Shown: piece by piece, positions 1 through 64,000 of the stretch
How positions within the stretch are numbered: position 1 is the stretch's first letter
How the letters are laid out: every line of letters starts with the position of its first letter
Notes under the pieces: model-generated
Told to the model about the DNA's origin: nothing
The model's database searches: none
Seen by the model: only the letters and a program-made list of their open reading frames with translations
NCBI GenBank assembly: GCA_965198225.1
Contig: CBDAOY010000006.1
Location: 864,001 to 928,000 of the forward strand
Reading direction: 5' to 3'
DNA: 64,000 nucleotides
Source of the DNA: Terriglobia bacterium
Lineage (GTDB): Bacteria; Acidobacteriota; Terriglobia; 20CM-2-55-15
Translations under genes and position numbers: made by a program

Positions 1-656
1 GTCACCGCACAGACGTGGGGTGATTTCGACGCCAGGGCTCGGAGCAGGGACACCTCCGCGGCCTTCCTCGGCAGAACATCCAGAAGGATGACGGGCAGCG
101 TGCTCAACCGGTGCGGCGTCTCGAGGATCGCATCGGTGGCTGCGCCGAACACGGTGGCGGTGTCGGCCATCATTGCCTGCGTCAGCTCCTGCTCATAGAC
201 TCTCAGCAGGTTCTGGAGGTCGGCCCCGGACGGCCCGATCTCTGCGAGAGTGTCTTCTTCAACGTAATTGAAGCGGAGTTCGGAAATGGTTCGAGCCAGA
301 GCCCTGGCGAAGCCGACGGTATCAGCGACAGGCGCGAAGTATGAGAGGTCATTCGAGGACCGTGCTCGATGGATGGTCCGGGCGGCCAGAGCCTCAACCG
401 CAAGCCCTCCCGCAGGCGACAGCGACCGGGCGGCGAGACTCTCGACCCCGGCCTCGAAGGCCAGCTGAGTGAGCGTCATCCGGTGAAGACCCATCCGGCC
501 CCCATTCCGGAGGCAGTGGTCTCGGACGAAATCGTCCGCGGCCACCTTCGTCGAAGCCACGATCAGGACTTCCGGGTAATCGGCCCATCGCTCGAGTTGT
601 CCCGAAGCGAAACGGATTCTTGTTTCGGCCGAGGTAGATGTCGCGAGGCGATGCAT
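1..656 (-). CDS. AddB-like / PD-(D/E)XK nuclease family protein, N-terminal part (runs off left edge)
   Basis: Absent from the ORF track. Manual translation from ATG at 656 (TGATG overlap with upstream stop) is open to base 1: MHRLATS...EVLIVASTKVAADDFVR...GLHRMTLTQLA...LSYFAPVADTVGFARALARTISELR. This resembles AddB-like N-termini. Confidence 0.6.
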   Translation of the reverse strand, partial: MHRLATSTSAETRIRFASGQLERWADYPEVLIVASTKVAADDFVRDHCLRNGGRMGLHRMTLTQLAFEAGVESLAARSLSPAGGLAVEALAARTIHRARSSNDLSYFAPVADTVGFARALARTISELRFNYVEEDTLAEIGPSGADLQNLLRVYEQELTQAMMADTATVFGAATDAILETPHRLSTLPVILLDVLPRKAAEVSLLRALASKSPHVCAV

Positions 657-1816
657 CAGTTTCGCTGGCGCATGAAGTCACCGAAACGGTCCAGGGCGGC
701 CTCCAGTGTCTCGCCGGTGGATGCGAAGCAGAGGCGCAGGTATCCTTCGCCGCCCGGGCCGAAAGCCGATCCCGGGGCCAGGGCAACACCGGTCCGGCGC
801 ACCAGCTCTTCGGCGAAGGTCGCCGAATCCGTCAGCTCGTCGATCTGGAGGAATGCGTAGAATCCGCCCTCCGGCGGCGGCAAGGACACGCCCGGAAGCT
901 CGGCGATGCGATCCATGACCAGTCTCCTTCGCCCAGAGTACAGCTCGCGAAGCTCGGCGACGTAGGAATCCCCCTGCTCCAGCGCGACCACACCCGCCTC
1001 CTGGACCATCGCCGGAGCAGATGACGTCATGAATTCCGCTGCCGTTGTCATCAGCCCGACCAGGCGCTCGCTGCCCAATCCGTACCCGAGGCGCCATCCC
1101 GTCATGTTGTAGGACTTCGAAAAGCTGTTCACGACAAGGAGGTGTTCCCGATCGGTTGCGACCGCGGCGAAGGAAGGGGCAATGGGCGGGCCGAAGACCA
1201 GACGATCGTAGACTTCGTCGCTCAGGACAACGAAGTCGTTCCGGAGTGCGAGCTCCCAAAGCGCCTCCTGCTCCTCACGGGTGATGACCCACCCCGTCGG
1301 GTTGGACGGGCTGTTGATGGCCAACAGACTTGTGTGATCGTCGACGGCTTTGCGGATACGGTCCAGGTCGATGCGGAAAGCGTCGCCGTCGCGAGCGAGA
1401 GGCACCAGACGCGTCTCACCGCCGGCCATCGTGACCCCGGAAGAAAATATCGAGTAGGCGGGGCAGATGACGACGGCATTATCGCCAGGGCCGACGAGGG
1501 CCCGGATTGCGAGAAAGATCGCCATCCCCGCGCCTACCGTGGCGATGATTTCCGACGGCACGTATCGGACTCCGTGAAGTTGCTGGAACTTCACAGCCAC
1601 AGCTTCCCGCAGACGGTCCGATCCGCCTGGGTTTGTATAGAAGGTGTGTCCGGACAGGGAAGCCTCGTAGGCGGCTCGACAGATGAAATCCGGTGTCGGC
1701 ATATCGGACTCGCCGTAGCAGAGCTTGAGGGAACCGGGTACCTGTTCGGCTGCCGTGGCGATACGAACCAGCGGTGATTCCCTGACTTTGAGGACTTCAG
1801 GTCTGAATTGCATCAT
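656..1816 (-). CDS. PLP-dependent aminotransferase, class I/II (aspartate aminotransferase-like)
   Basis: Motifs NSPSNPTG, SDEVY and NSFSKSYNMTGWRLGY (PLP lysine). Start trimmed to MMQFRPE. Confidence 0.92.
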   Translation of the reverse strand: MMQFRPEVLKVRESPLVRIATAAEQVPGSLKLCYGESDMPTPDFICRAAYEASLSGHTFYTNPGGSDRLREAVAVKFQQLHGVRYVPSEIIATVGAGMAIFLAIRALVGPGDNAVVICPAYSIFSSGVTMAGGETRLVPLARDGDAFRIDLDRIRKAVDDHTSLLAINSPSNPTGWVITREEQEALWELALRNDFVVLSDEVYDRLVFGPPIAPSFAAVATDREHLLVVNSFSKSYNMTGWRLGYGLGSERLVGLMTTAAEFMTSSAPAMVQEAGVVALEQGDSYVAELRELYSGRRRLVMDRIAELPGVSLPPPEGGFYAFLQIDELTDSATFAEELVRRTGVALAPGSAFGPGGEGYLRLCFASTGETLEAALDRFGDFMRQRN

Positions 1817-1843
1817 GGAAACGCGCGCGGCTAACGTCAGCAT

Positions 1844-1851
1844 AGTATAAT
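1844..1851. promoter_or_regulatory. Overlapping divergent -10 elements (TATAAT on +, TATACT on -)
   Basis: AGTATAAT lies in the 59-bp gap between divergent starts at 1816 and 1876. Confidence 0.45.
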
Positions 1852-1875
1852 CCCTGATTTCCAGCCGAGGTCCGG

Positions 1876-3078
1876 ATGCCGGTTCCAACTGCATTTCACG
1901 AAAGAACCTTTGCGTTGTGCGAGAGCCTGAACTACCGGGAATGGTCGGGTTACTACGCTGTGAGCGCTTACGAGGCGCACCACGAGCATGAGTACAACGC
2001 CATCCGCAACGCCGCTGCACTGATCGACGTTTCACCTCTGTTCAAGTACAAGGTCACAGGACCGGACGCCACCAGACTGGTGGACCGGGTCGTTACTCGG
2101 GACATGGGCAAGGTCAAAGTGGGCCGCGTGATCTACACGCCCTGGTGCGACGAGAGCGGCAAGGTCATCGATGACGGGACAGTCTCTCGTCTGGAGGAGA
2201 ACACTTACCGGTGGACTGCCGCGGACCCGAGCCTGAGGTGGTTTCACCAGAACGCGCTGGGACTGGATGTTCGAATCGAAGACGCTTCAGAGAGCCTCGC
2301 GGCATTGGCCCTCCAAGGTCCGACCTCCGGGCGGCTGCTCGCCGGTCTCGCGGATGATGCCGATGTCGCGAATCTGAAGTATTTCAGCGTGCTCAGCAGC
2401 CGAATCGCCGGAGTGCCCGTCGACATCTCGCGGACCGGATACACGGGCGATCTCGGATACGAGCTCTGGATTCCAAGGGAGCACTCGCTTCGCGTCTGGG
2501 ATGCATTGATGGAGCGTGGTCGGGATTTCGACATCCATGCAGCCGGCATGCTGGCCTTGGATGTGGCGCGCATAGAAGCGGGCCTTCTGCTCATAGAAGT
2601 GAACTTCAACAGCAGCAAGAGATCCCTCATCGAGTCCCAGAAGTATTCGCCTTTTGAGATGGGTCTGGACCGGCTGGTCCATCTGGACAAGGGACGGTTT
2701 GTGGGCCAGTCGGCGCTCATCGAGGAAAAGAAGCGTGGCCATCCACGCCAGATCGTCGGTCTCGAGATCGGCTGGGAGGGAGTGGAACGGACATTTGAAG
2801 ATACGGGGCTGCCGCCGACGATGTCATCGACCGCATCCCGCGCTCCGGTGCCCGTCTACCGGGACGGGCGACAGGTGGGGAAGGCGACGTCCACGAGTTG
2901 GTCTCCCATTTTGAAGAAGCTCATCGCGCTGGCGACCATCAGCCGCGCGCACACCGGGGTAGCCACTGAGCTGGAGGTCGAGCTCACGGTCGAGGCGGTT
3001 CGCCACCGCGTTCCCGCCACGGTTGTCCAGACCCCATTTTATAATCCGAAGAGAAAGAAGAAGACGCCGATCGAGTAG
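1876..3078 (+). CDS. Aminomethyltransferase family protein (GcvT-like, THF-binding)
   Basis: Motifs EYNAIRNAAALIDVS, GKVIDDG, ALQGP, ISRTGYTGDLGYEL, RIEAG and TPFY; GAGG RBS. Confidence 0.9.
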   Translation: MPVPTAFHERTFALCESLNYREWSGYYAVSAYEAHHEHEYNAIRNAAALIDVSPLFKYKVTGPDATRLVDRVVTRDMGKVKVGRVIYTPWCDESGKVIDDGTVSRLEENTYRWTAADPSLRWFHQNALGLDVRIEDASESLAALALQGPTSGRLLAGLADDADVANLKYFSVLSSRIAGVPVDISRTGYTGDLGYELWIPREHSLRVWDALMERGRDFDIHAAGMLALDVARIEAGLLLIEVNFNSSKRSLIESQKYSPFEMGLDRLVHLDKGRFVGQSALIEEKKRGHPRQIVGLEIGWEGVERTFEDTGLPPTMSSTASRAPVPVYRDGRQVGKATSTSWSPILKKLIALATISRAHTGVATELEVELTVEAVRHRVPATVVQTPFYNPKRKKKTPIE

Positions 3079-3244
3079 GGAATATGAAATCTCGAATCTG
3101 CAACCTCGAATCTTCCTTGCGGACCCTCGAATAGTCAATCTGCGATGGAAGACGATGTGGGGCTGCTCGTTCGCCGACTCTTCTGCTTAGCGAAAACCCG
3201 CTGCCTAGCGAAAACCCCGAAAATGACCTTTCCTACAGGCGGGT

Positions 3245-3310
3245 GTAGGTGCGCTCTATGAGCGCACATCGTTTTGGCTCGAAGAATGTGCGGTCATAGA
3301 CCGCACCTAC
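3245..3310. repeat. GTAG-REP doublet (REPIN/BIME-like), copy 1
   Basis: GTAGGTGCGCTCTATGAGCGCAC, 20-nt spacer, GTGCGGTCATAGACCGCACCTAC; recurs elsewhere in the window. Confidence 0.9.
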
Positions 3311-3636
3311 AGTTCGCCGCCTTTCGGGCCGTAGAAAATCGCCCAGGCGACGAAATCGTCCGTGAACTCTTCGAAACGATGTTCGGCTCCGGCGGATACG
3401 AACAGCACATCCCCCTGGGCAAACTCCTGCCGTTCATCCTCGACCGACAACGTGCCGCTGCCGCGGACGACGACATAGACTTCGTCCTGTTCGTGCGGTT
3501 GCTGGAGGTCTCCGTCGCGAGGGGCGTACAGCAGGACCCGCAGGCTCCCGTTTTCGAACCCGTCCGCCACAAACTGTTCGCGGTTTCCGAGGGTGGCGAT
3601 CATGTCTTCGAGGCGAGCGGCCAGAAGCTTCGTCAT
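3307..3636 (-). CDS. Cupin domain protein
   Basis: QPHEQDEVYVVVRGSG and GDVLFVSAGAEHRF cupin motifs; ATGA overlap with the upstream gene. Confidence 0.85.
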   Translation of the reverse strand: MTKLLAARLEDMIATLGNREQFVADGFENGSLRVLLYAPRDGDLQQPHEQDEVYVVVRGSGTLSVEDERQEFAQGDVLFVSAGAEHRFEEFTDDFVAWAIFYGPKGGEL

Positions 3637-5222
3637 ATCGTTCCGTTCCTCAGATCCGCCAGGATCTCTCGACTCGCGTTCAAGCCCGGCGCTCCTGTAA
3701 TGCCTCCGCCGGGATGAGTTCCCGCTCCGCACAGGTACAGACCTTCGATCGGCGTCCGGTATCTGGACCAGCCGAGGAGCGGTCTGAAAGCGAACGCCTG
3801 ATCCAGTGATGGTTCGCCGTGGCCGACGTGGCCACCGCTGAGCCCGAAGGTTTGCTCGAGGTCCACCGGCGTAAGGATCTGACGTTCGACGATCAGTGCG
3901 CCGAGGCTCGGTGCGTAGGCCGATAGGGTGTCGACCACGGCGTCCCCCAGCTCTTCGCGGCGAGATGGCCAGTCGGCGCCTTTGAGCTCGTACGGAGCGT
4001 ATTGCATGTAGATCGACATTACATGGGCACCCTCTGGCGCGAGCGTCGGGTCGGCCAGCGACGGAATCACGACATCCAGGTATGGTCTTGGCGAAAAGTC
4101 ACCATATTTGGCCGCGTCGAACGCATGTTCGAGATAATCGGTGTCCGGACCGATGTGGATCCGTCCCGAAAGACTCGCCTCTTCGGTGACCCCGAAATCC
4201 GGCAGACCCGAAAGCGCGAGGTTGACCTTTGCAGCGGACCCCCGGCAGCGATAGTTCCCGATCTTCATCAGGAAGTTCGGATCCAGATCGACGGGGTCCA
4301 CCAACTGTAGGAAGGTATTCCTAGGATCGGCGTTCGAGACGACCATCCGGGCGGCGATCTCCTCCCCGGAAACCAGCCGCACTCCCTTGACCCTGTTGCC
4401 TGCGATCAGCACACGCTCGACCGGCGCCGCCGCTCGGATTTCCGCTCCCGCGGCTCGGGCAGCCGAGGCCAGAGCCTCGGAGAGCGCGCCCATCCCGCCC
4501 CTGACAAACACGGCGTCGGCGAATGCGGAGCCGTCCAGGGCAGCCTGCATCAGAACATTCAGGCTTGTCCCGGCCGAGCGGGGCCCCGCGAAGGTGCCCC
4601 GGATGCCGCGCGCCTCGATGATCCCCCGTAGCATCTCGGTCTCGAACCATTCCCCAGCCAGGTCTGCGACCGCCATTGGGCCCCAACGCAGCAGACGGAA
4701 AGCATTCTTTTTGTCCAACCCGCGGAAACGGAAGCCGAGCCGGCCGAAGTCCCAGAAGTCTCCTACCGTGGGATTGTCGATGTCCGGGGGCGTCATCGAC
4801 AGTAGGGGCGCCATTACGCGGCCGATATTGGAGAAGCTCTCTAGGAACTCTGGGTATTTTTCCGCGTCTCGTGCCGAAAACCGTCCGATGTCGTCGGCGG
4901 TGCGCCGGGCGTCTGTATAGACGTGGAGAGCGTCTCCGTCCAGGCGGGGCGCGAACAGGCGAACCTCGGGCGTGAGGAACGTCAACCCGTGTCCGGCGAG
5001 ACCAAGGTCATCGACGAGCCCCGGCAGCAGGGGACCTGCCGAGTGGGCGAGAGTGGGACAGCGGAATCCGGGGTGCAGCTCTTCGGTGACAGCGCCGCCT
5101 CCCACGATTTCGCGACGTTCGAGGACCAATGGAGCAAAGCCGGCCTTAGCCAGGTACGCGGCGGCGACCAGTCCGTTGTGTCCGGCGCCGATGACGACTG
5201 CCGCCCCGCCGCTCCCGGCCAC
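3633..5222 (-). CDS. Phytoene dehydrogenase-like FAD oxidoreductase (PYROXD2-like), paralog B
   Basis: VIGAGHNGLVAAAYLA Rossmann motif; C-terminal GLYLCGAGTHPGGGITGAPG; GTG start in a TAGTG overlap. Confidence 0.9.
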   Translation of the reverse strand: MAGSGGAAVVIGAGHNGLVAAAYLAKAGFAPLVLERREIVGGGAVTEELHPGFRCPTLAHSAGPLLPGLVDDLGLAGHGLTFLTPEVRLFAPRLDGDALHVYTDARRTADDIGRFSARDAEKYPEFLESFSNIGRVMAPLLSMTPPDIDNPTVGDFWDFGRLGFRFRGLDKKNAFRLLRWGPMAVADLAGEWFETEMLRGIIEARGIRGTFAGPRSAGTSLNVLMQAALDGSAFADAVFVRGGMGALSEALASAARAAGAEIRAAAPVERVLIAGNRVKGVRLVSGEEIAARMVVSNADPRNTFLQLVDPVDLDPNFLMKIGNYRCRGSAAKVNLALSGLPDFGVTEEASLSGRIHIGPDTDYLEHAFDAAKYGDFSPRPYLDVVIPSLADPTLAPEGAHVMSIYMQYAPYELKGADWPSRREELGDAVVDTLSAYAPSLGALIVERQILTPVDLEQTFGLSGGHVGHGEPSLDQAFAFRPLLGWSRYRTPIEGLYLCGAGTHPGGGITGAPGLNASREILADLRNGTI

Positions 5223-6814
5223 TACGCCTTGCCTCGCCTGGAATCGCTCAGGATCTTCCTCGCCGAGTTGAGCCCTGGTGCGCCCATGATCCCGCCCCCA
5301 GGGTGTGCAGCCGAGCCACACATGTAGAGGCCGCGGATCGGCGTCCGATAGTGTGCCCAGCGTGGCGCGGGCCGGAGGAAAAACAGCTGCTCCATCGTGA
5401 GCTCACCCTGGAATATATTTCCTTCCGACAGGCCGAAGGTCCGTTCCAGGTCGAGTGGCGTGAGGACCTGTCTGTGGAGAATCAGGTCGCGGATGTTCGG
5501 AGCGTGCTCAGCGAGCGTGTCGATGACGGTGTCCCCGAAATCTTCCCGCAGGTCGTCCCAGTTTCCATCCTTCAAGTGGTACGGGGCGTACTGAACGAAA
5601 CAGGACATGACGTGTTTCCCCGGCGGAGCCATCGACGGGTCCGTGAGGGTGGGGATCACGGCGTCGATGTAGGGTCGGCGTGAGAAACAGCCGTACTTGG
5701 CTTCGTCGTAGGCTCGTTCCATGTAGTCGATGCTCGGCGAGATCGAAATCGCTCCGCGCAGATGAGGTCCGCCACCGGGCAGCGCCTTGAAATCGGGTAC
5801 TCCATCGAGCGCCAGGTTGACCTTGCCTGAGGATCCGCGGAACTTGTAGCGCTGGATGTCTTCGACAAAGTCGTCTGGCAGCAACTCGGAGCCAATCATC
5901 TTCATGAAGGTCAATCGAGGATCGACGCTGGAGGACACGACTCGGGCGCCGATTTCCTCCCCGTTCTCGAGCACGACACCAATAGCCCTTCCGTTCTTGA
6001 CGCCGATTCGCTCGATCGGCGCTTCGGTGCGTATCTCGGCGCCAGCTTCACGAGCGGCGTCGGCGATGGCGTTGGAGATGGCGCCGGTCCCGCCCCGCGC
6101 GAAGCCCCACGCACGGAACGCACCGTCGATCTCTCCCATGTAGTGATGCAGGAGCACATAGGCGGTGCCCGGCGAGCGGACGCCGAGAAATGTGCCGATG
6201 ACGCCCGAAGCCGACATGGTGGCCTTGAGAACATCAGTCTCGAACCACCCGTCCAGAAAGTCGACCGCGCTCATCGTCATCAACTGGACCTGGTTGTACT
6301 TGCTTTCAGCGGGAAGCTGTTGAAATCGGCGGCCGAGGAAGAGCAGGTCCTTCAGACCCTGGAAGTCGAGCGCGGTCGGGTCCGGCGGCGTCATACCGAG
6401 GATGGGCTTGACGAACCGACCCATCTCGACCATCGCCTTGCCGTATTCCTCGTAGGCCTCGGCGTCCAGCCTCGAATGTCGCGCGATCTCCAGACGGGTC
6501 TTCGCGTGATCGTCGACGCGCCAGAGGTAGTCCCCGTCGAGCATCGGCGTAAAGGTGCCGTCCAGCGGGAGGATCTCCAGGCCGTGACGCGGGAGGTCGA
6601 GGTCCCGGATGATCTCGGGACGAAGCAGGGATACGACGTAGGACGCGACAGAGAACTTGAAGCCGGGGAAAACTTCCTCCGTCACGGCCGCACCGCCCAG
6701 GACGTGACGGCGTTCCAGCACGAGAACCCGCTTGCCCGCGCGCGCCAGGTATGCGGCGTTGACAAGACCGTTGTGGCCGCCCCCGATGACGATGACGTCG
6801 TACTGTGCCGACAT
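5222..6814 (-). CDS. Phytoene dehydrogenase-like FAD oxidoreductase (PYROXD2-like), paralog A
   Basis: IGGGHNGLVNAAYLA; GLYMCGSAAHPGGGIMGAPG. Confidence 0.92.
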   Translation of the reverse strand: MSAQYDVIVIGGGHNGLVNAAYLARAGKRVLVLERRHVLGGAAVTEEVFPGFKFSVASYVVSLLRPEIIRDLDLPRHGLEILPLDGTFTPMLDGDYLWRVDDHAKTRLEIARHSRLDAEAYEEYGKAMVEMGRFVKPILGMTPPDPTALDFQGLKDLLFLGRRFQQLPAESKYNQVQLMTMSAVDFLDGWFETDVLKATMSASGVIGTFLGVRSPGTAYVLLHHYMGEIDGAFRAWGFARGGTGAISNAIADAAREAGAEIRTEAPIERIGVKNGRAIGVVLENGEEIGARVVSSSVDPRLTFMKMIGSELLPDDFVEDIQRYKFRGSSGKVNLALDGVPDFKALPGGGPHLRGAISISPSIDYMERAYDEAKYGCFSRRPYIDAVIPTLTDPSMAPPGKHVMSCFVQYAPYHLKDGNWDDLREDFGDTVIDTLAEHAPNIRDLILHRQVLTPLDLERTFGLSEGNIFQGELTMEQLFFLRPAPRWAHYRTPIRGLYMCGSAAHPGGGIMGAPGLNSARKILSDSRRGKA

Positions 6815-7054
6815 TAGGCAGAGCCCCCCTCGTTCATGCGGCCTGCCATCATACCGAAAATTCAGGACGAAATTCAGGGACGGGGAGCGATTTTGGTAGT
6901 GTTCAAGTTTTCAAACTTGAGCACTACCAGCGATCTCCTTGCACTGAGGGGAGTGGTTTACCGATGGGGGATGTGCTCGTTGTCGCTGGATGTCTGCGAC
7001 AACCATGAGACGGGGTGGGGAAACAGAGGAGGCAACCGACAACGGCCTACGCCT

Positions 7055-8678
7055 TCACGACGCAGGCTGCTGTATGAACGGCTCTCCCGGCTTGCCCCAC
7101 AGCCAACCCTGACCGAACTCGACACCGTAGTCTCGGAGCAGGGCCAGGTCGTCCCGGGATTCGATTCCTTCGGCGATGATCTCGGCGCCGAGCGTCCTGG
7201 AGACTTCCACGAGGCGGCTCAACAGGCGTCCCTTGTGGGGATCCCTTGAGGCGCCGTCGACGTAACTCCGGTCGATCTTCACAACATCGGGCTCCAGCAT
7301 GATCAAGGTTTCCAGGCAACTGCGTCCGAACCCGACGTCGTCGATCGAGACTTCGATACCGTTCTCCTTGAAGGCGGCCACGTGCTCACGCAGGCACGCC
7401 GGGTCTCCGATAAACTGCTGCTCGCTGATCTCGATACAGAAGGTGACGCCCTCTTCCGTCACGGCCAGCAGATCCATCAGGCGCTCGCTGGGAGTGCCCA
7501 GGATCGTCGAAGGGAAGAGGTTCAGGTGAAATTTGCCTCTCGGGCGGAGGCGCTTGCTGACATCCACGCAGGCCTTCAGGCAGGAAAGGTCGACCGTGGT
7601 CAGCATGTTCGCCTCCAGAGCGATGCGGAAGAAGTCCACCGGCATTTCCAGGGAGCAGCCTTCGGGACCCCGGCTGAGCAGTTCGTAGCCCACTACTTCT
7701 TCCTTCTGGAGTTCGAGAATCGGCTGGGGAACAGCTCGGAACCGACCGCCGTTGACGGCACTGGTCAGGTCCACGAGATGCGGAACTTTGATGTTGTTCG
7801 TGGCCGATTTCTTCGAGGTCACGGCCTCCGACTCGCAGCGAAGCGCGCTGTGGGCTCGTTCGAGGACTTCCCCAATCGAGCAGGTTTCCCGCTCCACCGG
7901 GACTACAGCCACGCCCATGTCGACGCTTAAGGGTTGTGGCGACAGCGCGAGCGGAGAGCTGCCGACCACGTACCGGAGTTTTTCGCCTACCTGCGTTCCC
8001 TCCGCCATGCGGGTGTCGGGCAGGAGGACGAGGAAGCGGTCCTGGTCGATCCGGGCGACATGGTCCGATGGTCGAAGCACCGAGCGAACACGCTCGGCGA
8101 TCGCTTTCAACAATACGTCGACCGTACCCTGTCCGAGGTTGTCGTTGATTTTACGCAGGTCGTCGCAGGTCAACAGAGTCGCGACGAGGTGCGAACCCGA
8201 ACGCTTCTCTCTCGACAGCTCGTTAAAGAGCGCTTTCTCGATTCCCCTGAGATTCAACGTTTCGGTCTGGGGATCGACCGTCGAGAGGCGCTGAAGTTCC
8301 TGGTTAGCCTCCTCGAGCGCCTTGCTCAGGCTCTTCCGCCTCCGCCTGCACTCTCTCGGTGACGTCTCGAAGCGAAGCGACAAAGGCCGGTTGGCCGTTC
8401 CAACCCGACCTGGCCACCCGGACGTCGACATGGTGCGGGCCGATATCCAACTCGGACCGATCGCGCTCCAGCACCGGGTAGCCGAAAATCGTCCCTTCGA
8501 GCTCTTCAACCGGTGTGTGGAATAGTGATGCAGCCGCCAGATTGGCGAACAGGATTCGGCCGGAGCCATCGACCACGACGACGCCGTCCGGAGTGGCTTC
8601 GATCAGTGCGCGAAACTGCGAGCCGTAGAACTCTTGCTGATCCATCCTTGGTTCTGGACTAAAGTTTTGATCCATCAT
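7055..8678 (-). pseudogene. PAS - degenerate GGDEF - EAL c-di-GMP phosphodiesterase, frameshifted near 8335-8346
   Basis: The PAS part (8304-8678 frame, ...SLRDVTER) continues in another frame as KSLSKALEEANQELQRLSTVDPQT. EAL motifs present: YELLSR, EISE, DDVGFG, KID, EGIE, QGW. Confidence 0.8.
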
Positions 8679-8715
8679 TGGTTTCCCGTCCTGAATGCAT
8701 CCTTCTCATCTGTTT

Positions 8716-8744
8716 TTATCGGCGAATTGGCCCGGAGTCTGTAG
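8716..8744 (-). promoter_or_regulatory. Putative sigma28 (FliA/SigD)-type promoter
   Basis: Minus strand reads CTACA-N16-GCCGATAA, about 38 nt upstream of the ATG at 8678. Confidence 0.5.
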
Positions 8745-9012
8745 TGCGTGGGTGTGGAGGTCCACGAAACGCTTGTGATGCACTGTAGGCGATTTTTTTA
8801 CAGCGAGTTAGCAGTCCGGGGGCGTGGCGGGGCAGCTGGTGTGGATCACACCCTTGAGCCGCGGCAGTGGGGGTAGATGCTTGAGCGATCAACTGATTCT
8901 TCGTCGAGCAGATCTCAGAAGCGGCCGGACCCGACTTCGGCTATCAGAACGAACTCGGGGCGGAACAGAATCGTTCCGCGCTGGAGGCGATCGATGCTTG
9001 CGTAGGAGGGTC

Positions 9013-9289
9013 CTAGTGACCTGTAACGGAGAGATCGGCACCATCGCCGATGGGTCTTGCCAGTCGAGGTCGAGGAGAGAGGAGGAATTGATGCGGTTTC
9101 ATCATGACGACAAACGACAAAGAGATCGACCCCAACCCCCATCGGCCGGGAGGGTTGCGGCGGAACGGTCGGGTCTTCGTTGCCGCGACCATTTATTGTA
9201 AGACCCGCTTGTCACGGGTCGTCGGTTCCTAGAATCCGGTGCCGTTCCACCGCAACGCTGGTACCGATATCTCCGTTACAGGCCACTAG
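9013..9289 (+). mobile_element. CTAG-bounded structured MITE-like repeat, copy A (277 bp)
   Basis: Imperfect 31-bp terminal inverted repeats CTAGTGACCTGTAACGGAGAGATCGGCACCA / TGGTACCGATATCTCCGTTACAGGCCACTAG; homologous to 12611-12885. Confidence 0.8.
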
Positions 9290-9311
9290 TCCGGATTATT
9301 TCCCTGGCAGG

Positions 9312-10151
9312 TCAACGGACGACCAGAACCGGCCGATCCAGCTCCAACAGAACCTCTTTGAAACCTCTCTCGAAAACATCTACCGTCGGGAGGATGAGGA
9401 TACCGGCATCTTCGACGAGGACCAGGTGTTCGAGCAGGGCGGCATCTCTCCTTGGGATGATGTTGAACCGAATCGGGGGCAGCGCGCCCAGTTCGTCCAA
9501 GTCCCGCTCTGCCTCCTCGCGGATTCGGCCTGCGTCCTCAGCCGAAGCGGGCACGAGAACGACGAGAGGGGTTCTCTCATCCCCGGCCAGTTGCACGGCG
9601 ATCGCAATGCCGGTCCGAGCGCAGGAGCTTCCATCGTAGACGACGAGCACCGCCTGGCCGGCCCTCAGTCCCTGGCGGAGCAGGAGGACAGGAGCGGCTG
9701 TCTTCGACAGGATCATTTCCGTCGTCGTTCCAATCTTGCGGCCCACGACAGACGACCAGCCACAATGACCGAGGCTGATCAGGTCGGCTTCCGCCGCCGC
9801 CGCGAGCACTTCCCGGGCGACGCCCCCCCGCGCAACTTTGAAGCTCCAATGCAGATGAGCCATGCCCGCAATGTGTTCCATCGCCCGTCGCGCCCTGACG
9901 GCCTGAGCCTTCAACTGCTGCTCCATGTCCCCGCGTTCGACGGGCCGCACCTCGCCCGAAAACGATCCGACCATCCGAGTGATCGGCAGCTCGGCTCCAC
10001 GGAGCAGGTCCTCGTCCTCCACGTACAGGCCGAGCAGCTCCGCTTCCAGGTATGCCGCCAGCCGCGCTGCGGCCTCCAGTGCCGCAAAGCTGTTCGGAGA
10101 TGCGTCCAGCGCGACGAGGATCCGTCGGATTGGGGTCGGCTTCGTGGTCAT
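9312..10151 (-). CDS. Universal stress protein (tandem USP domains)
   Basis: RRILVALDAS, ADLISLG, APVLLL, RPVLVVR; ATGA overlap with the Lon stop. Confidence 0.85.
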   Translation of the reverse strand: MTTKPTPIRRILVALDASPNSFAALEAAARLAAYLEAELLGLYVEDEDLLRGAELPITRMVGSFSGEVRPVERGDMEQQLKAQAVRARRAMEHIAGMAHLHWSFKVARGGVAREVLAAAAEADLISLGHCGWSSVVGRKIGTTTEMILSKTAAPVLLLRQGLRAGQAVLVVYDGSSCARTGIAIAVQLAGDERTPLVVLVPASAEDAGRIREEAERDLDELGALPPIRFNIIPRRDAALLEHLVLVEDAGILILPTVDVFERGFKEVLLELDRPVLVVR

Positions 10152-12592
10152 TGGGGTTCTTCTGCCTCTCCGGCGTCTTGCCCTTTGTCCGCGGATTCGA
10201 CGGACCTGGCGAAGGCCGCCTGCTTGCGTGCCATCTCCGTCAGGCGTTGCTGGACCCGGCCGTTGATGCTCTCGCGAGGATAGTCTCCAGATGCATCGCG
10301 CTCCCCTGCATCGATCCCCGTCAAGAGTTCGATTCCCTGATCGATGGTCTCGACCGGGTAGATGTGGAACTGACCATTTCGGACCGCCTCGACGACGTCT
10401 TCCCTCAGCATCAGATGGCGGACGTTGGACGCCGGTATGAGGACGCCCTGCTCCCCGGTCAATCCGCGAGCGTTGCACAGGTCGAAGAAACCCTCGATCT
10501 TGTAGTTTGCTCCGCCGATTGCCTGGACCTCTCCATGCTGGTTGACCGAGCCGGTGACGGCCAGCGACTGCTTGAGCCCGGCGCCGGATATGGCCGACAG
10601 CAGGGCGTAGAGTTCCGTCGACGACGCGCTATCCCCGTCTACTCCGCTGTAGGACTGCTCGAAAACCAGACTGGCCGACAGCGAGAGCGGATGGTTCGCG
10701 GCATAGCGGGCGCCCAGGAAACTGGTCAAGATCAGCACGCCTTTCGAGTGAATGGGACCGCTCAGCTCCACCTCCCGTTCGACGTTGACGACCTCGCCTT
10801 TGCCGAGCCGTGTACGAGCGGTAATCCGGCTGGGACGCCCGAAGGTGAAGTTTCCGAGTTGCAATACAGCCAGCCCGTTCACGGTCCCGACTTTGGAACC
10901 TTCCGTATCGATATAGATGGTGTTTCGCAGCACCTCGTCCTGCATCTGCTCACGCACACGATCGACGCGGTGAGTCTGTGCGTCTATCGCCTTGCCGACA
11001 TCGACGGCGCTGACCGTGGTGTTTCCGGATACACCGGCCCAGTAATCGGCCTCGCGGAGAAGGTCGGCCAGTCCGGCGATTCGGCCGCTGAGTTTCTCCG
11101 AATCACCCACGATGCGGGCGCTTTGTTCGATGATGCGCGCGACCGCGCTACGGTCGAAGGCTTTGAGTTCTTCTTTACGGGCGAGCGCCCCGATCAGCCG
11201 GGCGTAAATCTGTTGCGTGTCGTCATTTCTTTCGAACCGGTCGTCGAAGTCGGCCGCGACTTTGAACAGTTGTCCGAAGTCGGGATCATGCTGGCACAGG
11301 AGGTAGTAGAGCATCCGATCACCAAGGAGGACGACCTTGACGTCGAGCGGTACCGGTTCGGGCTCGAGCGAAATCGTGCTGACCATGCTCAGCGCCTGGC
11401 CGAGAGACTCGATCTTGATCTGCCCCGCCTGCAGGACCCGCTTCAGGGCTTCCCATGCGTAGGGCTGCATCAGGACACGCCGGACGTCGAGTACGAGGTA
11501 TCCTCCGTTGGCGCGGTGGAGTGCGCCCGGTCTGATCAGGTTGAAATCGGTGACGAGCGTTCCCATCTGGGATATGTGTTCCATCCGGCCGATGAGGTTT
11601 TCGTACCCCGGATGATCTTCGTAGATTACCGGCGCGCCCTGCCCTCGGGTGTGGTCGACAAGGACGTTGACCCGGTACCGCCGCGCCAGTGGAGATGCCT
11701 CCTGCGGGCGCCCCCCCGGTGGTGGGGCCTGGGGTTCCTGGGCCTGTATGAACTCTTTTGCGTACTGGATGAGGTCCTTGTGAACGGCTTCGAGGTAGTG
11801 AACGAGGGCAGGGAACTCCGCGTACTTATCGCGTAGCTCGTCGAGCAGGTGGCCGAGAGCGAAATCCGTGATGTCACGGTTCAGTTCTCGAACCTTGCCC
11901 CGCACCTCCCGTTCCCACTTGGGAAGACGTCGCAATATCCGCTGGAGTTCCTGTTGCAGTTCCTCGATGTCCGCTTCCAGGCGTTTCTGTTCTTCTTCAG
12001 GGAGCTGCTCGAAGGATTCATGGGTGATGACTTCGCCGTCCTTGACGGGCGCGAACACCATGCCGACCGGCGTTTGCAGCATCGTGAACCCCTTTGCCTT
12101 TGCCTTGTCCTGAAGTTCTTCGAGACGCTTTTCGTGGCGCTCCTTGAAGTCCTGCTGCAGGGAGTGGAGGCGCGCCTGGTATTCCTCGCTTTCGAAAGCC
12201 GCCGGAAGTGCGGTGCCGATCTCCTCGACCAGGTCATCCATGTCCTGCTTCAGTTTCATGGCCGTGCCGGCCGGCAGTTGGAGGAGTGTCGGCCGGTTGG
12301 GCTCCTCGAAGTTGTTGACGTAGCAAATGTCGGGGGGTATGGGTTTCCTGGCGGCTTCCTGATTCAAGAAGTGCTCGACGATGAACTGTTTACCCGTGCC
12401 GGCCGGGCCCAGAGCGAAGAGGTTGTAGCCTTCGTGGGTCATACCGACGGCAAACTGGACCGACTCGACCGCACGCGACTGTCCTACGATATCAATGCCG
12501 TCGTCGAGGTCCGCCGTCGTTTCGAAGTCCAAGAGTGCCGGGTCACATCGCGTGTAAAGCGCGTCCAGGTCGAGTTCTTTGGGAACACCCAT
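10148..12592 (-). CDS. Lon-like protease (AAA_32 + Lon_C, LonC/YcbZ type)
   Basis: GPAGTGK, GALHRANGGYL, catalytic GVDGDSAS and KIEGFF Ser-Lys dyad; AAAGGAGA RBS. Confidence 0.92.
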   Translation of the reverse strand: MGVPKELDLDALYTRCDPALLDFETTADLDDGIDIVGQSRAVESVQFAVGMTHEGYNLFALGPAGTGKQFIVEHFLNQEAARKPIPPDICYVNNFEEPNRPTLLQLPAGTAMKLKQDMDDLVEEIGTALPAAFESEEYQARLHSLQQDFKERHEKRLEELQDKAKAKGFTMLQTPVGMVFAPVKDGEVITHESFEQLPEEEQKRLEADIEELQQELQRILRRLPKWEREVRGKVRELNRDITDFALGHLLDELRDKYAEFPALVHYLEAVHKDLIQYAKEFIQAQEPQAPPPGGRPQEASPLARRYRVNVLVDHTRGQGAPVIYEDHPGYENLIGRMEHISQMGTLVTDFNLIRPGALHRANGGYLVLDVRRVLMQPYAWEALKRVLQAGQIKIESLGQALSMVSTISLEPEPVPLDVKVVLLGDRMLYYLLCQHDPDFGQLFKVAADFDDRFERNDDTQQIYARLIGALARKEELKAFDRSAVARIIEQSARIVGDSEKLSGRIAGLADLLREADYWAGVSGNTTVSAVDVGKAIDAQTHRVDRVREQMQDEVLRNTIYIDTEGSKVGTVNGLAVLQLGNFTFGRPSRITARTRLGKGEVVNVEREVELSGPIHSKGVLILTSFLGARYAANHPLSLSASLVFEQSYSGVDGDSASSTELYALLSAISGAGLKQSLAVTGSVNQHGEVQAIGGANYKIEGFFDLCNARGLTGEQGVLIPASNVRHLMLREDVVEAVRNGQFHIYPVETIDQGIELLTGIDAGERDASGDYPRESINGRVQQRLTEMARKQAAFARSVESADKGQDAGEAEEPQ

Positions 12593-12610
12593 CAGTAGTC
12601 TCCTTTGACA

Positions 12611-12885
12611 CTAGTGGCCTGTAACAATGCTATCGGTACCATCGCCGATGGGTCTTGCGGGCGAGGTCGAGGAGGGAGACGGAAAGCGATGCTCATTCAT
12701 CGGTGACGGCTTCCGACAAAGAGATCGCCCGCAACCCCCATCGGCCCGAAGGGTTCGGCGGAACGGCGCCGTCTTCGGTGTCGTAACTCCCTCGCAATGA
12801 AACAGCATTGGCTCGGGCGTCACTCCTAGAATCCGACGCCGTTCCGCCGAACGCTGGTACCGATAGCATTGTTACAGGTCACTAG
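12611..12885 (+). mobile_element. CTAG-bounded structured MITE-like repeat, copy B (275 bp)
   Basis: TIRs CTAGTGGCCTGTAACAATGCTATCGGTACCA / TGGTACCGATAGCATTGTTACAGGTCACTAG. Confidence 0.8.
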
Positions 12886-12894
12886 TCTACAGCA

Positions 12895-12983
12895 GCCATA
12901 CCTATCAGCTATCAGCTGTCAGCCGATCCACGAAAACATTTGGACGCGCGTAGATTGAGCTGATAGCTGGTCGCCGAAAGCTT
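12895..12983. repeat. Inverted pair of degenerate heptamer arrays (TCAGCTA/TCAGCTG ... AGCTGAT/AGCTGGT)
   Basis: ctatcagctatcagctgtcagc, about 33 nt of spacer, then gagctgatagctggtcgccgaaagct. Confidence 0.55.
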
Positions 12984-12987
12984 AAAG

Positions 12988-13264
12988 CTAGCAGCCCGTG
13001 GCAGAACTCTGCAGGGCCGCGTTACGGCCAAACGGGGCCGGATTCTAGGAGGCGAGGACGAAACAATGCTCTTTCATTGGGAGGAGTCGGCGACAAGGAA
13101 GGCGGCCCCGTTTCGCCGTAACCCGAAGGGCGCAGAGGGGTTCGGGCCGCAGGCTTTGTCGTTCGTCGGCCCCGATGAATGATCATCGCTCCGCTCCTCT
13201 CTTCGCGCCTGCAACCCGAAGACCCCTGCGCGCGACCCTGCAGAGTTCTGCCACGGGCTGCTAG
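12988..13264 (-). mobile_element. CTAG-bounded structured MITE-like repeat, copy C (277 bp, opposite orientation, different TIR sequence)
   Basis: TIRs CTAGCAGCCCGTGGCAGAACTCTGCAGGG / CCCTGCAGAGTTCTGCCACGGGCTGCTAG. The reverse complement shares CGATG..CATCG and CAATG..CATTG with B, and CGACAAAG and CCTAGAATCCG with A and B. Confidence 0.75.
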
Positions 13265-15732
13265 GGTGTTCCGGCGGTGCGGGCGTTTTGTACGGATACC
13301 TGGGAGTCCAGAAAACTGCGGATTCTACTCAGCAGAGCCGCTTCAGTGAAAGGCTTCTGGATCAGGTGTACGTCGGCTGGGAGGATTCCGGCCTTTCCGA
13401 TTGCCGTGTCAGTGTAGCCGGACATGTAGACGACTCCGATTGGCCGGGTCTTTGCGATCTCTCCGGCGAGTTCCCTGCCGTTCATCTCAGGCATCACGAC
13501 ATCGCTCAAAACCATGTCGATCTGCCCTTCGTACCGTTCGACGATGTACAACGCCTCGGAGGGAAGGCCCGCTTCGAGAATCCGATAGCCGGATCTTCGG
13601 AGCATGTCGCACGTCAGCCTGCGGACCATCTCCTCGTCCTCGACAACCAGAATTGTCTCGCTTCCCCGTCGGGAGTCGGATGCCTCGGTCCTGGCCTTTC
13701 GTGCCACAGATTCGTCCAGCATCGGCAGGTAGATCCGGAACGTCGTTCCGGTACCCGGCTGGCTGTCGACCTGAACCGTTCCGCCATTCTGCTCGACCAT
13801 CGCATACACGGTGGCCAATCCGAGCCCGGTCCCTTTGCCGGGGTCCTTGGTGGTGAAGAACGGTTCAAAGATGCGTGGCTGAACCGCCTCGTCGATACCA
13901 CATCCCGTATCGCTGACCCTCAGCACGATGAACGGCCCGGGGCCCAGTCCGACGGGAAACGGAAGCGCCGGGTCGTCTTTCGTTGCGTTGGCCGTTTCGA
14001 TCAATAGCTTGCCGCCGCTCGGCATCGCATCTCGGGCGTTCACGATGAGGTTCATGATGCCCTGTTCGATCTGACCCGGATCGGCCTTGATCAGGCCCAG
14101 CTCGGGGTGGGTTCGTGTTGAAAGAACGACGTCGGAGCCGATCAACCGCCGGACCATTCCATCCATGTTCGAGATCACTTCATTCAGATTCAGCACTCTC
14201 GGTTGTCGGACCTGCTTCCGGCTGAACGCTAGCAGTTGTTGGGTCAGGGCTGCGGCCCTCTCGGTGGCTTTGCGCGTCTGCTCCAGGTTGTCACGAACGT
14301 CGCCCGGCGGTTCCAGATGATCGAGGGAGAGCTTGGTGTAGCCGAGGATAACCGTCAACAGATTGTTGAAGTCGTGAGCGATCCGGCCGGCGAGCCTCCC
14401 GACCGCCTCCATCTTCTGGGAGTGACGCAGCTGTTCTTCGAGTTCACGCTGCTGGGTGACATCCTGGCCGATGCCGATGGAGGTTCCGTCAGAAAGACGG
14501 ACGTTGGCCCAATTCGTTTCGAGCGTACGTCCATCCTTGACCCGGGTCTTGAAAGAACGCCATCCGGAATGTGACGAAGACATGTGGGAGATTGCCTCCT
14601 TGCGTTCTGTCGGATCCGGATAGCACTCGGCCATCAGGTCGATGCCGCTCAGTTCATCCCGTGACCAGCCCATGATCTGCTCGAATTCCTGGTTGACGAC
14701 ATCGATCGCCCCTTTGCCGTCATGCAGCGCGACCATGACCGGGATGTGGTCGAAGATCTTCTGGAACCGTTCGGTCTGGCCGCGCAGGGCAGACTCGGTA
14801 CGCCTCCGCTGTTCGGTAACGACTGCCAGGATCAGAGAAGAGAGAATCGCCACAGCGAGGTAGGTCTGGAGGAAAACGACCTGCTCGCCGACATCGCGAG
14901 CGATGAACGTCATCGGTCCGAGACCGTGTGCCGTGTTCCAGACTGCGACGACCGAAAACAGGAACAAGGCCGTGGAAACGCCGACTGGGCCGAGGCGCAG
15001 CGCCGCCCAGATCAGAAAAGGGAACGTGACGTAGAGCAGCGACAACAGCAGCCCGGAACCGGCGTTGTCCGAACCGAATATGATCGCGGTGCTGACGCCA
15101 AGGCCGAGAAAGAGGGCGCAGGCTTCCGCGACCCGTTGCCACCGAAGATCGGGGGAACTCATGGTCGCTAGCGACAGGACGAGCGGAGTGCCGAGCAGGA
15201 CGCCCAGGGTATCGGAAACCCACCAGAGACGCACTTCCCGCCACAAATTGGCGTCGAAACTGACACTGATGATGGCCGCAGCCGGAATCGCCATGACCGC
15301 AATGGTTGCTGCCGCGAGCAGGACAGCCGACGCAAGCCGATGTACGCTGTCCAACCGAATTTGCGACCCGCACACCCGAGTGATGAGCAACGCCGCGAGT
15401 CCGACTTGGACACAGTTCAACAGGGCCAGCACAGTGGCAGGCAGCATCGGGTATCCCGCAGTCAGGCTTGCGGCGACTTCTCCGACGAGTACGGCCGCCA
15501 GAATCGGGAACCATAACTGTCGTTCGCTGACGAGTAGGATCGCAAGTACTATGCCGGCGGCCGGCCAGATCGTGCCGTTGCCCTCAGGTGGGATGATCAG
15601 GGCTAACCCGAGTTGGACGCTTATGAACTGAATCAGCGCGACCATTCCGAGCGTCGATGCAAATCGGGTGCCTGGACTCAGGCCGTCGAGGAACCCGAAT
15701 CGCCCCTGAACCCCGTCCGACGAGGGAAACAT
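13261..15732 (-). CDS. Hybrid sensor histidine kinase (MASE1-PAS-HisKA-HATPase-REC)
   Basis: IWPAAG and [12 protein letters not shown]1 transmembrane region; AHDFNNLL H-box; NARDAMP; FFTTK..GTGLGL; receiver ILVVEDE / SDVVMP / KPF. Confidence 0.93.
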
Positions 15733-15789
15733 GCCCCAATTATGTTGATTAAGAGGCGGGCTGTCGAGGCGGAAGTAGTTGTCGGTATG

Positions 15790-15966
15790 CCGTTGTCCGT
15801 AGGCCGTTGCCCGTCAGCCCGACAGCGAGGTGACCCTCGGACACTGAAGCGGCCACAATGGACGAACCAATTCCGCAACCTCCGTCCTGCGATGACGTTG
15901 GCTTCCCGAGACCAGCCGCTAGGGTTCGCCGTGCCCGCCTAACGGCCTACGGACAACGGCCTACGG
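15790..15966. repeat. Inverted pair of heptamer arrays (CAACGGC/CTACGGA) flanking about 130 bp
   Basis: gccgttgtccgtaggccgttg at 15790 and aacggcctacggacaacggcctacgg at 15941. Confidence 0.65.
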
Positions 15967-15970
15967 TCTC

Positions 15971-18769
15971 CTAGAACAATGGTTCCGCGTGGTAAATGAC
16001 GTTGCGGTCGAAGATGTCGATGCCGATGAAGTACAGGCTCCCGTCATCACGGAGGTCGATATCAAAGCTTTGCCAGGGCCAGAAGTAATCACCCTCCGAG
16101 GTAGCCTCCCCGGTTCGATATACCGTGCGGAGCGATCCATCGGATGCGCGGAGCGTGACCTCGGTTCCGCCGTTCGTGTTCAGGACGAATGCGATGTCGC
16201 CGCGACTGTTTGCGTCGAAATTCCGATCGACCCAGAATATCTCCGCGCCGTTCGGCATGGCATCGCCGGTCCGGATGATGGTCTGCCACTGCTGGCTGAC
16301 GTACTCGGCCAGGACTGCTCCTCCCGTCTCCATTCCTAACAGCGCGAAGAACCGGCCCCCGACGGCGCGGACACCGTCGACCCAGCCTACGGTCCCCCCG
16401 CCGACCTGAGTTTCGCCAAACAAGGCGGCCGTTTGCCACTGACCGTTCTCATGTACGAAGACTCCGTCGGAACCGTCTCGCACGCTGGCGACGACCATGA
16501 CGCGGCCGTTCTCATCAAGAGCGATCGCGCTGGCGCGTCCTCCCCCCGATATCAGGTAGTCGAACACACCGCCGGACGGGGCCTCGGTTTGGTCCTCTCC
16601 TCCGAAGCTGGCGAGCATCGAGAGCTTCCCGTTCTGGATGGAGACCAGCCGGCTCTGCTCATCCGACCACGCGCGCCAGACCAAAGTACCCGCGTCGTTG
16701 GCGGCCAGGTAGTTGGAACCGTCGAACCAGCTCTCGGTCCAATAGAGGTTGAAAGTCCTGAACAGGTCTAGGGTGAATTCGGACGGATACTGGACGACTG
16801 TTTCCATCGAGGGCTGGTTGCGGAACACACCGGATCCCGCGGCCAGATAAAGGTCGCCTCGCGGGCTGCGGACCGCGCTGTTCAGGTTTCCGCCGACCGT
16901 CGCATCCCCGGTCTTCCACACGGGAATCAGATCCGACGACGACACTTCGAAGATACTCGTCGGATCTCCACCGGCATACACGTAGGGTGAGCCCGACAGA
17001 GCTCCGGGAACGAATCCCAGAAAGTTCAGGTTGGCCCGCAGATTGAACCGGTCACCGCCTTTGAACAGGACGCGGTTCGATCCCGTCTCGACGACGATGA
17101 AGCCGTTCAACGTCGTGCTGACGGCGGCGTAGACCGTGCCGCTGGCGGTGACGATCGCATCACGGAAATCGCGGACCCTCCCCCCTTCGACTCCGTCGTC
17201 CCACACGATGAGGGAGCTGGTCGAATCGCCGCTCCAAAGTATGAAACCCCAGCCAGCGCCCACGCTACCGTTGAAAACGACCTGGCCACGGTCGTTGACC
17301 GAGGTGACGCGATCGAAACCTTCGGTCGGGAGCATCGTCAGGTTCCCCGTCGTGTCGTAGCGGGCCGGCCCGCTCACTCCGTTGTCCAGATCCACCCTGA
17401 AGGCCAGAGTGCCGTTCGGTGCGATCGCAAGATCGCTGATCCGCCCGACTGTTGACCCGGCGAGGGAATCTCCCGACATCAATACCTTCCGGGGCGCAGA
17501 CAATCCATCGGCTCGATAGATGGCCCGCGTCGAATCCCTCCGGACCATGAAATAGGCGACCCCGTTGGCGTCGACGCCCAGGTCGTAGTCGATATCGTAG
17601 CCGTCGGGAAATTCGGGCAGTGGGAGAGTGACTCCCCATACGACGCGCAGCTCTCCGTTGGCAAGCTTGAAGATCCCGTCACGATCCCACGGTCCTCCCG
17701 GCTGGTCGTAGGTGCCTCGAAAAACGATGTCCCCCCGATCGTTGAGCGAGTGCCGCGTGATGGTGAAGTTGCGTATCGCCTGGAAAGTGCCCTGCGTCTG
17801 ACCCTCTGCAAGGACGACGGAGCTGCCCGTAGAAGAGGCCAGGATCAGGCTCGAGTAGTTACCGCGCGTGTTAGCCTTCGACAAAACCCGGCCGCTGCTG
17901 TCGATCGCCGCTCCCTCAAACCCCCAGACGATGCTCTTGGTGAAGACTCCCGGAGTGCCGGCCGAGGCGAGCAGGTCCATCCTTCCGTTGTCGTAGAGCA
18001 TCAGGCCGCTCGACACACCGTCGAGAGGCGCGATGACCACCAACTGTCCGGCATCGTTCGCAGCCAGGTTTGGATAATCGTTGGGAAGGAACTCGAAAGC
18101 CCGGTCGACGGGATCGGTCGCCAACAGTCGAGTCAGTCGGAATTCCTGACGGCGTCGAACCTGCACTTCGCGCGAGGTGACCAGACGCTCGACCTGCCCC
18201 CCTCTCGACCCCCAGAAATTCAGCGTCGCCCTAACCGTAACGCGACCGGCGGCCTCGGTGTAAAGGAGTCCGTTGTCGCTGATGTAGGCCGTGTTCGTGT
18301 AGAAGCCGTTCGGGCCGGCCACGTCCCATTCAAAGTCGGTACCCGGAATCTCGGAGCCGTCGATGTCGATCGCCGCCGCTGTGAACTGGAGGTTGTCGCC
18401 GGCGAACGCCTCCGCCGAACCTCCCCGGATCTCGACACGCGCCGGCAGAACCTGAACGGTCATCGAAGTCCATGCTCCGTCCATCGTGGCCCATATATCA
18501 GCCGTGCCGATACCTCTTGCCGTCACTACGCCCGATCGATCGACGGTCGCGATGCCCTCGTCGGAAGAGCCCCACTCGAATCCTTCGGAGCGGGTCGCCC
18601 CGTTCTCATCGCGGGCTACTGCAACCAGTGGCATCTGCTGTCCCGAAATCATCGATGACCGGGCGGCGCTGACCACGATGCGGCGCGCAGAAAACTGGGC
18701 ATGGCCGGCGACCGCCATTGCCAGGACCAGGGTCACAGCGATTCCGAAGTGTGAGGGGCCAGGTCTCAA
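15971..18769 (-). CDS. Large secreted protein: Ig-like (Big_2) domains plus NxxG tandem beta-repeat (propeller-like) region
   Basis: TTG start overlaps the DUF1501 stop, with GAGGTG RBS. Signal peptide ends AGHA. WGSSDEGIATVDRSGVVTARGIG; repeated LNDRGDIVF / VNDRGQVVF / ANSRGDIAF. Confidence 0.75.
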   Translation of the reverse strand: MRPGPSHFGIAVTLVLAMAVAGHAQFSARRIVVSAARSSMISGQQMPLVAVARDENGATRSEGFEWGSSDEGIATVDRSGVVTARGIGTADIWATMDGAWTSMTVQVLPARVEIRGGSAEAFAGDNLQFTAAAIDIDGSEIPGTDFEWDVAGPNGFYTNTAYISDNGLLYTEAAGRVTVRATLNFWGSRGGQVERLVTSREVQVRRRQEFRLTRLLATDPVDRAFEFLPNDYPNLAANDAGQLVVIAPLDGVSSGLMLYDNGRMDLLASAGTPGVFTKSIVWGFEGAAIDSSGRVLSKANTRGNYSSLILASSTGSSVVLAEGQTQGTFQAIRNFTITRHSLNDRGDIVFRGTYDQPGGPWDRDGIFKLANGELRVVWGVTLPLPEFPDGYDIDYDLGVDANGVAYFMVRRDSTRAIYRADGLSAPRKVLMSGDSLAGSTVGRISDLAIAPNGTLAFRVDLDNGVSGPARYDTTGNLTMLPTEGFDRVTSVNDRGQVVFNGSVGAGWGFILWSGDSTSSLIVWDDGVEGGRVRDFRDAIVTASGTVYAAVSTTLNGFIVVETGSNRVLFKGGDRFNLRANLNFLGFVPGALSGSPYVYAGGDPTSIFEVSSSDLIPVWKTGDATVGGNLNSAVRSPRGDLYLAAGSGVFRNQPSMETVVQYPSEFTLDLFRTFNLYWTESWFDGSNYLAANDAGTLVWRAWSDEQSRLVSIQNGKLSMLASFGGEDQTEAPSGGVFDYLISGGGRASAIALDENGRVMVVASVRDGSDGVFVHENGQWQTAALFGETQVGGGTVGWVDGVRAVGGRFFALLGMETGGAVLAEYVSQQWQTIIRTGDAMPNGAEIFWVDRNFDANSRGDIAFVLNTNGGTEVTLRASDGSLRTVYRTGEATSEGDYFWPWQSFDIDLRDDGSLYFIGIDIFDRNVIYHAEPLF

Positions 18770-20106
18770 CGAAACACCTCGTCGATGGTCGTGTAAAGCC
18801 CGGACAGCCCGCCGGGAACATACTCGAACTTGCGTCCGGACGGCGTATCCAGGATGCTCTTCGTCCAGTCGATTCCCAGGACCGAGTAAATCGTTGCGGC
18901 GATGTCTTCCATCACGATCGGCCGCGCACCAGCCCATCCCGGGTCGACCACGAAAGCGCCGTTGGGATCGGTCGCCCCGATGACTCGGTTGCCCGCGACA
19001 CCGCCACCCATCAGAGCGACACTCATGGCGTCCTTGTGATGGTCCCTTCCTCCCTGCAGGTTCAACCCACCGGGAGTTCGTCCAAACTCGCCCATCATGA
19101 CGATCAGCGTCTGGTCGAAGTCACCGGACAACTTGAGATCCTCGACCAGCGAACCGATGGCGCTGTCCAGTTCGTTGGAGAGCGAGTACATGTTGGGGTT
19201 GTTGTTGCGGTTGAACATTTGCTGATGGGTGTCCCAGCCCGAGTGGGTCAGCCCGATGAACACGCTGCCGTTGCCGGCCCGAACGGCGTTGCGCGCGACG
19301 CGAGCTGCTCGTCCCAGAGATGTGTCCCCGTAACGGGTAGTCTCGTCGTCGGACAGACGGAACACGGATGCAATCGACTCGTTGAACATCATTTGTTTGG
19401 CGGAAGCGTAGTGGGCGGCGTGGGCGGCCATCCCTTGATCCAGCGGCGCCGTCCGCAGCCTGTCGTCGAGACGCTCGAGCAGGCTGTAACGCTCGTCGAA
19501 TCGTTGCTCGCTGTCTGTGCCGAAGTAGTCGTGTTGGATCACCGACAACCCGCTGCCCTCGGTCGGAGCGGCCAGTGGGGCGACCGATCCGCCAAGGAAC
19601 GTCGAGCCCTGAATCGTTCCGCCCTGATTCAGGGACAGGAATGGAGGCATCGGTCCGCTGCCCGCAAGCTCGGTCGCGACGACCGCGCCGACGTGTGGCG
19701 TCTCTGCCTGAAATGCCGGATTGGACGGGTGAGCCGTCTGCATGTAGAAGACCCCGCGGTCGTGGATGGCCTCCCAGCTTCTGACCGAACGAAGGATGCA
19801 CAGGTCGTCTGTGAGCGTGGAAAGCTTCGGGAACAGCGTATTGGAGAGCGCAATGTTGCCGTGTTGCTGGATGTCGGCGTCTGCAGGGTTCCAGGCCGCG
19901 TCTTTGACGTCGAACGTGTCGAGCTGTGATGGCGCCCCGTTCAAGTAAACGAAGATGCACGAGCGGGCCGTGCCGCGCACCTGAGGGCTCCCGCTGATCA
20001 CCTGGGCGTTGCCGCTGCGCGTAATCGCCATATAGGCCGCCGCCGTGGCCGCCTGCTTCAGCCACTCCCGTCGCGAAGTCTTCTTACAGCTAGGACAATT
20101 CTTCAT
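18766..20106 (-). CDS. DUF1501 domain protein with Tat signal
   Basis: SRREWLK Tat motif, GAPSQLDTFD, GWDTH, MGEFGRTP, GRDHH. Confidence 0.92.
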   Translation of the reverse strand: MKNCPSCKKTSRREWLKQAATAAAYMAITRSGNAQVISGSPQVRGTARSCIFVYLNGAPSQLDTFDVKDAAWNPADADIQQHGNIALSNTLFPKLSTLTDDLCILRSVRSWEAIHDRGVFYMQTAHPSNPAFQAETPHVGAVVATELAGSGPMPPFLSLNQGGTIQGSTFLGGSVAPLAAPTEGSGLSVIQHDYFGTDSEQRFDERYSLLERLDDRLRTAPLDQGMAAHAAHYASAKQMMFNESIASVFRLSDDETTRYGDTSLGRAARVARNAVRAGNGSVFIGLTHSGWDTHQQMFNRNNNPNMYSLSNELDSAIGSLVEDLKLSGDFDQTLIVMMGEFGRTPGGLNLQGGRDHHKDAMSVALMGGGVAGNRVIGATDPNGAFVVDPGWAGARPIVMEDIAATIYSVLGIDWTKSILDTPSGRKFEYVPGGLSGLYTTIDEVFR

Positions 20107-20136
20107 CTTCTTCGATCAGCGTCGGCCCACGCACTA

Positions 20137-20163
20137 ACAACGGCCTACGGACAACGGCCTACG
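20137..20163. repeat. Heptamer array CAACGGC-CTACGGA-CAACGGC-CTACG
   Basis: Same units as at 15941; lies between the DUF1553 and DUF1501 genes. Confidence 0.65.
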
Positions 20164-20181
20164 TCAACTACTGATCGAAGA

Positions 20182-22067
20182 TCAGTAGTTGAATATAAAG
20201 TCCAGCTTGTTCAGCAGCGCCCACTGGCAGTCGGCCAGCCACAGTTCGTAGTCCGTCCCCTTCGTGCTGAGCAGGACCTCGAATTCTTCATCCGTTGCCC
20301 ATCGCCCGAGAGTCGCGAGGAACAACCGGTCGATTGCTTCGCGATCACCGAGGCCCGCTTGAGCGACCCGCGTCACATGCGTCAGCACTCCGCGGTCTCC
20401 AAATGCACGCGAGTTGATCATGTCGTCGTTCATCATCAACAAGGTCTGCAGGACATTCGAATCGAGTGTCGGCGGCGTCTGCCACCAATCTCCCCGGCCG
20501 AGCTTGTTCAGGAAATCCATGACTCTGTAGTTGCTCCGAGGTTCGGTCGGGTCCGGCAACTGCATCGCGTAGTAAAGCGGCTGGTCGAAGCCGTTTACGT
20601 ACATCGGGGCGACGGTCATCGTGGCGGTGGTCAAGGCGTCGTAGATCTCCTCCGGTTTCAGCCGGCGCGGCGTGTGCTTGGCGAAGTAGAGCTGGTATTC
20701 CGCTTGCCAGTTGCCCGGATAGCTTCCAGAGAGCTGGTAGGCCCGCGATTGCGCGATCAGGCGGATGACGCTCCGGATGCTGTAGTCGCTCCGGATGAAC
20801 TCGTCGGCGAGCGCTTCGATCAGTTCCGGGTGAGTCGGTTGCAGCGTCCAGGGTGCAGGTGGTGGATTGTCGGGATCGATTCGCGCCAGATCCCAGCCAT
20901 CGACCGGGTCGACGATTCCACTCCGGAAGAAATGTGCCCAGATGTAGTTGACGGTCGCCCGTGCAAACTGTCGATCCGATGTGACGATCCGACCCAGGGC
21001 CCATCGCCAGTTTTCCGACTGCGGCTCTTCACCGGTGAACATGTATTCCGGCGTGTGTGCGGCACCGGTGCGAAACGGTCGCGGCCCCGGATTCCCCGGA
21101 TCGACCACGCCCGTGTAGGCGCCGGTCGAACGATTGTTGACAATGAAGTGGGATTGCTCCTCGAAGGCATCGGCCGGTAACTGGATCAGGTTCGTCCGTG
21201 CCAGGAAGGCCGACAACCCCCAGAACTCTTCCCTCCGTCGTTCCGACAGGTAAAGGTTGATCTCTTCCAGGTGGTTCGCGCCGTCGTGACAAGAAACGCA
21301 TTCGGTGCGGACGCCGAGAAACTTCGAGGTGATCCGATCAGCCAGGACATCCCAGGTGTCCTGGACGGGATCGCCTTCCTGGACCGCGCGGACAAGGAAA
21401 TTGAGCGATGCCTGCTCATGGGAATCTCCGTTCGACGCGATCATTTCCATCACCAGGTCGGCATAGGAGCGATCCCGGGATACGAAATCCCGCAGGTAGT
21501 GGTGGAAGAGATTCCTTCCTGGGATTCCGATGAAGTAGTAGTAATTGCTGGTGACCTCAAAATGGTTCGCGAAGAAGGCGGTCCAGTAATCGACGAACGC
21601 CTCGGAAGCGTGAGCGGACGGTGGAAGGCCGATCGGCCCGACCACTTTCGACTCTACAATTGCTGGTGACCTAATTCGTCGATCAGCTTGTTTCGTTTCG
21701 CCGGGTCGGGGTCGGCGACGAAACTCTGAATTCGTTCGATCGACGGAATCCGCCCCGCCAGGTCCAGCGACAGCCGCCGCAGGATTTCCACGTCCGTTGC
21801 GGCTGGTGCCGGCTCGATGCCGTCATCCGCCATCTTGCTGAAGATGTGAGTGTCGATCACGTTGCCCGACGCGGTATCGACGTTCCTGGGCGCCGACCAG
21901 GTGACCCGCGGCTGTACCAGCTTCATCGACATCGCCTGTGTGGATTGCTCCAGCTGGAGACGGGCTTCGAGGACGCGGCGCTGTGGTTTCGGATAGGCCG
22001 GACAATAGGGGTCGTCGCCGCCCGCAAGGGTGGTCAGAAGCGCAACGATGATGGGTAAGCGCAACAT
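20182..22067 (-). pseudogene. DUF1549/DUF1553 protein with CxxCH motif, split by a ~62-bp insertion
   Basis: N-part NVIDTHIF...LRRLSLDLAGRIP...KRNKLIDEL. C-part ASEAFVDYW...CVSCHDG...NYIWAHFF..GIVDPVD...PTHPELIEALA...WALLN. Confidence 0.85.
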
Positions 22068-22333
22068 TATAAGTTGTCTATCTGGTTCGGCTTACGGGCT
22101 GTCTCTTGCCGTTCCACGGCACCAGGGAGTCGCCTCCTACGACTAAAAGGGCGGATACAGTGTCCCCATTGTCACACGGGGCCATTAATTGTCTATTCGG
22201 TAATTCGAGAGAGGCGCCTTAGGGTATTCTCGGATTTTTCTTGTGCGCTCAGCAGTTTACACGACGACTAGGCACACGAGGAGAGTCGGAGCGCCGCCCT
22301 GCTGCCGCGCCGCTGAACGTCACGGAGGAAGCG

Positions 22334-22759
22334 TTAGGGAACTCGTGTGGCTGTGAATTCGGCGGGCGCTCGCAAGCCACGCCCACGACCGCGGCCACCA
22401 CCGCCGCCTCGGCCTCCGCCACGACCGCGACCGCCCTGGAACGTGCGAGTCATTTTGAGCTCATCGCCTTCGAGCAAGCCAGTGAACGTAAAGGTCCGCG
22501 TTCCACCTCTCGCCTCGAAAGACTGTTTGAATTCAATCCTGTTTCCGTCGACCTTTCCATCGATGATCTCAGACTTTCCCGTGAATTCACTCTCGACCGT
22601 GCCGCTCAGGTTCTCACTGTCGAGGGCGAATTCAAACGCTATCATCATCTCGCCGCCGGGGCCGGGAGCCGTTCCTTCCCACTTGCCTGACACATCCTGG
22701 GCCGCTGCGGGCAGAGCGATCAAAACGACCACCGCCAGAGCCATTAGCCTGATTCTCAT
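22334..22759 (-). CDS. Small secreted beta-rich protein with a Gly/Arg-rich loop
   Basis: Signal peptide ending AAA-QDVSGKW; AAAAGGGGA RBS; C-terminal GGRGRGGGRG...EFTATR. Confidence 0.75.
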   Translation of the reverse strand: MRIRLMALAVVVLIALPAAAQDVSGKWEGTAPGPGGEMMIAFEFALDSENLSGTVESEFTGKSEIIDGKVDGNRIEFKQSFEARGGTRTFTFTGLLEGDELKMTRTFQGGRGRGGGRGGGGGRGRGRGLRAPAEFTATRVP

Positions 22760-22911
22760 TGATATGTCCCCTTTTATGTTTGTCGCGACCTACTCGCGTC
22801 GCCGTTCAGAAACCGCCGAAGCGGGCTTCATTTCTTGACTACGTCTCGAGGACACTCAAAGTTACGGACTCCTCCCCTTCACTATCGAAAAAGATGCTGA
22901 TTTAACAAGAG

Positions 22912-23511
22912 TTAACCTGGGCCTTCCGAAGGCGTTCCGGCATTCTCGGTAAGCGTTTCCAATTCCTCTCCCGACGGTGTCACGACAATGAGCCTGATGG
23001 ACCCGGCATCGTCCTCCTCAAGCCTTCGAAACCGCACCAGTTGGTAGCCCTTGCCGGTCGGCTCGACGGTGACCGTGTAGACGTTGGATTCGCGGACCAC
23101 CGTCAGGACCTCGTGGTTGAACACCCAGAGTTCGAGAAACAGGTCATCCTCGATCTGCCGTCGCCAGTCCGCGTCGTTGCAGTGGCGGGTCTCGTCCGGC
23201 GCTGCCCAGGCGCCGGACAGATCATAGACTTCGAGTTCGCCATCCGAACCGTGTCCCTGGTAGAAGATGAAGTCGCGCACCCACCAAATACTCTCCAGGA
23301 TCGCCTGGTCGCGGTATCGGCGGTTTCTGGCGAATCGCCTCTCCTGCCGCTCTCCCGACGGTCTTTCCCAGAGTTTGGATTCCTCGCATACGAAGACCTC
23401 GAGCTTTTCTCCGTCCTGCGCCTGGGAGAACTTCGCGGCGACGTGGACTATCAGGAAGGCGGACAGTGCGACCACCGCAGCCGCCGACACGAGTCGTCGA
23501 TTTACTTTCAT
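22912..23511 (-). CDS. Hypothetical exported/membrane-anchored protein
   Basis: MKVNRRLVSAAAVVALSAFLIV signal-like N-terminus with GAGGGG upstream; no family recognised. Confidence 0.6.
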   Translation of the reverse strand: MKVNRRLVSAAAVVALSAFLIVHVAAKFSQAQDGEKLEVFVCEESKLWERPSGERQERRFARNRRYRDQAILESIWWVRDFIFYQGHGSDGELEVYDLSGAWAAPDETRHCNDADWRRQIEDDLFLELWVFNHEVLTVVRESNVYTVTVEPTGKGYQLVRFRRLEEDDAGSIRLIVVTPSGEELETLTENAGTPSEGPG

Positions 23512-23937
23512 CGTCGAGCCCCTCTTCAGGATGCTACGGGCTGTTATTATCCACACTGCCACTTTTGTATATTGATAGACATCAGTCGGCACAATGAGGT
23601 TCGAACGAGGAGCAGATTTCGATGAAATTCCAGACCACCGTCCGGACCCAAGACCTGAGCCGCGTCCTGGATTGCGGAGGGGCACGGATCGTTGTCGACG
23701 CTGGCGAAGATGCCCTGGAACAGGATACGTGACGAGAGCCCCGCAGCGCCGGGAATCCGCGCCCGAGGAGACTGACTTCGCTGGCGGGGAAAAAGCAGCT
23801 CAAAGAGAATCGAAGGTCCGGGATCGACCCCGGCTTTTTGACTTCGGGAGTCATCTCAAAAACTCAGCCATCGCCCTGTGAGCCCGCTGGCGTGACGCAT
23901 ACAGGTCGAGGTGGTGCCATCAGGAGACCGCTGGACC

Positions 23938-25401
23938 ATGGACTTCACACTCACTTCTCATCGAACTCGGCCTCGGTCGAAGAACCTGACCCCAGCGCGA
24001 GGATTCCACCAGCACACTGCATGTGCTCTCGTGCTGTTGCTTCTGGTTCCTACCGTGTCGATGGGCCAGGCGGGCGATCCCGAGATCCAGTCCCTCCGGG
24101 AGGAGGTCCGGCAACTGCGTGCCGAGCTGGCAGCGCTACGGGCGGAGGTGCGATCAGCCGGCGTTTCCGAGCCATCCGGCCTGGGGGCTTCTCGAGGGCA
24201 GGCCTACCCCACCGCAGCTATCGCGGACGCGGCCCCTGTCGGGCAGGCCGGTTTTGCGGCGGACGAGTTGCTGCCGCTGCTGCAGGCGCAGGTCGATGAG
24301 CACGCCCAGACCAAGGTCGAGTCCAACTCCCGGATGCCGGTTCGGCTTTTCGGGACGATCCTGTCCAATACCTTCTTTAATTCCGGGGAAGCAAACTGGC
24401 TGGACGTGCCGAATGTGGTGCCCTCGAACGAGGGCCTGGCGTCCACGGGGTCTTTCAGTTCCACTTTGAGGCAGAGCCGCCTCGGGGCCATCATCGACGG
24501 TCCCGACGTTGGTGGTTTCAGCACGGGTGGCTTCTTTGCCATGGATTTCTTCGGCGGTGTTCCCAGCTTCAAGACCGGTCAGACCATGGGGGTGCCTCGG
24601 CTGCTGTACGGGTTCATGCGTTTGGAGAACGAGAATACTGCCATCCAGATCGGGCAGGATCTGATGATCCTTGCTCCCCAGAACCCGACGTCGCTGGCTG
24701 CCTTTTCGTTCCCGAACCTGTTCTATTCGGGAAACCTGTATCTGCGGGCTCCTCAGGCGCGCGTGGAACGAACTTTTCAGTCGGGACGCGACGATCAACT
24801 TCAATTGCAGCTCGGGATCATAGCCCCGATCAGCGGAGACCTCCCGACCGATTCCTTCACCTTCGTCCCACCGAACCTCCCCGGAGAGCGGTCCCGGCGA
24901 CCGGGGGTTCAGGGGCGCCTGGCCTGGAGGCGGGAAGGGCTGATTCCTGGTGAGCCGGTGCTGGAGATCGCCGCCTCCGGGCACTACGGGACCGAACGAA
25001 GAGACAACGGAGATCTTTCGAGTTGGGTCGGAGCGGTCGATTTCATGGCGATGGGCGAGCTGTTCGGAGCTAAGGGAGAAGTCTGGGTCGGCCAGAACAT
25101 CGACGCGTTCGGGGCATCCGTGGGGCAGCTTGCCAAATCGCGGGGCGGCTTCTTCGAAGGAAAGTTCAGACCGAACGAGCAACTGGAGTTCAACGGCGGG
25201 TTTGGAATCGACAGCCTCTTCGATCGGGTCGCCTTCCCGGCAGCGTTGGAGGACAACCGGACGTTCTTTGCGAATACGATCTACCAGTTCACGCCGGAGT
25301 TCGCCACCTCGCTGGAGTGGCGTCGCCTGTTGACGACCCCGACGGCGCGAAAAAGCCGGACGAACCATCATTTGAACCTCGTCTTCGCTTATAGTTTTTG
25401 A
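23938..25401 (+). CDS. Outer-membrane beta-barrel porin with N-terminal coiled coil (DcaP-like)
   Basis: AGGAGA RBS; signal sequence; EIQSLREEVRQLRAEL coil; RQSRLG; C-terminal aromatic FAYSF. Confidence 0.75.
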   Translation: MDFTLTSHRTRPRSKNLTPARGFHQHTACALVLLLLVPTVSMGQAGDPEIQSLREEVRQLRAELAALRAEVRSAGVSEPSGLGASRGQAYPTAAIADAAPVGQAGFAADELLPLLQAQVDEHAQTKVESNSRMPVRLFGTILSNTFFNSGEANWLDVPNVVPSNEGLASTGSFSSTLRQSRLGAIIDGPDVGGFSTGGFFAMDFFGGVPSFKTGQTMGVPRLLYGFMRLENENTAIQIGQDLMILAPQNPTSLAAFSFPNLFYSGNLYLRAPQARVERTFQSGRDDQLQLQLGIIAPISGDLPTDSFTFVPPNLPGERSRRPGVQGRLAWRREGLIPGEPVLEIAASGHYGTERRDNGDLSSWVGAVDFMAMGELFGAKGEVWVGQNIDAFGASVGQLAKSRGGFFEGKFRPNEQLEFNGGFGIDSLFDRVAFPAALEDNRTFFANTIYQFTPEFATSLEWRRLLTTPTARKSRTNHHLNLVFAYSF

Positions 25402-25403
25402 AG

Positions 25404-26072
25404 ATGTCCAGCATACGAAACCTTGTGCTGTTGGTTTGCCTGGCTGGTTCGCCGGCCTGGGCGCAGACGATCTCGGGCCGCGTTTCTATCGAGGGGGCGT
25501 CCGGGGGGGCCGCGTCGGGCGTGATTGTCTATGCCGAGCGCTTGGATGGAGACTTGCCGATCGAAACATCGAGCTTTGCGCTGACACAGCGCAAGAAGCT
25601 CTTCAGTCCGCGCATTCTGGCGATCCCGGCCGGGTCTCGAGTGGATTTTCCCAACGAGGATCTCATCTTCCACAACGTGTTCTCCCTGACGCGGCCCGAG
25701 GCGTTCGACCTCGGTCTGTATCGGGCGGGGGCTTCGAAGTCGCACGTCTTCCGCCAGCCGGGCTTCTACCGGGTTTTCTGCAACATTCACCCTCACATGA
25801 CAGCCGTCGTCCTGGTCCTGCCGACGTCGTTGATCGTCGAAGCGGACCCGTCCGGCAACTTCCGAATGGACCTACCCGCGGGCCGGTACCGCGTCACGGC
25901 ATGGTCGGAACGGTCCGAACCATCCACCGTCGAGATCCAGGTTTCCTCCGGTTCCGCTTCCCTCAACGGGTTGTCTCTGGACGAGTCCGGCTTCGTCGCG
26001 ACACCCCACACAAACAAGCACGGCCGGAAATACCGCCGCCGAGCGTACTCCCCGACACGGGGACCGTTGTAG
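25404..26072 (+). CDS. Secreted cupredoxin-like protein with carboxypeptidase-regulatory-like domain
   Basis: FPNEDLIFHNVFS...FDLGLY...FCNIHPHM gives candidate type-1 copper ligands H, C, H, M; signal peptide AWA. Confidence 0.8.
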   Translation: MSSIRNLVLLVCLAGSPAWAQTISGRVSIEGASGGAASGVIVYAERLDGDLPIETSSFALTQRKKLFSPRILAIPAGSRVDFPNEDLIFHNVFSLTRPEAFDLGLYRAGASKSHVFRQPGFYRVFCNIHPHMTAVVLVLPTSLIVEADPSGNFRMDLPAGRYRVTAWSERSEPSTVEIQVSSGSASLNGLSLDESGFVATPHTNKHGRKYRRRAYSPTRGPL

Positions 26073-26114
26073 TTCGGAGCCACTTCAGTGAGGAGCAACC
26101 TCCCTCGCTGCGGT

Positions 26115-26287
26115 GTAGGTGCGGTCTATGACCGCACATTCTTCGAACCGAAACACTGTGCGCTCATAGAGCGCACCTACACCCGATCCTAGAGTTACGC
26201 TTTTCTCCGGAACCGAGACCTCTTGTGGGGACTCGATGCTGCACATTCTTCGACCCGACACATCGTGCGGTCATAGACCGCACCTAC
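26115..26287. repeat. GTAG-REP doublet (26115-26180) plus partial copy (26241-26287)
   Basis: Same REP-a / spacer / REP-b sequence, between convergent genes. Confidence 0.88.
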
Positions 26288-26311
26288 ACTCGCTGTCCCT
26301 GAATTGGTCGC

Positions 26312-27955
26312 CTAGCCGATGAGCATGCGGTAGACGGGGACGGGCTGGCTGAAGCCTTTGACGGTGATGGGATCCACCCTCTCTGCCTTGACGAGATCCT
26401 GGACACATGTGTAGGTCGATTCGGAAATGAGAATCTCGTGAGGGGCGGCCGAGCCGCATAGCCGGGAGCACAGGTTCACGTTCGACCCGATTGCCGTGTA
26501 GTCGAGCCGATCTCGGCTGCCGATGCTGCCCATGATCACCTCCCCGGTCACTATCCCGATGCCGATGCTCAGGCGAGGCAGGTCGGGATGAGCCTCGTTG
26601 TCTTCTTCCAGCGCACGCTGGATCTCGACGGCCGAGCGAATGGCGTTGAGTGCCATGTCGTCGCCATCGAACACCGCGACGACGCAGTCGCCGACGAATT
26701 TGTCGACGTCGCCGTCGAACTTCTTTACGAGGGAGGCCTGGAGACTCAGGCACCGGTTCAGGGATTGAACGGTTTCTTCAGGCGGCTGCCGTTCCGACAT
26801 CTCGGTAAAGCCCCGTATGTCTGAAAAGAAGATCGTCCTCGAGACGCGTTCGCCGGCCGAACCGCTCTCATCGTCGGTTCGGGTCTGGATCATCTCGACC
26901 GTCGATTGCGAGACGAACTTCTGCATATCCTCGCGTTCCCTGAGGCCTCCGACCATGCTGTTGAAGGACGCTGCCAGATCGCCGATCTCGTCTTTGCTGC
27001 GAACGTCGAGGCGGTAGTCGAAGTTGCCGTCCATGACCTGTCGGGTTCCCTCGGCCAGGGTTGCGAGCGGTGCGGTGACACCGCCGGCCAGGACGATGCT
27101 TCCGATGATTCCGGCCACCGCGGTCAGGAGACCCAAGGTGAGGAGGCCCGTCTGGATCCGCTGGTACGGCGCCATCGCCCGGTCGAGAGATCGCAGCATC
27201 ACTGCCAGGGGACGGGGTCCGTCCGCGTCGCCAAGCTCGAAACTCCGGGTGCCGTAGCGCTCGCCGTCGATCTCGACCTCATCGGACATCATCGCCTGTT
27301 CCCAGTCGGCCCTGCCACTGAACGGAAGGACGGCGTCTGATAGCGTCGTGCCGATAACGTCTTGATCCAGGATCAGGATGTCGCTCCCACCATTGCCTCT
27401 CAGGTCGGCGGCGAAAGTGTCATCGATCCGCGACGCAGCGATGACGAACCCGAACACCAGCCCGCCGGCCGTCGACGGCATCGAGGCAGCGTGGTAGATT
27501 CCGCTGGCGGTGCGCAGCACGCCGGCGGCGGGTTGTCCAGACAGCGCCGGTTCCACCCAGCGGGCCGCCACGTCCTGAAGCGGCTCAAGTGTCAGTCCGT
27601 CGGTTCGCGCCAGGACTTCACCGAAAGGATCCAGGACGATCAAAAGGTCGGAAGACTGGTTCTCCTGCTGGTAGAAGGCGAGAAAGTCCCGGATCGTCGC
27701 GACGTCCGTGGTGTCCAGCAGCGCTTTGAGATCCGGAAACGACGCGACGACCCCGGCGGTCAGCCGCAGCCCGACCAGGCGCTGGTCTTCCGCTCCGGCG
27801 ATCCAGCGTTGGCTTTGATCGAATTCCTCCACCAGCTGCTGAGTGACGTACGCCCCGCCCTGGGCATTGACGAAGATCAGGGTTGCGGCTATCAGGGCGA
27901 TGAGCAGGACACTGACCGACATCGCAATCTTCCAGCGCAGGGAGAGGTTGGGCAT
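26312..27955 (-). CDS. Membrane class III adenylate cyclase (periplasmic Cache-like domain, HAMP, cyclase)
   Basis: Two TM helices; DEIGDLAASFN HAMP; FSDIRGFT, DKFVGDC, LDYTAIGSNVNLCSRL (Lys/Asp ATP-specifying residues). Confidence 0.9.
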   Translation of the reverse strand: MPNLSLRWKIAMSVSVLLIALIAATLIFVNAQGGAYVTQQLVEEFDQSQRWIAGAEDQRLVGLRLTAGVVASFPDLKALLDTTDVATIRDFLAFYQQENQSSDLLIVLDPFGEVLARTDGLTLEPLQDVAARWVEPALSGQPAAGVLRTASGIYHAASMPSTAGGLVFGFVIAASRIDDTFAADLRGNGGSDILILDQDVIGTTLSDAVLPFSGRADWEQAMMSDEVEIDGERYGTRSFELGDADGPRPLAVMLRSLDRAMAPYQRIQTGLLTLGLLTAVAGIIGSIVLAGGVTAPLATLAEGTRQVMDGNFDYRLDVRSKDEIGDLAASFNSMVGGLREREDMQKFVSQSTVEMIQTRTDDESGSAGERVSRTIFFSDIRGFTEMSERQPPEETVQSLNRCLSLQASLVKKFDGDVDKFVGDCVVAVFDGDDMALNAIRSAVEIQRALEEDNEAHPDLPRLSIGIGIVTGEVIMGSIGSRDRLDYTAIGSNVNLCSRLCGSAAPHEILISESTYTCVQDLVKAERVDPITVKGFSQPVPVYRMLIG

Positions 27956-28078
27956 CGGTTCTTATATTAGACGAACCTAAAGGGGAGGGACTACCGGTGC
28001 ATTGATTTCAGCACGGGTGGTCCGTGCGCCAAATCTCAAATCTCGAATGAGACTTCAGATTTCTTTGAGGCTCCCTCC

Positions 28079-28864
28079 TCAAGAAAGGAGCATGCTCCCC
28101 AGGCTGACGACACCTGCGAGGATCATCACGATCCCCGCGACGCGTCCGCCCTGGTGTCCGAGCGGCAGGACCTTTTCGAGCAGTACAAAGAGGGTGATTG
28201 CCGCGATCCACAGGATGTTCATCACACCGCCGAGAAAGAGAAGCCCCATCAGGACCCAGCAGCAGCCCAGGCAGAAGGCACCGTGTTCCAGTCCCATGCG
28301 GAATGCCCCGCCGACGCCGGCCCGCCAGTGCCGTGCGAAGAAATGTGCCGGCGCACGACAATGGTCGAGACAGGCGTTCTTGAGCGGTGTCAGCTGGTAG
28401 AACCCCGCCCCGATCAGGAGACCGGCACCCAGGGCGGGACTCGTGGTCACCATCATCGGAGAAAGGAGAGCCGCTCGATCCAGAAGGCATTGAGCCGCCG
28501 TCGCGCCCAGGCTAAACAGGACCCACATCACGACGTAACCGGTCACGAAGACACCCGCAGCGGGGATCGGGGTGTTCTGGCTCGCCGCCTTCCGGGACAC
28601 CGCGGCGTAGATGAGCGTCATCGGTACTGCGGTCGGGACCATCATCCCAACCATCATCACCGACCACATCAGGAACATCAGGAGAAAGTCGATGCCGGTC
28701 CACGGTCGAATCTCGATGATGTCCATGGTCCCCGACATCGGCATCTCGTCCATTCGCGCGGCGAGTACGATGAGGTAGGTCCATGCCAGGAGAGTCACGC
28801 CACCAAGGGAGCCGAGGATTACGATTCGGTCGCGTCGTGGCAACGCGCGTGTCGTAGAAGTCAC
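28079..28864 (-). CDS. DUF2182 predicted metal-binding integral membrane protein
   Basis: MWSVMMVGMMVP, YQLTPLKNACLDHCRAP, CLGCCWVLM, LEK. Confidence 0.9.
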   Translation of the reverse strand: MTSTTRALPRRDRIVILGSLGGVTLLAWTYLIVLAARMDEMPMSGTMDIIEIRPWTGIDFLLMFLMWSVMMVGMMVPTAVPMTLIYAAVSRKAASQNTPIPAAGVFVTGYVVMWVLFSLGATAAQCLLDRAALLSPMMVTTSPALGAGLLIGAGFYQLTPLKNACLDHCRAPAHFFARHWRAGVGGAFRMGLEHGAFCLGCCWVLMGLLFLGGVMNILWIAAITLFVLLEKVLPLGHQGGRVAGIVMILAGVVSLGSMLLS

Positions 28865-28873
28865 CCGGAGAGG

Positions 28874-29509
28874 CTAGCGAATCACGCCGTCCTGGTCCAT
28901 GTGCAGCTCGTTGAACTGACCGTAGGAGTCGGACATATCCAGAGCGATGCTGCCGTGGGTCTTCGAACTCGCGGTTCCCATCTCTGCGTAGGTGTACTCG
29001 AATCCCTCCGGGAGATGTATCCGCGATCGCGACACCCCGCCGGTGAACGGGTTTGGAATCGGCGTTCCACTGGACTCCACCAGGTCCGGAACCTTGATGT
29101 GTCCCTTTCGTTCCCCGACGTCGATCGAGATGTCGATCGGTTTGTAAAGGGTTTCCAGAGTTTCCGACATCGTGCTGTTGTAGACGAAGAAGTGGGTCGC
29201 GAGCGGTGCGGTGGACTCGCCGTGGAGGATCTTGCGCAACGCCTCGCGCTGGTCGACGTTGGCCCTTTCGTCGATGATCACTTGCTCCCTGCCGTTTCCG
29301 TCGGCGATCTCGCCAGGCCACGCCAGGAGCATGACCCAGGTCAGGCCGTCCAGGCGGGTTTCGTTGAAGTATCCCTCGTCGATCATGCCTCCCCCCACGG
29401 CTTCGCACTTGCCGTTGGTCGAGGGTACACCGAACTGGCAGGGGCATCCCCAGTCGCAGTTGCAGTTGACGAATTCTCTGCCGCGCAGCATCCACTTGTC
29501 TGACATCAT
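28874..29509 (-). CDS. DUF1326 domain protein
   Basis: NCNCDWGCPC...C, WPG..ADG, IDERANVDQREAL; AAGGAG RBS. Confidence 0.9.
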   Translation of the reverse strand: MMSDKWMLRGREFVNCNCDWGCPCQFGVPSTNGKCEAVGGGMIDEGYFNETRLDGLTWVMLLAWPGEIADGNGREQVIIDERANVDQREALRKILHGESTAPLATHFFVYNSTMSETLETLYKPIDISIDVGERKGHIKVPDLVESSGTPIPNPFTGGVSRSRIHLPEGFEYTYAEMGTASSKTHGSIALDMSDSYGQFNELHMDQDGVIR

Positions 29510-29537
29510 CGCTCCTTTATGAAACCGCCGCTGTCCT

Positions 29538-30938
29538 TCAAGGTAATATGAGTTTGCCCGCGATCACGAAAACCGGAACCAGAATCACCGTTCTCTGGAG
29601 AAAGATCAGAACCAGGTCGGTGAACTTGAGCGGGAGGATCGAGCGCAGCAGCAGAACGCCGACCTCGGACATGTAGATCAGCTGAGCGACCGACAACCCC
29701 GCGAGCACGAAGCGAGTCAATTCCGCATCGAGGTCCGTCGCCATGACCGCGGGCAGGAACTGGTCGAGGAAACCCACGAGGACTCCCGGGGCGGCCACGT
29801 CCGCGTCGCCCATTCCCATCAGCTCCAGTACAGGCACGAGCGGCAGGGTGAGCCAACCGAACACTGGCGTGTGCCTGCCCAGGATCATCACGAGAACCAC
29901 CAATCCCATGCTCGCTCCGATGACGCCGAAGACGGCTTCGGCCATCGAGCGCAGGGAGCTGCTCACATAGCCTTTGAATCCAGGAGCCCGTTCCGCTCGC
30001 TTGACTGCTTTCTCGAGAGACAGTCGCGCCAGCGAGGTCTCAGCCGCGCGATCTTCCTCGGGCGCCGCCTGAGCTTCGTGGAAGTAGGTATCGGGTTTTC
30101 GCGACAGAGGGGGAATACGTGGCGTGACGGTCGCGACGATAATACAGGCCACCGCAACCGTGATGTACCACGGGAAGAAAACGTGGTCGATGTTGGCGAC
30201 CGAAGCAATCAGCACTGCGAAGGGAACCGAGACGACCGAGAAGTTCGTCGCGACGGCGGCCGCCTCCCGCGCGCTGTAGGATCCGTTACGATACTGTTCG
30301 ATCGTGATCAGCAGGCCGACGCTGGCAGCGGCGACGAAGGAGGCTGTGGCATCGATGGCCGCTCGTCCCGGTAGTCGGAACAGCCGAACGAACAGCGGCC
30401 GCACCAGCGTGCCGACGAACTCCATCGCGCCGTAGTGGGTCAGCAGCGGAAGAAACAGACACGAGGTCACGAAGATCAGCAGCATCTGCTCGCCGATGTC
30501 GACGTAGGCCGCACGTCCGGTGGTTTCGCCGATGATCAGTGGATGACCGGCCTGGAGGTAGAACATCACACCGAACACCGCCCCCAAAATACGCAGGACA
30601 GTCCAGAACGGGGTCGTGTCGAAGATCTGCGTAGCGACTCTGTTCTTCGGCAACCAGGCGAACTTCAACCAGCTGTAAGCAATGCTGGCGAGCGCGGTGA
30701 AGATGCAGATGGTGACCAGGCTCAGCAGGACATAGCTGCCCAGTGCCGTGTGAAGCCGGGACACCATGACGGCAATCGGGATCGTGAAGTTTTCCCCGAC
30801 CTGCACCGGTGCCAGGAACAGGAAAAGCCCCAGGGTCGAGGGTATCGCGAAGCGCGCGATCCTTGCCCCGCTGAGTTGATACTGCGTCGACGTAGACGGT
30901 GGCGCCGCGTTCTCGTCTAGCTCGCTCAAATGGGTCAC
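29538..30938 (-). CDS. YjiH family transporter (nucleoside-recognition Gate domain)
   Basis: RPLFVRLFRLPGRAAIDA, TNFSVVS, QLIYMSEVG; many TM helices. Confidence 0.85.
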   Translation of the reverse strand: MTHLSELDENAAPPSTSTQYQLSGARIARFAIPSTLGLFLFLAPVQVGENFTIPIAVMVSRLHTALGSYVLLSLVTICIFTALASIAYSWLKFAWLPKNRVATQIFDTTPFWTVLRILGAVFGVMFYLQAGHPLIIGETTGRAAYVDIGEQMLLIFVTSCLFLPLLTHYGAMEFVGTLVRPLFVRLFRLPGRAAIDATASFVAAASVGLLITIEQYRNGSYSAREAAAVATNFSVVSVPFAVLIASVANIDHVFFPWYITVAVACIIVATVTPRIPPLSRKPDTYFHEAQAAPEEDRAAETSLARLSLEKAVKRAERAPGFKGYVSSSLRSMAEAVFGVIGASMGLVVLVMILGRHTPVFGWLTLPLVPVLELMGMGDADVAAPGVLVGFLDQFLPAVMATDLDAELTRFVLAGLSVAQLIYMSEVGVLLLRSILPLKFTDLVLIFLQRTVILVPVFVIAGKLILP

Positions 30939-31153
30939 CTCAGGGAGAGATAGGTCATCGCCTGCCTGTTTTCAATGACTTAGCCGTCGCCGGTTCCGGC
31001 GGTACAGCGTAGTATTTCCCGTACTTTAGGTCAAGGGTGTGTCTCGGGGGGTAGTTCGGGCGGCTGGCGCGGTTTGTTCGGGAACGTCGGGGACTTTGGC
31101 GCAGGCAAGAACTCAAACACGCCCGAAAGGCAAACCGCAGCAGCGTAGAACGT

Positions 31154-31585
31154 TTATCCGCCGATGCCGTCGGCGCAGGACTCAGCCACGATGGAATCAA
31201 GTTTCTGCGTTAGATCCAGTGTCTGTTCCCGGAGCATATGCCGGAGTGACACCATTCCCTTCACCGAGCCTTGACTCACAATTGGCAAGTGGCGGACTCG
31301 ATGGGTAACCATCATTCCAATCGCCTCGCCGACCGTAGCATCTGTGGGCAGTGTCCATGCCGGGGAGGTCATCACCTCGCTGATACGGGTAGTCGCGGGA
31401 TCGCGCCGGGGAAGAGCAACTCGGACCATGACATCGCGTTCGGTAAGGACGCCCCGCAGTTGAGTGTTTTCAGCGACGAAGAGAGCTCCAATTTTCTCTT
31501 CCTGCATCAACAAGATCCCCTGGGTAACCGAGGCAGACGGCTCGATCGTCACCGCGGGAACCAGAGCCAGCCTGAGAATACTCAC
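31154..31585 (-). CDS. CBS domain protein
   Basis: GVLTERD, EVMT, RVRHLPIV...GMVS; GGAGAGGAGGA RBS before GTG. Confidence 0.85.
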   Translation of the reverse strand: MSILRLALVPAVTIEPSASVTQGILLMQEEKIGALFVAENTQLRGVLTERDVMVRVALPRRDPATTRISEVMTSPAWTLPTDATVGEAIGMMVTHRVRHLPIVSQGSVKGMVSLRHMLREQTLDLTQKLDSIVAESCADGIGG

Positions 31586-32025
31586 GCTATCCTCCTCTCC
31601 TGCGCCATTCGATGCGACATCGAAAACAGGAAAATCGTTTGCCCAACCTACCACCAAAGTTGATGCCAGGTCCACCGCAAGCCGAGTTGGCGGCGGAGGG
31701 AACGGCGCAGTCTCTGTATCCGTCCAATGCTGGCGCAGAATATTTTCTTCAACCAAGAACCCGCCTCTGTCTCATCTCTCGCCGTTCTGGTCACTTAGAG
31801 AGTGCGCAAATCTTTCGCGTTGACGGGGCCCTGAGCACGGCGGATTCTCTACAGTGCGTTGGGATCGTTTGGTTCGCGACCAGGCCGATCATTGTGCACG
31901 GTGCCCGAACGAATTGTGGGTTGCCCCCGCAGTCCGTTCAGACATTGAACAAAGACTCATCGATCGAGAGTCCCTGCCCAATTGACCGACCTGGCGCATG
32001 CACATTGCCGCGGAGATGTGGATGT

Positions 32026-32053
32026 AGCGCCAGCCGATCCCGGCGCTTTTTTT
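32026..32053 (+). terminator. Possible intrinsic terminator
   Basis: AGCGCC...GGCGCT stem followed by a T run. Confidence 0.4.
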
Positions 32054-32126
32054 GTGGTCCTCCCGACTTGACCTTGCGCGTCTTCTCCGACCCGAGGGTC
32101 AGCGCCACAGGTCTGTTTCCCTTTAG

Positions 32127-32590
32127 ATTACATACAAGAATTTCCAGTACATCATCGACGGCGATTCAGGCGGAGGTCGTGAGCCTTGTTCGAATCATGA
32201 CACCTCCCAGGTCAATGTCCAGACTCGAGTCGCTCAAAGTCTCCTGAACCTCGAGTTGATGACCGACGATTATGGTCTGGACGTCCTTCATATTGCACAT
32301 CACGGCAGTGAGAGCAGCACACCCGCTTCTTACTTCAATCTCGTCAAGCCGGAGGTTGGACTTATCCGTGGGTGTGACGCAGGGAATGTTTCGACATCCT
32401 CGGGAAGATGTCGTGGACAAAATACTTCTGGATGGACCTCTTAGACCTACAACAGAATGTGGTTTGATCGATCCACTCGTCGAGCTTCTTCAGACTGAGG
32501 ACGGCAAAGAAGGGACATCGAGCACCGGAAAAACGAGTTTCAGCGGAAAGACCGTCGGAAACATCAAGCTCGTAACAGATGGCGAGACTA
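32127..32590 (+). pseudogene. ComEC/Rec2-like MBL-fold hydrolase fragment, frameshifted near 32365
   Basis: ITYKNFQYIIDGD...LDVLHIAHHGSESST...VKPEVGLI, then in another frame SVGVTQGMFRHPREDV; no N-terminus. Confidence 0.7.
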
Positions 32591-32786
32591 ACGTCGAGAA
32601 AGCCGCTGATGATCACGCCAGCCGCTGCCGCCGGACACGTCCTCAACTGTCTCGAACAGCGCCCGATGCAACTCAGCGCCCCCAAGATCGCCGGAGTGTT
32701 CGTGCGGGGCGTGCGCTGGGTGCAGTCGCTTCGAGTCTGGACCTCGTAAACCAGGCGCGTGATAGGCGCTGATGGCGGTCGCAGGC

Positions 32787-32933
32787 CTACCTACTCGGCA
32801 CAAGCCGAAATCGGAAGAATCGAAGCCCGCAATCCCGACAACGCCAAGGCAGCACAATCAGGGACATCAGCTTCTCACGGAAACTTCGATGGGAGCGCCG
32901 AACAGACACAGAGCCACATCCTGGGCATTTCAT
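32787..32933 (-). CDS. Small zinc-ribbon protein (48 aa)
   Basis: MKCPGCGS..RRSHR...PWRCRDCGLRFF, two CxxC pairs. Confidence 0.65.
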   Translation of the reverse strand: MKCPGCGSVSVRRSHRSFREKLMSLIVLPWRCRDCGLRFFRFRLVPSR

Positions 32934-33069
32934 AAGCACGTAATCTTTACGGCCATGCCATCGTGTCATGGGGACACGAAAATGCAAACGGGATTGCCGT
33001 GTTCAAGTCGGGGGCGGATCTAGCGAGTGAAGCGCCGGGGAGCACGGGCGAAGAAAGGGGTTACGGACG

Positions 33070-33290
33070 GTTGAGGCGGCCTCTTCTCGAACGGGAAATC
33101 TGATGTGCCGACCCTCCTCGGCAAGCACACGGTCGGAATCGGATTGCGCAATGTCACTCAATAAGGGGATATCATCGGGTGTACCGACTCTCCCAAGTCC
33201 TGGCACGGCCGCCCATCTTGTTCCCGTATAACTGTCCGCTGTCGCTGAGACAAGGGCCTGCTTGATGAAGATCCCTGAAAGGAAGGGGTG
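33070..33290 (-). pseudogene. HEAT-repeat protein fragment
   Basis: TRWAAVPGLGRVGTPDDIPLLSDIAQSD...VREEAA; no plausible start. Confidence 0.45.
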
Positions 33291-33294
33291 AAGT

Positions 33295-33972
33295 ATGGCG
33301 TCCCCGCTAATCGATCCCAAGCTCGAGGTGGTGCTCGATCGTCTGCACACGCAGAGCGACGTGCAAGTGGAAGCGATCGACGCACACCTCGCGCAACGGG
33401 CGAAGGAAGGCACCCTCGACCAGGAGCGCCCCTTCGATGACGAATTGCATCGCTTCTTATCAGACAAGATGGTGGCGCTTGACCGGGAGAAGGCTCAGTT
33501 CTGCTACCTGCTGTGCCGGTCCTTGCGAGCGACCCGCATCGTGGAGGCGGGCACTTCGTTCGGCGTCTCTACCCTCTATCTTGCCGCCGCGGTGCGCGAC
33601 AACCAAGTCGAGAACGGCGTGGTCATTGGAACGGAATACGAGCCGAAGAAGGCCGAAGCCGCGCGTGCGAACTTTGAGGAGGCGGGGCTCAGCGAGTTCA
33701 TCGAACTGCGCGAGGGCGACCTTCGTGAGACGCTCCAAGACGTTGGCGGTCCCGTGGACTTCATGCTGATTGATATCTGGGAAGTAGCACTGCCCGCTCT
33801 TCGGCTCGTGTCACAGAGCCTGCGTCCAGGGGCCATCGTTGCGACTGACAATACCGTGGCATACGCCGACAGTTACCGCGACTACTTCGAGTACGTGAAC
33901 GACCCGAAGAACCACTTCCGCACGCTGGCCGTCCCGTTCGACGGCGGTTTCGAGCTAACAGTGCGCACCTGA
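33295..33972 (+). CDS. Class I SAM-dependent O-methyltransferase
   Basis: IVEAGTSFGVSTLYLA, GDLRETL, DFMLIDIW, LRPGAIVATDN. Confidence 0.9.
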   Translation: MASPLIDPKLEVVLDRLHTQSDVQVEAIDAHLAQRAKEGTLDQERPFDDELHRFLSDKMVALDREKAQFCYLLCRSLRATRIVEAGTSFGVSTLYLAAAVRDNQVENGVVIGTEYEPKKAEAARANFEEAGLSEFIELREGDLRETLQDVGGPVDFMLIDIWEVALPALRLVSQSLRPGAIVATDNTVAYADSYRDYFEYVNDPKNHFRTLAVPFDGGFELTVRT

Positions 33973-34165
33973 CTGGCATCTCCGTCGCGCTCAACTGCCG
34001 GCAGGTGATGAGCGGCGTTACTGCCCCCCCACCAGCGTCTTCTCCATGTACTCCCCACGGCACTTCGGACACTTCGCCGGCTCCGACAGCAAGCAGCTCA
34101 GGACAGGTGGCGTGAGTCTTCCAATCTGCCGTTTCCTCAATAGCCATTGCTGTCAATCGGCACGA

Positions 34166-34918
34166 CTATCTCGGAGACGATCTTCGGAACGCAATAGCTA
34201 TAACCGCTGCGATCTCCTCCTCGAGCGGTGTTGTCGGCGCGGCATTTGTTTGTAGCGATGGCCCGACAAAGTCTTCTGGTCGTTCCACGCTCGATTCGCC
34301 CAGCGCGTACAGATAGTTCTCTAGTACCGAGCGGGCTTCTCGAACGAACGCGGAAGTGGCGTCAAGCTGACCGGTTCCTACAAGTTGTTCGATACCTTGG
34401 TAGAAGTCGCGAACTAACCACATCGGATGTGTGTCCGCAGGGTACTTGGGCGCCAGCGTCACCACTACCTGACTATTAAAGGAAAAGTCCAGGACAGGTA
34501 CGAGTTGTTCCCGAATGATATCCGGAGCCACGTCGAAGCCGACGTTTGCCATTTCCCCACCGCGAAAGTAGGCGTTGGTAAAGCCGGGCAACTTGTCGGT
34601 GATAATCCTGTATCCGCTCAACGTCTCCCCAGGATGAATGGCAGACACATACCGATCGACGACGCTGCGGGGATCGTTCTTGTACCAACTGAGCAAGCCG
34701 CCGGTTTCCTGGTTGGACAACGTATCCCGAACAATGGAAATTCCAGACCGACTCCGTCCACTGCCCCAGAAATTCGGGGTTTCCGTGCGGTCGCTGTCGG
34801 AAATTTCAGGTAGGACCAGATTCCAAACCATTACTGGCAACTTCGCACTCGGACCGTTCCGGACTGTGTACTCGTACTCTAACGTTCCTTCCTCCTGCTC
34901 ACGTAGCGCGACACGCAT
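34166..34918 (-). CDS. Hypothetical protein, probably 5'-truncated
   Basis: 250-aa ORF with protein-like composition and visibly lower GC; no family recognised. Confidence 0.5.
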   Translation of the reverse strand: MRVALREQEEGTLEYEYTVRNGPSAKLPVMVWNLVLPEISDSDRTETPNFWGSGRSRSGISIVRDTLSNQETGGLLSWYKNDPRSVVDRYVSAIHPGETLSGYRIITDKLPGFTNAYFRGGEMANVGFDVAPDIIREQLVPVLDFSFNSQVVVTLAPKYPADTHPMWLVRDFYQGIEQLVGTGQLDATSAFVREARSVLENYLYALGESSVERPEDFVGPSLQTNAAPTTPLEEEIAAVIAIAFRRSSPR

Positions 34919-35074
34919 CGTGGGCTGTACGTTTCGCTGCAGAAGAACCCGTATGATCTTTAGGCGTCCCGGATTCTTTGAGAAGCCGGGTGTGCCGAGG
35001 TTTTCCGATGGGCTCGACCGCGATCATGAAGGAGACGGTCTAGGGAACCGACAGCCGCCCCCTACAAATGCAAA

Positions 35075-35112
35075 TTAGGCCCTATTTCTCGGATATGAAA
35101 AATAGGGCCTAA
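35075..35112 (-). terminator. Hairpin just downstream of tRNA-Ala
   Basis: TTAGGCCCTATTT...AAATAGGGCCTAA, a perfect 13-bp inverted repeat. Confidence 0.6.
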
Positions 35113-35132
35113 CTCATCTGTCGTCTATCAAG

Positions 35133-35205
35133 TGGACCTGACGGGGATCGAACCCGTGACCTCATGACTGCCAGTCATGCGCGCTCCCAGCTGCGCCACA
35201 GGCCC
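35133..35205 (-). tRNA. tRNA-Ala(GGC), CCA not fully encoded
   Basis: GGGCCTGTGGCGCAGCTGGGAGCGCGCATGACT-GGC-AGTCATGAGGTCACGGGTTCGATCCCCGTCAGGTCCA; G3:U70 Ala identity pair. Confidence 0.96.
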
Positions 35206-35279
35206 ACAACCTCTGAGTTTCATCCTAACGAAAAGGGTAAGGCGGGTCAATTTTCGATCACCGCCTTCTGGTTAGGACT

Positions 35280-35374
35280 TCATTCGATCCGGACCCGCCC
35301 GCTCCGGCTGACAACGACCCGCTTTCGGGCGCCTCGCTCATTCCAGACGAAGATGCTGGCCATCGGGGATACGT
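35280..35374 (-). pseudogene. C-terminal stub of a gene cut by IS21, possibly a GspH/FimT pseudopilin
   Basis: ...SIFVWNERGARKRVVVSRSGRVRIE* resembles FimT/GspH C-termini and abuts the IS21 left end. Confidence 0.4.
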
Positions 35375-35486
35375 CCTCGGCGGTCACCCAAAACCGGCCA
35401 ATGGTGGTCACCTGAAAACCGGCCAACGAACATAGATAAGCCCGGGACATTGACACCGACGGGAAGCCGAAACAGGCTCCGTCGGC

Positions 35487-37127
35487 ATGAGCAATGTCTT
35501 GAGCACAGAAAAGAGAGAGCAAGTTGTTGCATTGGGGCGGCTTGGATGGCCGCTGCGTCGGATCGAACAGACCACCGGCGTGCGTCGTGAGACGGCCAGT
35601 GCGTATCTGAGAGCGGCCGGAATCCCCATTCGGCCGCCCGGGAGTTGGGGCCGGCGACCGGCAAAACCGGCCAACGAGGTGACCACCGACCCGGACGGCG
35701 TAAATGGTGTCGTTGAGGGGTTTGGCGGTTCCGATACTTCAAAACCGGCCAACGAAGTGACCACCGACCCGGAGGCCGAGAATCCGGTCTCGGCAGAGTC
35801 GTCGGCTCCCCCTCCAAGCCCACCGTCGGGCAGTTCCTGCGAGCCGTACCGGGAGACCATCCAACAGGCGCTGGAGCGTGGCCGCAACGCGATGGCGATC
35901 TGGCAGGACCTGGTCACGGATCACGGTTTTGTCGGCAGCTACGAATCGGTCAAGCGTTTCGTTCGCAAACTCCGGGGAGTGCGATCCCCGGAAGCGGTCG
36001 GAATCATCCAGACCGGAGCTGGAGAGGAAGCGCAGGTCGACTACGGGACCGGACCGATGGTCCGGGATCCGAAGACGGGCAAGTACCGACGGACGCGGCT
36101 GTTCGTGATGACGTTGGGCTACAGCCGCAAATCGGTCCGGCTGCTGACGTTCAAGTCCAGTTCCCGCATCTGGGCCCAGTTGCACGAGACCGCGTTCCGC
36201 CGACTCGGCGGCACTCCCCGCCTCATCGTGCTGGATAACCTGCGCGAAGGCGTGATCGTCCCGGACCATTACGACCCCACCCTGAATCCGTTGTTTCGAG
36301 ATGTCCTGACCCATTACGGCGTGGTGGCCATGCCATGCCGGGTGCGCGATCCAGACCGCAAAGGCAAAGTCGAATCCGGTGTCGGGCACGCCCAGAAGAC
36401 CCCATTGAAGGGACAGCGCTTCGAGAGCCTCGACCAGGCCCAGGGGTATCTGGATCGCTGGGAAGTCCGATGGGCCGACACCCGCATCCACGGCACGACC
36501 AAGCGGCAGGTGGCGGCCATGTTCGCCGAAGAGAAACCATCTCTTAAGCCGCTGCCGATCGAACCGTTTCGCTATTACCAATTCGGTGAACGTGTCGTCC
36601 ATCTCGACGGTTGCGTCGAAGTCGAAGCCGCCTATTACAGTGTACCGCCGGGCTGGATCGGACGGGGTGTCAAGGTCCAGTGGGACACGCTTCACGTCCG
36701 GATCCTGGACCCAAACACCTATCCACTCCTCCGCGAGCATGTCCGCCAGAAGCGGGGTGGATACCGTGTCCGTGCTGAAGACAACCCGAAGAAAACCCCG
36801 TTAACGACGGTGCAACTGCTGGCCCGAGCCCGCCGCGCTGGCACCCACATCGGCACACTCTGTGACGCCATTCACCGCCGACAAGGGGAAGCTGCGGTCC
36901 GCCGCATCCTGGGTGTGCTCTCCCTGGCCAAGAAGTACGGTGTCTCCGCCGTGGAGGATGCTTCGGCTGCGGCACTGGAACTCCACGTCTACGAGTATCG
37001 TTTCGTCCGCCGCTATCTGGAGCGGCGACCTCCACTCGCCCTGCGTCAGGTCGATCCTCTCATTCGCGAACTGACTCAGTATCGCGATCTCATCAACCTC
37101 AAAATCCAGGAGCAGGAACACTCATGA
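35487..37127 (+). CDS. istA: IS21 family transposase
   Basis: EEAQVDYG, LGYSR, VLDNL, RKGKVESGV (DDE), RIHGTT. Confidence 0.95.
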   Translation: MSNVLSTEKREQVVALGRLGWPLRRIEQTTGVRRETASAYLRAAGIPIRPPGSWGRRPAKPANEVTTDPDGVNGVVEGFGGSDTSKPANEVTTDPEAENPVSAESSAPPPSPPSGSSCEPYRETIQQALERGRNAMAIWQDLVTDHGFVGSYESVKRFVRKLRGVRSPEAVGIIQTGAGEEAQVDYGTGPMVRDPKTGKYRRTRLFVMTLGYSRKSVRLLTFKSSSRIWAQLHETAFRRLGGTPRLIVLDNLREGVIVPDHYDPTLNPLFRDVLTHYGVVAMPCRVRDPDRKGKVESGVGHAQKTPLKGQRFESLDQAQGYLDRWEVRWADTRIHGTTKRQVAAMFAEEKPSLKPLPIEPFRYYQFGERVVHLDGCVEVEAAYYSVPPGWIGRGVKVQWDTLHVRILDPNTYPLLREHVRQKRGGYRVRAEDNPKKTPLTTVQLLARARRAGTHIGTLCDAIHRRQGEAAVRRILGVLSLAKKYGVSAVEDASAAALELHVYEYRFVRRYLERRPPLALRQVDPLIRELTQYRDLINLKIQEQEHS

Positions 37128-37879
37128 ATCTGATCGAACTCCAGCGGGCTCTCCGACAACTCCGGCTCGGCGGCATTGCCGAGGTGTTGGAAACACGCCT
37201 CCACCAGGCCCAGACCGAAGCCATGGCGCCGATCGACTTGGTCTCTCGTCTGGTCTCGGATGAACTGGACCGTCGCAGCATCCGGTTGTTGGAACGGCGT
37301 CGGAAACAGGCCCGGTTCCGCGATCCCCAGAAGACGCTCGACTCCTTCGACTTTACTTTCAACAAGAAGATGAATCGTAGTCTGGTCTTCGACCTGGCGA
37401 CGGGCGCCTTCATCTCCAGGCACGACGATGCCTTGTTTCTCGGTCCTCCTGGCACCGGCAAGAGTCATCTGGCTCAGGCCATCGGCTTGGCTGCCATTGA
37501 GCAGGGCTATCGGGTCGTCTACCGTGAAACTCATGCGCTTCTCGACGACATCGCCGAAGCCACCATTGACGGTACCCGAAAGGAGTGCATGGAAGCTTTG
37601 GCGACGGTCCCGCTGCTGATCATCGACGATCTGGGGATGCGGAAGCTTCCTCCCACTGCAGCAGAGGAACTCCTCGAGATCGTGATGCGACGCTATGAAC
37701 GGACCAGTACGTTACTGACATCGAATCGACCCGTCCAAGACTGGGGAAAACTACTGGGTGATAGCGCCGCCGTCACAGCCATGCTGGACCGGCTGCTCCA
37801 TCACGGCCACATCCTCAAATGCGGCCCTCGGAGTTGGAGGACTAAAACGGGCTTGCCGAGTCCAGTCCCAAAGAGGTAG
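37124..37879 (+). CDS. istB: IS21 helper ATPase
   Basis: GPPGTGKSHLA, LLIIDDLG, TSNRP, LDRLLHH; ATGA overlap with istA. Confidence 0.95.
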   Translation: MNLIELQRALRQLRLGGIAEVLETRLHQAQTEAMAPIDLVSRLVSDELDRRSIRLLERRRKQARFRDPQKTLDSFDFTFNKKMNRSLVFDLATGAFISRHDDALFLGPPGTGKSHLAQAIGLAAIEQGYRVVYRETHALLDDIAEATIDGTRKECMEALATVPLLIIDDLGMRKLPPTAAEELLEIVMRRYERTSTLLTSNRPVQDWGKLLGDSAAVTAMLDRLLHHGHILKCGPRSWRTKTGLPSPVPKR

Positions 37880-38022
37880 AACAACACCGTCCCGGGCCAT
37901 CCCCGTTGGCCGGTTTTGAAGTGACCATCGTTGGCCGGTTTTGAGGTGACCACTGAGGTTGTTATGGCTGGCTGGAACGATCAAGGCCCCCCACGCTGCA
38001 GCAGGGCCAAGTACTCCGTGAT

Positions 38023-39341
38023 CAGTGGTGTCCGACACGTTTCAGAATAGATTCAATTGGTTAGCGTTAGAGTGTCGATTTGAGATGAGCCCGGATTCGG
38101 TAAGCAGCTGAAAAAGAGGCACATTCTCAAATGGTGTGACACTCAAGATCTGTAACATTGAGTGCAACGACAAAGGCAAATTCAGTTCTTTACGCACGAT
38201 AGCCACCAGCACGTAAACGCTCACGGCGACCCAGACCTGAGTTTTGACGGCGTTCTCGGAAGTGCCGAAGAAACGCTTGATGCGCAGGTGCTGTTTGATC
38301 CATTTGAAGAACAGCTCCACCTGCCAGCGCAGGCGATACAACTCGCAGATGGTCCGGGCTGGGAGCGTCATGTGATTGGTCAAGAAAACCAGTCGCCGAC
38401 CCTCGGGATCGCGATAACGAATGCGACGCAACCGTTCGGGGTAGCCGCGGCGGGAGCGAAATACGGTCAGTTCGATAGTCTGATCGCAGATGAGGCCCGT
38501 GTGTCGGTCGACGGGTTGGGAGTAGATGCGCTTGAACGCGAAGTCGGATCGAGCACGGGTGACGAAGAAGCTCCCGGCTTGATTGAAGGTGTAGAGGCGA
38601 TCGAAGTCGAGATAGCCGCGGTCCATCACGTAGAAAGCACCGGCTTCGGCGATGAGCAGGTCGAGAACGTTGACGTCGTGCAGCCTGCCTTCGGAGATGT
38701 GGATGAAGCTGGGGATACCGCCACGCAGGTCGAGCAGCGTATGAAGCTTCACCGCGGCTTCGGTCTTTCGAAAGTGCGCCCAAGGGAACAGCGACAAGCA
38801 CAGACTGATCATCGTGGAGTCGAGCGCGTAGACGGTTTCGTCCAGGTCGATCCCGAGCGGCTCGTGGGCATACAAGCGGCGTGCGATGCGGATCAGCGCC
38901 TGAGCGAACTCTCCGTAGATGCGCCAGTCGCGAGACTCGTTGGCATCGGCCAATGCACTGCGGCTGACCTTCCCGTGCAACCCCAGGTGGTAGAGCTTGG
39001 CGGGTTGGGCTCGCAAGCAGGCTTGAATGTCGCGCAGGCTCTCCCGATAGGTCAGCTGAGCGAAGGCCATGCATAGGAACTGGTCCAGGCAACTGAATGT
39101 GCGGACGTTGAAATTGCCGCGGTACTTGGTCACCAGACGACGGAACGTATACCACGGCGCGAACTCCATGACTTGTGCGAAGACCAGCTTGCCAGCGTGC
39201 ATCGGTGCCTCCCAGAAACCTCTGGAAAGGCTGCCGCGAAGGCCGCACAGAAATCAAATCGTTAACACCTTGACAAGCGCGCTACATCGCGTCAGTTCTA
39301 ACTTTAGGACCGGGAGGTCCTAAATCTGTCGGACACTACTG
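38023..39341 (-). mobile_element. IS4-family element (1319 bp) with 9-bp TSD CTCCGTGAT
   Basis: TIRs CAGTGGTGTCCGACA / TGTCGGACACTACTG; TSD at 38014-38022 and 39342-39350. Confidence 0.95.
38042..39202 (-). CDS. IS4 family transposase (DUF4372 + DDE_Tnp_1)
   Basis: FAQLTYRESLRD, LDST, MDRGY, YRLRWQVELFFKWIKQHL (YREK motif). Confidence 0.95.
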   Translation of the reverse strand: MHAGKLVFAQVMEFAPWYTFRRLVTKYRGNFNVRTFSCLDQFLCMAFAQLTYRESLRDIQACLRAQPAKLYHLGLHGKVSRSALADANESRDWRIYGEFAQALIRIARRLYAHEPLGIDLDETVYALDSTMISLCLSLFPWAHFRKTEAAVKLHTLLDLRGGIPSFIHISEGRLHDVNVLDLLIAEAGAFYVMDRGYLDFDRLYTFNQAGSFFVTRARSDFAFKRIYSQPVDRHTGLICDQTIELTVFRSRRGYPERLRRIRYRDPEGRRLVFLTNHMTLPARTICELYRLRWQVELFFKWIKQHLRIKRFFGTSENAVKTQVWVAVSVYVLVAIVRKELNLPLSLHSMLQILSVTPFENVPLFQLLTESGLISNRHSNANQLNLF

Positions 39342-40867
39342 CTCCGTGATACCTCGTCAGGTGAGCGCGCGGCGCCGGGACCAGGGCCGCCAGTTTCGCG
39401 ATGAAGTCCTGGCGCTCGAAAACAACAGCGGTGGTTCCGTCACGCCATGGACGTTTCAAACGGTAGTGGAGCCGGCCATCGGGGAGTAGGGTCAAGCGTT
39501 GGGTAGCGACGGCGGGACGGGCCGCATAGCGCATGAGCCTTTCCAGGCGTATCCTGTCTCGGGCCTCAACCGAGATATTGGCGTGCACACTGAAGCCAGA
39601 AACCATGGCGCAGCGTGGGCCCTCGAAGGCATCCATGCTGTCTGGGTCGATCTGGTCGCCCATGCGTAGGACGCCACGGCCGGCATTGCGGCCGACCGCA
39701 ATCCTGCTCCCGACGGAGCTGGCCAGCAGAGCGGCCATACCGGGATCGTCTTCTGAAAGGGGATCTGCTTGTTGAGGGTCGGCCTCCGTTCCAAGGCCTC
39801 TCCGCTCGAGCAACGATTGAACGCGCTCGTTGACGAGGGCTGTCAGGTGGATGACGTCCTGGTCCTCAGGCGCCGGCAATTGATGAAACCGGGGACGGCC
39901 ATCTTCACCGGCCGCATAAACCCCATCGATCACCATCGAGTGGAAATGCACGTTTGCATTCAGAGCGTCCCCAAAACGCTGCACAAACGTCACGGCACCA
40001 CACTGCGAGGAGCCAAGACCCCGCAGTTGCTCGGCCCGCCGCCGCAGTTCTCCAAACAGAGTGCGTATGAAAACGTTCAGGACATCGCTGGTGAGGCGCC
40101 GATCGTAGGCCATGCGGTAGCGCAGCGCGAAAGGCAGCGACAAGACCCACTGTCGTACCGGCACGACTGGAAAGACGCGATCGACCAGATGCGCCGCCGT
40201 ATCCGACATGCGTCGTCCAGCACACGACGGACACTAGACGCGCGCTTTACAGGAAAACGCCAGCAGCCGATCTTGTCCACAGTCCTGGCACTGAAGCCGC
40301 AGAAAGCCCCGCGCGAGAATGCCGCAATCCAAAAAGGCACGGAATTTTTTTTCAACAAACCGGGGGACCGGCCGGTCGCGCTCCTGTTGTCTGGCGAGGA
40401 AAGTCTCCAGTTGTTCGGCGACGGCCTGATACAGGACTGTCGTTTCCGGATTGCGCGGGCGATACGCGACACCGATAGCCACGAAGGCATCGCATGAAGC
40501 AAGCCCGCGCGTAATTCACGACGTAACATCCTCAGCAACATGCGTGGGCAGCAACTCGATAAAGCCGTTCTCGACGCGACTCCATTGTCGCGATTGTCGC
40601 GTGGTTGCCGACTCTTATCCGCTGGGGCCGCGGGCTTGAGGAAGATGCCATAGTGCAACACCGGCTTCGCAACGAGTATCTGTTACCGTATGGGAATTGC
40701 GTCAGTCCTCGCCAGTGTTACCCCCGACTGGACAATTTACCGATAGCGTCCAATCGGAAGTCCGCATTACCGGGAAGATGCCCCGCCGCGTCGATTCCCC
40801 GCGTGTAACGCCGTTTCGTTGAGCGATAAGAGGCTCGTCCGACCAGGTCTCTTCCCGAGGAGGAAGA

Positions 40868-41130
40868 TGGATGCGTTCGGGTTCGAACCGCCGGTACCTC
40901 TCATGGGCATCCTGGCGGTCCCGCCGTTTAACCTGGCGGTGGTACAGCCTGGAGTGTACGGCCCGAGACCTACGGGCTCGTTTGGCGGCAAACTGGACGT
41001 CAAGGATCAAAAAGGCCGGAACGACGTTCTGCCCGCGGGTGTTCCAACCCGGCGAGCTCTTCCAGCCGCTCGATCCACAAGTTCTTCACGGCGACGGCGA
41101 GGCGAGTGAAGTTTTCTGTTTGCTGGACCC
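40868..41130 (+). pseudogene. Eroded acetamidase/formamidase fragment
   Basis: PLMGILAVPP...FGGKLDVKD, then in another frame VFQPGELF..DPQVLHGDGE, a degenerate GGNxD...GD.H..QGDGE pattern. Confidence 0.45.
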
Positions 41131-41169
41131 AATGTATACTTCGACGCGGTCCGTCAGAAAGCATATGCC

Positions 41170-41832
41170 ATGTGCTGGAAGCGATTGCCGGCCGCAAGAT
41201 CGGCGTGATCCGGGGCCGAGTTCGAAGCGGTGCCGCTGGCCAACCAGACAGTCTTCGCGACCGCTGTCGACGTGCTCGAGCAGGCTGGTTTTGCTCTGGA
41301 GGATGTCACCCTGCCGGAGCGTCCGTACGGCGAAGTCTACACCTGCATCAGCAACACGGAAGGCGGAACCAACTTCAAGCCACTGTACAACTCGGGGCGG
41401 ATGATCCAATTCTACAACCCGTCCCGGCGAGCCGACTGGATGGCGGCCAGCATGATGCCCGCTTCCGATTACCTTACGGCGCAGCGCATTCGGGCCATGA
41501 TCAAGATGGAGGCCGATGAGGTAACGTCGAAATACGCGGCCCTGATCGCGCCGACAAGTGCGACAGGATCAGGACCCATTGAGCGAGGGCCGGACGCGTC
41601 TGCTCGAGGAGCGTCACCGGGCAATGACCGTTCCGTCCGGAAGCTCAACACGATTGGCAATCTGTCAGGGATGCCCGGAATCTCGATCCCGTGTGGTTTT
41701 GATGGCGACGGCATGCCGCTGGCTTTGCACATTGCCGGCCGTGCCTGGGATGAACAGTCGGTACTGGATGTCGCTATGGCGTTTCAGAGAGACACGGACT
41801 GGCACCGAATGCGGCCGGAATTCAGGCCCTGA
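41170..41832 (+). pseudogene. Amidase (GatA-like) C-terminal half
   Basis: YLTAQRIR, LIAPT, GNLSGMPGISIPCGF..DGMP, AFQRDTDWH; catalytic signature region absent. Confidence 0.75.
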
Positions 41833-41956
41833 TCGGAACTAAAAGACTTTGCCTCTGTGGATTGGGATGTTTGGACGCCCACGTCTCGCGACTCCCCTCT
41901 CGCGCACGTGTTATCGTGTTCTCTCTTCGCCACAATCACGATGACAGGAGGTACTG

Positions 41957-42448
41957 ATGAGAGAGGAACTGATCCAGCAACTGAAATCCACCCACGAGTT
42001 CTTCGAAAGAAGCACGGGGACTCTGAACGAGGACGACTCGACGTTCTCACCGTCAGGGGGAATGTTCACCGCGTCGCAGCAGGTGGCTCACGTGGCGCAG
42101 ACGATCGACTGGTTCGTCGACGGCGCCTTTCGAGAGAACGGCTTCGACATGGACTTCGAGGCACATGAGAAGCAAGTCCGCGCGGTCAGTTCGTTGGATG
42201 AGGCGCGCGCGTGGCTCAAGCGAGCGGTCGACAATGCCGTCGGGCAGCTTTCGGACAAATCCGAGGAGGACTGGATCCAGCCGCTTCCGCCCGGACCTAT
42301 CTTTGGCGGCGCCCCTCGAGTAAGCGTCTTCTGGGGCATTTCCGATCACACCGCACACCATCGCGGCGCGTTGACCGCGTATGCGCGTGCCCGGGGTAAG
42401 ACCCCACCGAATCCTTACATGGACATGGACCAGGCATCGGGAGCGTAG
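41957..42448 (+). CDS. DinB family protein
   Basis: QQVAHVA and DHTAHHRGAL His motifs; AGGAGG RBS. Confidence 0.88.
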   Translation: MREELIQQLKSTHEFFERSTGTLNEDDSTFSPSGGMFTASQQVAHVAQTIDWFVDGAFRENGFDMDFEAHEKQVRAVSSLDEARAWLKRAVDNAVGQLSDKSEEDWIQPLPPGPIFGGAPRVSVFWGISDHTAHHRGALTAYARARGKTPPNPYMDMDQASGA

Positions 42449-42472
42449 CGTTTCGTGTTCCTTTCGGTCGGG

Positions 42473-42506
42473 TTGACATCGGCTCACTTTATCCGTATAT
42501 TCGGAT
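42473..42506 (+). promoter_or_regulatory. Sigma70 promoter with overlapping palindromic operator upstream of sahR
   Basis: TTGACA-N17-TATATT; ATCCG-N6-CGGAT (42491-42506) spans the -10; ATG follows 7 nt after the -10. Confidence 0.75.
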
Positions 42507-42508
42507 GA

Positions 42509-43516
42509 ATGGATAACAGCTCGACCGATGTTCTCCTCCGGTCTCTCGGTGACCCCGTCCGTCGACAACTCGTCCGGGTGCTGGCCGAGGCCCCTTTGAC
42601 GGTCGGCGAAGTTGTGGGCGTCCTGGGCCTTCCTCAATCCACCGTCAGCCGACACCTGAAGACACTCCGTTCGACGGGGCTACTCGTAGATCGACGGGAA
42701 GGGAACCGCGTCCATATCGGACTGGTCGAGCCCAGCGGGAACGGAGACGGCGATCTGGCCGGTCTGCTGAATTCCTGGATTCGACAGCAGGAGTTGCCCC
42801 GCCGGGTCCGCGGAAGGCTGGAGCGGACCATCGCCGGGCGCAACGGGTCGGAAAACGCTTTCGAGCGTCTGGCCCACCAGTGGGACGAGCTCCGGTTCCA
42901 GCACTTCGGCCCGACGTTCCACCTGGAAGCCCTGGCAAGCCTGCTGCCCCGCGACTGGAGAGTACTCGACATCGGCACCGGGACCGGGTACATGCTGCCG
43001 TTCCTGGCGCGGCACTTCCGCCAGGTGGTGGCCATCGATCCGTCCTCGGCCATGCTGGGGCTGGCCCGCCGGCGCGCCAAGAAGGAGTCACTGGACAACG
43101 TCCGGTTCGAATCCGGGCGCCTCGAAGATCTTCCCGTCAACGACGGAACCATTGACTGTGCGCTGGCCGTTCTCGTGCTGCGTCACACGAGCGAACTGCC
43201 GAAGTCCTCGAGCGAGCTCGCGCGTGTGATAGTTCCGGGCGGACGCCTCCTGGTTGTCGACGTTGCCCCCCACCGTATGGAAGACTTCCGCCAGCGGACA
43301 GGGGACGCCTCTGAAGGGTTGGACCCGGATCTCGCGGCCCAACAGCTGGAACTGGCGGGGTTCGACATCACCAGCCGTGGCCAATTGCCTCCGCCGCCCC
43401 CCGACAGCCCGGCGGCGCCGAGTCGTCCCGCACCGGATCTCTTCTTACTTACCGCCGAGCGAACCCGGAGGTCCGGGAGGAGAACTCGAAAACAGAAATC
43501 CAAGGCGCATTCATAG
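42509..43516 (+). CDS. sahR: ArsR-HTH + methyltransferase-fold regulator (SahR-like)
   Basis: LGDPVRR...QSTVSRHLKTL HTH fused to VLDIGTGTG SAM-binding fold, directly upstream of ahcY. Confidence 0.82.
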   Translation: MDNSSTDVLLRSLGDPVRRQLVRVLAEAPLTVGEVVGVLGLPQSTVSRHLKTLRSTGLLVDRREGNRVHIGLVEPSGNGDGDLAGLLNSWIRQQELPRRVRGRLERTIAGRNGSENAFERLAHQWDELRFQHFGPTFHLEALASLLPRDWRVLDIGTGTGYMLPFLARHFRQVVAIDPSSAMLGLARRRAKKESLDNVRFESGRLEDLPVNDGTIDCALAVLVLRHTSELPKSSSELARVIVPGGRLLVVDVAPHRMEDFRQRTGDASEGLDPDLAAQQLELAGFDITSRGQLPPPPPDSPAAPSRPAPDLFLLTAERTRRSGRRTRKQKSKAHS

Positions 43517-43541
43517 ATAGGAAAGACAAGGAGAAACACCG

Positions 43542-44972
43542 ATGAGTACCGCTGAGAAGACCCACTACAAGGTTGCCGACATCGGCCTGGCTGAATTCGG
43601 ACGCAAGGAAATCGATCTCGCCGAGCACGAAATGCCGGGTCTGATGACCGTGCGCGAGGAGTACCGGGAGAACAAGCCGCTCGAAGGAGTCCGGGTCGCG
43701 GGGTCGCTGCACATGACGGTGCAGACGGCCGTGCTGATCGAGACCCTCACGGCCCTGGGAGCCGACGTGCGATGGGCAAGCTGCAACATTTTCAGCACCC
43801 AGGACCATGCCGCGGCCGCTATTGCCGCTTGCGACATCCCGGTGTTTGCCTGGAAGGGCGAGACATTGGACGAGTACTGGTGGTGCACCGACCAGATCCT
43901 GAAGTTTCCCGAAGGCGGACCGCAGCTGATCGTCGACGACGGCGGCGACGCCACGCTGCTGATTCACCTCGGGAAAGAAGCCGAAGACGTCTACGAAACC
44001 GACGGCACTCTGCCCGATCCCGACAGCACGGATGTCGAGGAGATGCAGGTCATCCTGAAACTGCTCCGCGACCGATTGGCTGAGGACCCCCGCTACTGGA
44101 CGAGAATGGCGGAGGGAATCGGCGGCGTCAGCGAGGAGACGACGACGGGTGTGCACCGGCTCTACCAGCGGCAGGAGGCCGGCACCCTGCTGTTTCCCGC
44201 GATCAACGTCAACGACAGCGTGACCAAGAGCAAGTTCGACAACATCTACGGCTGCCGCCACTCGCTGCCCGACGGCATCATGCGGGCGACCGACGTCATG
44301 ATCGGCGGAAAGAGGGTCCTGGTTTGCGGGTTCGGCGAAGTCGGGAAGGGGTGCGCCCAGTCGCTGCGCGGCCAGGGCGCACGCGTCCTCGTAACCGAGA
44401 TCGATCCGATCTGCGCCCTGCAGGCGACGATGGAAGGCTACCAGGTGGTCCGTCTGGACGATGTCGTCGACGAGGTGGACATCTTCGTGACCGCGACCGG
44501 CAACTTCAACATCATCACCGTCGACCACATGGCAAAGATGAAGGACAAGGCCATCGTGAGCAACATCGGCCACTTCGACAACGAAATCGACATGGCCGGT
44601 CTGGCGAAGTTCGACGGTATTCGGAAAGAGGAGATCAAGCCGCAGGTCCACCAGTGGCACTTCCCGGATGGCCACAGCATTCTCGTCCTTGCCGAAGGTC
44701 GCCTCGTGAACCTGGGCTGCGCGACCGGGCATCCCAGCTTCGTCATGAGCAACAGTTTCTCGAACCAGGTGATCGCGCAGGTCGAGCTGTGGACCAATAA
44801 TGACAGATACGAAAAGAAGGTCTATGTTCTGCCCAAGCACCTCGATGAGAAGGTCGCCAGGTTGCACCTGGACAAGCTGGGCGCGAAGCTGACCGAACTG
44901 ACGAAAGAACAGGCCGACTACATTGGTGTGCCGGTGGAGGGGCCGTATAAGGCCGAGTATTACAGGTACTGA
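43542..44972 (+). CDS. ahcY: Adenosylhomocysteinase
   Basis: [57 protein letters not shown]-terminal YRY. Confidence 0.98.
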
Positions 44973-44992
44973 AGAGAAGTAGGCCGTTATCC

Positions 44993-45049
44993 GTTAGCGG
45001 CGGTCTTTGACCGCCGCGGGGCCGGTGTAGGTGCGGTCTATGACCGCAC
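44993..45049 (+). repeat. Two single REP hairpins downstream of ahcY
   Basis: GTTAGCGGCGGTCTTTGACCGCCGC (variant) and GTAGGTGCGGTCTATGACCGCAC (45027). Confidence 0.75.
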
Positions 45050-45185
45050 ATTCTACTCGATCGAGGGAGGTGGCTGGGACCTCGTCCGACAGCTATTGCA
45101 GATTGGTCATTGGACGATTCCGCATTGGAAATTTGGAGATTTCAAATTGCTCGATTTCTTATTGGTCGGAAATCTGAAATGAAAC

Positions 45186-45267
45186 AATCTCCAATGAGCA
45201 ACCTGCAATGTGGATTCTTTCAAATATCGCAATTTGCGATAGGTGTAGGTGCGGTCTGTGACCGCAC
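45186..45267 (+). repeat. AT-rich ~55-bp repeat followed by a single REP (45245-45267)
   Basis: CAATGAGCAACCTGCAATGTGGATTCTTTCAAATATCGCAATTTGCGAT, near-identical to 58438-58492. Confidence 0.75.
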
Positions 45268-45518
45268 ACCGCTGACGATCGGCGACTTTTCGTCTTATTG
45301 AACCCACCGACTTTTTCTGCTTGGCCAACACCCCGGGGACAGGGCTATACCCCTGTCCCCCTCACGTTGGCTCTCGCGCGGTTCGTTTCGGCGAGTCGTC
45401 GGTGTTCTCCCCCCTTCAGATTTCTTGTTAACGCTTTGGCATTCCCAACGTTTCCATTATTAACGGAACTTGGTCCGAGCGGCTTCCGTATGTATTCCGG
45501 CAAGGAGGAATGGGCGAA

Positions 45519-47948
45519 ATGGGTGTTTTTCAGGACATCAAATATGGGGTTCGGATGCTGGCCAAGAACCGGACTTTCACGCTGGCGGCGGTCCTGGCGC
45601 TGGCGGTCGGCATCGGTCTGAACGCCGCCGTCTTCACGCTGGTCAACGCGGTGCTGGTAAAGGGTTTGCCTTTCGAGGATCCGGACCGGATCGTACACAT
45701 CCGGTCGCGGAATATCCCTGCCGGAAGGGAACGCATGAGCGCGGCCTACCCAGACTTCGAGGACTGGCGGGAACAGTCCCGATCCTTCAAAGGCCTCGCA
45801 GCTCACCGCGGCGGATCGCTGAACTTGAGTGACGACCAACGATTCCCGGAACGTGTTTCGGGGGCCTGGATGACGCCGAACGCCTTCTCGCTTATCTGCC
45901 AGCAGCCCCTGATCGGTCGTGATCTGACGGCTGCCGACGCTGAAGCCGCCGCGGAAAAGGTCGCAATCATCGGATACGCCCTCTGGCAGAATCGCTACGG
46001 CGGCGATTCCGGGATCCTGGGAGGCACGATCAAGGCCGGCGACGTGGCCTACACGATCATCGGTGTCATGCCCCAGGGGATGGAGTTTCCCAGCAACACC
46101 GATCTCTGGATGCCGTTGATACCGTCCGAGAGCGAGCGGCAGCGAAAAAACCGCAGTTTTCGCGTGTTCGCCCGCCTCGGCGACGGTGTTTCCATTACCC
46201 AGGCTCAGGCTGAAATGGACAGCATCACCGCGCGCCTCGCCGAGGAGTATGCCGACACCAATGAGGACGTAGACGCCCTGGTCCTGACTTCGAGCCAGGA
46301 ATACAACGGCGGTGAGATCAGGGTGGTCTTCCTCGCCCTGATGGGATCGGTCACCTTCGTCCTCCTGATCGCATGCGCCAACGTCGCGAATCTGCTGCTG
46401 TCCCAGGCATTCAACCGGAGCAGGGAAACCTCCATCCGGACCGCGCTGGGGGCGGGACGATGGCGGGTCATCCGGCAATTGCTGCTCGAGAGTCTGATGT
46501 TGAGCGTCATGGGCGCGTCGCTGGGCCTGTTGTTGGCCGTCGGGGGAGTCCGCCTGTTCGACCGCGCCGTCGCCGATGTCGGGAAACCCTACTGGATCGA
46601 TTTTTCCATGGACTTCACCGTGTTCGCGTACCTGGGCCTGGTCTGTATCGGCACCGCGGTTCTCTTCGGCCTGGTCCCGGCGCTGCAGGCGTCCCGTACC
46701 GACGTCAACGACAGCCTGAAGTCCGGCGGCCGCTCCAGCATGGGCGGAGTGCGATCTCGAAAGCTCATCGGAGGCCTGGTGGTGGCGGAGTTGGGTCTCA
46801 CGCTGATCCTGCTGGTCGGCGCCGGGCTGATGATGCGAAGTTTCATGAACCTGAATCAGATCGACCTCGGCATCGACACCGCGAACACTTTGACGCTGCA
46901 GCTCGGCTTGCCCGAGGCCAAATATGGCGAAGTCGAAGAGCGAGTGGCGTTTCAGGACCGGTTGCTCGAAAGGATGACAGCCATCCCGGGGATCGAACAT
47001 GTTGCGCTGACATCGAACCTGCCCAGCGAAGGCAGCATGCAGTACTACATGGCTCTGCCCGATCGAGATCTGACCGATGCGGAAGGAGAGCTGCCCCTCG
47101 TGGGCGTCGTCGCCGTCACGCCGGACTATTTCAAGGCCCTCGGTCGAGACGTCGTGCGCGGGCGGAATCTAACCGCTGCGGACGGAATCGAAGGCTCCGA
47201 AGTTGCTGTCGTCAACGAGCGGTTTGCGGCTCGTTACTGGCCCGGCGAGGACCCAGTCGGCCGGCAGATGCGCCTCGGGAAGGGCCCTGAACGGCCGTGG
47301 GTCACTATTGTGGGGATCGCTCCGCCGATCCGCCAGCGCGTGAGGCAGTCCCAGCAGGCTCCCGAAATCGAGCCGACCGCCTTCGTCCCGTTCCGACAGG
47401 AGTCGGTCCGCGCAATCGATATTGTCGCTCGGAGCCCGATGGGTCCCGAACCCCTTGCCGACGCAATCCGGGCGGAAATCCGCGTCATCGATGCGGACCT
47501 GCCGACCTACAGCGTGCAGACTTTCGACGAGATGATTCACGGGGAAAGCTGGCCCTACCGCGTTTTCGGAAGCATCTTCGGAATCCTTGCTGTGGTCGCG
47601 CTCGTTCTTTCCTCGGTCGGCATCTTCGGAGTGACGTCCTACTCGGTGAGCCAGCGCACCCAGGAGATCGGCATGCGGATGGCGCTGGGCGCAGCTGCCC
47701 GAGACGTGCTGTGGCTGGTCGGAAAGCAAGGGCTCACGCAACTGACGATGGGTTTGCTCCTCGGCCTCGCCGGCGCGTTCGCCGTGACCCGCGTCATCGG
47801 GGATCTGATGTTCGGAGTCCGGCCGACCGACCCCCTCACTTTCTTCGCGATTACCGTGATCCTCAGCCTGGTGACTCTATCCGCCTGTTTTGTCCCGGCG
47901 CGCCGAGCGACCCAACTGGACCCGATGCGCGCTCTGCGGATCGACTAG
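45519..47948 (+). CDS. ABC permease, duplicated MacB/FtsX type (ADOP family)
   Basis: QDIKYGVRMLAKN, LLIACANVANLLL, SVSQRTQEIGMRMALGA, PARRATQLDPMRALR; AAGGAGG RBS; no adjacent ATPase. Confidence 0.92.
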   Translation: MGVFQDIKYGVRMLAKNRTFTLAAVLALAVGIGLNAAVFTLVNAVLVKGLPFEDPDRIVHIRSRNIPAGRERMSAAYPDFEDWREQSRSFKGLAAHRGGSLNLSDDQRFPERVSGAWMTPNAFSLICQQPLIGRDLTAADAEAAAEKVAIIGYALWQNRYGGDSGILGGTIKAGDVAYTIIGVMPQGMEFPSNTDLWMPLIPSESERQRKNRSFRVFARLGDGVSITQAQAEMDSITARLAEEYADTNEDVDALVLTSSQEYNGGEIRVVFLALMGSVTFVLLIACANVANLLLSQAFNRSRETSIRTALGAGRWRVIRQLLLESLMLSVMGASLGLLLAVGGVRLFDRAVADVGKPYWIDFSMDFTVFAYLGLVCIGTAVLFGLVPALQASRTDVNDSLKSGGRSSMGGVRSRKLIGGLVVAELGLTLILLVGAGLMMRSFMNLNQIDLGIDTANTLTLQLGLPEAKYGEVEERVAFQDRLLERMTAIPGIEHVALTSNLPSEGSMQYYMALPDRDLTDAEGELPLVGVVAVTPDYFKALGRDVVRGRNLTAADGIEGSEVAVVNERFAARYWPGEDPVGRQMRLGKGPERPWVTIVGIAPPIRQRVRQSQQAPEIEPTAFVPFRQESVRAIDIVARSPMGPEPLADAIRAEIRVIDADLPTYSVQTFDEMIHGESWPYRVFGSIFGILAVVALVLSSVGIFGVTSYSVSQRTQEIGMRMALGAAARDVLWLVGKQGLTQLTMGLLLGLAGAFAVTRVIGDLMFGVRPTDPLTFFAITVILSLVTLSACFVPARRATQLDPMRALRID

Positions 47949-48049
47949 ACCGTCCGAATCATCCCAACTTTTTCGCAACTAGCCCGATTGGAATTCGGGG
48001 CTTTCGCGTTGCTGACCTTCAACTCCGTGGATCAGGCCGGATCAGGCTG

Positions 48050-48065
48050 ATATGGTTACCCATAT
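48050..48065 (+). promoter_or_regulatory. Palindromic operator at the antitoxin start
   Basis: ATATGG-TTAC-CCATAT overlapping the ATG. Confidence 0.5.
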
Positions 48066-48303
48066 GAAGACAACCATAGATATTGCCGACGACCTCCTGG
48101 GGAAAGCCAAGCGGCGGGCAGCGCGCGAAAACAAGACGCTCAGGGAAGTCGTCGAAGAAGCCTTGCGCCGCCACTTGTCTGAGAAGGGTGCTCAAGGCGG
48201 TTTCCGGCTCGGACGCCATGTCTTCAAGGGTAGAGGGCTCCAGCCGGGTCTTACCGAGGGTAATTGGGAGAGCGTTCGAGACTTGATCCACAGGCCCGGA
48301 TAG
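48064..48303 (+). CDS. vapB: VapB-like RHH antitoxin
   Basis: MKTTIDIADDLLGKAKRRAARENKTLREVVEEALR. Confidence 0.85.
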   Translation: MKTTIDIADDLLGKAKRRAARENKTLREVVEEALRRHLSEKGAQGGFRLGRHVFKGRGLQPGLTEGNWESVRDLIHRPG

Positions 48304-48305
48304 CG

Positions 48306-48461
48306 GTGATCGCGCTAGACACCAACCTCCTTGTGTCTGCCCACCACGCGGATTCGTCCTGGCATGAGCAGGGCGATCGCGTCGTTGCCTGCTCTCCGCC
48401 GCCGGTAGCTTCAGTCGGTTCGCAGGAACTGAAGACCGAAAACCGGCTCATCGCGGGCTGA
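48306..48461 (+). pseudogene. vapC: VapC PIN toxin with a large internal deletion
   Basis: N-terminus MIALDTNLLVSAH joined directly to C-terminal remnants FSRF and LKTENRL. Confidence 0.75.
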
Positions 48462-48601
48462 CCCTCCGTCTGTAGGGCCGAAGTTCTGGAATCATCCCTC
48501 CAAATCATGCAGGATAGCGCGCAGCAGTTTTCACCGCGGGCTGCTACATGTACGCGGTCCGTAAGGCTCAAGCCGTCTAGTTAAACGCCCAGGAGGACAT
48601 C

Positions 48602-49780
48602 ATGAAGCGCTTGTTTTCGCGCCCGGTTGGTCGCGCGGTCTTTCTTCTGCTCATCGTGTCGATCCTTGCCGCTACCGCCGGGGCGCAGCAGAAGCCGCGG
48701 GCCAGGGATCTCGGCGTCCCATTCGACGGGACGCCGGGTCCCTTGAACGCCATCACCGACGTGGCCGGTATACGAGTCGGTCACACCACTTTGATCCGAG
48801 GTGAGGGCGTGTTGCGTGTCGGCGAGGGGCCGGTGCGTACGGGTGTCACGGCGATCCTGCCGCGCGGTGACGATCCCGGGAACCCCGTCTTCGGTGGTTG
48901 GTTTGCGCTCAACGGGAACGGCGAGATGACCGGCACGACATGGGTGGAAGAGTCCGGCTTCCTGGAAGGGCCGATCGCGATCACCAATACGCACAGCGTC
49001 GGCACAGTCCGCGATGCCATCATCGCCTGGCAGGTGCAGAAAGGCACCACGTTCCAGTCTTTCTCGCTGCCGGTCGTAGGAGAAACCTACGATGGTGCGC
49101 TGAACGACATCAATGGCTTTCACGTCGAAGCCGAACACGTCTTTACCGCCCTGGACAATGCATCGTCTGGACCCGTCGCCGAAGGCAACGTCGGTGGAGG
49201 CACCGCCATGCGGTGTCTCGGGTTCAAATGCGGGATCGGTACATCCTCACGGGCTGGGGTGAGTCCGGGCAACTACACCCTAGGCGTGCTGGTGCAGGCG
49301 AACTTCGGCGCCGGCGTGGCCACCATTGCCGGCGTTCCGGTCGGTCGGATCATCAGGGAGGAAGGTGGGGCCGTCGCCGATGCAGCCGAGGATGAGAATG
49401 GGCGCGGTTCGATCATCATCGTCGTGGCGACCGACGCGCCGCTACTTCCTCACCAGCTCAAGAGGATCGCCCGTCGAGCGTCGCTCGGCGTTGCGCGCAC
49501 CGGAGGCATCTCCAGCAACGGCTCGGGAGACATTTTCATTGCTTTCTCGACCGCCAATCCCGGTGCAGCGCGTGGCCGTCCGACGGCCGACATCACCTTC
49601 CTGGGCAACCGTCAAATCAGCGCCCTTTTTGGAGCCACGGTGCAAGCGACAGAGGAGGCGATCATCAACGCCCTGGTTGCCGCGGAGACGATGGTCGGCC
49701 GGGACGGCAACCGCTCCGAAGCTTTGTCGCACGATCTGTTAAGGGAGATCCTGAGACGGTACAACCGACTCATCGAGTGA
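48602..49780 (+). CDS. dmpA: DmpA / peptidase P1 (S58) aminopeptidase with signal peptide
   Basis: PRARDLG, NAITDV, NGNGEMTG, GNVGGGT, G-SIIIVVATDAP autocleavage site, SGDIFIAFST. Confidence 0.9.
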   Translation: MKRLFSRPVGRAVFLLLIVSILAATAGAQQKPRARDLGVPFDGTPGPLNAITDVAGIRVGHTTLIRGEGVLRVGEGPVRTGVTAILPRGDDPGNPVFGGWFALNGNGEMTGTTWVEESGFLEGPIAITNTHSVGTVRDAIIAWQVQKGTTFQSFSLPVVGETYDGALNDINGFHVEAEHVFTALDNASSGPVAEGNVGGGTAMRCLGFKCGIGTSSRAGVSPGNYTLGVLVQANFGAGVATIAGVPVGRIIREEGGAVADAAEDENGRGSIIIVVATDAPLLPHQLKRIARRASLGVARTGGISSNGSGDIFIAFSTANPGAARGRPTADITFLGNRQISALFGATVQATEEAIINALVAAETMVGRDGNRSEALSHDLLREILRRYNRLIE

Positions 49781-49829
49781 GGAATCCCGACCACAACACG
49801 GCCGACAACTTAAACCCACTGGAGTCAAC

Positions 49830-50237
49830 ATGCTTGGAACTACTCAATTCATAACGCTCGAAGCCGCGCAGAAAATGATGGCTGCCGCCGAAGCGGAAGC
49901 GTCTGCCAACAACTGGAATGTCGCCGTCACCATTGTCGATGCAGGCGCCCGCCTCATCATGTTTCAGAAGATGGACGGAACGCAGATGGGAAGCATCGAC
50001 GTGTCGATGGGCAAGGCCAGGACCGCGGCGAATTTCAAACGTCCCACCAAGGCGATGGAGGAAATGATCACCGGCGGCCGCACACCATTCCTGGCGGTCG
50101 ACGGAATCGTTCCCGTGCAGGGTGGAGTGCCGGTCGTGGTCGGCGACGCGGTGATCGGCGCGGTCGGAGTCAGCGGTGTTTCCTCCGCCCAGGACGAGCA
50201 GGTCGCCCTGGCGGCCATCGGCGCGCTCGAAGCCTGA
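49830..50237 (+). CDS. GlcG/HbpS family heme-binding protein
   Basis: VTIVDAG, KARTA, GGVPV..IGAVGVSG..QDE. Confidence 0.9.
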   Translation: MLGTTQFITLEAAQKMMAAAEAEASANNWNVAVTIVDAGARLIMFQKMDGTQMGSIDVSMGKARTAANFKRPTKAMEEMITGGRTPFLAVDGIVPVQGGVPVVVGDAVIGAVGVSGVSSAQDEQVALAAIGALEA

Positions 50238-50276
50238 AGAGGGAATTTTGGAGGGACGGATCCTGCTGAGGAGGGT

Positions 50277-50342
50277 GTAGGTGCGGTCTATGACCGCACA
50301 TTCTTCGAGCCGAAACGATGTGCGCTCATAGAGCGCACATAC
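50277..50342. repeat. GTAG-REP doublet
   Basis: REP-a, spacer, REP-b between convergent genes. Confidence 0.88.
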
Positions 50343-50394
50343 ACCCGAGGTTTCACCCGACCGGGTAAAGATACACGATCGTCCCGACGAGCTT

Positions 50395-52596
50395 CTAGTT
50401 GCAGTAGTCGCTCATCGATCCACTTACTGAATCCGCCGGCGGCAGGGCGGTGACGATCGGCCGGTCTGAGGGTGACAGGAACTCCAGCCAGCAGATCCCG
50501 AAGGGCGCCTGCTCGCCCGAGTGGTCGGCAAGCCAGGCCGCATCGCTGCTCCTTGCATTCATGGCCCGAAGGTCGTAGACGCCCCAGTCGAAGAAGACGT
50601 TCGTGGAGAATCCGATCTGCGTGGCGAGGCTCTCCCCGGCCCGAAAGATCAGACCTGGCGGGAGAAACGTGGTCCGGCTATCACCCTCTTGCGCTGCCGG
50701 CAGCGTGTCGGCGATCTCCTGGAGTCGTGGCGAGAGCACGAAGAGATGGTCGAGGCGGTACATGATCCCGCAGGAGTCGACAAAATCGAACAGGTACTGC
50801 ACGACCCCACCTTCCAGATAGCGTGAAGCGCGCCAGAGTGTGGCGTCGATCGGTGCGTAGGTTTCCACGTCTCGACCCTGGCCCTGGCCGTCGAAGCGGA
50901 GCCCGCCGTGGGGCTTGTAGCTGCCTCGAAGCTGACCGGGGTAGAGGACCGACGTGGCGTTCGACAGCGAGACCGGCATGGGCAGAACGAGAGGGTTCTC
51001 GCAGCTCGGCGGGGTCACCGCAGACGACCATGACGTTCCGTCAAACTGCCAGGTGACCTGGTCGGGCGCGGGCCTGGAGAGCGGCAGGCTCAGCTCTGCT
51101 CCGGTCTGGGAGCGAAACTGGAGTGTACCGATCATCGTTCGATCGGTGGACCCGCTCAACTGTATGAACTGCGTCGTGTAGCCTCCGCCATCTGCCAGAT
51201 GCGGGAAAAACAGTTCGTCGGTGACGTCTGCGGCGGCCTCATCGACCAGCGTGGTCGTCGTGATCAGGAAATCCCCTCGTTCGTTGAGCCGGCTTCGCAG
51301 GCCGACCAGCGCAATCCCGTCTGTCGCAGACGTCGAGATACGAAGCACTCCCTGCAGCGGTGTGGTCAGAGATTCCAGGCCCTGGATCTGGTTCATGAAC
51401 TGAGCGATCTGGCCGTTGCCCGGGACGGTGGCCGATCCGCTCAAACCGGTCGACCCGCCCCCGAGCGTCAACAGTTCAAAGCTCACCGTGGCGCTGCTGC
51501 TCGAAGGGTTTGCGATTGCAATTCCCGTCTGGATGGATCCCCCGTCCGTGTCCGTCGCCTCGGCATAGAGTCGAAATGCCTGGCCGGTCTGTGCGGCCGC
51601 GACGCCAGCCTCCGCGACCGTGACCCCACCACTCTTCAGGGAAAAAACGGCGAGGCCGGATGGGGCCTGCGCGTTTGCCGAGGGGGTCACACGCACCGAG
51701 CCTGCCTGGACCGACGAGCCGGTTCCAGCGGTTTGAAGCCTCTGGGAGCTTCGTCCGGGTATGGTGTAGCTGAACGTCGAGGCGGTCACGCCGTCGATCG
51801 TCATCGACACCGGCTGTGCCGCCGCAGCCCCTGTGCCCTGTTCGAAGAACTGAACGGTACCGGTCAGGGTGCCGTCGGTCGGGTTGACCAGGATGACCTG
51901 GGTGGTCCAACCTCCACCGTCGGCAAAATGAGGGAAGTAGACCGTCTGGCCGATGGCGGCGGAGAGCGGGCTGACCGGCAACGTCGTCAACAGGAATTCG
52001 CCGCGCTCATTCGTGAATCCACGCAGTGCGACCGCGGCAACCGGCACGCTTGAGCTGAAGGTGAATGTTCCGCTGATCGATGAATCTCCATTGAAGGGCG
52101 CTTCGTTGAGGAACGCCGCAATCTGGCCTCCTGCCGTGACAGTCGTCGTACCGGCTCCGAAGCTGGACCGGGTCTGATCCGAAAAATAAAACGTGAGCAC
52201 GGCTTCGGTGCTGCTGGGGTTTGCGATTGCCAGTCCGGTCGTGACCGGCGTGTTCACCTCGGCGTAGATGCGGCCGGAAGAGACCGAAGGTGAAGCCGGA
52301 ACACCCGCTTCGCTGACCAGAATGTCGTTTTGACGGAACCCGAAGATCGCAACACCCGACGGAGTCGAACGTCCGGACCCGGGTTGCATCCGCGCGTAGC
52401 CGACCGACACCGTGTCGGCGTCTCCCCCCGTCGTTTCCGAGTCGGCACCACCGTTGTTGACCAGGAATGCGGCTGAGGTAGCCGATGTGGAGGCGCCTGC
52501 TTGCTGGGCCTCGAGCACACTGGAGGAGGATCCCTGAAAGACCAGAAGGGCGACACCGATGACGACAGCCACACCAGAACGATCGTCGAGTCTCAT
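50395..52596 (-). CDS. Secreted modular protein: tandem beta-sandwich repeats plus C-terminal M23-peptidase-like domain
   Basis: AGGGAG RBS; signal peptide; duplicated TG(L/I)AIANPS...NERG(E/D)FL...FPH(F/L)ADGGG(W/Y)TTQ; C-terminal YKPHGGLRFD...YAPIDA...RLDHL. Confidence 0.7.
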   Translation of the reverse strand: MRLDDRSGVAVVIGVALLVFQGSSSSVLEAQQAGASTSATSAAFLVNNGGADSETTGGDADTVSVGYARMQPGSGRSTPSGVAIFGFRQNDILVSEAGVPASPSVSSGRIYAEVNTPVTTGLAIANPSSTEAVLTFYFSDQTRSSFGAGTTTVTAGGQIAAFLNEAPFNGDSSISGTFTFSSSVPVAAVALRGFTNERGEFLLTTLPVSPLSAAIGQTVYFPHFADGGGWTTQVILVNPTDGTLTGTVQFFEQGTGAAAAQPVSMTIDGVTASTFSYTIPGRSSQRLQTAGTGSSVQAGSVRVTPSANAQAPSGLAVFSLKSGGVTVAEAGVAAAQTGQAFRLYAEATDTDGGSIQTGIAIANPSSSSATVSFELLTLGGGSTGLSGSATVPGNGQIAQFMNQIQGLESLTTPLQGVLRISTSATDGIALVGLRSRLNERGDFLITTTTLVDEAAADVTDELFFPHLADGGGYTTQFIQLSGSTDRTMIGTLQFRSQTGAELSLPLSRPAPDQVTWQFDGTSWSSAVTPPSCENPLVLPMPVSLSNATSVLYPGQLRGSYKPHGGLRFDGQGQGRDVETYAPIDATLWRASRYLEGGVVQYLFDFVDSCGIMYRLDHLFVLSPRLQEIADTLPAAQEGDSRTTFLPPGLIFRAGESLATQIGFSTNVFFDWGVYDLRAMNARSSDAAWLADHSGEQAPFGICWLEFLSPSDRPIVTALPPADSVSGSMSDYCN

Positions 52597-52622
52597 GAAC
52601 AACTCCCTGTTAGAGAGGAAAC

Positions 52623-52645
52623 GTGCGCTCATAGAGCGCACCTAC
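52623..52645 (-). repeat. Single REP-b
   Basis: GTGCGCTCATAGAGCGCACCTAC. Confidence 0.8.
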
Positions 52646-52816
52646 ACTGCGCGCTCAAAAGCATTCGGACACGCCACCCATAACGGGCAAAACTTAAGTT
52701 TAGCTGCGTTGACACGGCCAACCGTCACCCTAAAAATCCTGTCCGCCCCTGCCTGCTTGCAATTCCGCGACACGAAGGGCAGGCTATGGAGGTCATCAAC
52801 ACTCGGAGATTAAGCC

Positions 52817-54484
52817 ATGGACAGACTCTCTCCCCTCATAGCCCTGGGCCTACTGCTGGCCGGTTGTGGCGCAACCGAACCTCGCGATGGGCCCCCGGTA
52901 ATCCCCGCCGCCGGCGGAGAGCCCCAGTACGGTGGAGAACTCATCTACGCGATGGCTGCCGAAACCTATTCGCTGTTCCCGGGCCGACAACCGAGCTCGA
53001 CCGCCCACGACGCCTGGCTCTACGCGCTGGAGGGCCTGGTCGAGATCAACGAGGACAATGAAATCATCCCGTGGCTTGCCACGAGTTGGGAGATTTCCGA
53101 GGATGGGCGCAACACCACCTTCCGGCTGCAGGAGGGGGTGACGTTCCATGACGGAACACCCCTGAACGCCGAGGCGGTCGCCTTCGTGTTCAACGAAGCG
53201 CTGGCGAAGGACTTTATCTATGTCCACATGCTCGAAGGGCTGGAGGAAGTCACTGTCGATGATGAATTCACCGTGACGTTCCGTTTCGAGAAGCCCTTCG
53301 CGGCATTGCTTTCGAATCTTTCCCACCGGTCCATGGTGGTCTTCAGCCCGAGGGCCTACCGCGAAAACGGCGAGGATTGGATGGCCACCAATCTCGTCGG
53401 CACCGGTCCATTCATCCAGGAAGAGCTGGTTCGCGGCGAGTACCTGAAGTACCGAAAGAACGAGGACTACTGGCAGGAAGGGAAGCCCTACCTGGATCGT
53501 GTCACAATTCGGATCGTGACGGACGTTTCGGTCCGCTCCGCCATGCTGGAGGCGGGCGAGGCCGATCGAACCGTTTTGATCAATGACTTCGACATCCCTC
53601 GCCTGCGTGCCGACGAGCGTGTCAACGTTCGCGTGATACCCAGTACACGCCAGTACTACGTCGTGCTCAACCACACCGTGGCGCCGCTCGACAACCCGGT
53701 TGTACGGCAGGCCTTCAACTACGCCATGGACAAGGAGGGCATCGTTCAGAGCGTCTTTGCGGGCACGGGCGCCCTCCTGTCGAAGGCTCCGGTTCTTTCC
53801 GAGGGCGTCGTGGCCTTTACAGACATGCGGCGGCCCGGTGAAAACACCATCTTCGCCTACGACCCGGACAGGGCCCGCAATCTCCTGGAGAGTGCCGGCT
53901 TCATCGACAGGGATGGTGATGGCGTGCTCGAAGACGCGCAAGGGAGTCCTCTGCGGCTGAGCTTCTGGTCTCCGAGGGCGTCGGCGAAAGGGGACGACAA
54001 GGTCGCCCAGCTCGTTCAGAGCATGCTCGGCGAGGTCGGTGTCGACGTCGAGATCCGCTTCTGGGAGAATTCGGCGTTCGGGTCCGCCACCAACCTGGGG
54101 CCCGAGGACGCCCAGTACGAGATGGCGCTGCTCTCCTGGGGCATTCCGACCGCGGATCCCGACGAGCCGATGATGATGATGACCTACAGCAAGGCCTGGA
54201 AGCCGATCGGCGCGAATCGGATGTTCTACGCCAGCGAAGAGGTCGATCGGCTCACCGTGCTCGCCCATCACGAGGTCGATCCCGTCCGGCGAAAGGAGTA
54301 CGTGCGTTTCTGGATGGAGGAGCTCCTCGAGGACGCCCCGATCATCTTCCTCCCGACGCTGGCTCTGAATCTGGCCACACGGTCCTACGTTCACGGCGAC
54401 AGGATCCTCGCGATCGATCAGTACCCGGCTCGTTTTGCGTGGATCGATCAGGCGGAGAAGGAGCGCCAGGGAGTGAGGCGCTGA
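52817..54484 (+). CDS. Peptide/nickel ABC transporter substrate-binding lipoprotein (family 5)
   Basis: Lipobox LAGC; LATSWEIS; FHDGTPLNA; VGTGPF; VRQAFNYA. Confidence 0.92.
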   Translation: MDRLSPLIALGLLLAGCGATEPRDGPPVIPAAGGEPQYGGELIYAMAAETYSLFPGRQPSSTAHDAWLYALEGLVEINEDNEIIPWLATSWEISEDGRNTTFRLQEGVTFHDGTPLNAEAVAFVFNEALAKDFIYVHMLEGLEEVTVDDEFTVTFRFEKPFAALLSNLSHRSMVVFSPRAYRENGEDWMATNLVGTGPFIQEELVRGEYLKYRKNEDYWQEGKPYLDRVTIRIVTDVSVRSAMLEAGEADRTVLINDFDIPRLRADERVNVRVIPSTRQYYVVLNHTVAPLDNPVVRQAFNYAMDKEGIVQSVFAGTGALLSKAPVLSEGVVAFTDMRRPGENTIFAYDPDRARNLLESAGFIDRDGDGVLEDAQGSPLRLSFWSPRASAKGDDKVAQLVQSMLGEVGVDVEIRFWENSAFGSATNLGPEDAQYEMALLSWGIPTADPDEPMMMMTYSKAWKPIGANRMFYASEEVDRLTVLAHHEVDPVRRKEYVRFWMEELLEDAPIIFLPTLALNLATRSYVHGDRILAIDQYPARFAWIDQAEKERQGVRR

Positions 54485-54521
54485 GTCACGCCGCTTGCCG
54501 GGGACCCGGAGAACTCCATAC

Positions 54522-55442
54522 ATGCTGAGACTGATTCTCGGCAGACTGCTCTTCATGGTGCCGGCGGGTCTGCTTCTGGTGACCTTCCTGTTCGGTCTCT
54601 TCCATATCATTCCCGGCGATCCCGCCCTGTTGCTCGCCGGCGACAACGCACCGGCGGAGGTCGTCGAAGCGATCCGTGAAGCGTACGGCTTCAACAGGCC
54701 GTTACCCGTCCAGTACGCGACCTACATGGCGAAGGTTCTGCAGGGGGACCTCGGCGTCTCGAACTACTCCCGCGAGCCGGTCACGTCTCTGATCTTCCCG
54801 CGGGTCGTGAACACCGCCCAGCTGGCGTTCTGGTCGACCGGACTGGCGATGATCGTCAGCCTGATACTGGGCTGCACATCGGCCATGTTCTGGAACACGA
54901 AGATCGACAAGGCCGTAACCGTCATCGCTCTGCTCGGCATCTGTACCCCGGTGTTCGTTTCGGGACTCTTCGCGATCTTCATTTTTTCGGTCCAGCTCGG
55001 CCTGCTTCCCACCGGAGGCCTGAGCTCGTGGAGGGGATTCATCCTGCCCGTGATCACCCTCGGCTCCTTCGAGGCAGCCGTCCTGACGCGAATGGTTCGC
55101 TCGACAATGGTCGACGCGTTGGGTTCCGACTACATCCAGACCGCGCGAGCCAAGGGAGTGGCCGAGACCGTGGTCGTGTTCAAGCACGCGCTCCGGAACG
55201 CGCTGCTCCCCATCATCACACTGTTCGGGTTGGGTTTTGGCGCCACGTTGGGTGGCTCTGTCGTCACCGAGACGATCTTCACATGGCCGGGGTTGGGTCG
55301 CATGATGGTGGATTCCATCCTGACCCGGGACCTGCCCGTCACGCAGGGCGCTTTGCTTCTGTTTGCCCTGATGTTCATCGCCGTTAACCTCGTCGTCGAC
55401 GTGCTCTACGCATACGTTGATCCTCGAATCACGTATGACTAG
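54522..55442 (+). CDS. Peptide ABC permease (DppB/OppB-like)
   Basis: IPGDPA, GDLGVS, DYIQTARAKG, KHALRNA, YAYVDPRI. Confidence 0.93.
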   Translation: MLRLILGRLLFMVPAGLLLVTFLFGLFHIIPGDPALLLAGDNAPAEVVEAIREAYGFNRPLPVQYATYMAKVLQGDLGVSNYSREPVTSLIFPRVVNTAQLAFWSTGLAMIVSLILGCTSAMFWNTKIDKAVTVIALLGICTPVFVSGLFAIFIFSVQLGLLPTGGLSSWRGFILPVITLGSFEAAVLTRMVRSTMVDALGSDYIQTARAKGVAETVVVFKHALRNALLPIITLFGLGFGATLGGSVVTETIFTWPGLGRMMVDSILTRDLPVTQGALLLFALMFIAVNLVVDVLYAYVDPRITYD

Positions 55443-56271
55443 CTTCCTCCGTCGTTTCAGCCGCGACAGGGTCGGCGTGGTCGCCGCATTCGTGCTGCTG
55501 GGATTGTACGTCGTTGCTCTTACGGCTCAATGGATAGCGCCGTACGACGCGCTGGCGACGAGTCTGCGCGAAGTTTTTCGGCCGCCCTCGATCGAGCATC
55601 TCCTCGGCACCGATCAGTTCGGACGCGATGTCCTGTCCCGCGTCATTTTCGCCACACAGGTCACCGCCAAGATCAGCGCCGCCGCAATCCTGCTGGCCCT
55701 GGCGCTCGGTACCGCCGCGGGAATGTATGTGGGATACGTCGGCGGCCTTGTCGAGTCCCTGGTGATGCGGCTGACCGACATCATGTTGATCTTTCCAACG
55801 ATCATGCTCGCCATCGTGATCGTAGCCATTGCCGGGCCGTCCGAGGGCGGCGTCATCGTCGCGCTGGCGCTGTCACAGGTCCCAAAGTTCATCCGTATCG
55901 CTCGGGGTGTCACGCTGTCGGTCAAAGAGGAGCTCTACGTGGAAGCCTCCATCGCGGTAGGGGCCGGTCGGTGGCACATACTTCGCGGTCACATCTGGCC
56001 GAACATTTCCTCGCCCATCATCGTCCAGGGAACTCTAACGCTTCCGGTCCTGGTTCTTTCGGCATCGGCGCTGAGCTTCCTCGGCCTGGGAGTCCAGCCG
56101 CCGACGCCGGAATGGGGAGCCATGCTGAATGAGTCCAAAGACTTTCTCCGCACGTCTCCGTACCTGATCCTCGGACCCGGCATCGCCCTGTTTCTGTTCG
56201 TGCTCGCGTCCAACCTGGTCGGTGATGCCCTGCAGGAAGCGTTGAATCCGCGCCTGGAGGGCCGGAGGTGA
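55435..56271 (+). CDS. Peptide ABC permease (DppC/OppC-like)
   Basis: HLLGTDQFGRDV, LSFLGLGVQPPTPEWG. Confidence 0.93.
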   Translation: MTSFLRRFSRDRVGVVAAFVLLGLYVVALTAQWIAPYDALATSLREVFRPPSIEHLLGTDQFGRDVLSRVIFATQVTAKISAAAILLALALGTAAGMYVGYVGGLVESLVMRLTDIMLIFPTIMLAIVIVAIAGPSEGGVIVALALSQVPKFIRIARGVTLSVKEELYVEASIAVGAGRWHILRGHIWPNISSPIIVQGTLTLPVLVLSASALSFLGLGVQPPTPEWGAMLNESKDFLRTSPYLILGPGIALFLFVLASNLVGDALQEALNPRLEGRR

Positions 56272-57293
56272 TGCTAGTGCCAGCTCCTGAGCCGCTGATC
56301 CAGGTCAAGGAGCTCCGGACCTACTTCCACACGGAAGATGGCGTCGGGCGTGCGGTCGATGGCGTCAGCTTCACCATTGCGCCCGAGAAAACGCTCGGCG
56401 TGGTCGGCGAAAGCGGATGCGGCAAGTCCGTCACCGCCCGTTCCATCATGAGGCTCATCCAGCCGCCCGGGCGGATCGAGTCCGGCGAAATCCTCTACTC
56501 GAGAAACGGCGCCCTCACCGATCTGGTCCGGCTCGATCCCAGGGGGCGCACCATTCGTGCCATTCGGGGCAACGACATTGCGATGATCTTCCAGGAACCG
56601 ATGACGTCGCTGAACCCCGTGTTCACGATAGGCGACCAGATCATCGAAGGCATTCTCCTGCACCAGGGAGTGAGCCGAAGCGAAGCCCGGCGGAGAGCCA
56701 TCGAAATGCTGGAGGCGGTCGCGATTCCGTCGCCGAGGCGGCGCATCGACGAGTATCCTCACCAGCTTTCGGGCGGGATGCGCCAGCGAGCGATGATCGC
56801 GATGGCGCTGTCGTGTAATCCGTCCCTGCTGATTGCCGACGAGCCGACCACGGCGTTGGACGTCACGATCCAGGCTCAGGTTGTCGACCTGATGCGGCAG
56901 CTGCAGCGGGACTTCAAGGCGGCGATCATGTTCATCACCCATGATCTGGGCGTCGTCGCCGACATCGCGGACGATGTCGTCGTGATGTACCTGGGAGAAA
57001 TCGTCGAACGGGCGCCCGTGCGGGAGATATTCCATAATCCCAAGCACCCGTACACCCAGGGTCTGATGGGTTCCCTTCCTTCGCTCACACTCCCGCGCAA
57101 GCAGAGACTCCCGGCGATCGAGGGTAACGTCCCCAGTCCATTCTCCCTCCCAGGAGGCTGCCGCTTTGCGCCGCGCTGTCCCCACGTCATGGATGTCTGT
57201 CGAGGCCGCTCGCCACGCCTCACCGATGTCGGACCTGAACACCAGGCCGCCTGCTATCTCCATGAACCGGCGATGGGGGCGGAGGGATCATGA
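56271..57293 (+). CDS. Peptide ABC ATPase (DppD/OppD-like)
   Basis: [27 protein letters not shown] and C-terminal Cys cluster. Confidence 0.93.
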
Positions 57294-58333
57294 GACCGGC
57301 GGAAGAAACGCTGCTGGAGGTCAGGAACCTCAAGAAATCGTTTCCTGTCCGAAAAGGGCTGCTGCGACGAGTCGTAGATCAGGTCCGGGCGGTCGACGGT
57401 GTGAGCTTCACCATCGGTCTGGGCGAGACGCTCGGCCTGGTTGGGGAAAGCGGATGCGGCAAGACAACGACAGGACGGGCTGTTCTTCGGCTCGTCGAGC
57501 CCACCGAAGGAGATGTCGTTTTTCGGAGCCGAAGGCACGTCCGAAAAGGAGAGTCCTACAGGGAGATCGACGTCGCGGCCGCGACAGCAGACCAGATCAG
57601 AGCACTGCGCCGGGACATGCAGATCATCTTTCAGGACCCGTTCTCTTCGCTCAACCCGCGGATGAGCATCGGCGATATCGTCGCCGAGCCTCTCAAGGTG
57701 CAGGGCCTGTCGAGCGGACAGGAACGTCGCGATCAGGTCGCCTATTTATTAGAGGCGGTCGGTCTGACCAGAGACCACACGAAGCGTTATCCGCACGAGT
57801 TTTCCGGCGGACAGCGACAGCGTATCGGTATCGCGCGCGCCCTGGCTCTCAACCCGCAGCTCATCATCGCCGATGAACCCGTCTCGGCTCTCGACGCGTC
57901 GATACAGGCGCAGGTCTTGAATCTGCTGATGGACCTCCAGTCGGAACGCGGTCTCTCCTACCTGTTCATCGCACACGATCTATCCGTCGTCCGGCACATC
58001 AGCGATCGGATCGCCGTGATGTACCTGGGCCGTCTGGTGGAGCTGACCGAAACGGACGAGCTGTTTGCCAACCCGCTGCACCCCTACACCGAGGCGCTCA
58101 TGTCGGCCGTACCCGTCCCCGATCCCGACCATCGGGCGGATCGCATCATTCTCAGCGGCGACGTGCCGAGCCCGGTGGATCAACCGTCCGGTTGCTACTT
58201 TCACCCTCGATGTCGCTACGCGGAGGATGTTTGCAGGACCCAGACACCGTCCTACAGCGATGTCGGCGGCGGCCACTACGTTGCCTGCCATCTGGCCGAT
58301 TCCCTGAGTCTACGCCCGCTAAAGACGAACTGA
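57290..58333 (+). CDS. Peptide ABC ATPase (DppF/OppF-like)
   Basis: [29 protein letters not shown]. Confidence 0.93.
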
Positions 58334-58437
58334 GTCGTGCTGTCGGTGGTTCCTTGTCCAAAACAGCCTTTCGCGGACGTGGGTTGATGCCTGTGTGGGG
58401 GAACTGGACCAAAAACCCGACGGATTTTCAAACCTCA

Positions 58438-58492
58438 AATCTGCAATGAGCAACCTACAATGTGGACTCTTTCAAATATCGCAATTTGCGAT
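58438..58492 (+). repeat. AT-rich ~55-bp repeat, second copy
   Basis: Near-identical to 45186-45240. Confidence 0.75.
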
Positions 58493-58555
58493 CGCACGGA
58501 TGGAGAGTTCCGCCTAATCGCAGATTTGGGCCCGGATAGTACCGGCATGGTAAGT

Positions 58556-58621
58556 GTAGGTGCGGTCTATGACCGCACATTCTTCGAGGCGAAACATTGT
58601 GCGCTCATAGAGCGCACCTAC
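58556..58621. repeat. GTAG-REP doublet
   Basis: REP-a, spacer, REP-b between convergent genes. Confidence 0.9.
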
Positions 58622-58667
58622 ACCTGAGCCTCAAGTTTCGCTTGTCGCCGGCACCGAGACCTAGCGG

Positions 58668-59732
58668 CTAGTACATTCGCGCTTTGTCGAGGACGTTTCG
58701 CATGTCGTCGATTCGGTCCTCGAGGTAGCAGCGGAGGTTGTGGCAGAAGATGTCTGTGATCTTGCCGTTCTCGCTTTCCGCAGTGCTGGCGGAATGCGGA
58801 CTGATGAGCACGCTCGGCAGATCCCAGAGCGGGTTGTTCGGGTCCAGCGGTTCGACCGCAAAGGGATCCAGGGCGGCCAGAGCGATTCGGCCGGACTGCA
58901 GGTTCCGGGTCAATGCTTCCAGATCGACGACCTGTCCGCGCGCGATGTTGACGAAGACAGCGCCCGGTTTCAAGGCCGCGAAGGCCGCTTCGTCGATCAT
59001 TCCTTCCGTGTCCGGCGTGTGCGGAACGCTGAGGACGAGTGCGTCGGCTTCCCTCAACATCTGATGCAGGGCATCGTGCGGGAACAGGACCTCGATCCCG
59101 AGCTGCTCCGCGGTCCGGTCCGAGCCGGCCCGCGCCAGTGCGACGACGCGCATGCCGAGACAACGCCCGACCTCGGCGACACGCCGGCCAAGTTCCCCGA
59201 CACCGATGATGGCGAGCGTTTTGCCTGCCAGCTCGTCTCCACAGAATCGCGCCCAGTGGTGTGCCTTCTGCTCGGCCTGAAGGTGTGGCAGCCGCTTTAC
59301 GTGGCTGAGCAACGCCAGGAAGACGAATTCGCTGAGCGGGCCCGCGTGGACGCCCCGCGCCGTCGTAATCAGGATGTCGGACTCCTGGAGGCCCAGGCGC
59401 TTGACCGTTTGCCCGACGCCGGAACTCGTCGTCTGAATCCACCTCAAGTTCGGGGCCAGGTTGATCCCCTTGGTGCCATCCGAAGCAGAGGGCGGAAAAT
59501 CCCATAGGATGTCTGCTCGGGCGAGATGACCTCGCCAGCGCTCCTCCTGTTCCTCACTCAGAACAAAGCCGTCCTGTCCTGCGTGATCGGCGGTGTATCT
59601 GGTCGGCGGCAGCAAATCGGGTTCGTATATGACCTCGAGTCTCTCCGGATCGGCCGCCTTGATCCGGTCCACATGTTCCGCTTCCAACGGTGTTGCGATG
59701 AACACCGCCAATCGTGCTTGTTCGCCTGTCAT
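58668..59732 (-). CDS. D-2-hydroxyacid dehydrogenase
   Basis: IIGVGELG, VNIARG, LDPFAVEPL, SPHSA. Confidence 0.92.
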   Translation of the reverse strand: MTGEQARLAVFIATPLEAEHVDRIKAADPERLEVIYEPDLLPPTRYTADHAGQDGFVLSEEQEERWRGHLARADILWDFPPSASDGTKGINLAPNLRWIQTTSSGVGQTVKRLGLQESDILITTARGVHAGPLSEFVFLALLSHVKRLPHLQAEQKAHHWARFCGDELAGKTLAIIGVGELGRRVAEVGRCLGMRVVALARAGSDRTAEQLGIEVLFPHDALHQMLREADALVLSVPHTPDTEGMIDEAAFAALKPGAVFVNIARGQVVDLEALTRNLQSGRIALAALDPFAVEPLDPNNPLWDLPSVLISPHSASTAESENGKITDIFCHNLRCYLEDRIDDMRNVLDKARMY

Positions 59733-59813
59733 ATTCGTGCTCTCAGTTCTTGAACGAAAAACCGGCGCTCTCTGATGAGCGCCGGTCTTGCTTCCAGGTC
59801 CGCGATTCCGCCT

Positions 59814-60614
59814 TCAATGAGTCATCGCATAGATGACATAGTTCACACCGAGGCGGTACGCAAGGCCCGTCATTTCGGCCGGATAGTACGGATCGTCGGC
59901 GTGCTCCCAGGCATCGCCCATGTCGATGTTGAAACTGATGGCGACCATCAGGCGACCCTTGTCGTCGTATATACCGCGCCAGTGCGGCGGCCCAGCCATT
60001 GCGGCGACAACCTGTCCCCGCCCCCAGCGCAAGTGCCGGCGGCCGGGGATCTGGATGCGGTCTCCCAGGTCGAAGAAGACGTTCATGAGCGGGTCGTCGT
60101 CCGGGATCTCGACGATCGGTTGGTCCGGCAACACCCGTTGCATCGCCGACTCGAAAACGTACCAGTCGTACTCGCCGTGGAAGTCATCCACCACCAGGAA
60201 TCCGCCACGCAACAGATATTCTCTCAGGCTTTCGGCTTCGAGCGCGTTCGGTTGCCAGTTTCCCTGCCCGACCTGCTGCATGAAGAGAAACGGATGACCG
60301 AAGATGCGATCGTCGATCACTTCCAGATGCCGGCTGTCATCGGCGACCGTAAGGTTGGTGAGCCGATCGAGCGCCGGCAGGAAGTGCGCTTCGGCCATCG
60401 GGTAGTCGATGGCCCACCACGGCTGTCGGTACCCCCGGGAGCCGGCGCCGCCCCACGTTCGATACACCACCCGGGCCATATGGAACTCGGCTTCGGGCGA
60501 GTCGCCGCGTGTGTCGAAGTATCCCTGGCTACTGGCGATTCCGGCCAGGACACAAACGATCAATCCGGCGGCGGCCGCTCGCACCTTCATATTCCGGCCT
60601 CGAGCCCGATGCAT
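59814..60614 (-). CDS. DUF4159 domain protein, exported (start may be 60590)
   Basis: WAIDYP, LREYLLRGGFLVVDDFHG, DMGDAWE, GVNYVIYAMTH. Confidence 0.88.
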   Translation of the reverse strand: MHRARGRNMKVRAAAAGLIVCVLAGIASSQGYFDTRGDSPEAEFHMARVVYRTWGGAGSRGYRQPWWAIDYPMAEAHFLPALDRLTNLTVADDSRHLEVIDDRIFGHPFLFMQQVGQGNWQPNALEAESLREYLLRGGFLVVDDFHGEYDWYVFESAMQRVLPDQPIVEIPDDDPLMNVFFDLGDRIQIPGRRHLRWGRGQVVAAMAGPPHWRGIYDDKGRLMVAISFNIDMGDAWEHADDPYYPAEMTGLAYRLGVNYVIYAMTH

Positions 60615-60656
60615 GGGAGAATTCTACCGCATCCTTCCCCTCCGATGAGGTCCGCA

Positions 60657-61703
60657 TCACCGTCGTATTCGCTGGACCACCAGCAGCCGTTCGCGGAGGT
60701 CGTCGGCCTTTCCTGCCTCCTCCAGCTTGCTCCACAGGGTTGCCACGGTCCGGGCGTCAACGAAGCCCGGGACCGTGGTTCGCCACTCCTGGTCCTGCCG
60801 GAAACTGTCGACGGCGTCCACCGCCTCCTGCGTATACCGGTTCCTCTCCGGGTCGTCGTTCGAGAGCTCCTCCTCGTCGCTGCGGAAGTAACCCAGGGCG
60901 TGGAGCATGAGCTTCAGCTGGAAGACATCCCGGCCGGTCTCCTGCTGGAGGGTGCGGAAGCCGAGGGTTTCCGAGATCGTGTTGTAGATCCGCCGCATCT
61001 CGCCGAGCGGGTTGGGATGCTCGCAGACGTTGATCTGCACCGTCAGGCCGTCCTCACGCCGCGCCATCCCGGGCCGCGGATCCGCCACGATCACGGCCGC
61101 CGACTGCGTCTCACCATGGCGACCGTCCCCACCCAGCTCGTGACCGGCGTTCAAGGCCTCGATGAGGCGGTCGGCCAGGTTGCGGTGCTTGCCCTCGCTC
61201 GCTTCGAACGTGTTGGCTACGGCGTCGAGTACATCCGGACCGAACAGGGAGTTTCCCTGGGCCACGTAAGTCGCACCGGAGCGGTGGCCGAACCAGGGGG
61301 TGTGGTTCCCGGAGTGCTGGGCCGACTGGCCGTCGACGCCGATGACGCCAATCTGCCGGCGCTGGGCGTTCTCGTCCTCGGCCAGACGGCGCGCCAGCGC
61401 CGCATCGGGAGAGACGCCTTCGGCCATGAGATCCAGCAGCTCGTAGCCGTACTCGGTGCGCGTGGAAGCCTGGGTCGCCACCGCGCCGACGCCCTTCCGA
61501 ACCCAGGGTACGCCGTTCCCGACGCAGGGGTTCCGCGTCGTGACCGCGACGCCCGACTCCCCCGTATCCATGTCCACTGCTGCGATGGAAAAGGTATGGA
61601 AGACGAGATCCTCTCCCCACGCCGCCGGTTCCTGCGCGGCCGCGGGCACTGCCAAAAAGAGCACCGCTCCAACACACGCCGCAAAGACTCGCTTTGTCGC
61701 CAT
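60657..61703 (-). CDS. DUF1028 (Ntn-hydrolase-like) protein with C-terminal peptidoglycan-binding domain
   Basis: Signal peptide; H-TFSIAAVD; GAVATQA; RQIGVI; GGDGR..QSAA; LHALGY...AVDSFR...GFVD; GGAGGT RBS. Confidence 0.88.
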   Translation of the reverse strand: MATKRVFAACVGAVLFLAVPAAAQEPAAWGEDLVFHTFSIAAVDMDTGESGVAVTTRNPCVGNGVPWVRKGVGAVATQASTRTEYGYELLDLMAEGVSPDAALARRLAEDENAQRRQIGVIGVDGQSAQHSGNHTPWFGHRSGATYVAQGNSLFGPDVLDAVANTFEASEGKHRNLADRLIEALNAGHELGGDGRHGETQSAAVIVADPRPGMARREDGLTVQINVCEHPNPLGEMRRIYNTISETLGFRTLQQETGRDVFQLKLMLHALGYFRSDEEELSNDDPERNRYTQEAVDAVDSFRQDQEWRTTVPGFVDARTVATLWSKLEEAGKADDLRERLLVVQRIRR

Positions 61704-62021
61704 TTGAACACCTCCGCTCATACGTAGAACATCCATTGAGCCTGCAGCCTACGAGTCGACTTTGCGACGTGTCAACCGATTTGAGACTCCGGTCAAGACA
61801 GGCAGGTCCCTTTCGGGCGATGTGCTGGTATTCGCAGCCCTGTCCATCGTCAGTCAGCCGGGATTCTCCGAGAGACTCCGCGGTCCGCAATCTGAAGGGC
61901 CTGATAAACCGATGGCGCAAGGATCTCGATCTGCAATAGAGTTCGACGCAGTTGGAGATGCCATGCTGAAGCAATGCGCGATCGGTCACGTCGACCTGTG
62001 GCTCCTGGGGGAGTTCGCCCC

Positions 62022-63038
62022 GTGAGCGGGCGTGTGCTCGGCGAGCGCGACCTGAATCGCGCCCTGCTCGCCCGTCAACTCCTGCTGGAGCGCTCCCGGG
62101 TGCCCCTGCCGCGAGCCCTCGAGCGAATCGGTGGCATCCAGAATCAGTATGCGCCGAACGCCTACATTCGCCTCCGGTCGTGTCTCGACGGGTTTCGGCG
62201 AGACGACCTGACCCGCGCATTGAATCGCCGCAAAGTCGTCCAGGCGACCCTGATGCGGACAACGATTCACCTGGTCTCGTCCCAGGACTACTGGCCACTG
62301 GCGATCGGAGTGCGGCGCGCCCGGCGCGAGTGGTGGCTCAGGCTCCAGAAGGGAACCGTCTCGCAGCACGAGATGAGGCGGCAGGCGAAACGCCTTCGAA
62401 CTGCGCTCGAGGAAGGTCCGGTGTCGGTGCGGGACCTGAAAGAGTTCGCGAGTCACTTCGACCTCTGGATCGACCTGGTTCGGGTTCCACCGTCGGGGAC
62501 CTGGGAGCGGCGACGCGCGAATATTTACGGGCTGGCCGAGACGTGGCTGGAGCCGGGCGAAGTGACGGAGCGGGAGGGACTGGAGCACCTCGTGCGGCGC
62601 TATCTGGGCGGCTTCGGGCCCGCGCCGCTTGCCGACATCGCGCACTGGGCCGGCGTGCCGGCCTCCATGCTCACACCGGTCGTCGAGCGTCTGATCTTGC
62701 GCCGGTTCAAGGGCGAGTCTGGCGAGCTGCTCGACCTGCCGCGAGCCCCATTGCCCGATAGAGACACTCCAGCACCGGCGCGTTTGCTCCCGAGTTGGGA
62801 CGCTACCCTGCTGGTGCACGCGCGGCGAACCGGGATCCTGCCGGAGCCCTACCGCAAGATCGTGTTCAACATCAAGAAGCCGCAGTCGATGCCGACGTTC
62901 CTCGTCGACGGGCGCGTTGCGGGCGCCTGGAAGGAGGAGCGAGGGAGGATCCTGCTCGAGCCGTTCGGGCCGGTTTCTCGTGGCGCCCGGCGCGAGCTCG
63001 ACGAGGAGGGAGAACGGATGCTCGCGCTCTACGTCTAG
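62022..63038 (+). CDS. AlkZ-like winged-helix DNA glycosylase (HTH_42)
   Basis: LNRALLARQLLL, GIQNQ, MRTTIHLV, RRYLGGFGPA, LVDGRVAGAW. Confidence 0.88.
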   Translation: MSGRVLGERDLNRALLARQLLLERSRVPLPRALERIGGIQNQYAPNAYIRLRSCLDGFRRDDLTRALNRRKVVQATLMRTTIHLVSSQDYWPLAIGVRRARREWWLRLQKGTVSQHEMRRQAKRLRTALEEGPVSVRDLKEFASHFDLWIDLVRVPPSGTWERRRANIYGLAETWLEPGEVTEREGLEHLVRRYLGGFGPAPLADIAHWAGVPASMLTPVVERLILRRFKGESGELLDLPRAPLPDRDTPAPARLLPSWDATLLVHARRTGILPEPYRKIVFNIKKPQSMPTFLVDGRVAGAWKEERGRILLEPFGPVSRGARRELDEEGERMLALYV

Positions 63039-63097
63039 TCAGAAGCTACTGCCGGCGAGATCCTTGTGTGGCTGATCGGATTGGTCTAGTCTGCTCT

Positions 63098-64000
63098 TGC
63101 TTATACGGTTGGTTCAGCACGCCACTATATGTAGTGTAAGGGGGTGCGCCCTCCGTTTCCAAAGAATATGCGCGAGTTCCAGCGGCAATTCTCCAGTGAC
63201 GAGGCCTGTCAAGACTACTTGGCGGCGTGTCGCTGGCCGGAAGGCTTCACATGTCCTCGTTGCGGGCACAGGCGGGCCTATCGGATGCTGAAACATCGAC
63301 GGTGGCAATGCGCCGCTTGTCGGTACCAGGTCTCGTTGACGGCCGGCACAATTCTCCACAGCACAAGAACCCCACTGACCGTATGGTTCTGGGCGACCTA
63401 TCTGATGGTCACCGATAAACGGGGAATCTCGGCGCTCCTGTTCCAAGAGCAGCTGGGGCTGAGCCGGTACGAAACCGCCTGGATGCTGTTACACAAGCTG
63501 AGACGCGCGATGGTTAACGCGGCCCGTGAGCCGTTGTATGGCGAGGTGGAGATCGACGACACTTGGATCGGCGGACCGCAGCCCGGCCTGAGGGGCAGTC
63601 GTCAGCTCAAAGGGCGAAAGGCCGCCATTGTGCTGGTTGCCGTTGAAAAACGGGGCCGTATCTCGGGTCGAATCCGGATGGCCGTGGCCCCGAATTTCAA
63701 AAAGACGACGATGATCGATTTCGTCAAGCAAACCGTTGCACCAGGATCGACGGTTTACACCGACGGCCTGAAAGGCTTCGAGGGCATTCCGGCAGCGGAC
63801 GTTCAGCACGTTCCCCGTCCTCAACCTCGCAGGACGGAGCTGCGCAAAGGCGTACCCTCGGTCGTGCCGCTTGCGGACCGCGCGATCGGCAACCTGCAGC
63901 AGTGGCTGATTGGGACCTACCATGGGGTCAGTAAGGCGCAACTGCAGGTCTACCTGGATGAGTTTGTGTTTCGGCACAATCGTCGGCGGCAACCGATGGC
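63098..64000 (+). mobile_element. IS1595-family element, left part (runs off right edge)
   Basis: Transposase below; left end approximate (near GCTTATACGGTTGGTTCAGC); right end not in window. Confidence 0.75.
63144..64000 (+). CDS. IS1595 family transposase (partial)
   Basis: Absent from the ORF track. Manual translation: FPKNMREFQRQF..RWPEGFTCPRC..WQCAACRYQVSLTAGT..AWMLLHKLRRAM..VEIDD..VYTDG..GTYHGVS..YLDEFVFRHNRR. Confidence 0.93.
   Translation, partial: MRPPFPKNMREFQRQFSSDEACQDYLAACRWPEGFTCPRCGHRRAYRMLKHRRWQCAACRYQVSLTAGTILHSTRTPLTVWFWATYLMVTDKRGISALLFQEQLGLSRYETAWMLLHKLRRAMVNAAREPLYGEVEIDDTWIGGPQPGLRGSRQLKGRKAAIVLVAVEKRGRISGRIRMAVAPNFKKTTMIDFVKQTVAPGSTVYTDGLKGFEGIPAADVQHVPRPQPRRTELRKGVPSVVPLADRAIGNLQQWLIGTYHGVSKAQLQVYLDEFVFRHNRRRQPM

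Follow-up and report, generated by a model that had tools for sequence, protein, structure and literature searches.

We found that three copies of a folded, CTAG-bounded element in a 64-kb window (the whole stretch of 64,000 nucleotides of Terriglobia DNA that was analysed) belong to a repeat family that is widespread in soil Acidobacteria. The family is new but of a known element kind, and is not a new system; we put the probability that it is an unusually structured MITE family of the IS630 type at about 0.7. The elements have the hallmarks of MITEs: no conserved ORF, dispersal, near-identical copies with different flanks, CTAG target-site repeats and IS630-like termini.

Structure and distribution of the elements

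The three copies, of 275-277 bp and bounded by CTAG, lie where they were first read, and all have the same Y-shaped fold of an outer stem, two arms and a 9-nt central hairpin, as the preliminary description had it.

9013..9289, + strand: copy A, A/B subfamily, 277 bp, the most decayed of the three; covariance model 210.1 bits
Segments of A: outer stem 9013-9046 / 9256-9289; arm 1 9047-9145; central hairpin 9146-9154; arm 2 9155-9255
9228-9238: CCTAGAATCCG of A
9013..9016 and 9286-9289: left CTAG of A and matching CTAG, target-site repeat
12611..12885, + strand: copy B, A/B subfamily, 275 bp; covariance model 265.2 bits
Segments of B: outer stem 12611-12644 / 12852-12885; arm 1 12645-12744; central hairpin 12745-12753; arm 2 12754-12851
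12825-12835: CCTAGAATCCG of B
12611..12614 and 12882-12885: left CTAG of B and matching CTAG
12988..13264, - strand (reversed): copy C, C subfamily, 277 bp; covariance model 297.8 bits
Segments of C: outer stem 13231-13264 / 12988-13021; arm 1 13131-13230; central hairpin 13122-13130; arm 2 13022-13121
13039-13049: CCTAGAATCCG of C
13261-13264 and 12988-12991: CTAG of C and matching CTAG

The outer inverted repeats measure 34 nt in A (88% complementary), 35 nt in B (94%) and 34 nt in C (97%). The compensating stem differences quoted earlier between the copies are present, and the inverted motif of AGGAG, a small hairpin and CGACA was found in both arms. CCTAGAATCCG has three exact matches in the window, one per copy, and five sites if up to one mismatch is allowed, against 1.16 expected. 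Its reported invariance holds for the three window copies and breaks down in L053 916-1192, a copy that was found independently of the search pattern and has one mismatch; beyond the window, the invariance is partly a product of the search pattern used. A covariance model built on 25 copies found no further copy in the window.

Copy A adjoins a Usp-domain ORF (9312-10154, -), 22 nt downstream of its stop, and copy B is 18 nt upstream of a LonC-like protease ORF (10148-12592, -), measured from the start codon. The TAG stop of a MASE1-PAS-histidine kinase-receiver ORF (13261-15732, -) sits within the terminal CTAG of copy C at 13261-13264. The elements themselves have no conserved reading frame, in agreement with the earlier view that they hold no convincing coding region; in B a stop comes 5 codons after the arm 1 ATG, in A this ATG has another frame, and other subfamilies have lost it.

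A scan of public genomes, from which at least 56 loci were fetched, placed the family in at least 40 of them, all from 12 Acidobacteriota (Terriglobia) assemblies. The covariance-model search, which the preliminary description had proposed along with a covariation test, returned at least 38 full two-armed copies (three of them in the window), two one-armed and four partial copies from 39 loci and the window, and nhmmer added one fragment, in locus L032. The element was absent from 16 of the 56 fetched loci, 15 belonging to other phyla and one, L048, to an additional Terriglobia assembly. Its length is usually about 276 bp; one-armed copies are shorter, at about 165 bp, and modular forms, in which extra hairpin modules occupy four fixed sites, measure 301-388 bp. 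Several of the subfamilies (A/B, C, V, L046 and one-armed) have different ends and the same core, and truncated copies occur in L049, L032, L026 and L052. A text search of the literature gave no description of the family. Comparison with Rfam, also proposed at the outset, gave no match even at E ≤ 1.

Conservation of pairing

The RNA minimum free energies of A, B and C were -128.6, -167.4 and -180.2 kcal/mol (z = -5.9, -12.8 and -12.7), and for each copy 0 of 200 shuffles folded as well as the real sequence. Across the family the outer stem spans 34-42 bp, and the arms, which are diverged inverted duplicates of each other, are 100 nt each. The covariation of these stems is real. Double-sided changes were present in 42 of the 75 stem pairs of the family alignment, paired cells amounted to 95.3% (33-43% in slid controls), and the covariation score was 0.433, compared with 0.134 for shuffled and 0.054-0.088 for slid alignments. 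Compensating changes were not confined to the outer stem: they also affected 10 of the 16 pairs of arm 1 and 5 of the 18 pairs of arm 2, so that the idea of pairing conserved through compensation was upheld. Because the covariation extends inside the arms, an origin by dimerisation of one end cannot explain those changes.

Conservation along the element is inverted relative to a textbook MITE, which speaks against the MITE reading: conservation is highest in the core, arm 2, and the inner part of the outer stem is the most variable. Since the core is best conserved, and since the stems of the elements are 88-100% complementary compared with 73% in the IS described below, the pairing is kept by something other than the binding of a transposase.

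Insertion sites and mobility

The copies are scattered over intergenic sites that are unrelated to one another, and both orientations occur. Two copies of one chromosome, in L009 and L010, share 99.6% identity but not their flanks, and window copy B and the copy in L016 (97.1% identical) likewise differ in their flanks; none of the fetched loci shares flanks with the window. CTAG stands at both ends of 23 of 34 full copies, and one or both ends deviate from it in nine. The same non-CTAG 4-mer is found at both ends in L054 (TTAG/TTAG) and L017 (CTGG/CTGG), and these are target-site duplications. A terminal CTAG pair would stem from duplication either of the TA alone, within CTAG, or of all 4 bp. 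The ends of L054, and those of an ISBmu8-like copy (CTAC/CTAC; see below), resemble 4-bp duplications, the habit of IS5, whereas TA duplication is the better fit for L034, L043 and L047, which end in CTAG/CTAC.

All 34 copies lie outside long ORFs accepted as genes; ORFs overlapping copies run through the repeat and had no Pfam match where scanned. The TAG stop of a neighbouring ORF falls inside the terminal CTAG of 12 of the 34, a frequency that agrees with target availability in the window. The window contains 39 CTAG sites, whereas base composition predicts 225 and a Markov model 71. Nine of the 39 sites belong to the three copies, and the 30 outside them comprise 12 intergenic sites, 6 stop codons and 12 sites inside ORFs. 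As CTAG is depleted about six-fold and a third of non-genic CTAGs are TAG stops, copies would gather at gene ends and in promoter regions and leave the genes unbroken. We also noted that the neighbour of the copy in L033 is DDE_Tnp_1_4.

An IS630-family candidate partner

In all two-armed subfamilies, the 12-13 nt next to the CTAG have a common pattern, YRKCCYGT..CAG. The earlier statement that the terminal inverted repeats are not conserved in sequence is thus correct for the inner outer stem, which differs, and incorrect for these patterned first nucleotides. We compared the first 28 nt of each end, ungapped, with the best of eight IS ends, using 5000 shuffles. One-armed ends matched IS630-family ends at 17-18 of 28 positions (0-1 shuffles as good) and L046 ends at 15 of 28 (39-44 shuffles as good); both resemble IS630-family ends beyond chance. 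For A/B and V ends (13-14 of 28; 58-353 shuffles as good) the resemblance is marginal. As a yardstick, distant IS ends within this IS630 subgroup share 11-17 of 28 positions. C-type ends showed no resemblance to the eight IS ends compared.

A complete, CTAG-bounded IS of 1157 bp (1559-2715) is present in L025, which shares its 6.47-Mb contig with 15 element-bearing loci. It adjoins a C-type copy, with one CTAG common to both. Its ends matched those of C-type elements, the commonest type in this genome, at 8-9 of 28 positions, and 2803-3638 of the 5000 shuffles did as well. The IS has inverted repeats of 40 nt, 73% complementary, and an ORF of 361 aa with HTH domains and DDE_3, which scored 268.5 bits against the NCBIfam model 'IS630 family transposase' (cut-off 100). 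It was the only IS630 copy seen, with none in the window. Plasmid-borne relatives of its transposase (56-64% identity) belong to the ISBmu8-like copy, bounded by CTAC/CTAC, and to ISRjo2 and a Variovorax copy, both bounded by CTAG/CTAG; the ends of these relatives likewise begin with TG. IS630-family elements have TA duplications at their flanks and move by cut and paste, according to a passage in PMC2170065, whose reference list includes a 1991 paper by Tenzen and Ohtsubo on preferential insertion 'to TA in the 5'-CTAG-3' sequence'.

The preliminary description had set the elements apart as unlike an ordinary MITE. The prevalence of CTAG at both ends, the semi-conserved termini and the CTAG-bounded IS630-family IS in the same genome speak against this. 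It had also named ends matching a described IS as evidence against its view, and, since the ends resemble those of IS630 and a complete IS630-family IS is present in the same genome, such a match has largely been found.

In the IS630-type MITE reading, an IS630/Tc1-mariner-family transposase encoded elsewhere in the genome would move the elements in trans, recognising the terminal ~13-28 bp at both ends, excising the element and inserting it into the TA of a CTAG. The fold, possible on either strand, would reflect hairpin-dependent processes on a DNA palindrome and not a dedicated RNA gene. Such processes may include selection for copies still able to fold or synapse, or quasi-palindrome correction by template switching during replication. 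When a copy is transcribed by a neighbouring gene, its fold would lie in the 5′ or 3′ untranslated region and may have an effect there.

Alternative explanations

A DDE transposase of IS5, or of another family that duplicates 4 bp, could instead have moved the elements by a 4-bp staggered cut at CTAG/YTAR, an origin that we regard as unlikely. The ends of L054 and of L017 are each explained most simply by a single duplication of 4 bp at a non-canonical target. The target duplication made by IS5 is 4 bp long, with CTAA or CTAG flanking its copies, as stated in PMC11677980 and PMC10379815, and MITEPsy1 of Pseudomonas syringae, which inserts at and duplicates CTAG or YTAA, is ascribed to an IS5-family IS in a section of PMC3189936. 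However, no IS5-family transposase was found beside any copy or in the window, where the DDE_Tnp_1 IS has a 9-bp duplication and unrelated ends. The CTAG-bounded IS that does lie beside a copy is of the IS630 family, its plasmid relatives are similarly bounded, and the CTAG/CTAC ends of three copies fit TA duplication.

That the Y fold was selected as RNA, in structured ncRNA genes or cis-regulatory modules with dispersal being secondary, is very improbable, even though strong covariation in all three helices and the conserved loops of arm 2 would be in keeping with it. The same is true of the hairpin modules that long variants add at fixed sites, like RNA expansion segments, of two tandem U.G pairs fixed in C-type arm 1, and of three V-type positions that are G.U only on the reverse strand (copies from 4 assemblies). 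Mobile repeats that are structured, are transcribed and show compensating changes are also known, bcr1 being an example described in PMC3184786. Selected RNAs, however, tolerate G:U far better than A:C, whereas the mismatches here were without strand bias (G:T 67 and A:C 67 of 2833 cells in 38 copies; 32 and 41 in the 25-copy set). Of 38 copies, only 20 had the forward strand as the more stable RNA (Wilcoxon p = 0.90), and the favoured strand varies by subfamily. Where the stop of a gene overlaps a copy, a hand count showed that the transcript of that gene reads the element in the forward direction 8 times and in the reverse direction 4 times. Copies contain no sigma-70-like promoter or intrinsic terminator, and they decay and truncate. 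The structured ncRNA suggested in the preliminary description thus gained no specific support, and the lack of mismatch strand bias, the equal folding of the DNA strands of copy C (-99.1 and -98.5 kcal/mol, z about -11) and the lack of an Rfam match argue against a dedicated RNA gene. Equal folding of both strands would suit a folded ssDNA substrate of an HUH transposase (IS200/IS605 or RAYT-like) or of a tyrosine recombinase, a giant REPIN- or attC-like element inserting into CTAG. So would the retention of pairing but not of sequence, conservation that is symmetric between strands, and compensation that is frequent even among close copies (31 cells compensated and 30 uncompensated over 30 stem positions in 21 C-type copies). 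We nevertheless consider this the least probable explanation. The identical non-palindromic 4-mers of L054 and L017 point to staggered-cut duplications, which HUH enzymes do not make; no Y1/HUH transposase, integrase or tyrosine recombinase was found among 106 flanking ORFs, nor Y1/HUH or integrase among 22 window ORFs; and the copies are single and dispersed, not cassette arrays. Furthermore, pairing joins the two ends, unlike in IS200/IS605, which typically carry subterminal hairpins on one strand.

Relation to known elements

The IS630/Tc1-mariner MITEs, such as RUP of Streptococcus pneumoniae, which is attributed to IS630-Spn1, are likewise small, non-coding elements that have terminal inverted repeats and occur in many copies dispersed between genes. 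They share with the present family insertion at TA, for which IS630 prefers TA within CTAG (by a reference title in PMC2170065), and the genome carrying the present copies has a CTAG-bounded IS630-family IS. The present element is 2-3 times longer than RUP (107 bp) and differs from RUP-type MITEs in its Y shape with two long arms, in a core more conserved than the inner inverted repeats, in having several subfamilies with different ends and the same core, and in its host phylum, Acidobacteriota.

Rickettsia palindromic elements, to which the preliminary description had loosely likened the family, are also dispersed palindromic repeats with the potential to fold, and they typically lie in frame inside genes, in contrast to the present copies. 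REPINs and REPs, mobilised by RAYT, are palindromic intergenic inverted doublets whose hairpin pairing is kept in within-genome evolution; REPs go together with an HUH gene and do not duplicate their target. The present element is similarly palindromic and intergenic, with inverted doublets and retained pairing, but neither these last two REP features nor the REP length of 20-40 bp and head of GTAG or CGTC were seen in it. The bcr1 repeat of the Bacillus cereus group is a mobile repeat with short direct repeats at its flanks and has no sequence relation to the present element. It is ~155 bp long, its direct repeats are of 5 bp and its transcription has been demonstrated (PMC3184786), whereas the duplication here is at CTAG. 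MITEPsy1, which shares the CTAG target, is 100 nt long with 18-nt inverted repeats like those of an IS5-family IS, whereas the ends of the present elements resemble those of the IS630 family.

Three copies of the repeat in the window

The three copies of the repeat in the window were found at the coordinates reported in the preliminary description:

9013–9289, forward: copy A
12611–12885, forward: copy B
12988–13264, reversed: copy C

Each copy starts and ends with CTAG and has terminal inverted repeats of 34–35 nt that are 88–97% complementary. All three fold alike: an outer stem carries two arms of ~100 nt, separated by a central hairpin of 9 nt, and the folding energies (z=-5.9 for A, -12.8 for B and -12.7 for C) were equalled by none of 200 shuffles of the respective copy. 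The string CCTAGAATCCG, which had been called invariant, indeed occurs once per copy and is absent from the rest of the 64 kb; a covariance model built later revealed no fourth copy in the window. An ORF overlapping copy A has no Pfam match.

Copies A and B, in the same orientation, bracket two genes:

9312–10154, minus strand: Usp-domain ORF
10148–12592, minus strand: LonC-like protease

Copy A lies 22 nt past the stop of the Usp-domain ORF and copy B 18 nt upstream of the start of the protease gene. The two copies could work as a composite transposon, or copy B could supply or displace a promoter. The 102-bp spacer between copies B and C (12886–12987) contains a separate inverted repeat of 12 nt, CAGCTATCAGCT / AGCTGATAGCTG, seen by eye near 12909 and 12959; lying between the kinase and protease genes, it might serve as an operator or a terminator.

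Size and architecture of the family

Public genomes were scanned with a degenerate pattern of 16 bases taken from arm 2. At least 56 loci match, so that the family exceeds the set described here; the element was recognized in these loci with nhmmer and a covariance model of 277 positions and 75 pairs (R1). Among the loci listed, 40 contain the element, all of them from 12 assemblies labelled Acidobacteriota or Terriglobia, Candidatus Versatilivorator included. The 16 element-free loci are chance matches to the pattern; 15 of them belong to other phyla, and L048 belongs to another Terriglobia assembly. The matches listed comprise at least 38 full two-armed copies, three of them in the window, at least 2 one-armed copies, and fragments. 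Since the search pattern lies in arm 2, it accounts in part for the conservation of the arm-2 motif beyond the window; the L053 copy at 916–1192, found by adjacency alone, has one mismatch in this motif.

Copies range from 165 to 388 bp. The two arms, in which inverted versions of one motif had been noted earlier, proved to be diverged inverted duplicates of a single unit: both strands match the models, the forward strand with about twice the bits. The one-armed form (~165 bp) retains only the outer stem and arm 2. In the long forms (301–388 bp), extra segments occupy four fixed sites; the first two segments are mutual reverse complements and would extend arm 1. Variant copies include the following:

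L001 1396–1563: one-armed variant, uncultured Acidobacteriota MAG
L028 1401–1557: one-armed variant, uncultured Acidobacteriota MAG
L052 1051–1285: copy of the A/B type with two modular inserts, ending where a C-type copy starts (1286)

An isolated arm-1 match also occurs in the last of these loci (1083–1218). Other copies come in close pairs, such as the two in L053, 69 bp apart, and B and C of the window, 102 bp apart. The repeats appear to insert into or beside one another.

Conservation is highest in arm 2 and lowest in the middle of the outer stem, the opposite of the pattern of a textbook MITE.

Mobility and coding capacity

Two copies in different places of one chromosome (L009 and L010) are 99.6% identical and have unrelated flanks, and copy B is 97.1% identical to a copy in a Terriglobia MAG (L016) whose flanks differ, so that the window is probably from an organism related to that MAG. 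No flank was common to the window and any of the loci listed, and the sole syntenic pair of loci was uninformative on empty sites. Both ends are CTAG in 23 of 34 full copies, and one or both ends are mutated in 9. Two copies carry another identical 4-mer at both ends, TTAG in L054 and CTGG in L017; as these repeats are direct and of a non-palindromic 4-mer, they represent a target-site duplication and do not belong to the inverted repeat. By eye, the flanks of the copies did not fit a duplication of 6 bp (NCTAGN), the habit of IS481, and this reading was rejected.

The matches listed also include decayed and truncated copies. There is no conserved reading frame, with stops and frame-shifting indels between copies. 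Coding from the ribosome-binding-site-like AGGAG and the ATG in the arms was considered and rejected, because the frames are not conserved and the L052 copy has an in-frame stop. Candidates for a longer, gene-carrying copy also failed: the partial matches in L049 and L032 are truncated remnants, the match in L026 has lost its 5' stem, and the A/B-type copy of L052 is truncated at the start of the C-type copy. No stray terminal repeats were found beside an ORF in the window or the loci listed, and a blastn search of a plasmid collection with copy C gave no match. The repeats are small and non-coding, have terminal inverted repeats and target-site duplications, are dispersed in many copies at non-homologous sites and show signs of recent movement, as MITEs do.

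CTAG targets and gene ends

Rickettsia palindromic elements insert in frame inside protein-coding genes. The loose likeness to them suggested in the preliminary description does not extend to this feature, as all 34 of 34 full copies lie outside long ORFs accepted as genes. The 106 flanking ORFs are unrelated genes of ordinary kinds. Among the 32 copies that have a neighbour on each side, the four combinations of gene orientation occur 11, 8, 7 and 6 times.

In 12 of 34 copies the terminal CTAG contains the TAG stop of the neighbouring ORF; for copy C, this is the stop of a histidine kinase gene (13261–15732). CTAG is strongly depleted in the window: there are 39 sites, where base composition predicts 225 and a Markov model 71, and the three copies contain 9 of them. 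The 30 sites outside the elements comprise 6 stop codons, 12 intergenic sites and 12 sites within ORFs. Stop codons thus make up a third of the targets at which an insertion would disrupt no gene, matching the proportion observed, and no special mechanism is needed: copies lie exactly at gene ends because the depleted target overlaps TAG stops. This targeting makes effects on transcript 3' ends testable. A paper on CTAG methylation in haloarchaea (PMC7002104) proved irrelevant to the repeat family.

Conservation of pairing

We analysed covariation in an alignment of 25 copies of 274–278 nt (A2). The stems covary, as had been noted from the window copies: RNAalifold predicted 75 pairs, 42 of which have changed on both sides. 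By helix, such changes affect 26 of 32 outer-stem pairs, 10 of 16 arm-1 pairs and 5 of 18 arm-2 pairs. Paired cells amounted to 95.3%, as compared with 78.5% in column shuffles (0 of 500 reached the observed value) and 32.7–43.3% when the pairing was slid by 1–3 columns; the covariation score was 0.433, versus 0.134 and 0.054–0.088, respectively. Among 21 C-type copies we found 19 distinct versions of the stem, and at 30 stem positions 31 cells had changed alike on both arms and 30 differed.

Such pairing could indicate the structured non-coding RNA proposed in the preliminary description, a reading that the strand symmetry of the copies argues against. G:T mismatches, which an RNA under selection would tolerate far better than A:C, are no more frequent than A:C mismatches: 38 copies have 2621 Watson–Crick cells, 67 G:T, 67 A:C and 78 other, and the 25-copy set has 1752, 32, 41 and 50, respectively. 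In 20 of 38 copies the RNA of the forward strand is the more stable one (p=0.90). Folded as DNA, copy C gives -99.1 kcal/mol for one strand and -98.5 kcal/mol for the other. Copies are also oriented both ways relative to a transcript reading into them (8 forward and 4 reverse, counted by hand). A search of Rfam with the whole window at gathering thresholds returned only a tRNA, and 8900–13400 had no match at E<=1. A scan of 8700–13500 for promoters and terminators found none inside the copies, with counts equal to the shuffle expectation; a sigma-70 or ECF promoter at TAGAAT and GGAAC in arm 2, considered by eye, was discarded for its unsuitable spacings. Taken together, the strand symmetry, the mixed orientation and the lack of promoter, terminator and Rfam matches make a strand-specific RNA gene unlikely. 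Pairing could be maintained by selection, acting on single-stranded DNA that can fold or on the symmetry of the ends of active copies, or by template-switch correction of quasi-palindromes during replication, a known mutational process.

Alternatively, the Y fold itself may be under selection, with the arm-2 core as a functional structured module placed on several sets of transposon ends. The core would act either as RNA, in the untranslated regions of the preceding genes, or as single-stranded DNA while the element transposes or is replicated. The variability of the mid-stem, the conservation of arm 2 and stems that are better paired than IS ends sustain this reading, under which the middle of the outer stem, hypervariable and with its changes always compensated, could diversify freely as long as it stays paired. 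We consider it rather improbable; if true, the family would plant one folded regulatory or processing module precisely at TAG stops across Terriglobia genomes.

In the subfamily typical of Versatilivorator (V-type), the reverse strand is favoured as RNA in all six copies, by 3–22 kcal/mol. These copies (L009, L010, L003, L015, L022 and L017), from four assemblies, have two or three recurrent A.C mismatches in the outer stem, which would be G.U pairs on the reverse strand; two are at fixed positions and the third shifts by one.

A candidate transposase partner

One of the element-bearing loci, L025, contains a complete insertion sequence (IS):

L025 1559–2715: IS630-family IS, 1157 bp, CTAG-bounded, 40-nt ends 73% complementary
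L025 1617–2699: transposase ORF, 361 aa, helix-turn-helix domains and DDE_3 (NF033545, 268.5 bits, cut-off 100)

This IS directly adjoins a C-type copy, with the terminal CTAG common to both, which shows that its target choice is the same as that of the repeats. Its contig (CBDHGK010000041) carries 15 of the element-bearing loci listed; no IS630-family transposase was seen in the 64-kb window. Plasmid relatives of the transposase, with 56–64% identity, are annotated as ISBmu8-like, ISRjo2 and IS630 family; their boundaries are CTAC/CTAC, CTAG/CTAG and CTAG/CTAG, respectively, and all ends start with TG.

We compared the first 28 nt of the repeat ends with the best of 8 IS ends, using 5000 shuffles; on this scale, distant IS ends within the subgroup share 11–17 of 28 positions. 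The ends of the one-armed form were the most IS630-like, with 17–18 matches (0–1 of 5000 shuffles as good), followed by those of the L046 subfamily with 15 (39–44 shuffles) and of the A/B and V types with 13–14 (58–353 shuffles). The similarity is significant for the one-armed form and L046 and marginal for the A/B and V types. The ends of C-type copies, with 8–9 matches, are not similar. The stems of the elements pair much more completely than do the ends of the IS itself.

IS630 reportedly prefers the TA within CTAG, as the title of a cited paper has it. The passages of PMC2170065 that deal with IS630-family elements describe TA duplications at the flanks and cut-and-paste movement. Under this scheme the CTAG at each end would include a 2-bp duplication, and the CTAG/CTAC ends of 3 copies fit a duplication of TA. 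The same termini could be produced by an IS5-type element, since portions of three reports describe a 4-bp duplication of CTAG by IS5 and by MITEPsy1, an IS5-related MITE (PMC11677980, PMC10379815, PMC3189936). The TTAG/TTAG ends of L054 fit 4 bp, so that some non-canonical ends read as a 4-bp duplication and others as a 2-bp one. No IS5-family IS is present in the window or the loci listed. We favour an IS630-family transposase as the candidate partner of the repeats, with an IS5-type enzyme as the less likely alternative.

A further IS in the window was rejected as a partner, because its target duplication is 9 bp (CTCCGTGAT) and it is not CTAG-bounded. It shares a short string, GTGTCC, with the one-armed ends.

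38023–39339: IS4-like IS with ~15-nt terminal inverted repeats
38042–39202, minus strand: its ORF, DUF4372 and DDE_Tnp_1

To the left of this IS lie a tRNA gene (35133–35205, minus strand) and then an IS21-like ORF (35487–37127, plus strand) with rve and Mu-transposase C-terminal domains, which is overlapped by a second ORF (37124–37879, plus strand).

Relation to known elements

The repeats were also compared with REP/REPIN sequences and integron attC sites, as possible folded single-stranded DNA substrates of an HUH enzyme or a tyrosine recombinase. REP/REPIN sequences are palindromes of 20–40 bp with a GTAG/CGTC head and are associated with an HUH (RAYT) gene, whereas the repeats have arms of ~100 nt and CTAG ends; no Y1/HUH domain was found in the 106 flanking ORFs of the loci listed or in the 22 ORFs of the window. 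Integron attC sites are imperfect palindromes of 57–141 bp with conserved core sites, in cassette arrays beside an integrase, in contrast to the single, dispersed repeats of ~276 bp. The flanks of the loci listed contain no integrase domain, and no attC core-site motif was apparent by eye at the copy ends.

Passages of a review of bacterial MITEs (PMC3184786) list RUP, Correia, ERIC, Nezha and Chunjie as having stable folds. We accordingly class the repeats as a new family that belongs to a known kind of element, and they are not a new kind of system. We found no published description of the family; the supplementary catalogue of a MITE survey (PMC11602168) could list it.

The family provides a defined repeat for Acidobacteriota, a phylum that is dominant in soil but poorly studied, and points to a candidate transposase partner. 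It is of use in annotation, as gene calling places spurious small ORFs over the repeat, and also in assembly and strain typing. With dozens of copies per genome, it is a natural data set on how a long DNA palindrome retains its pairing: because compensated and uncompensated stem changes are about equally frequent and there is no strand bias, selection on the fold and template-switch correction can be contrasted.

In L010, 114 bp to the right of the copy, an ORF (1678–3018) encodes the AEP primase domain of a TOTE conflict system (PF22548, E=6.8e-93). It is a defence-system gene of Ca. Versatilivorator, unrelated to the repeat.
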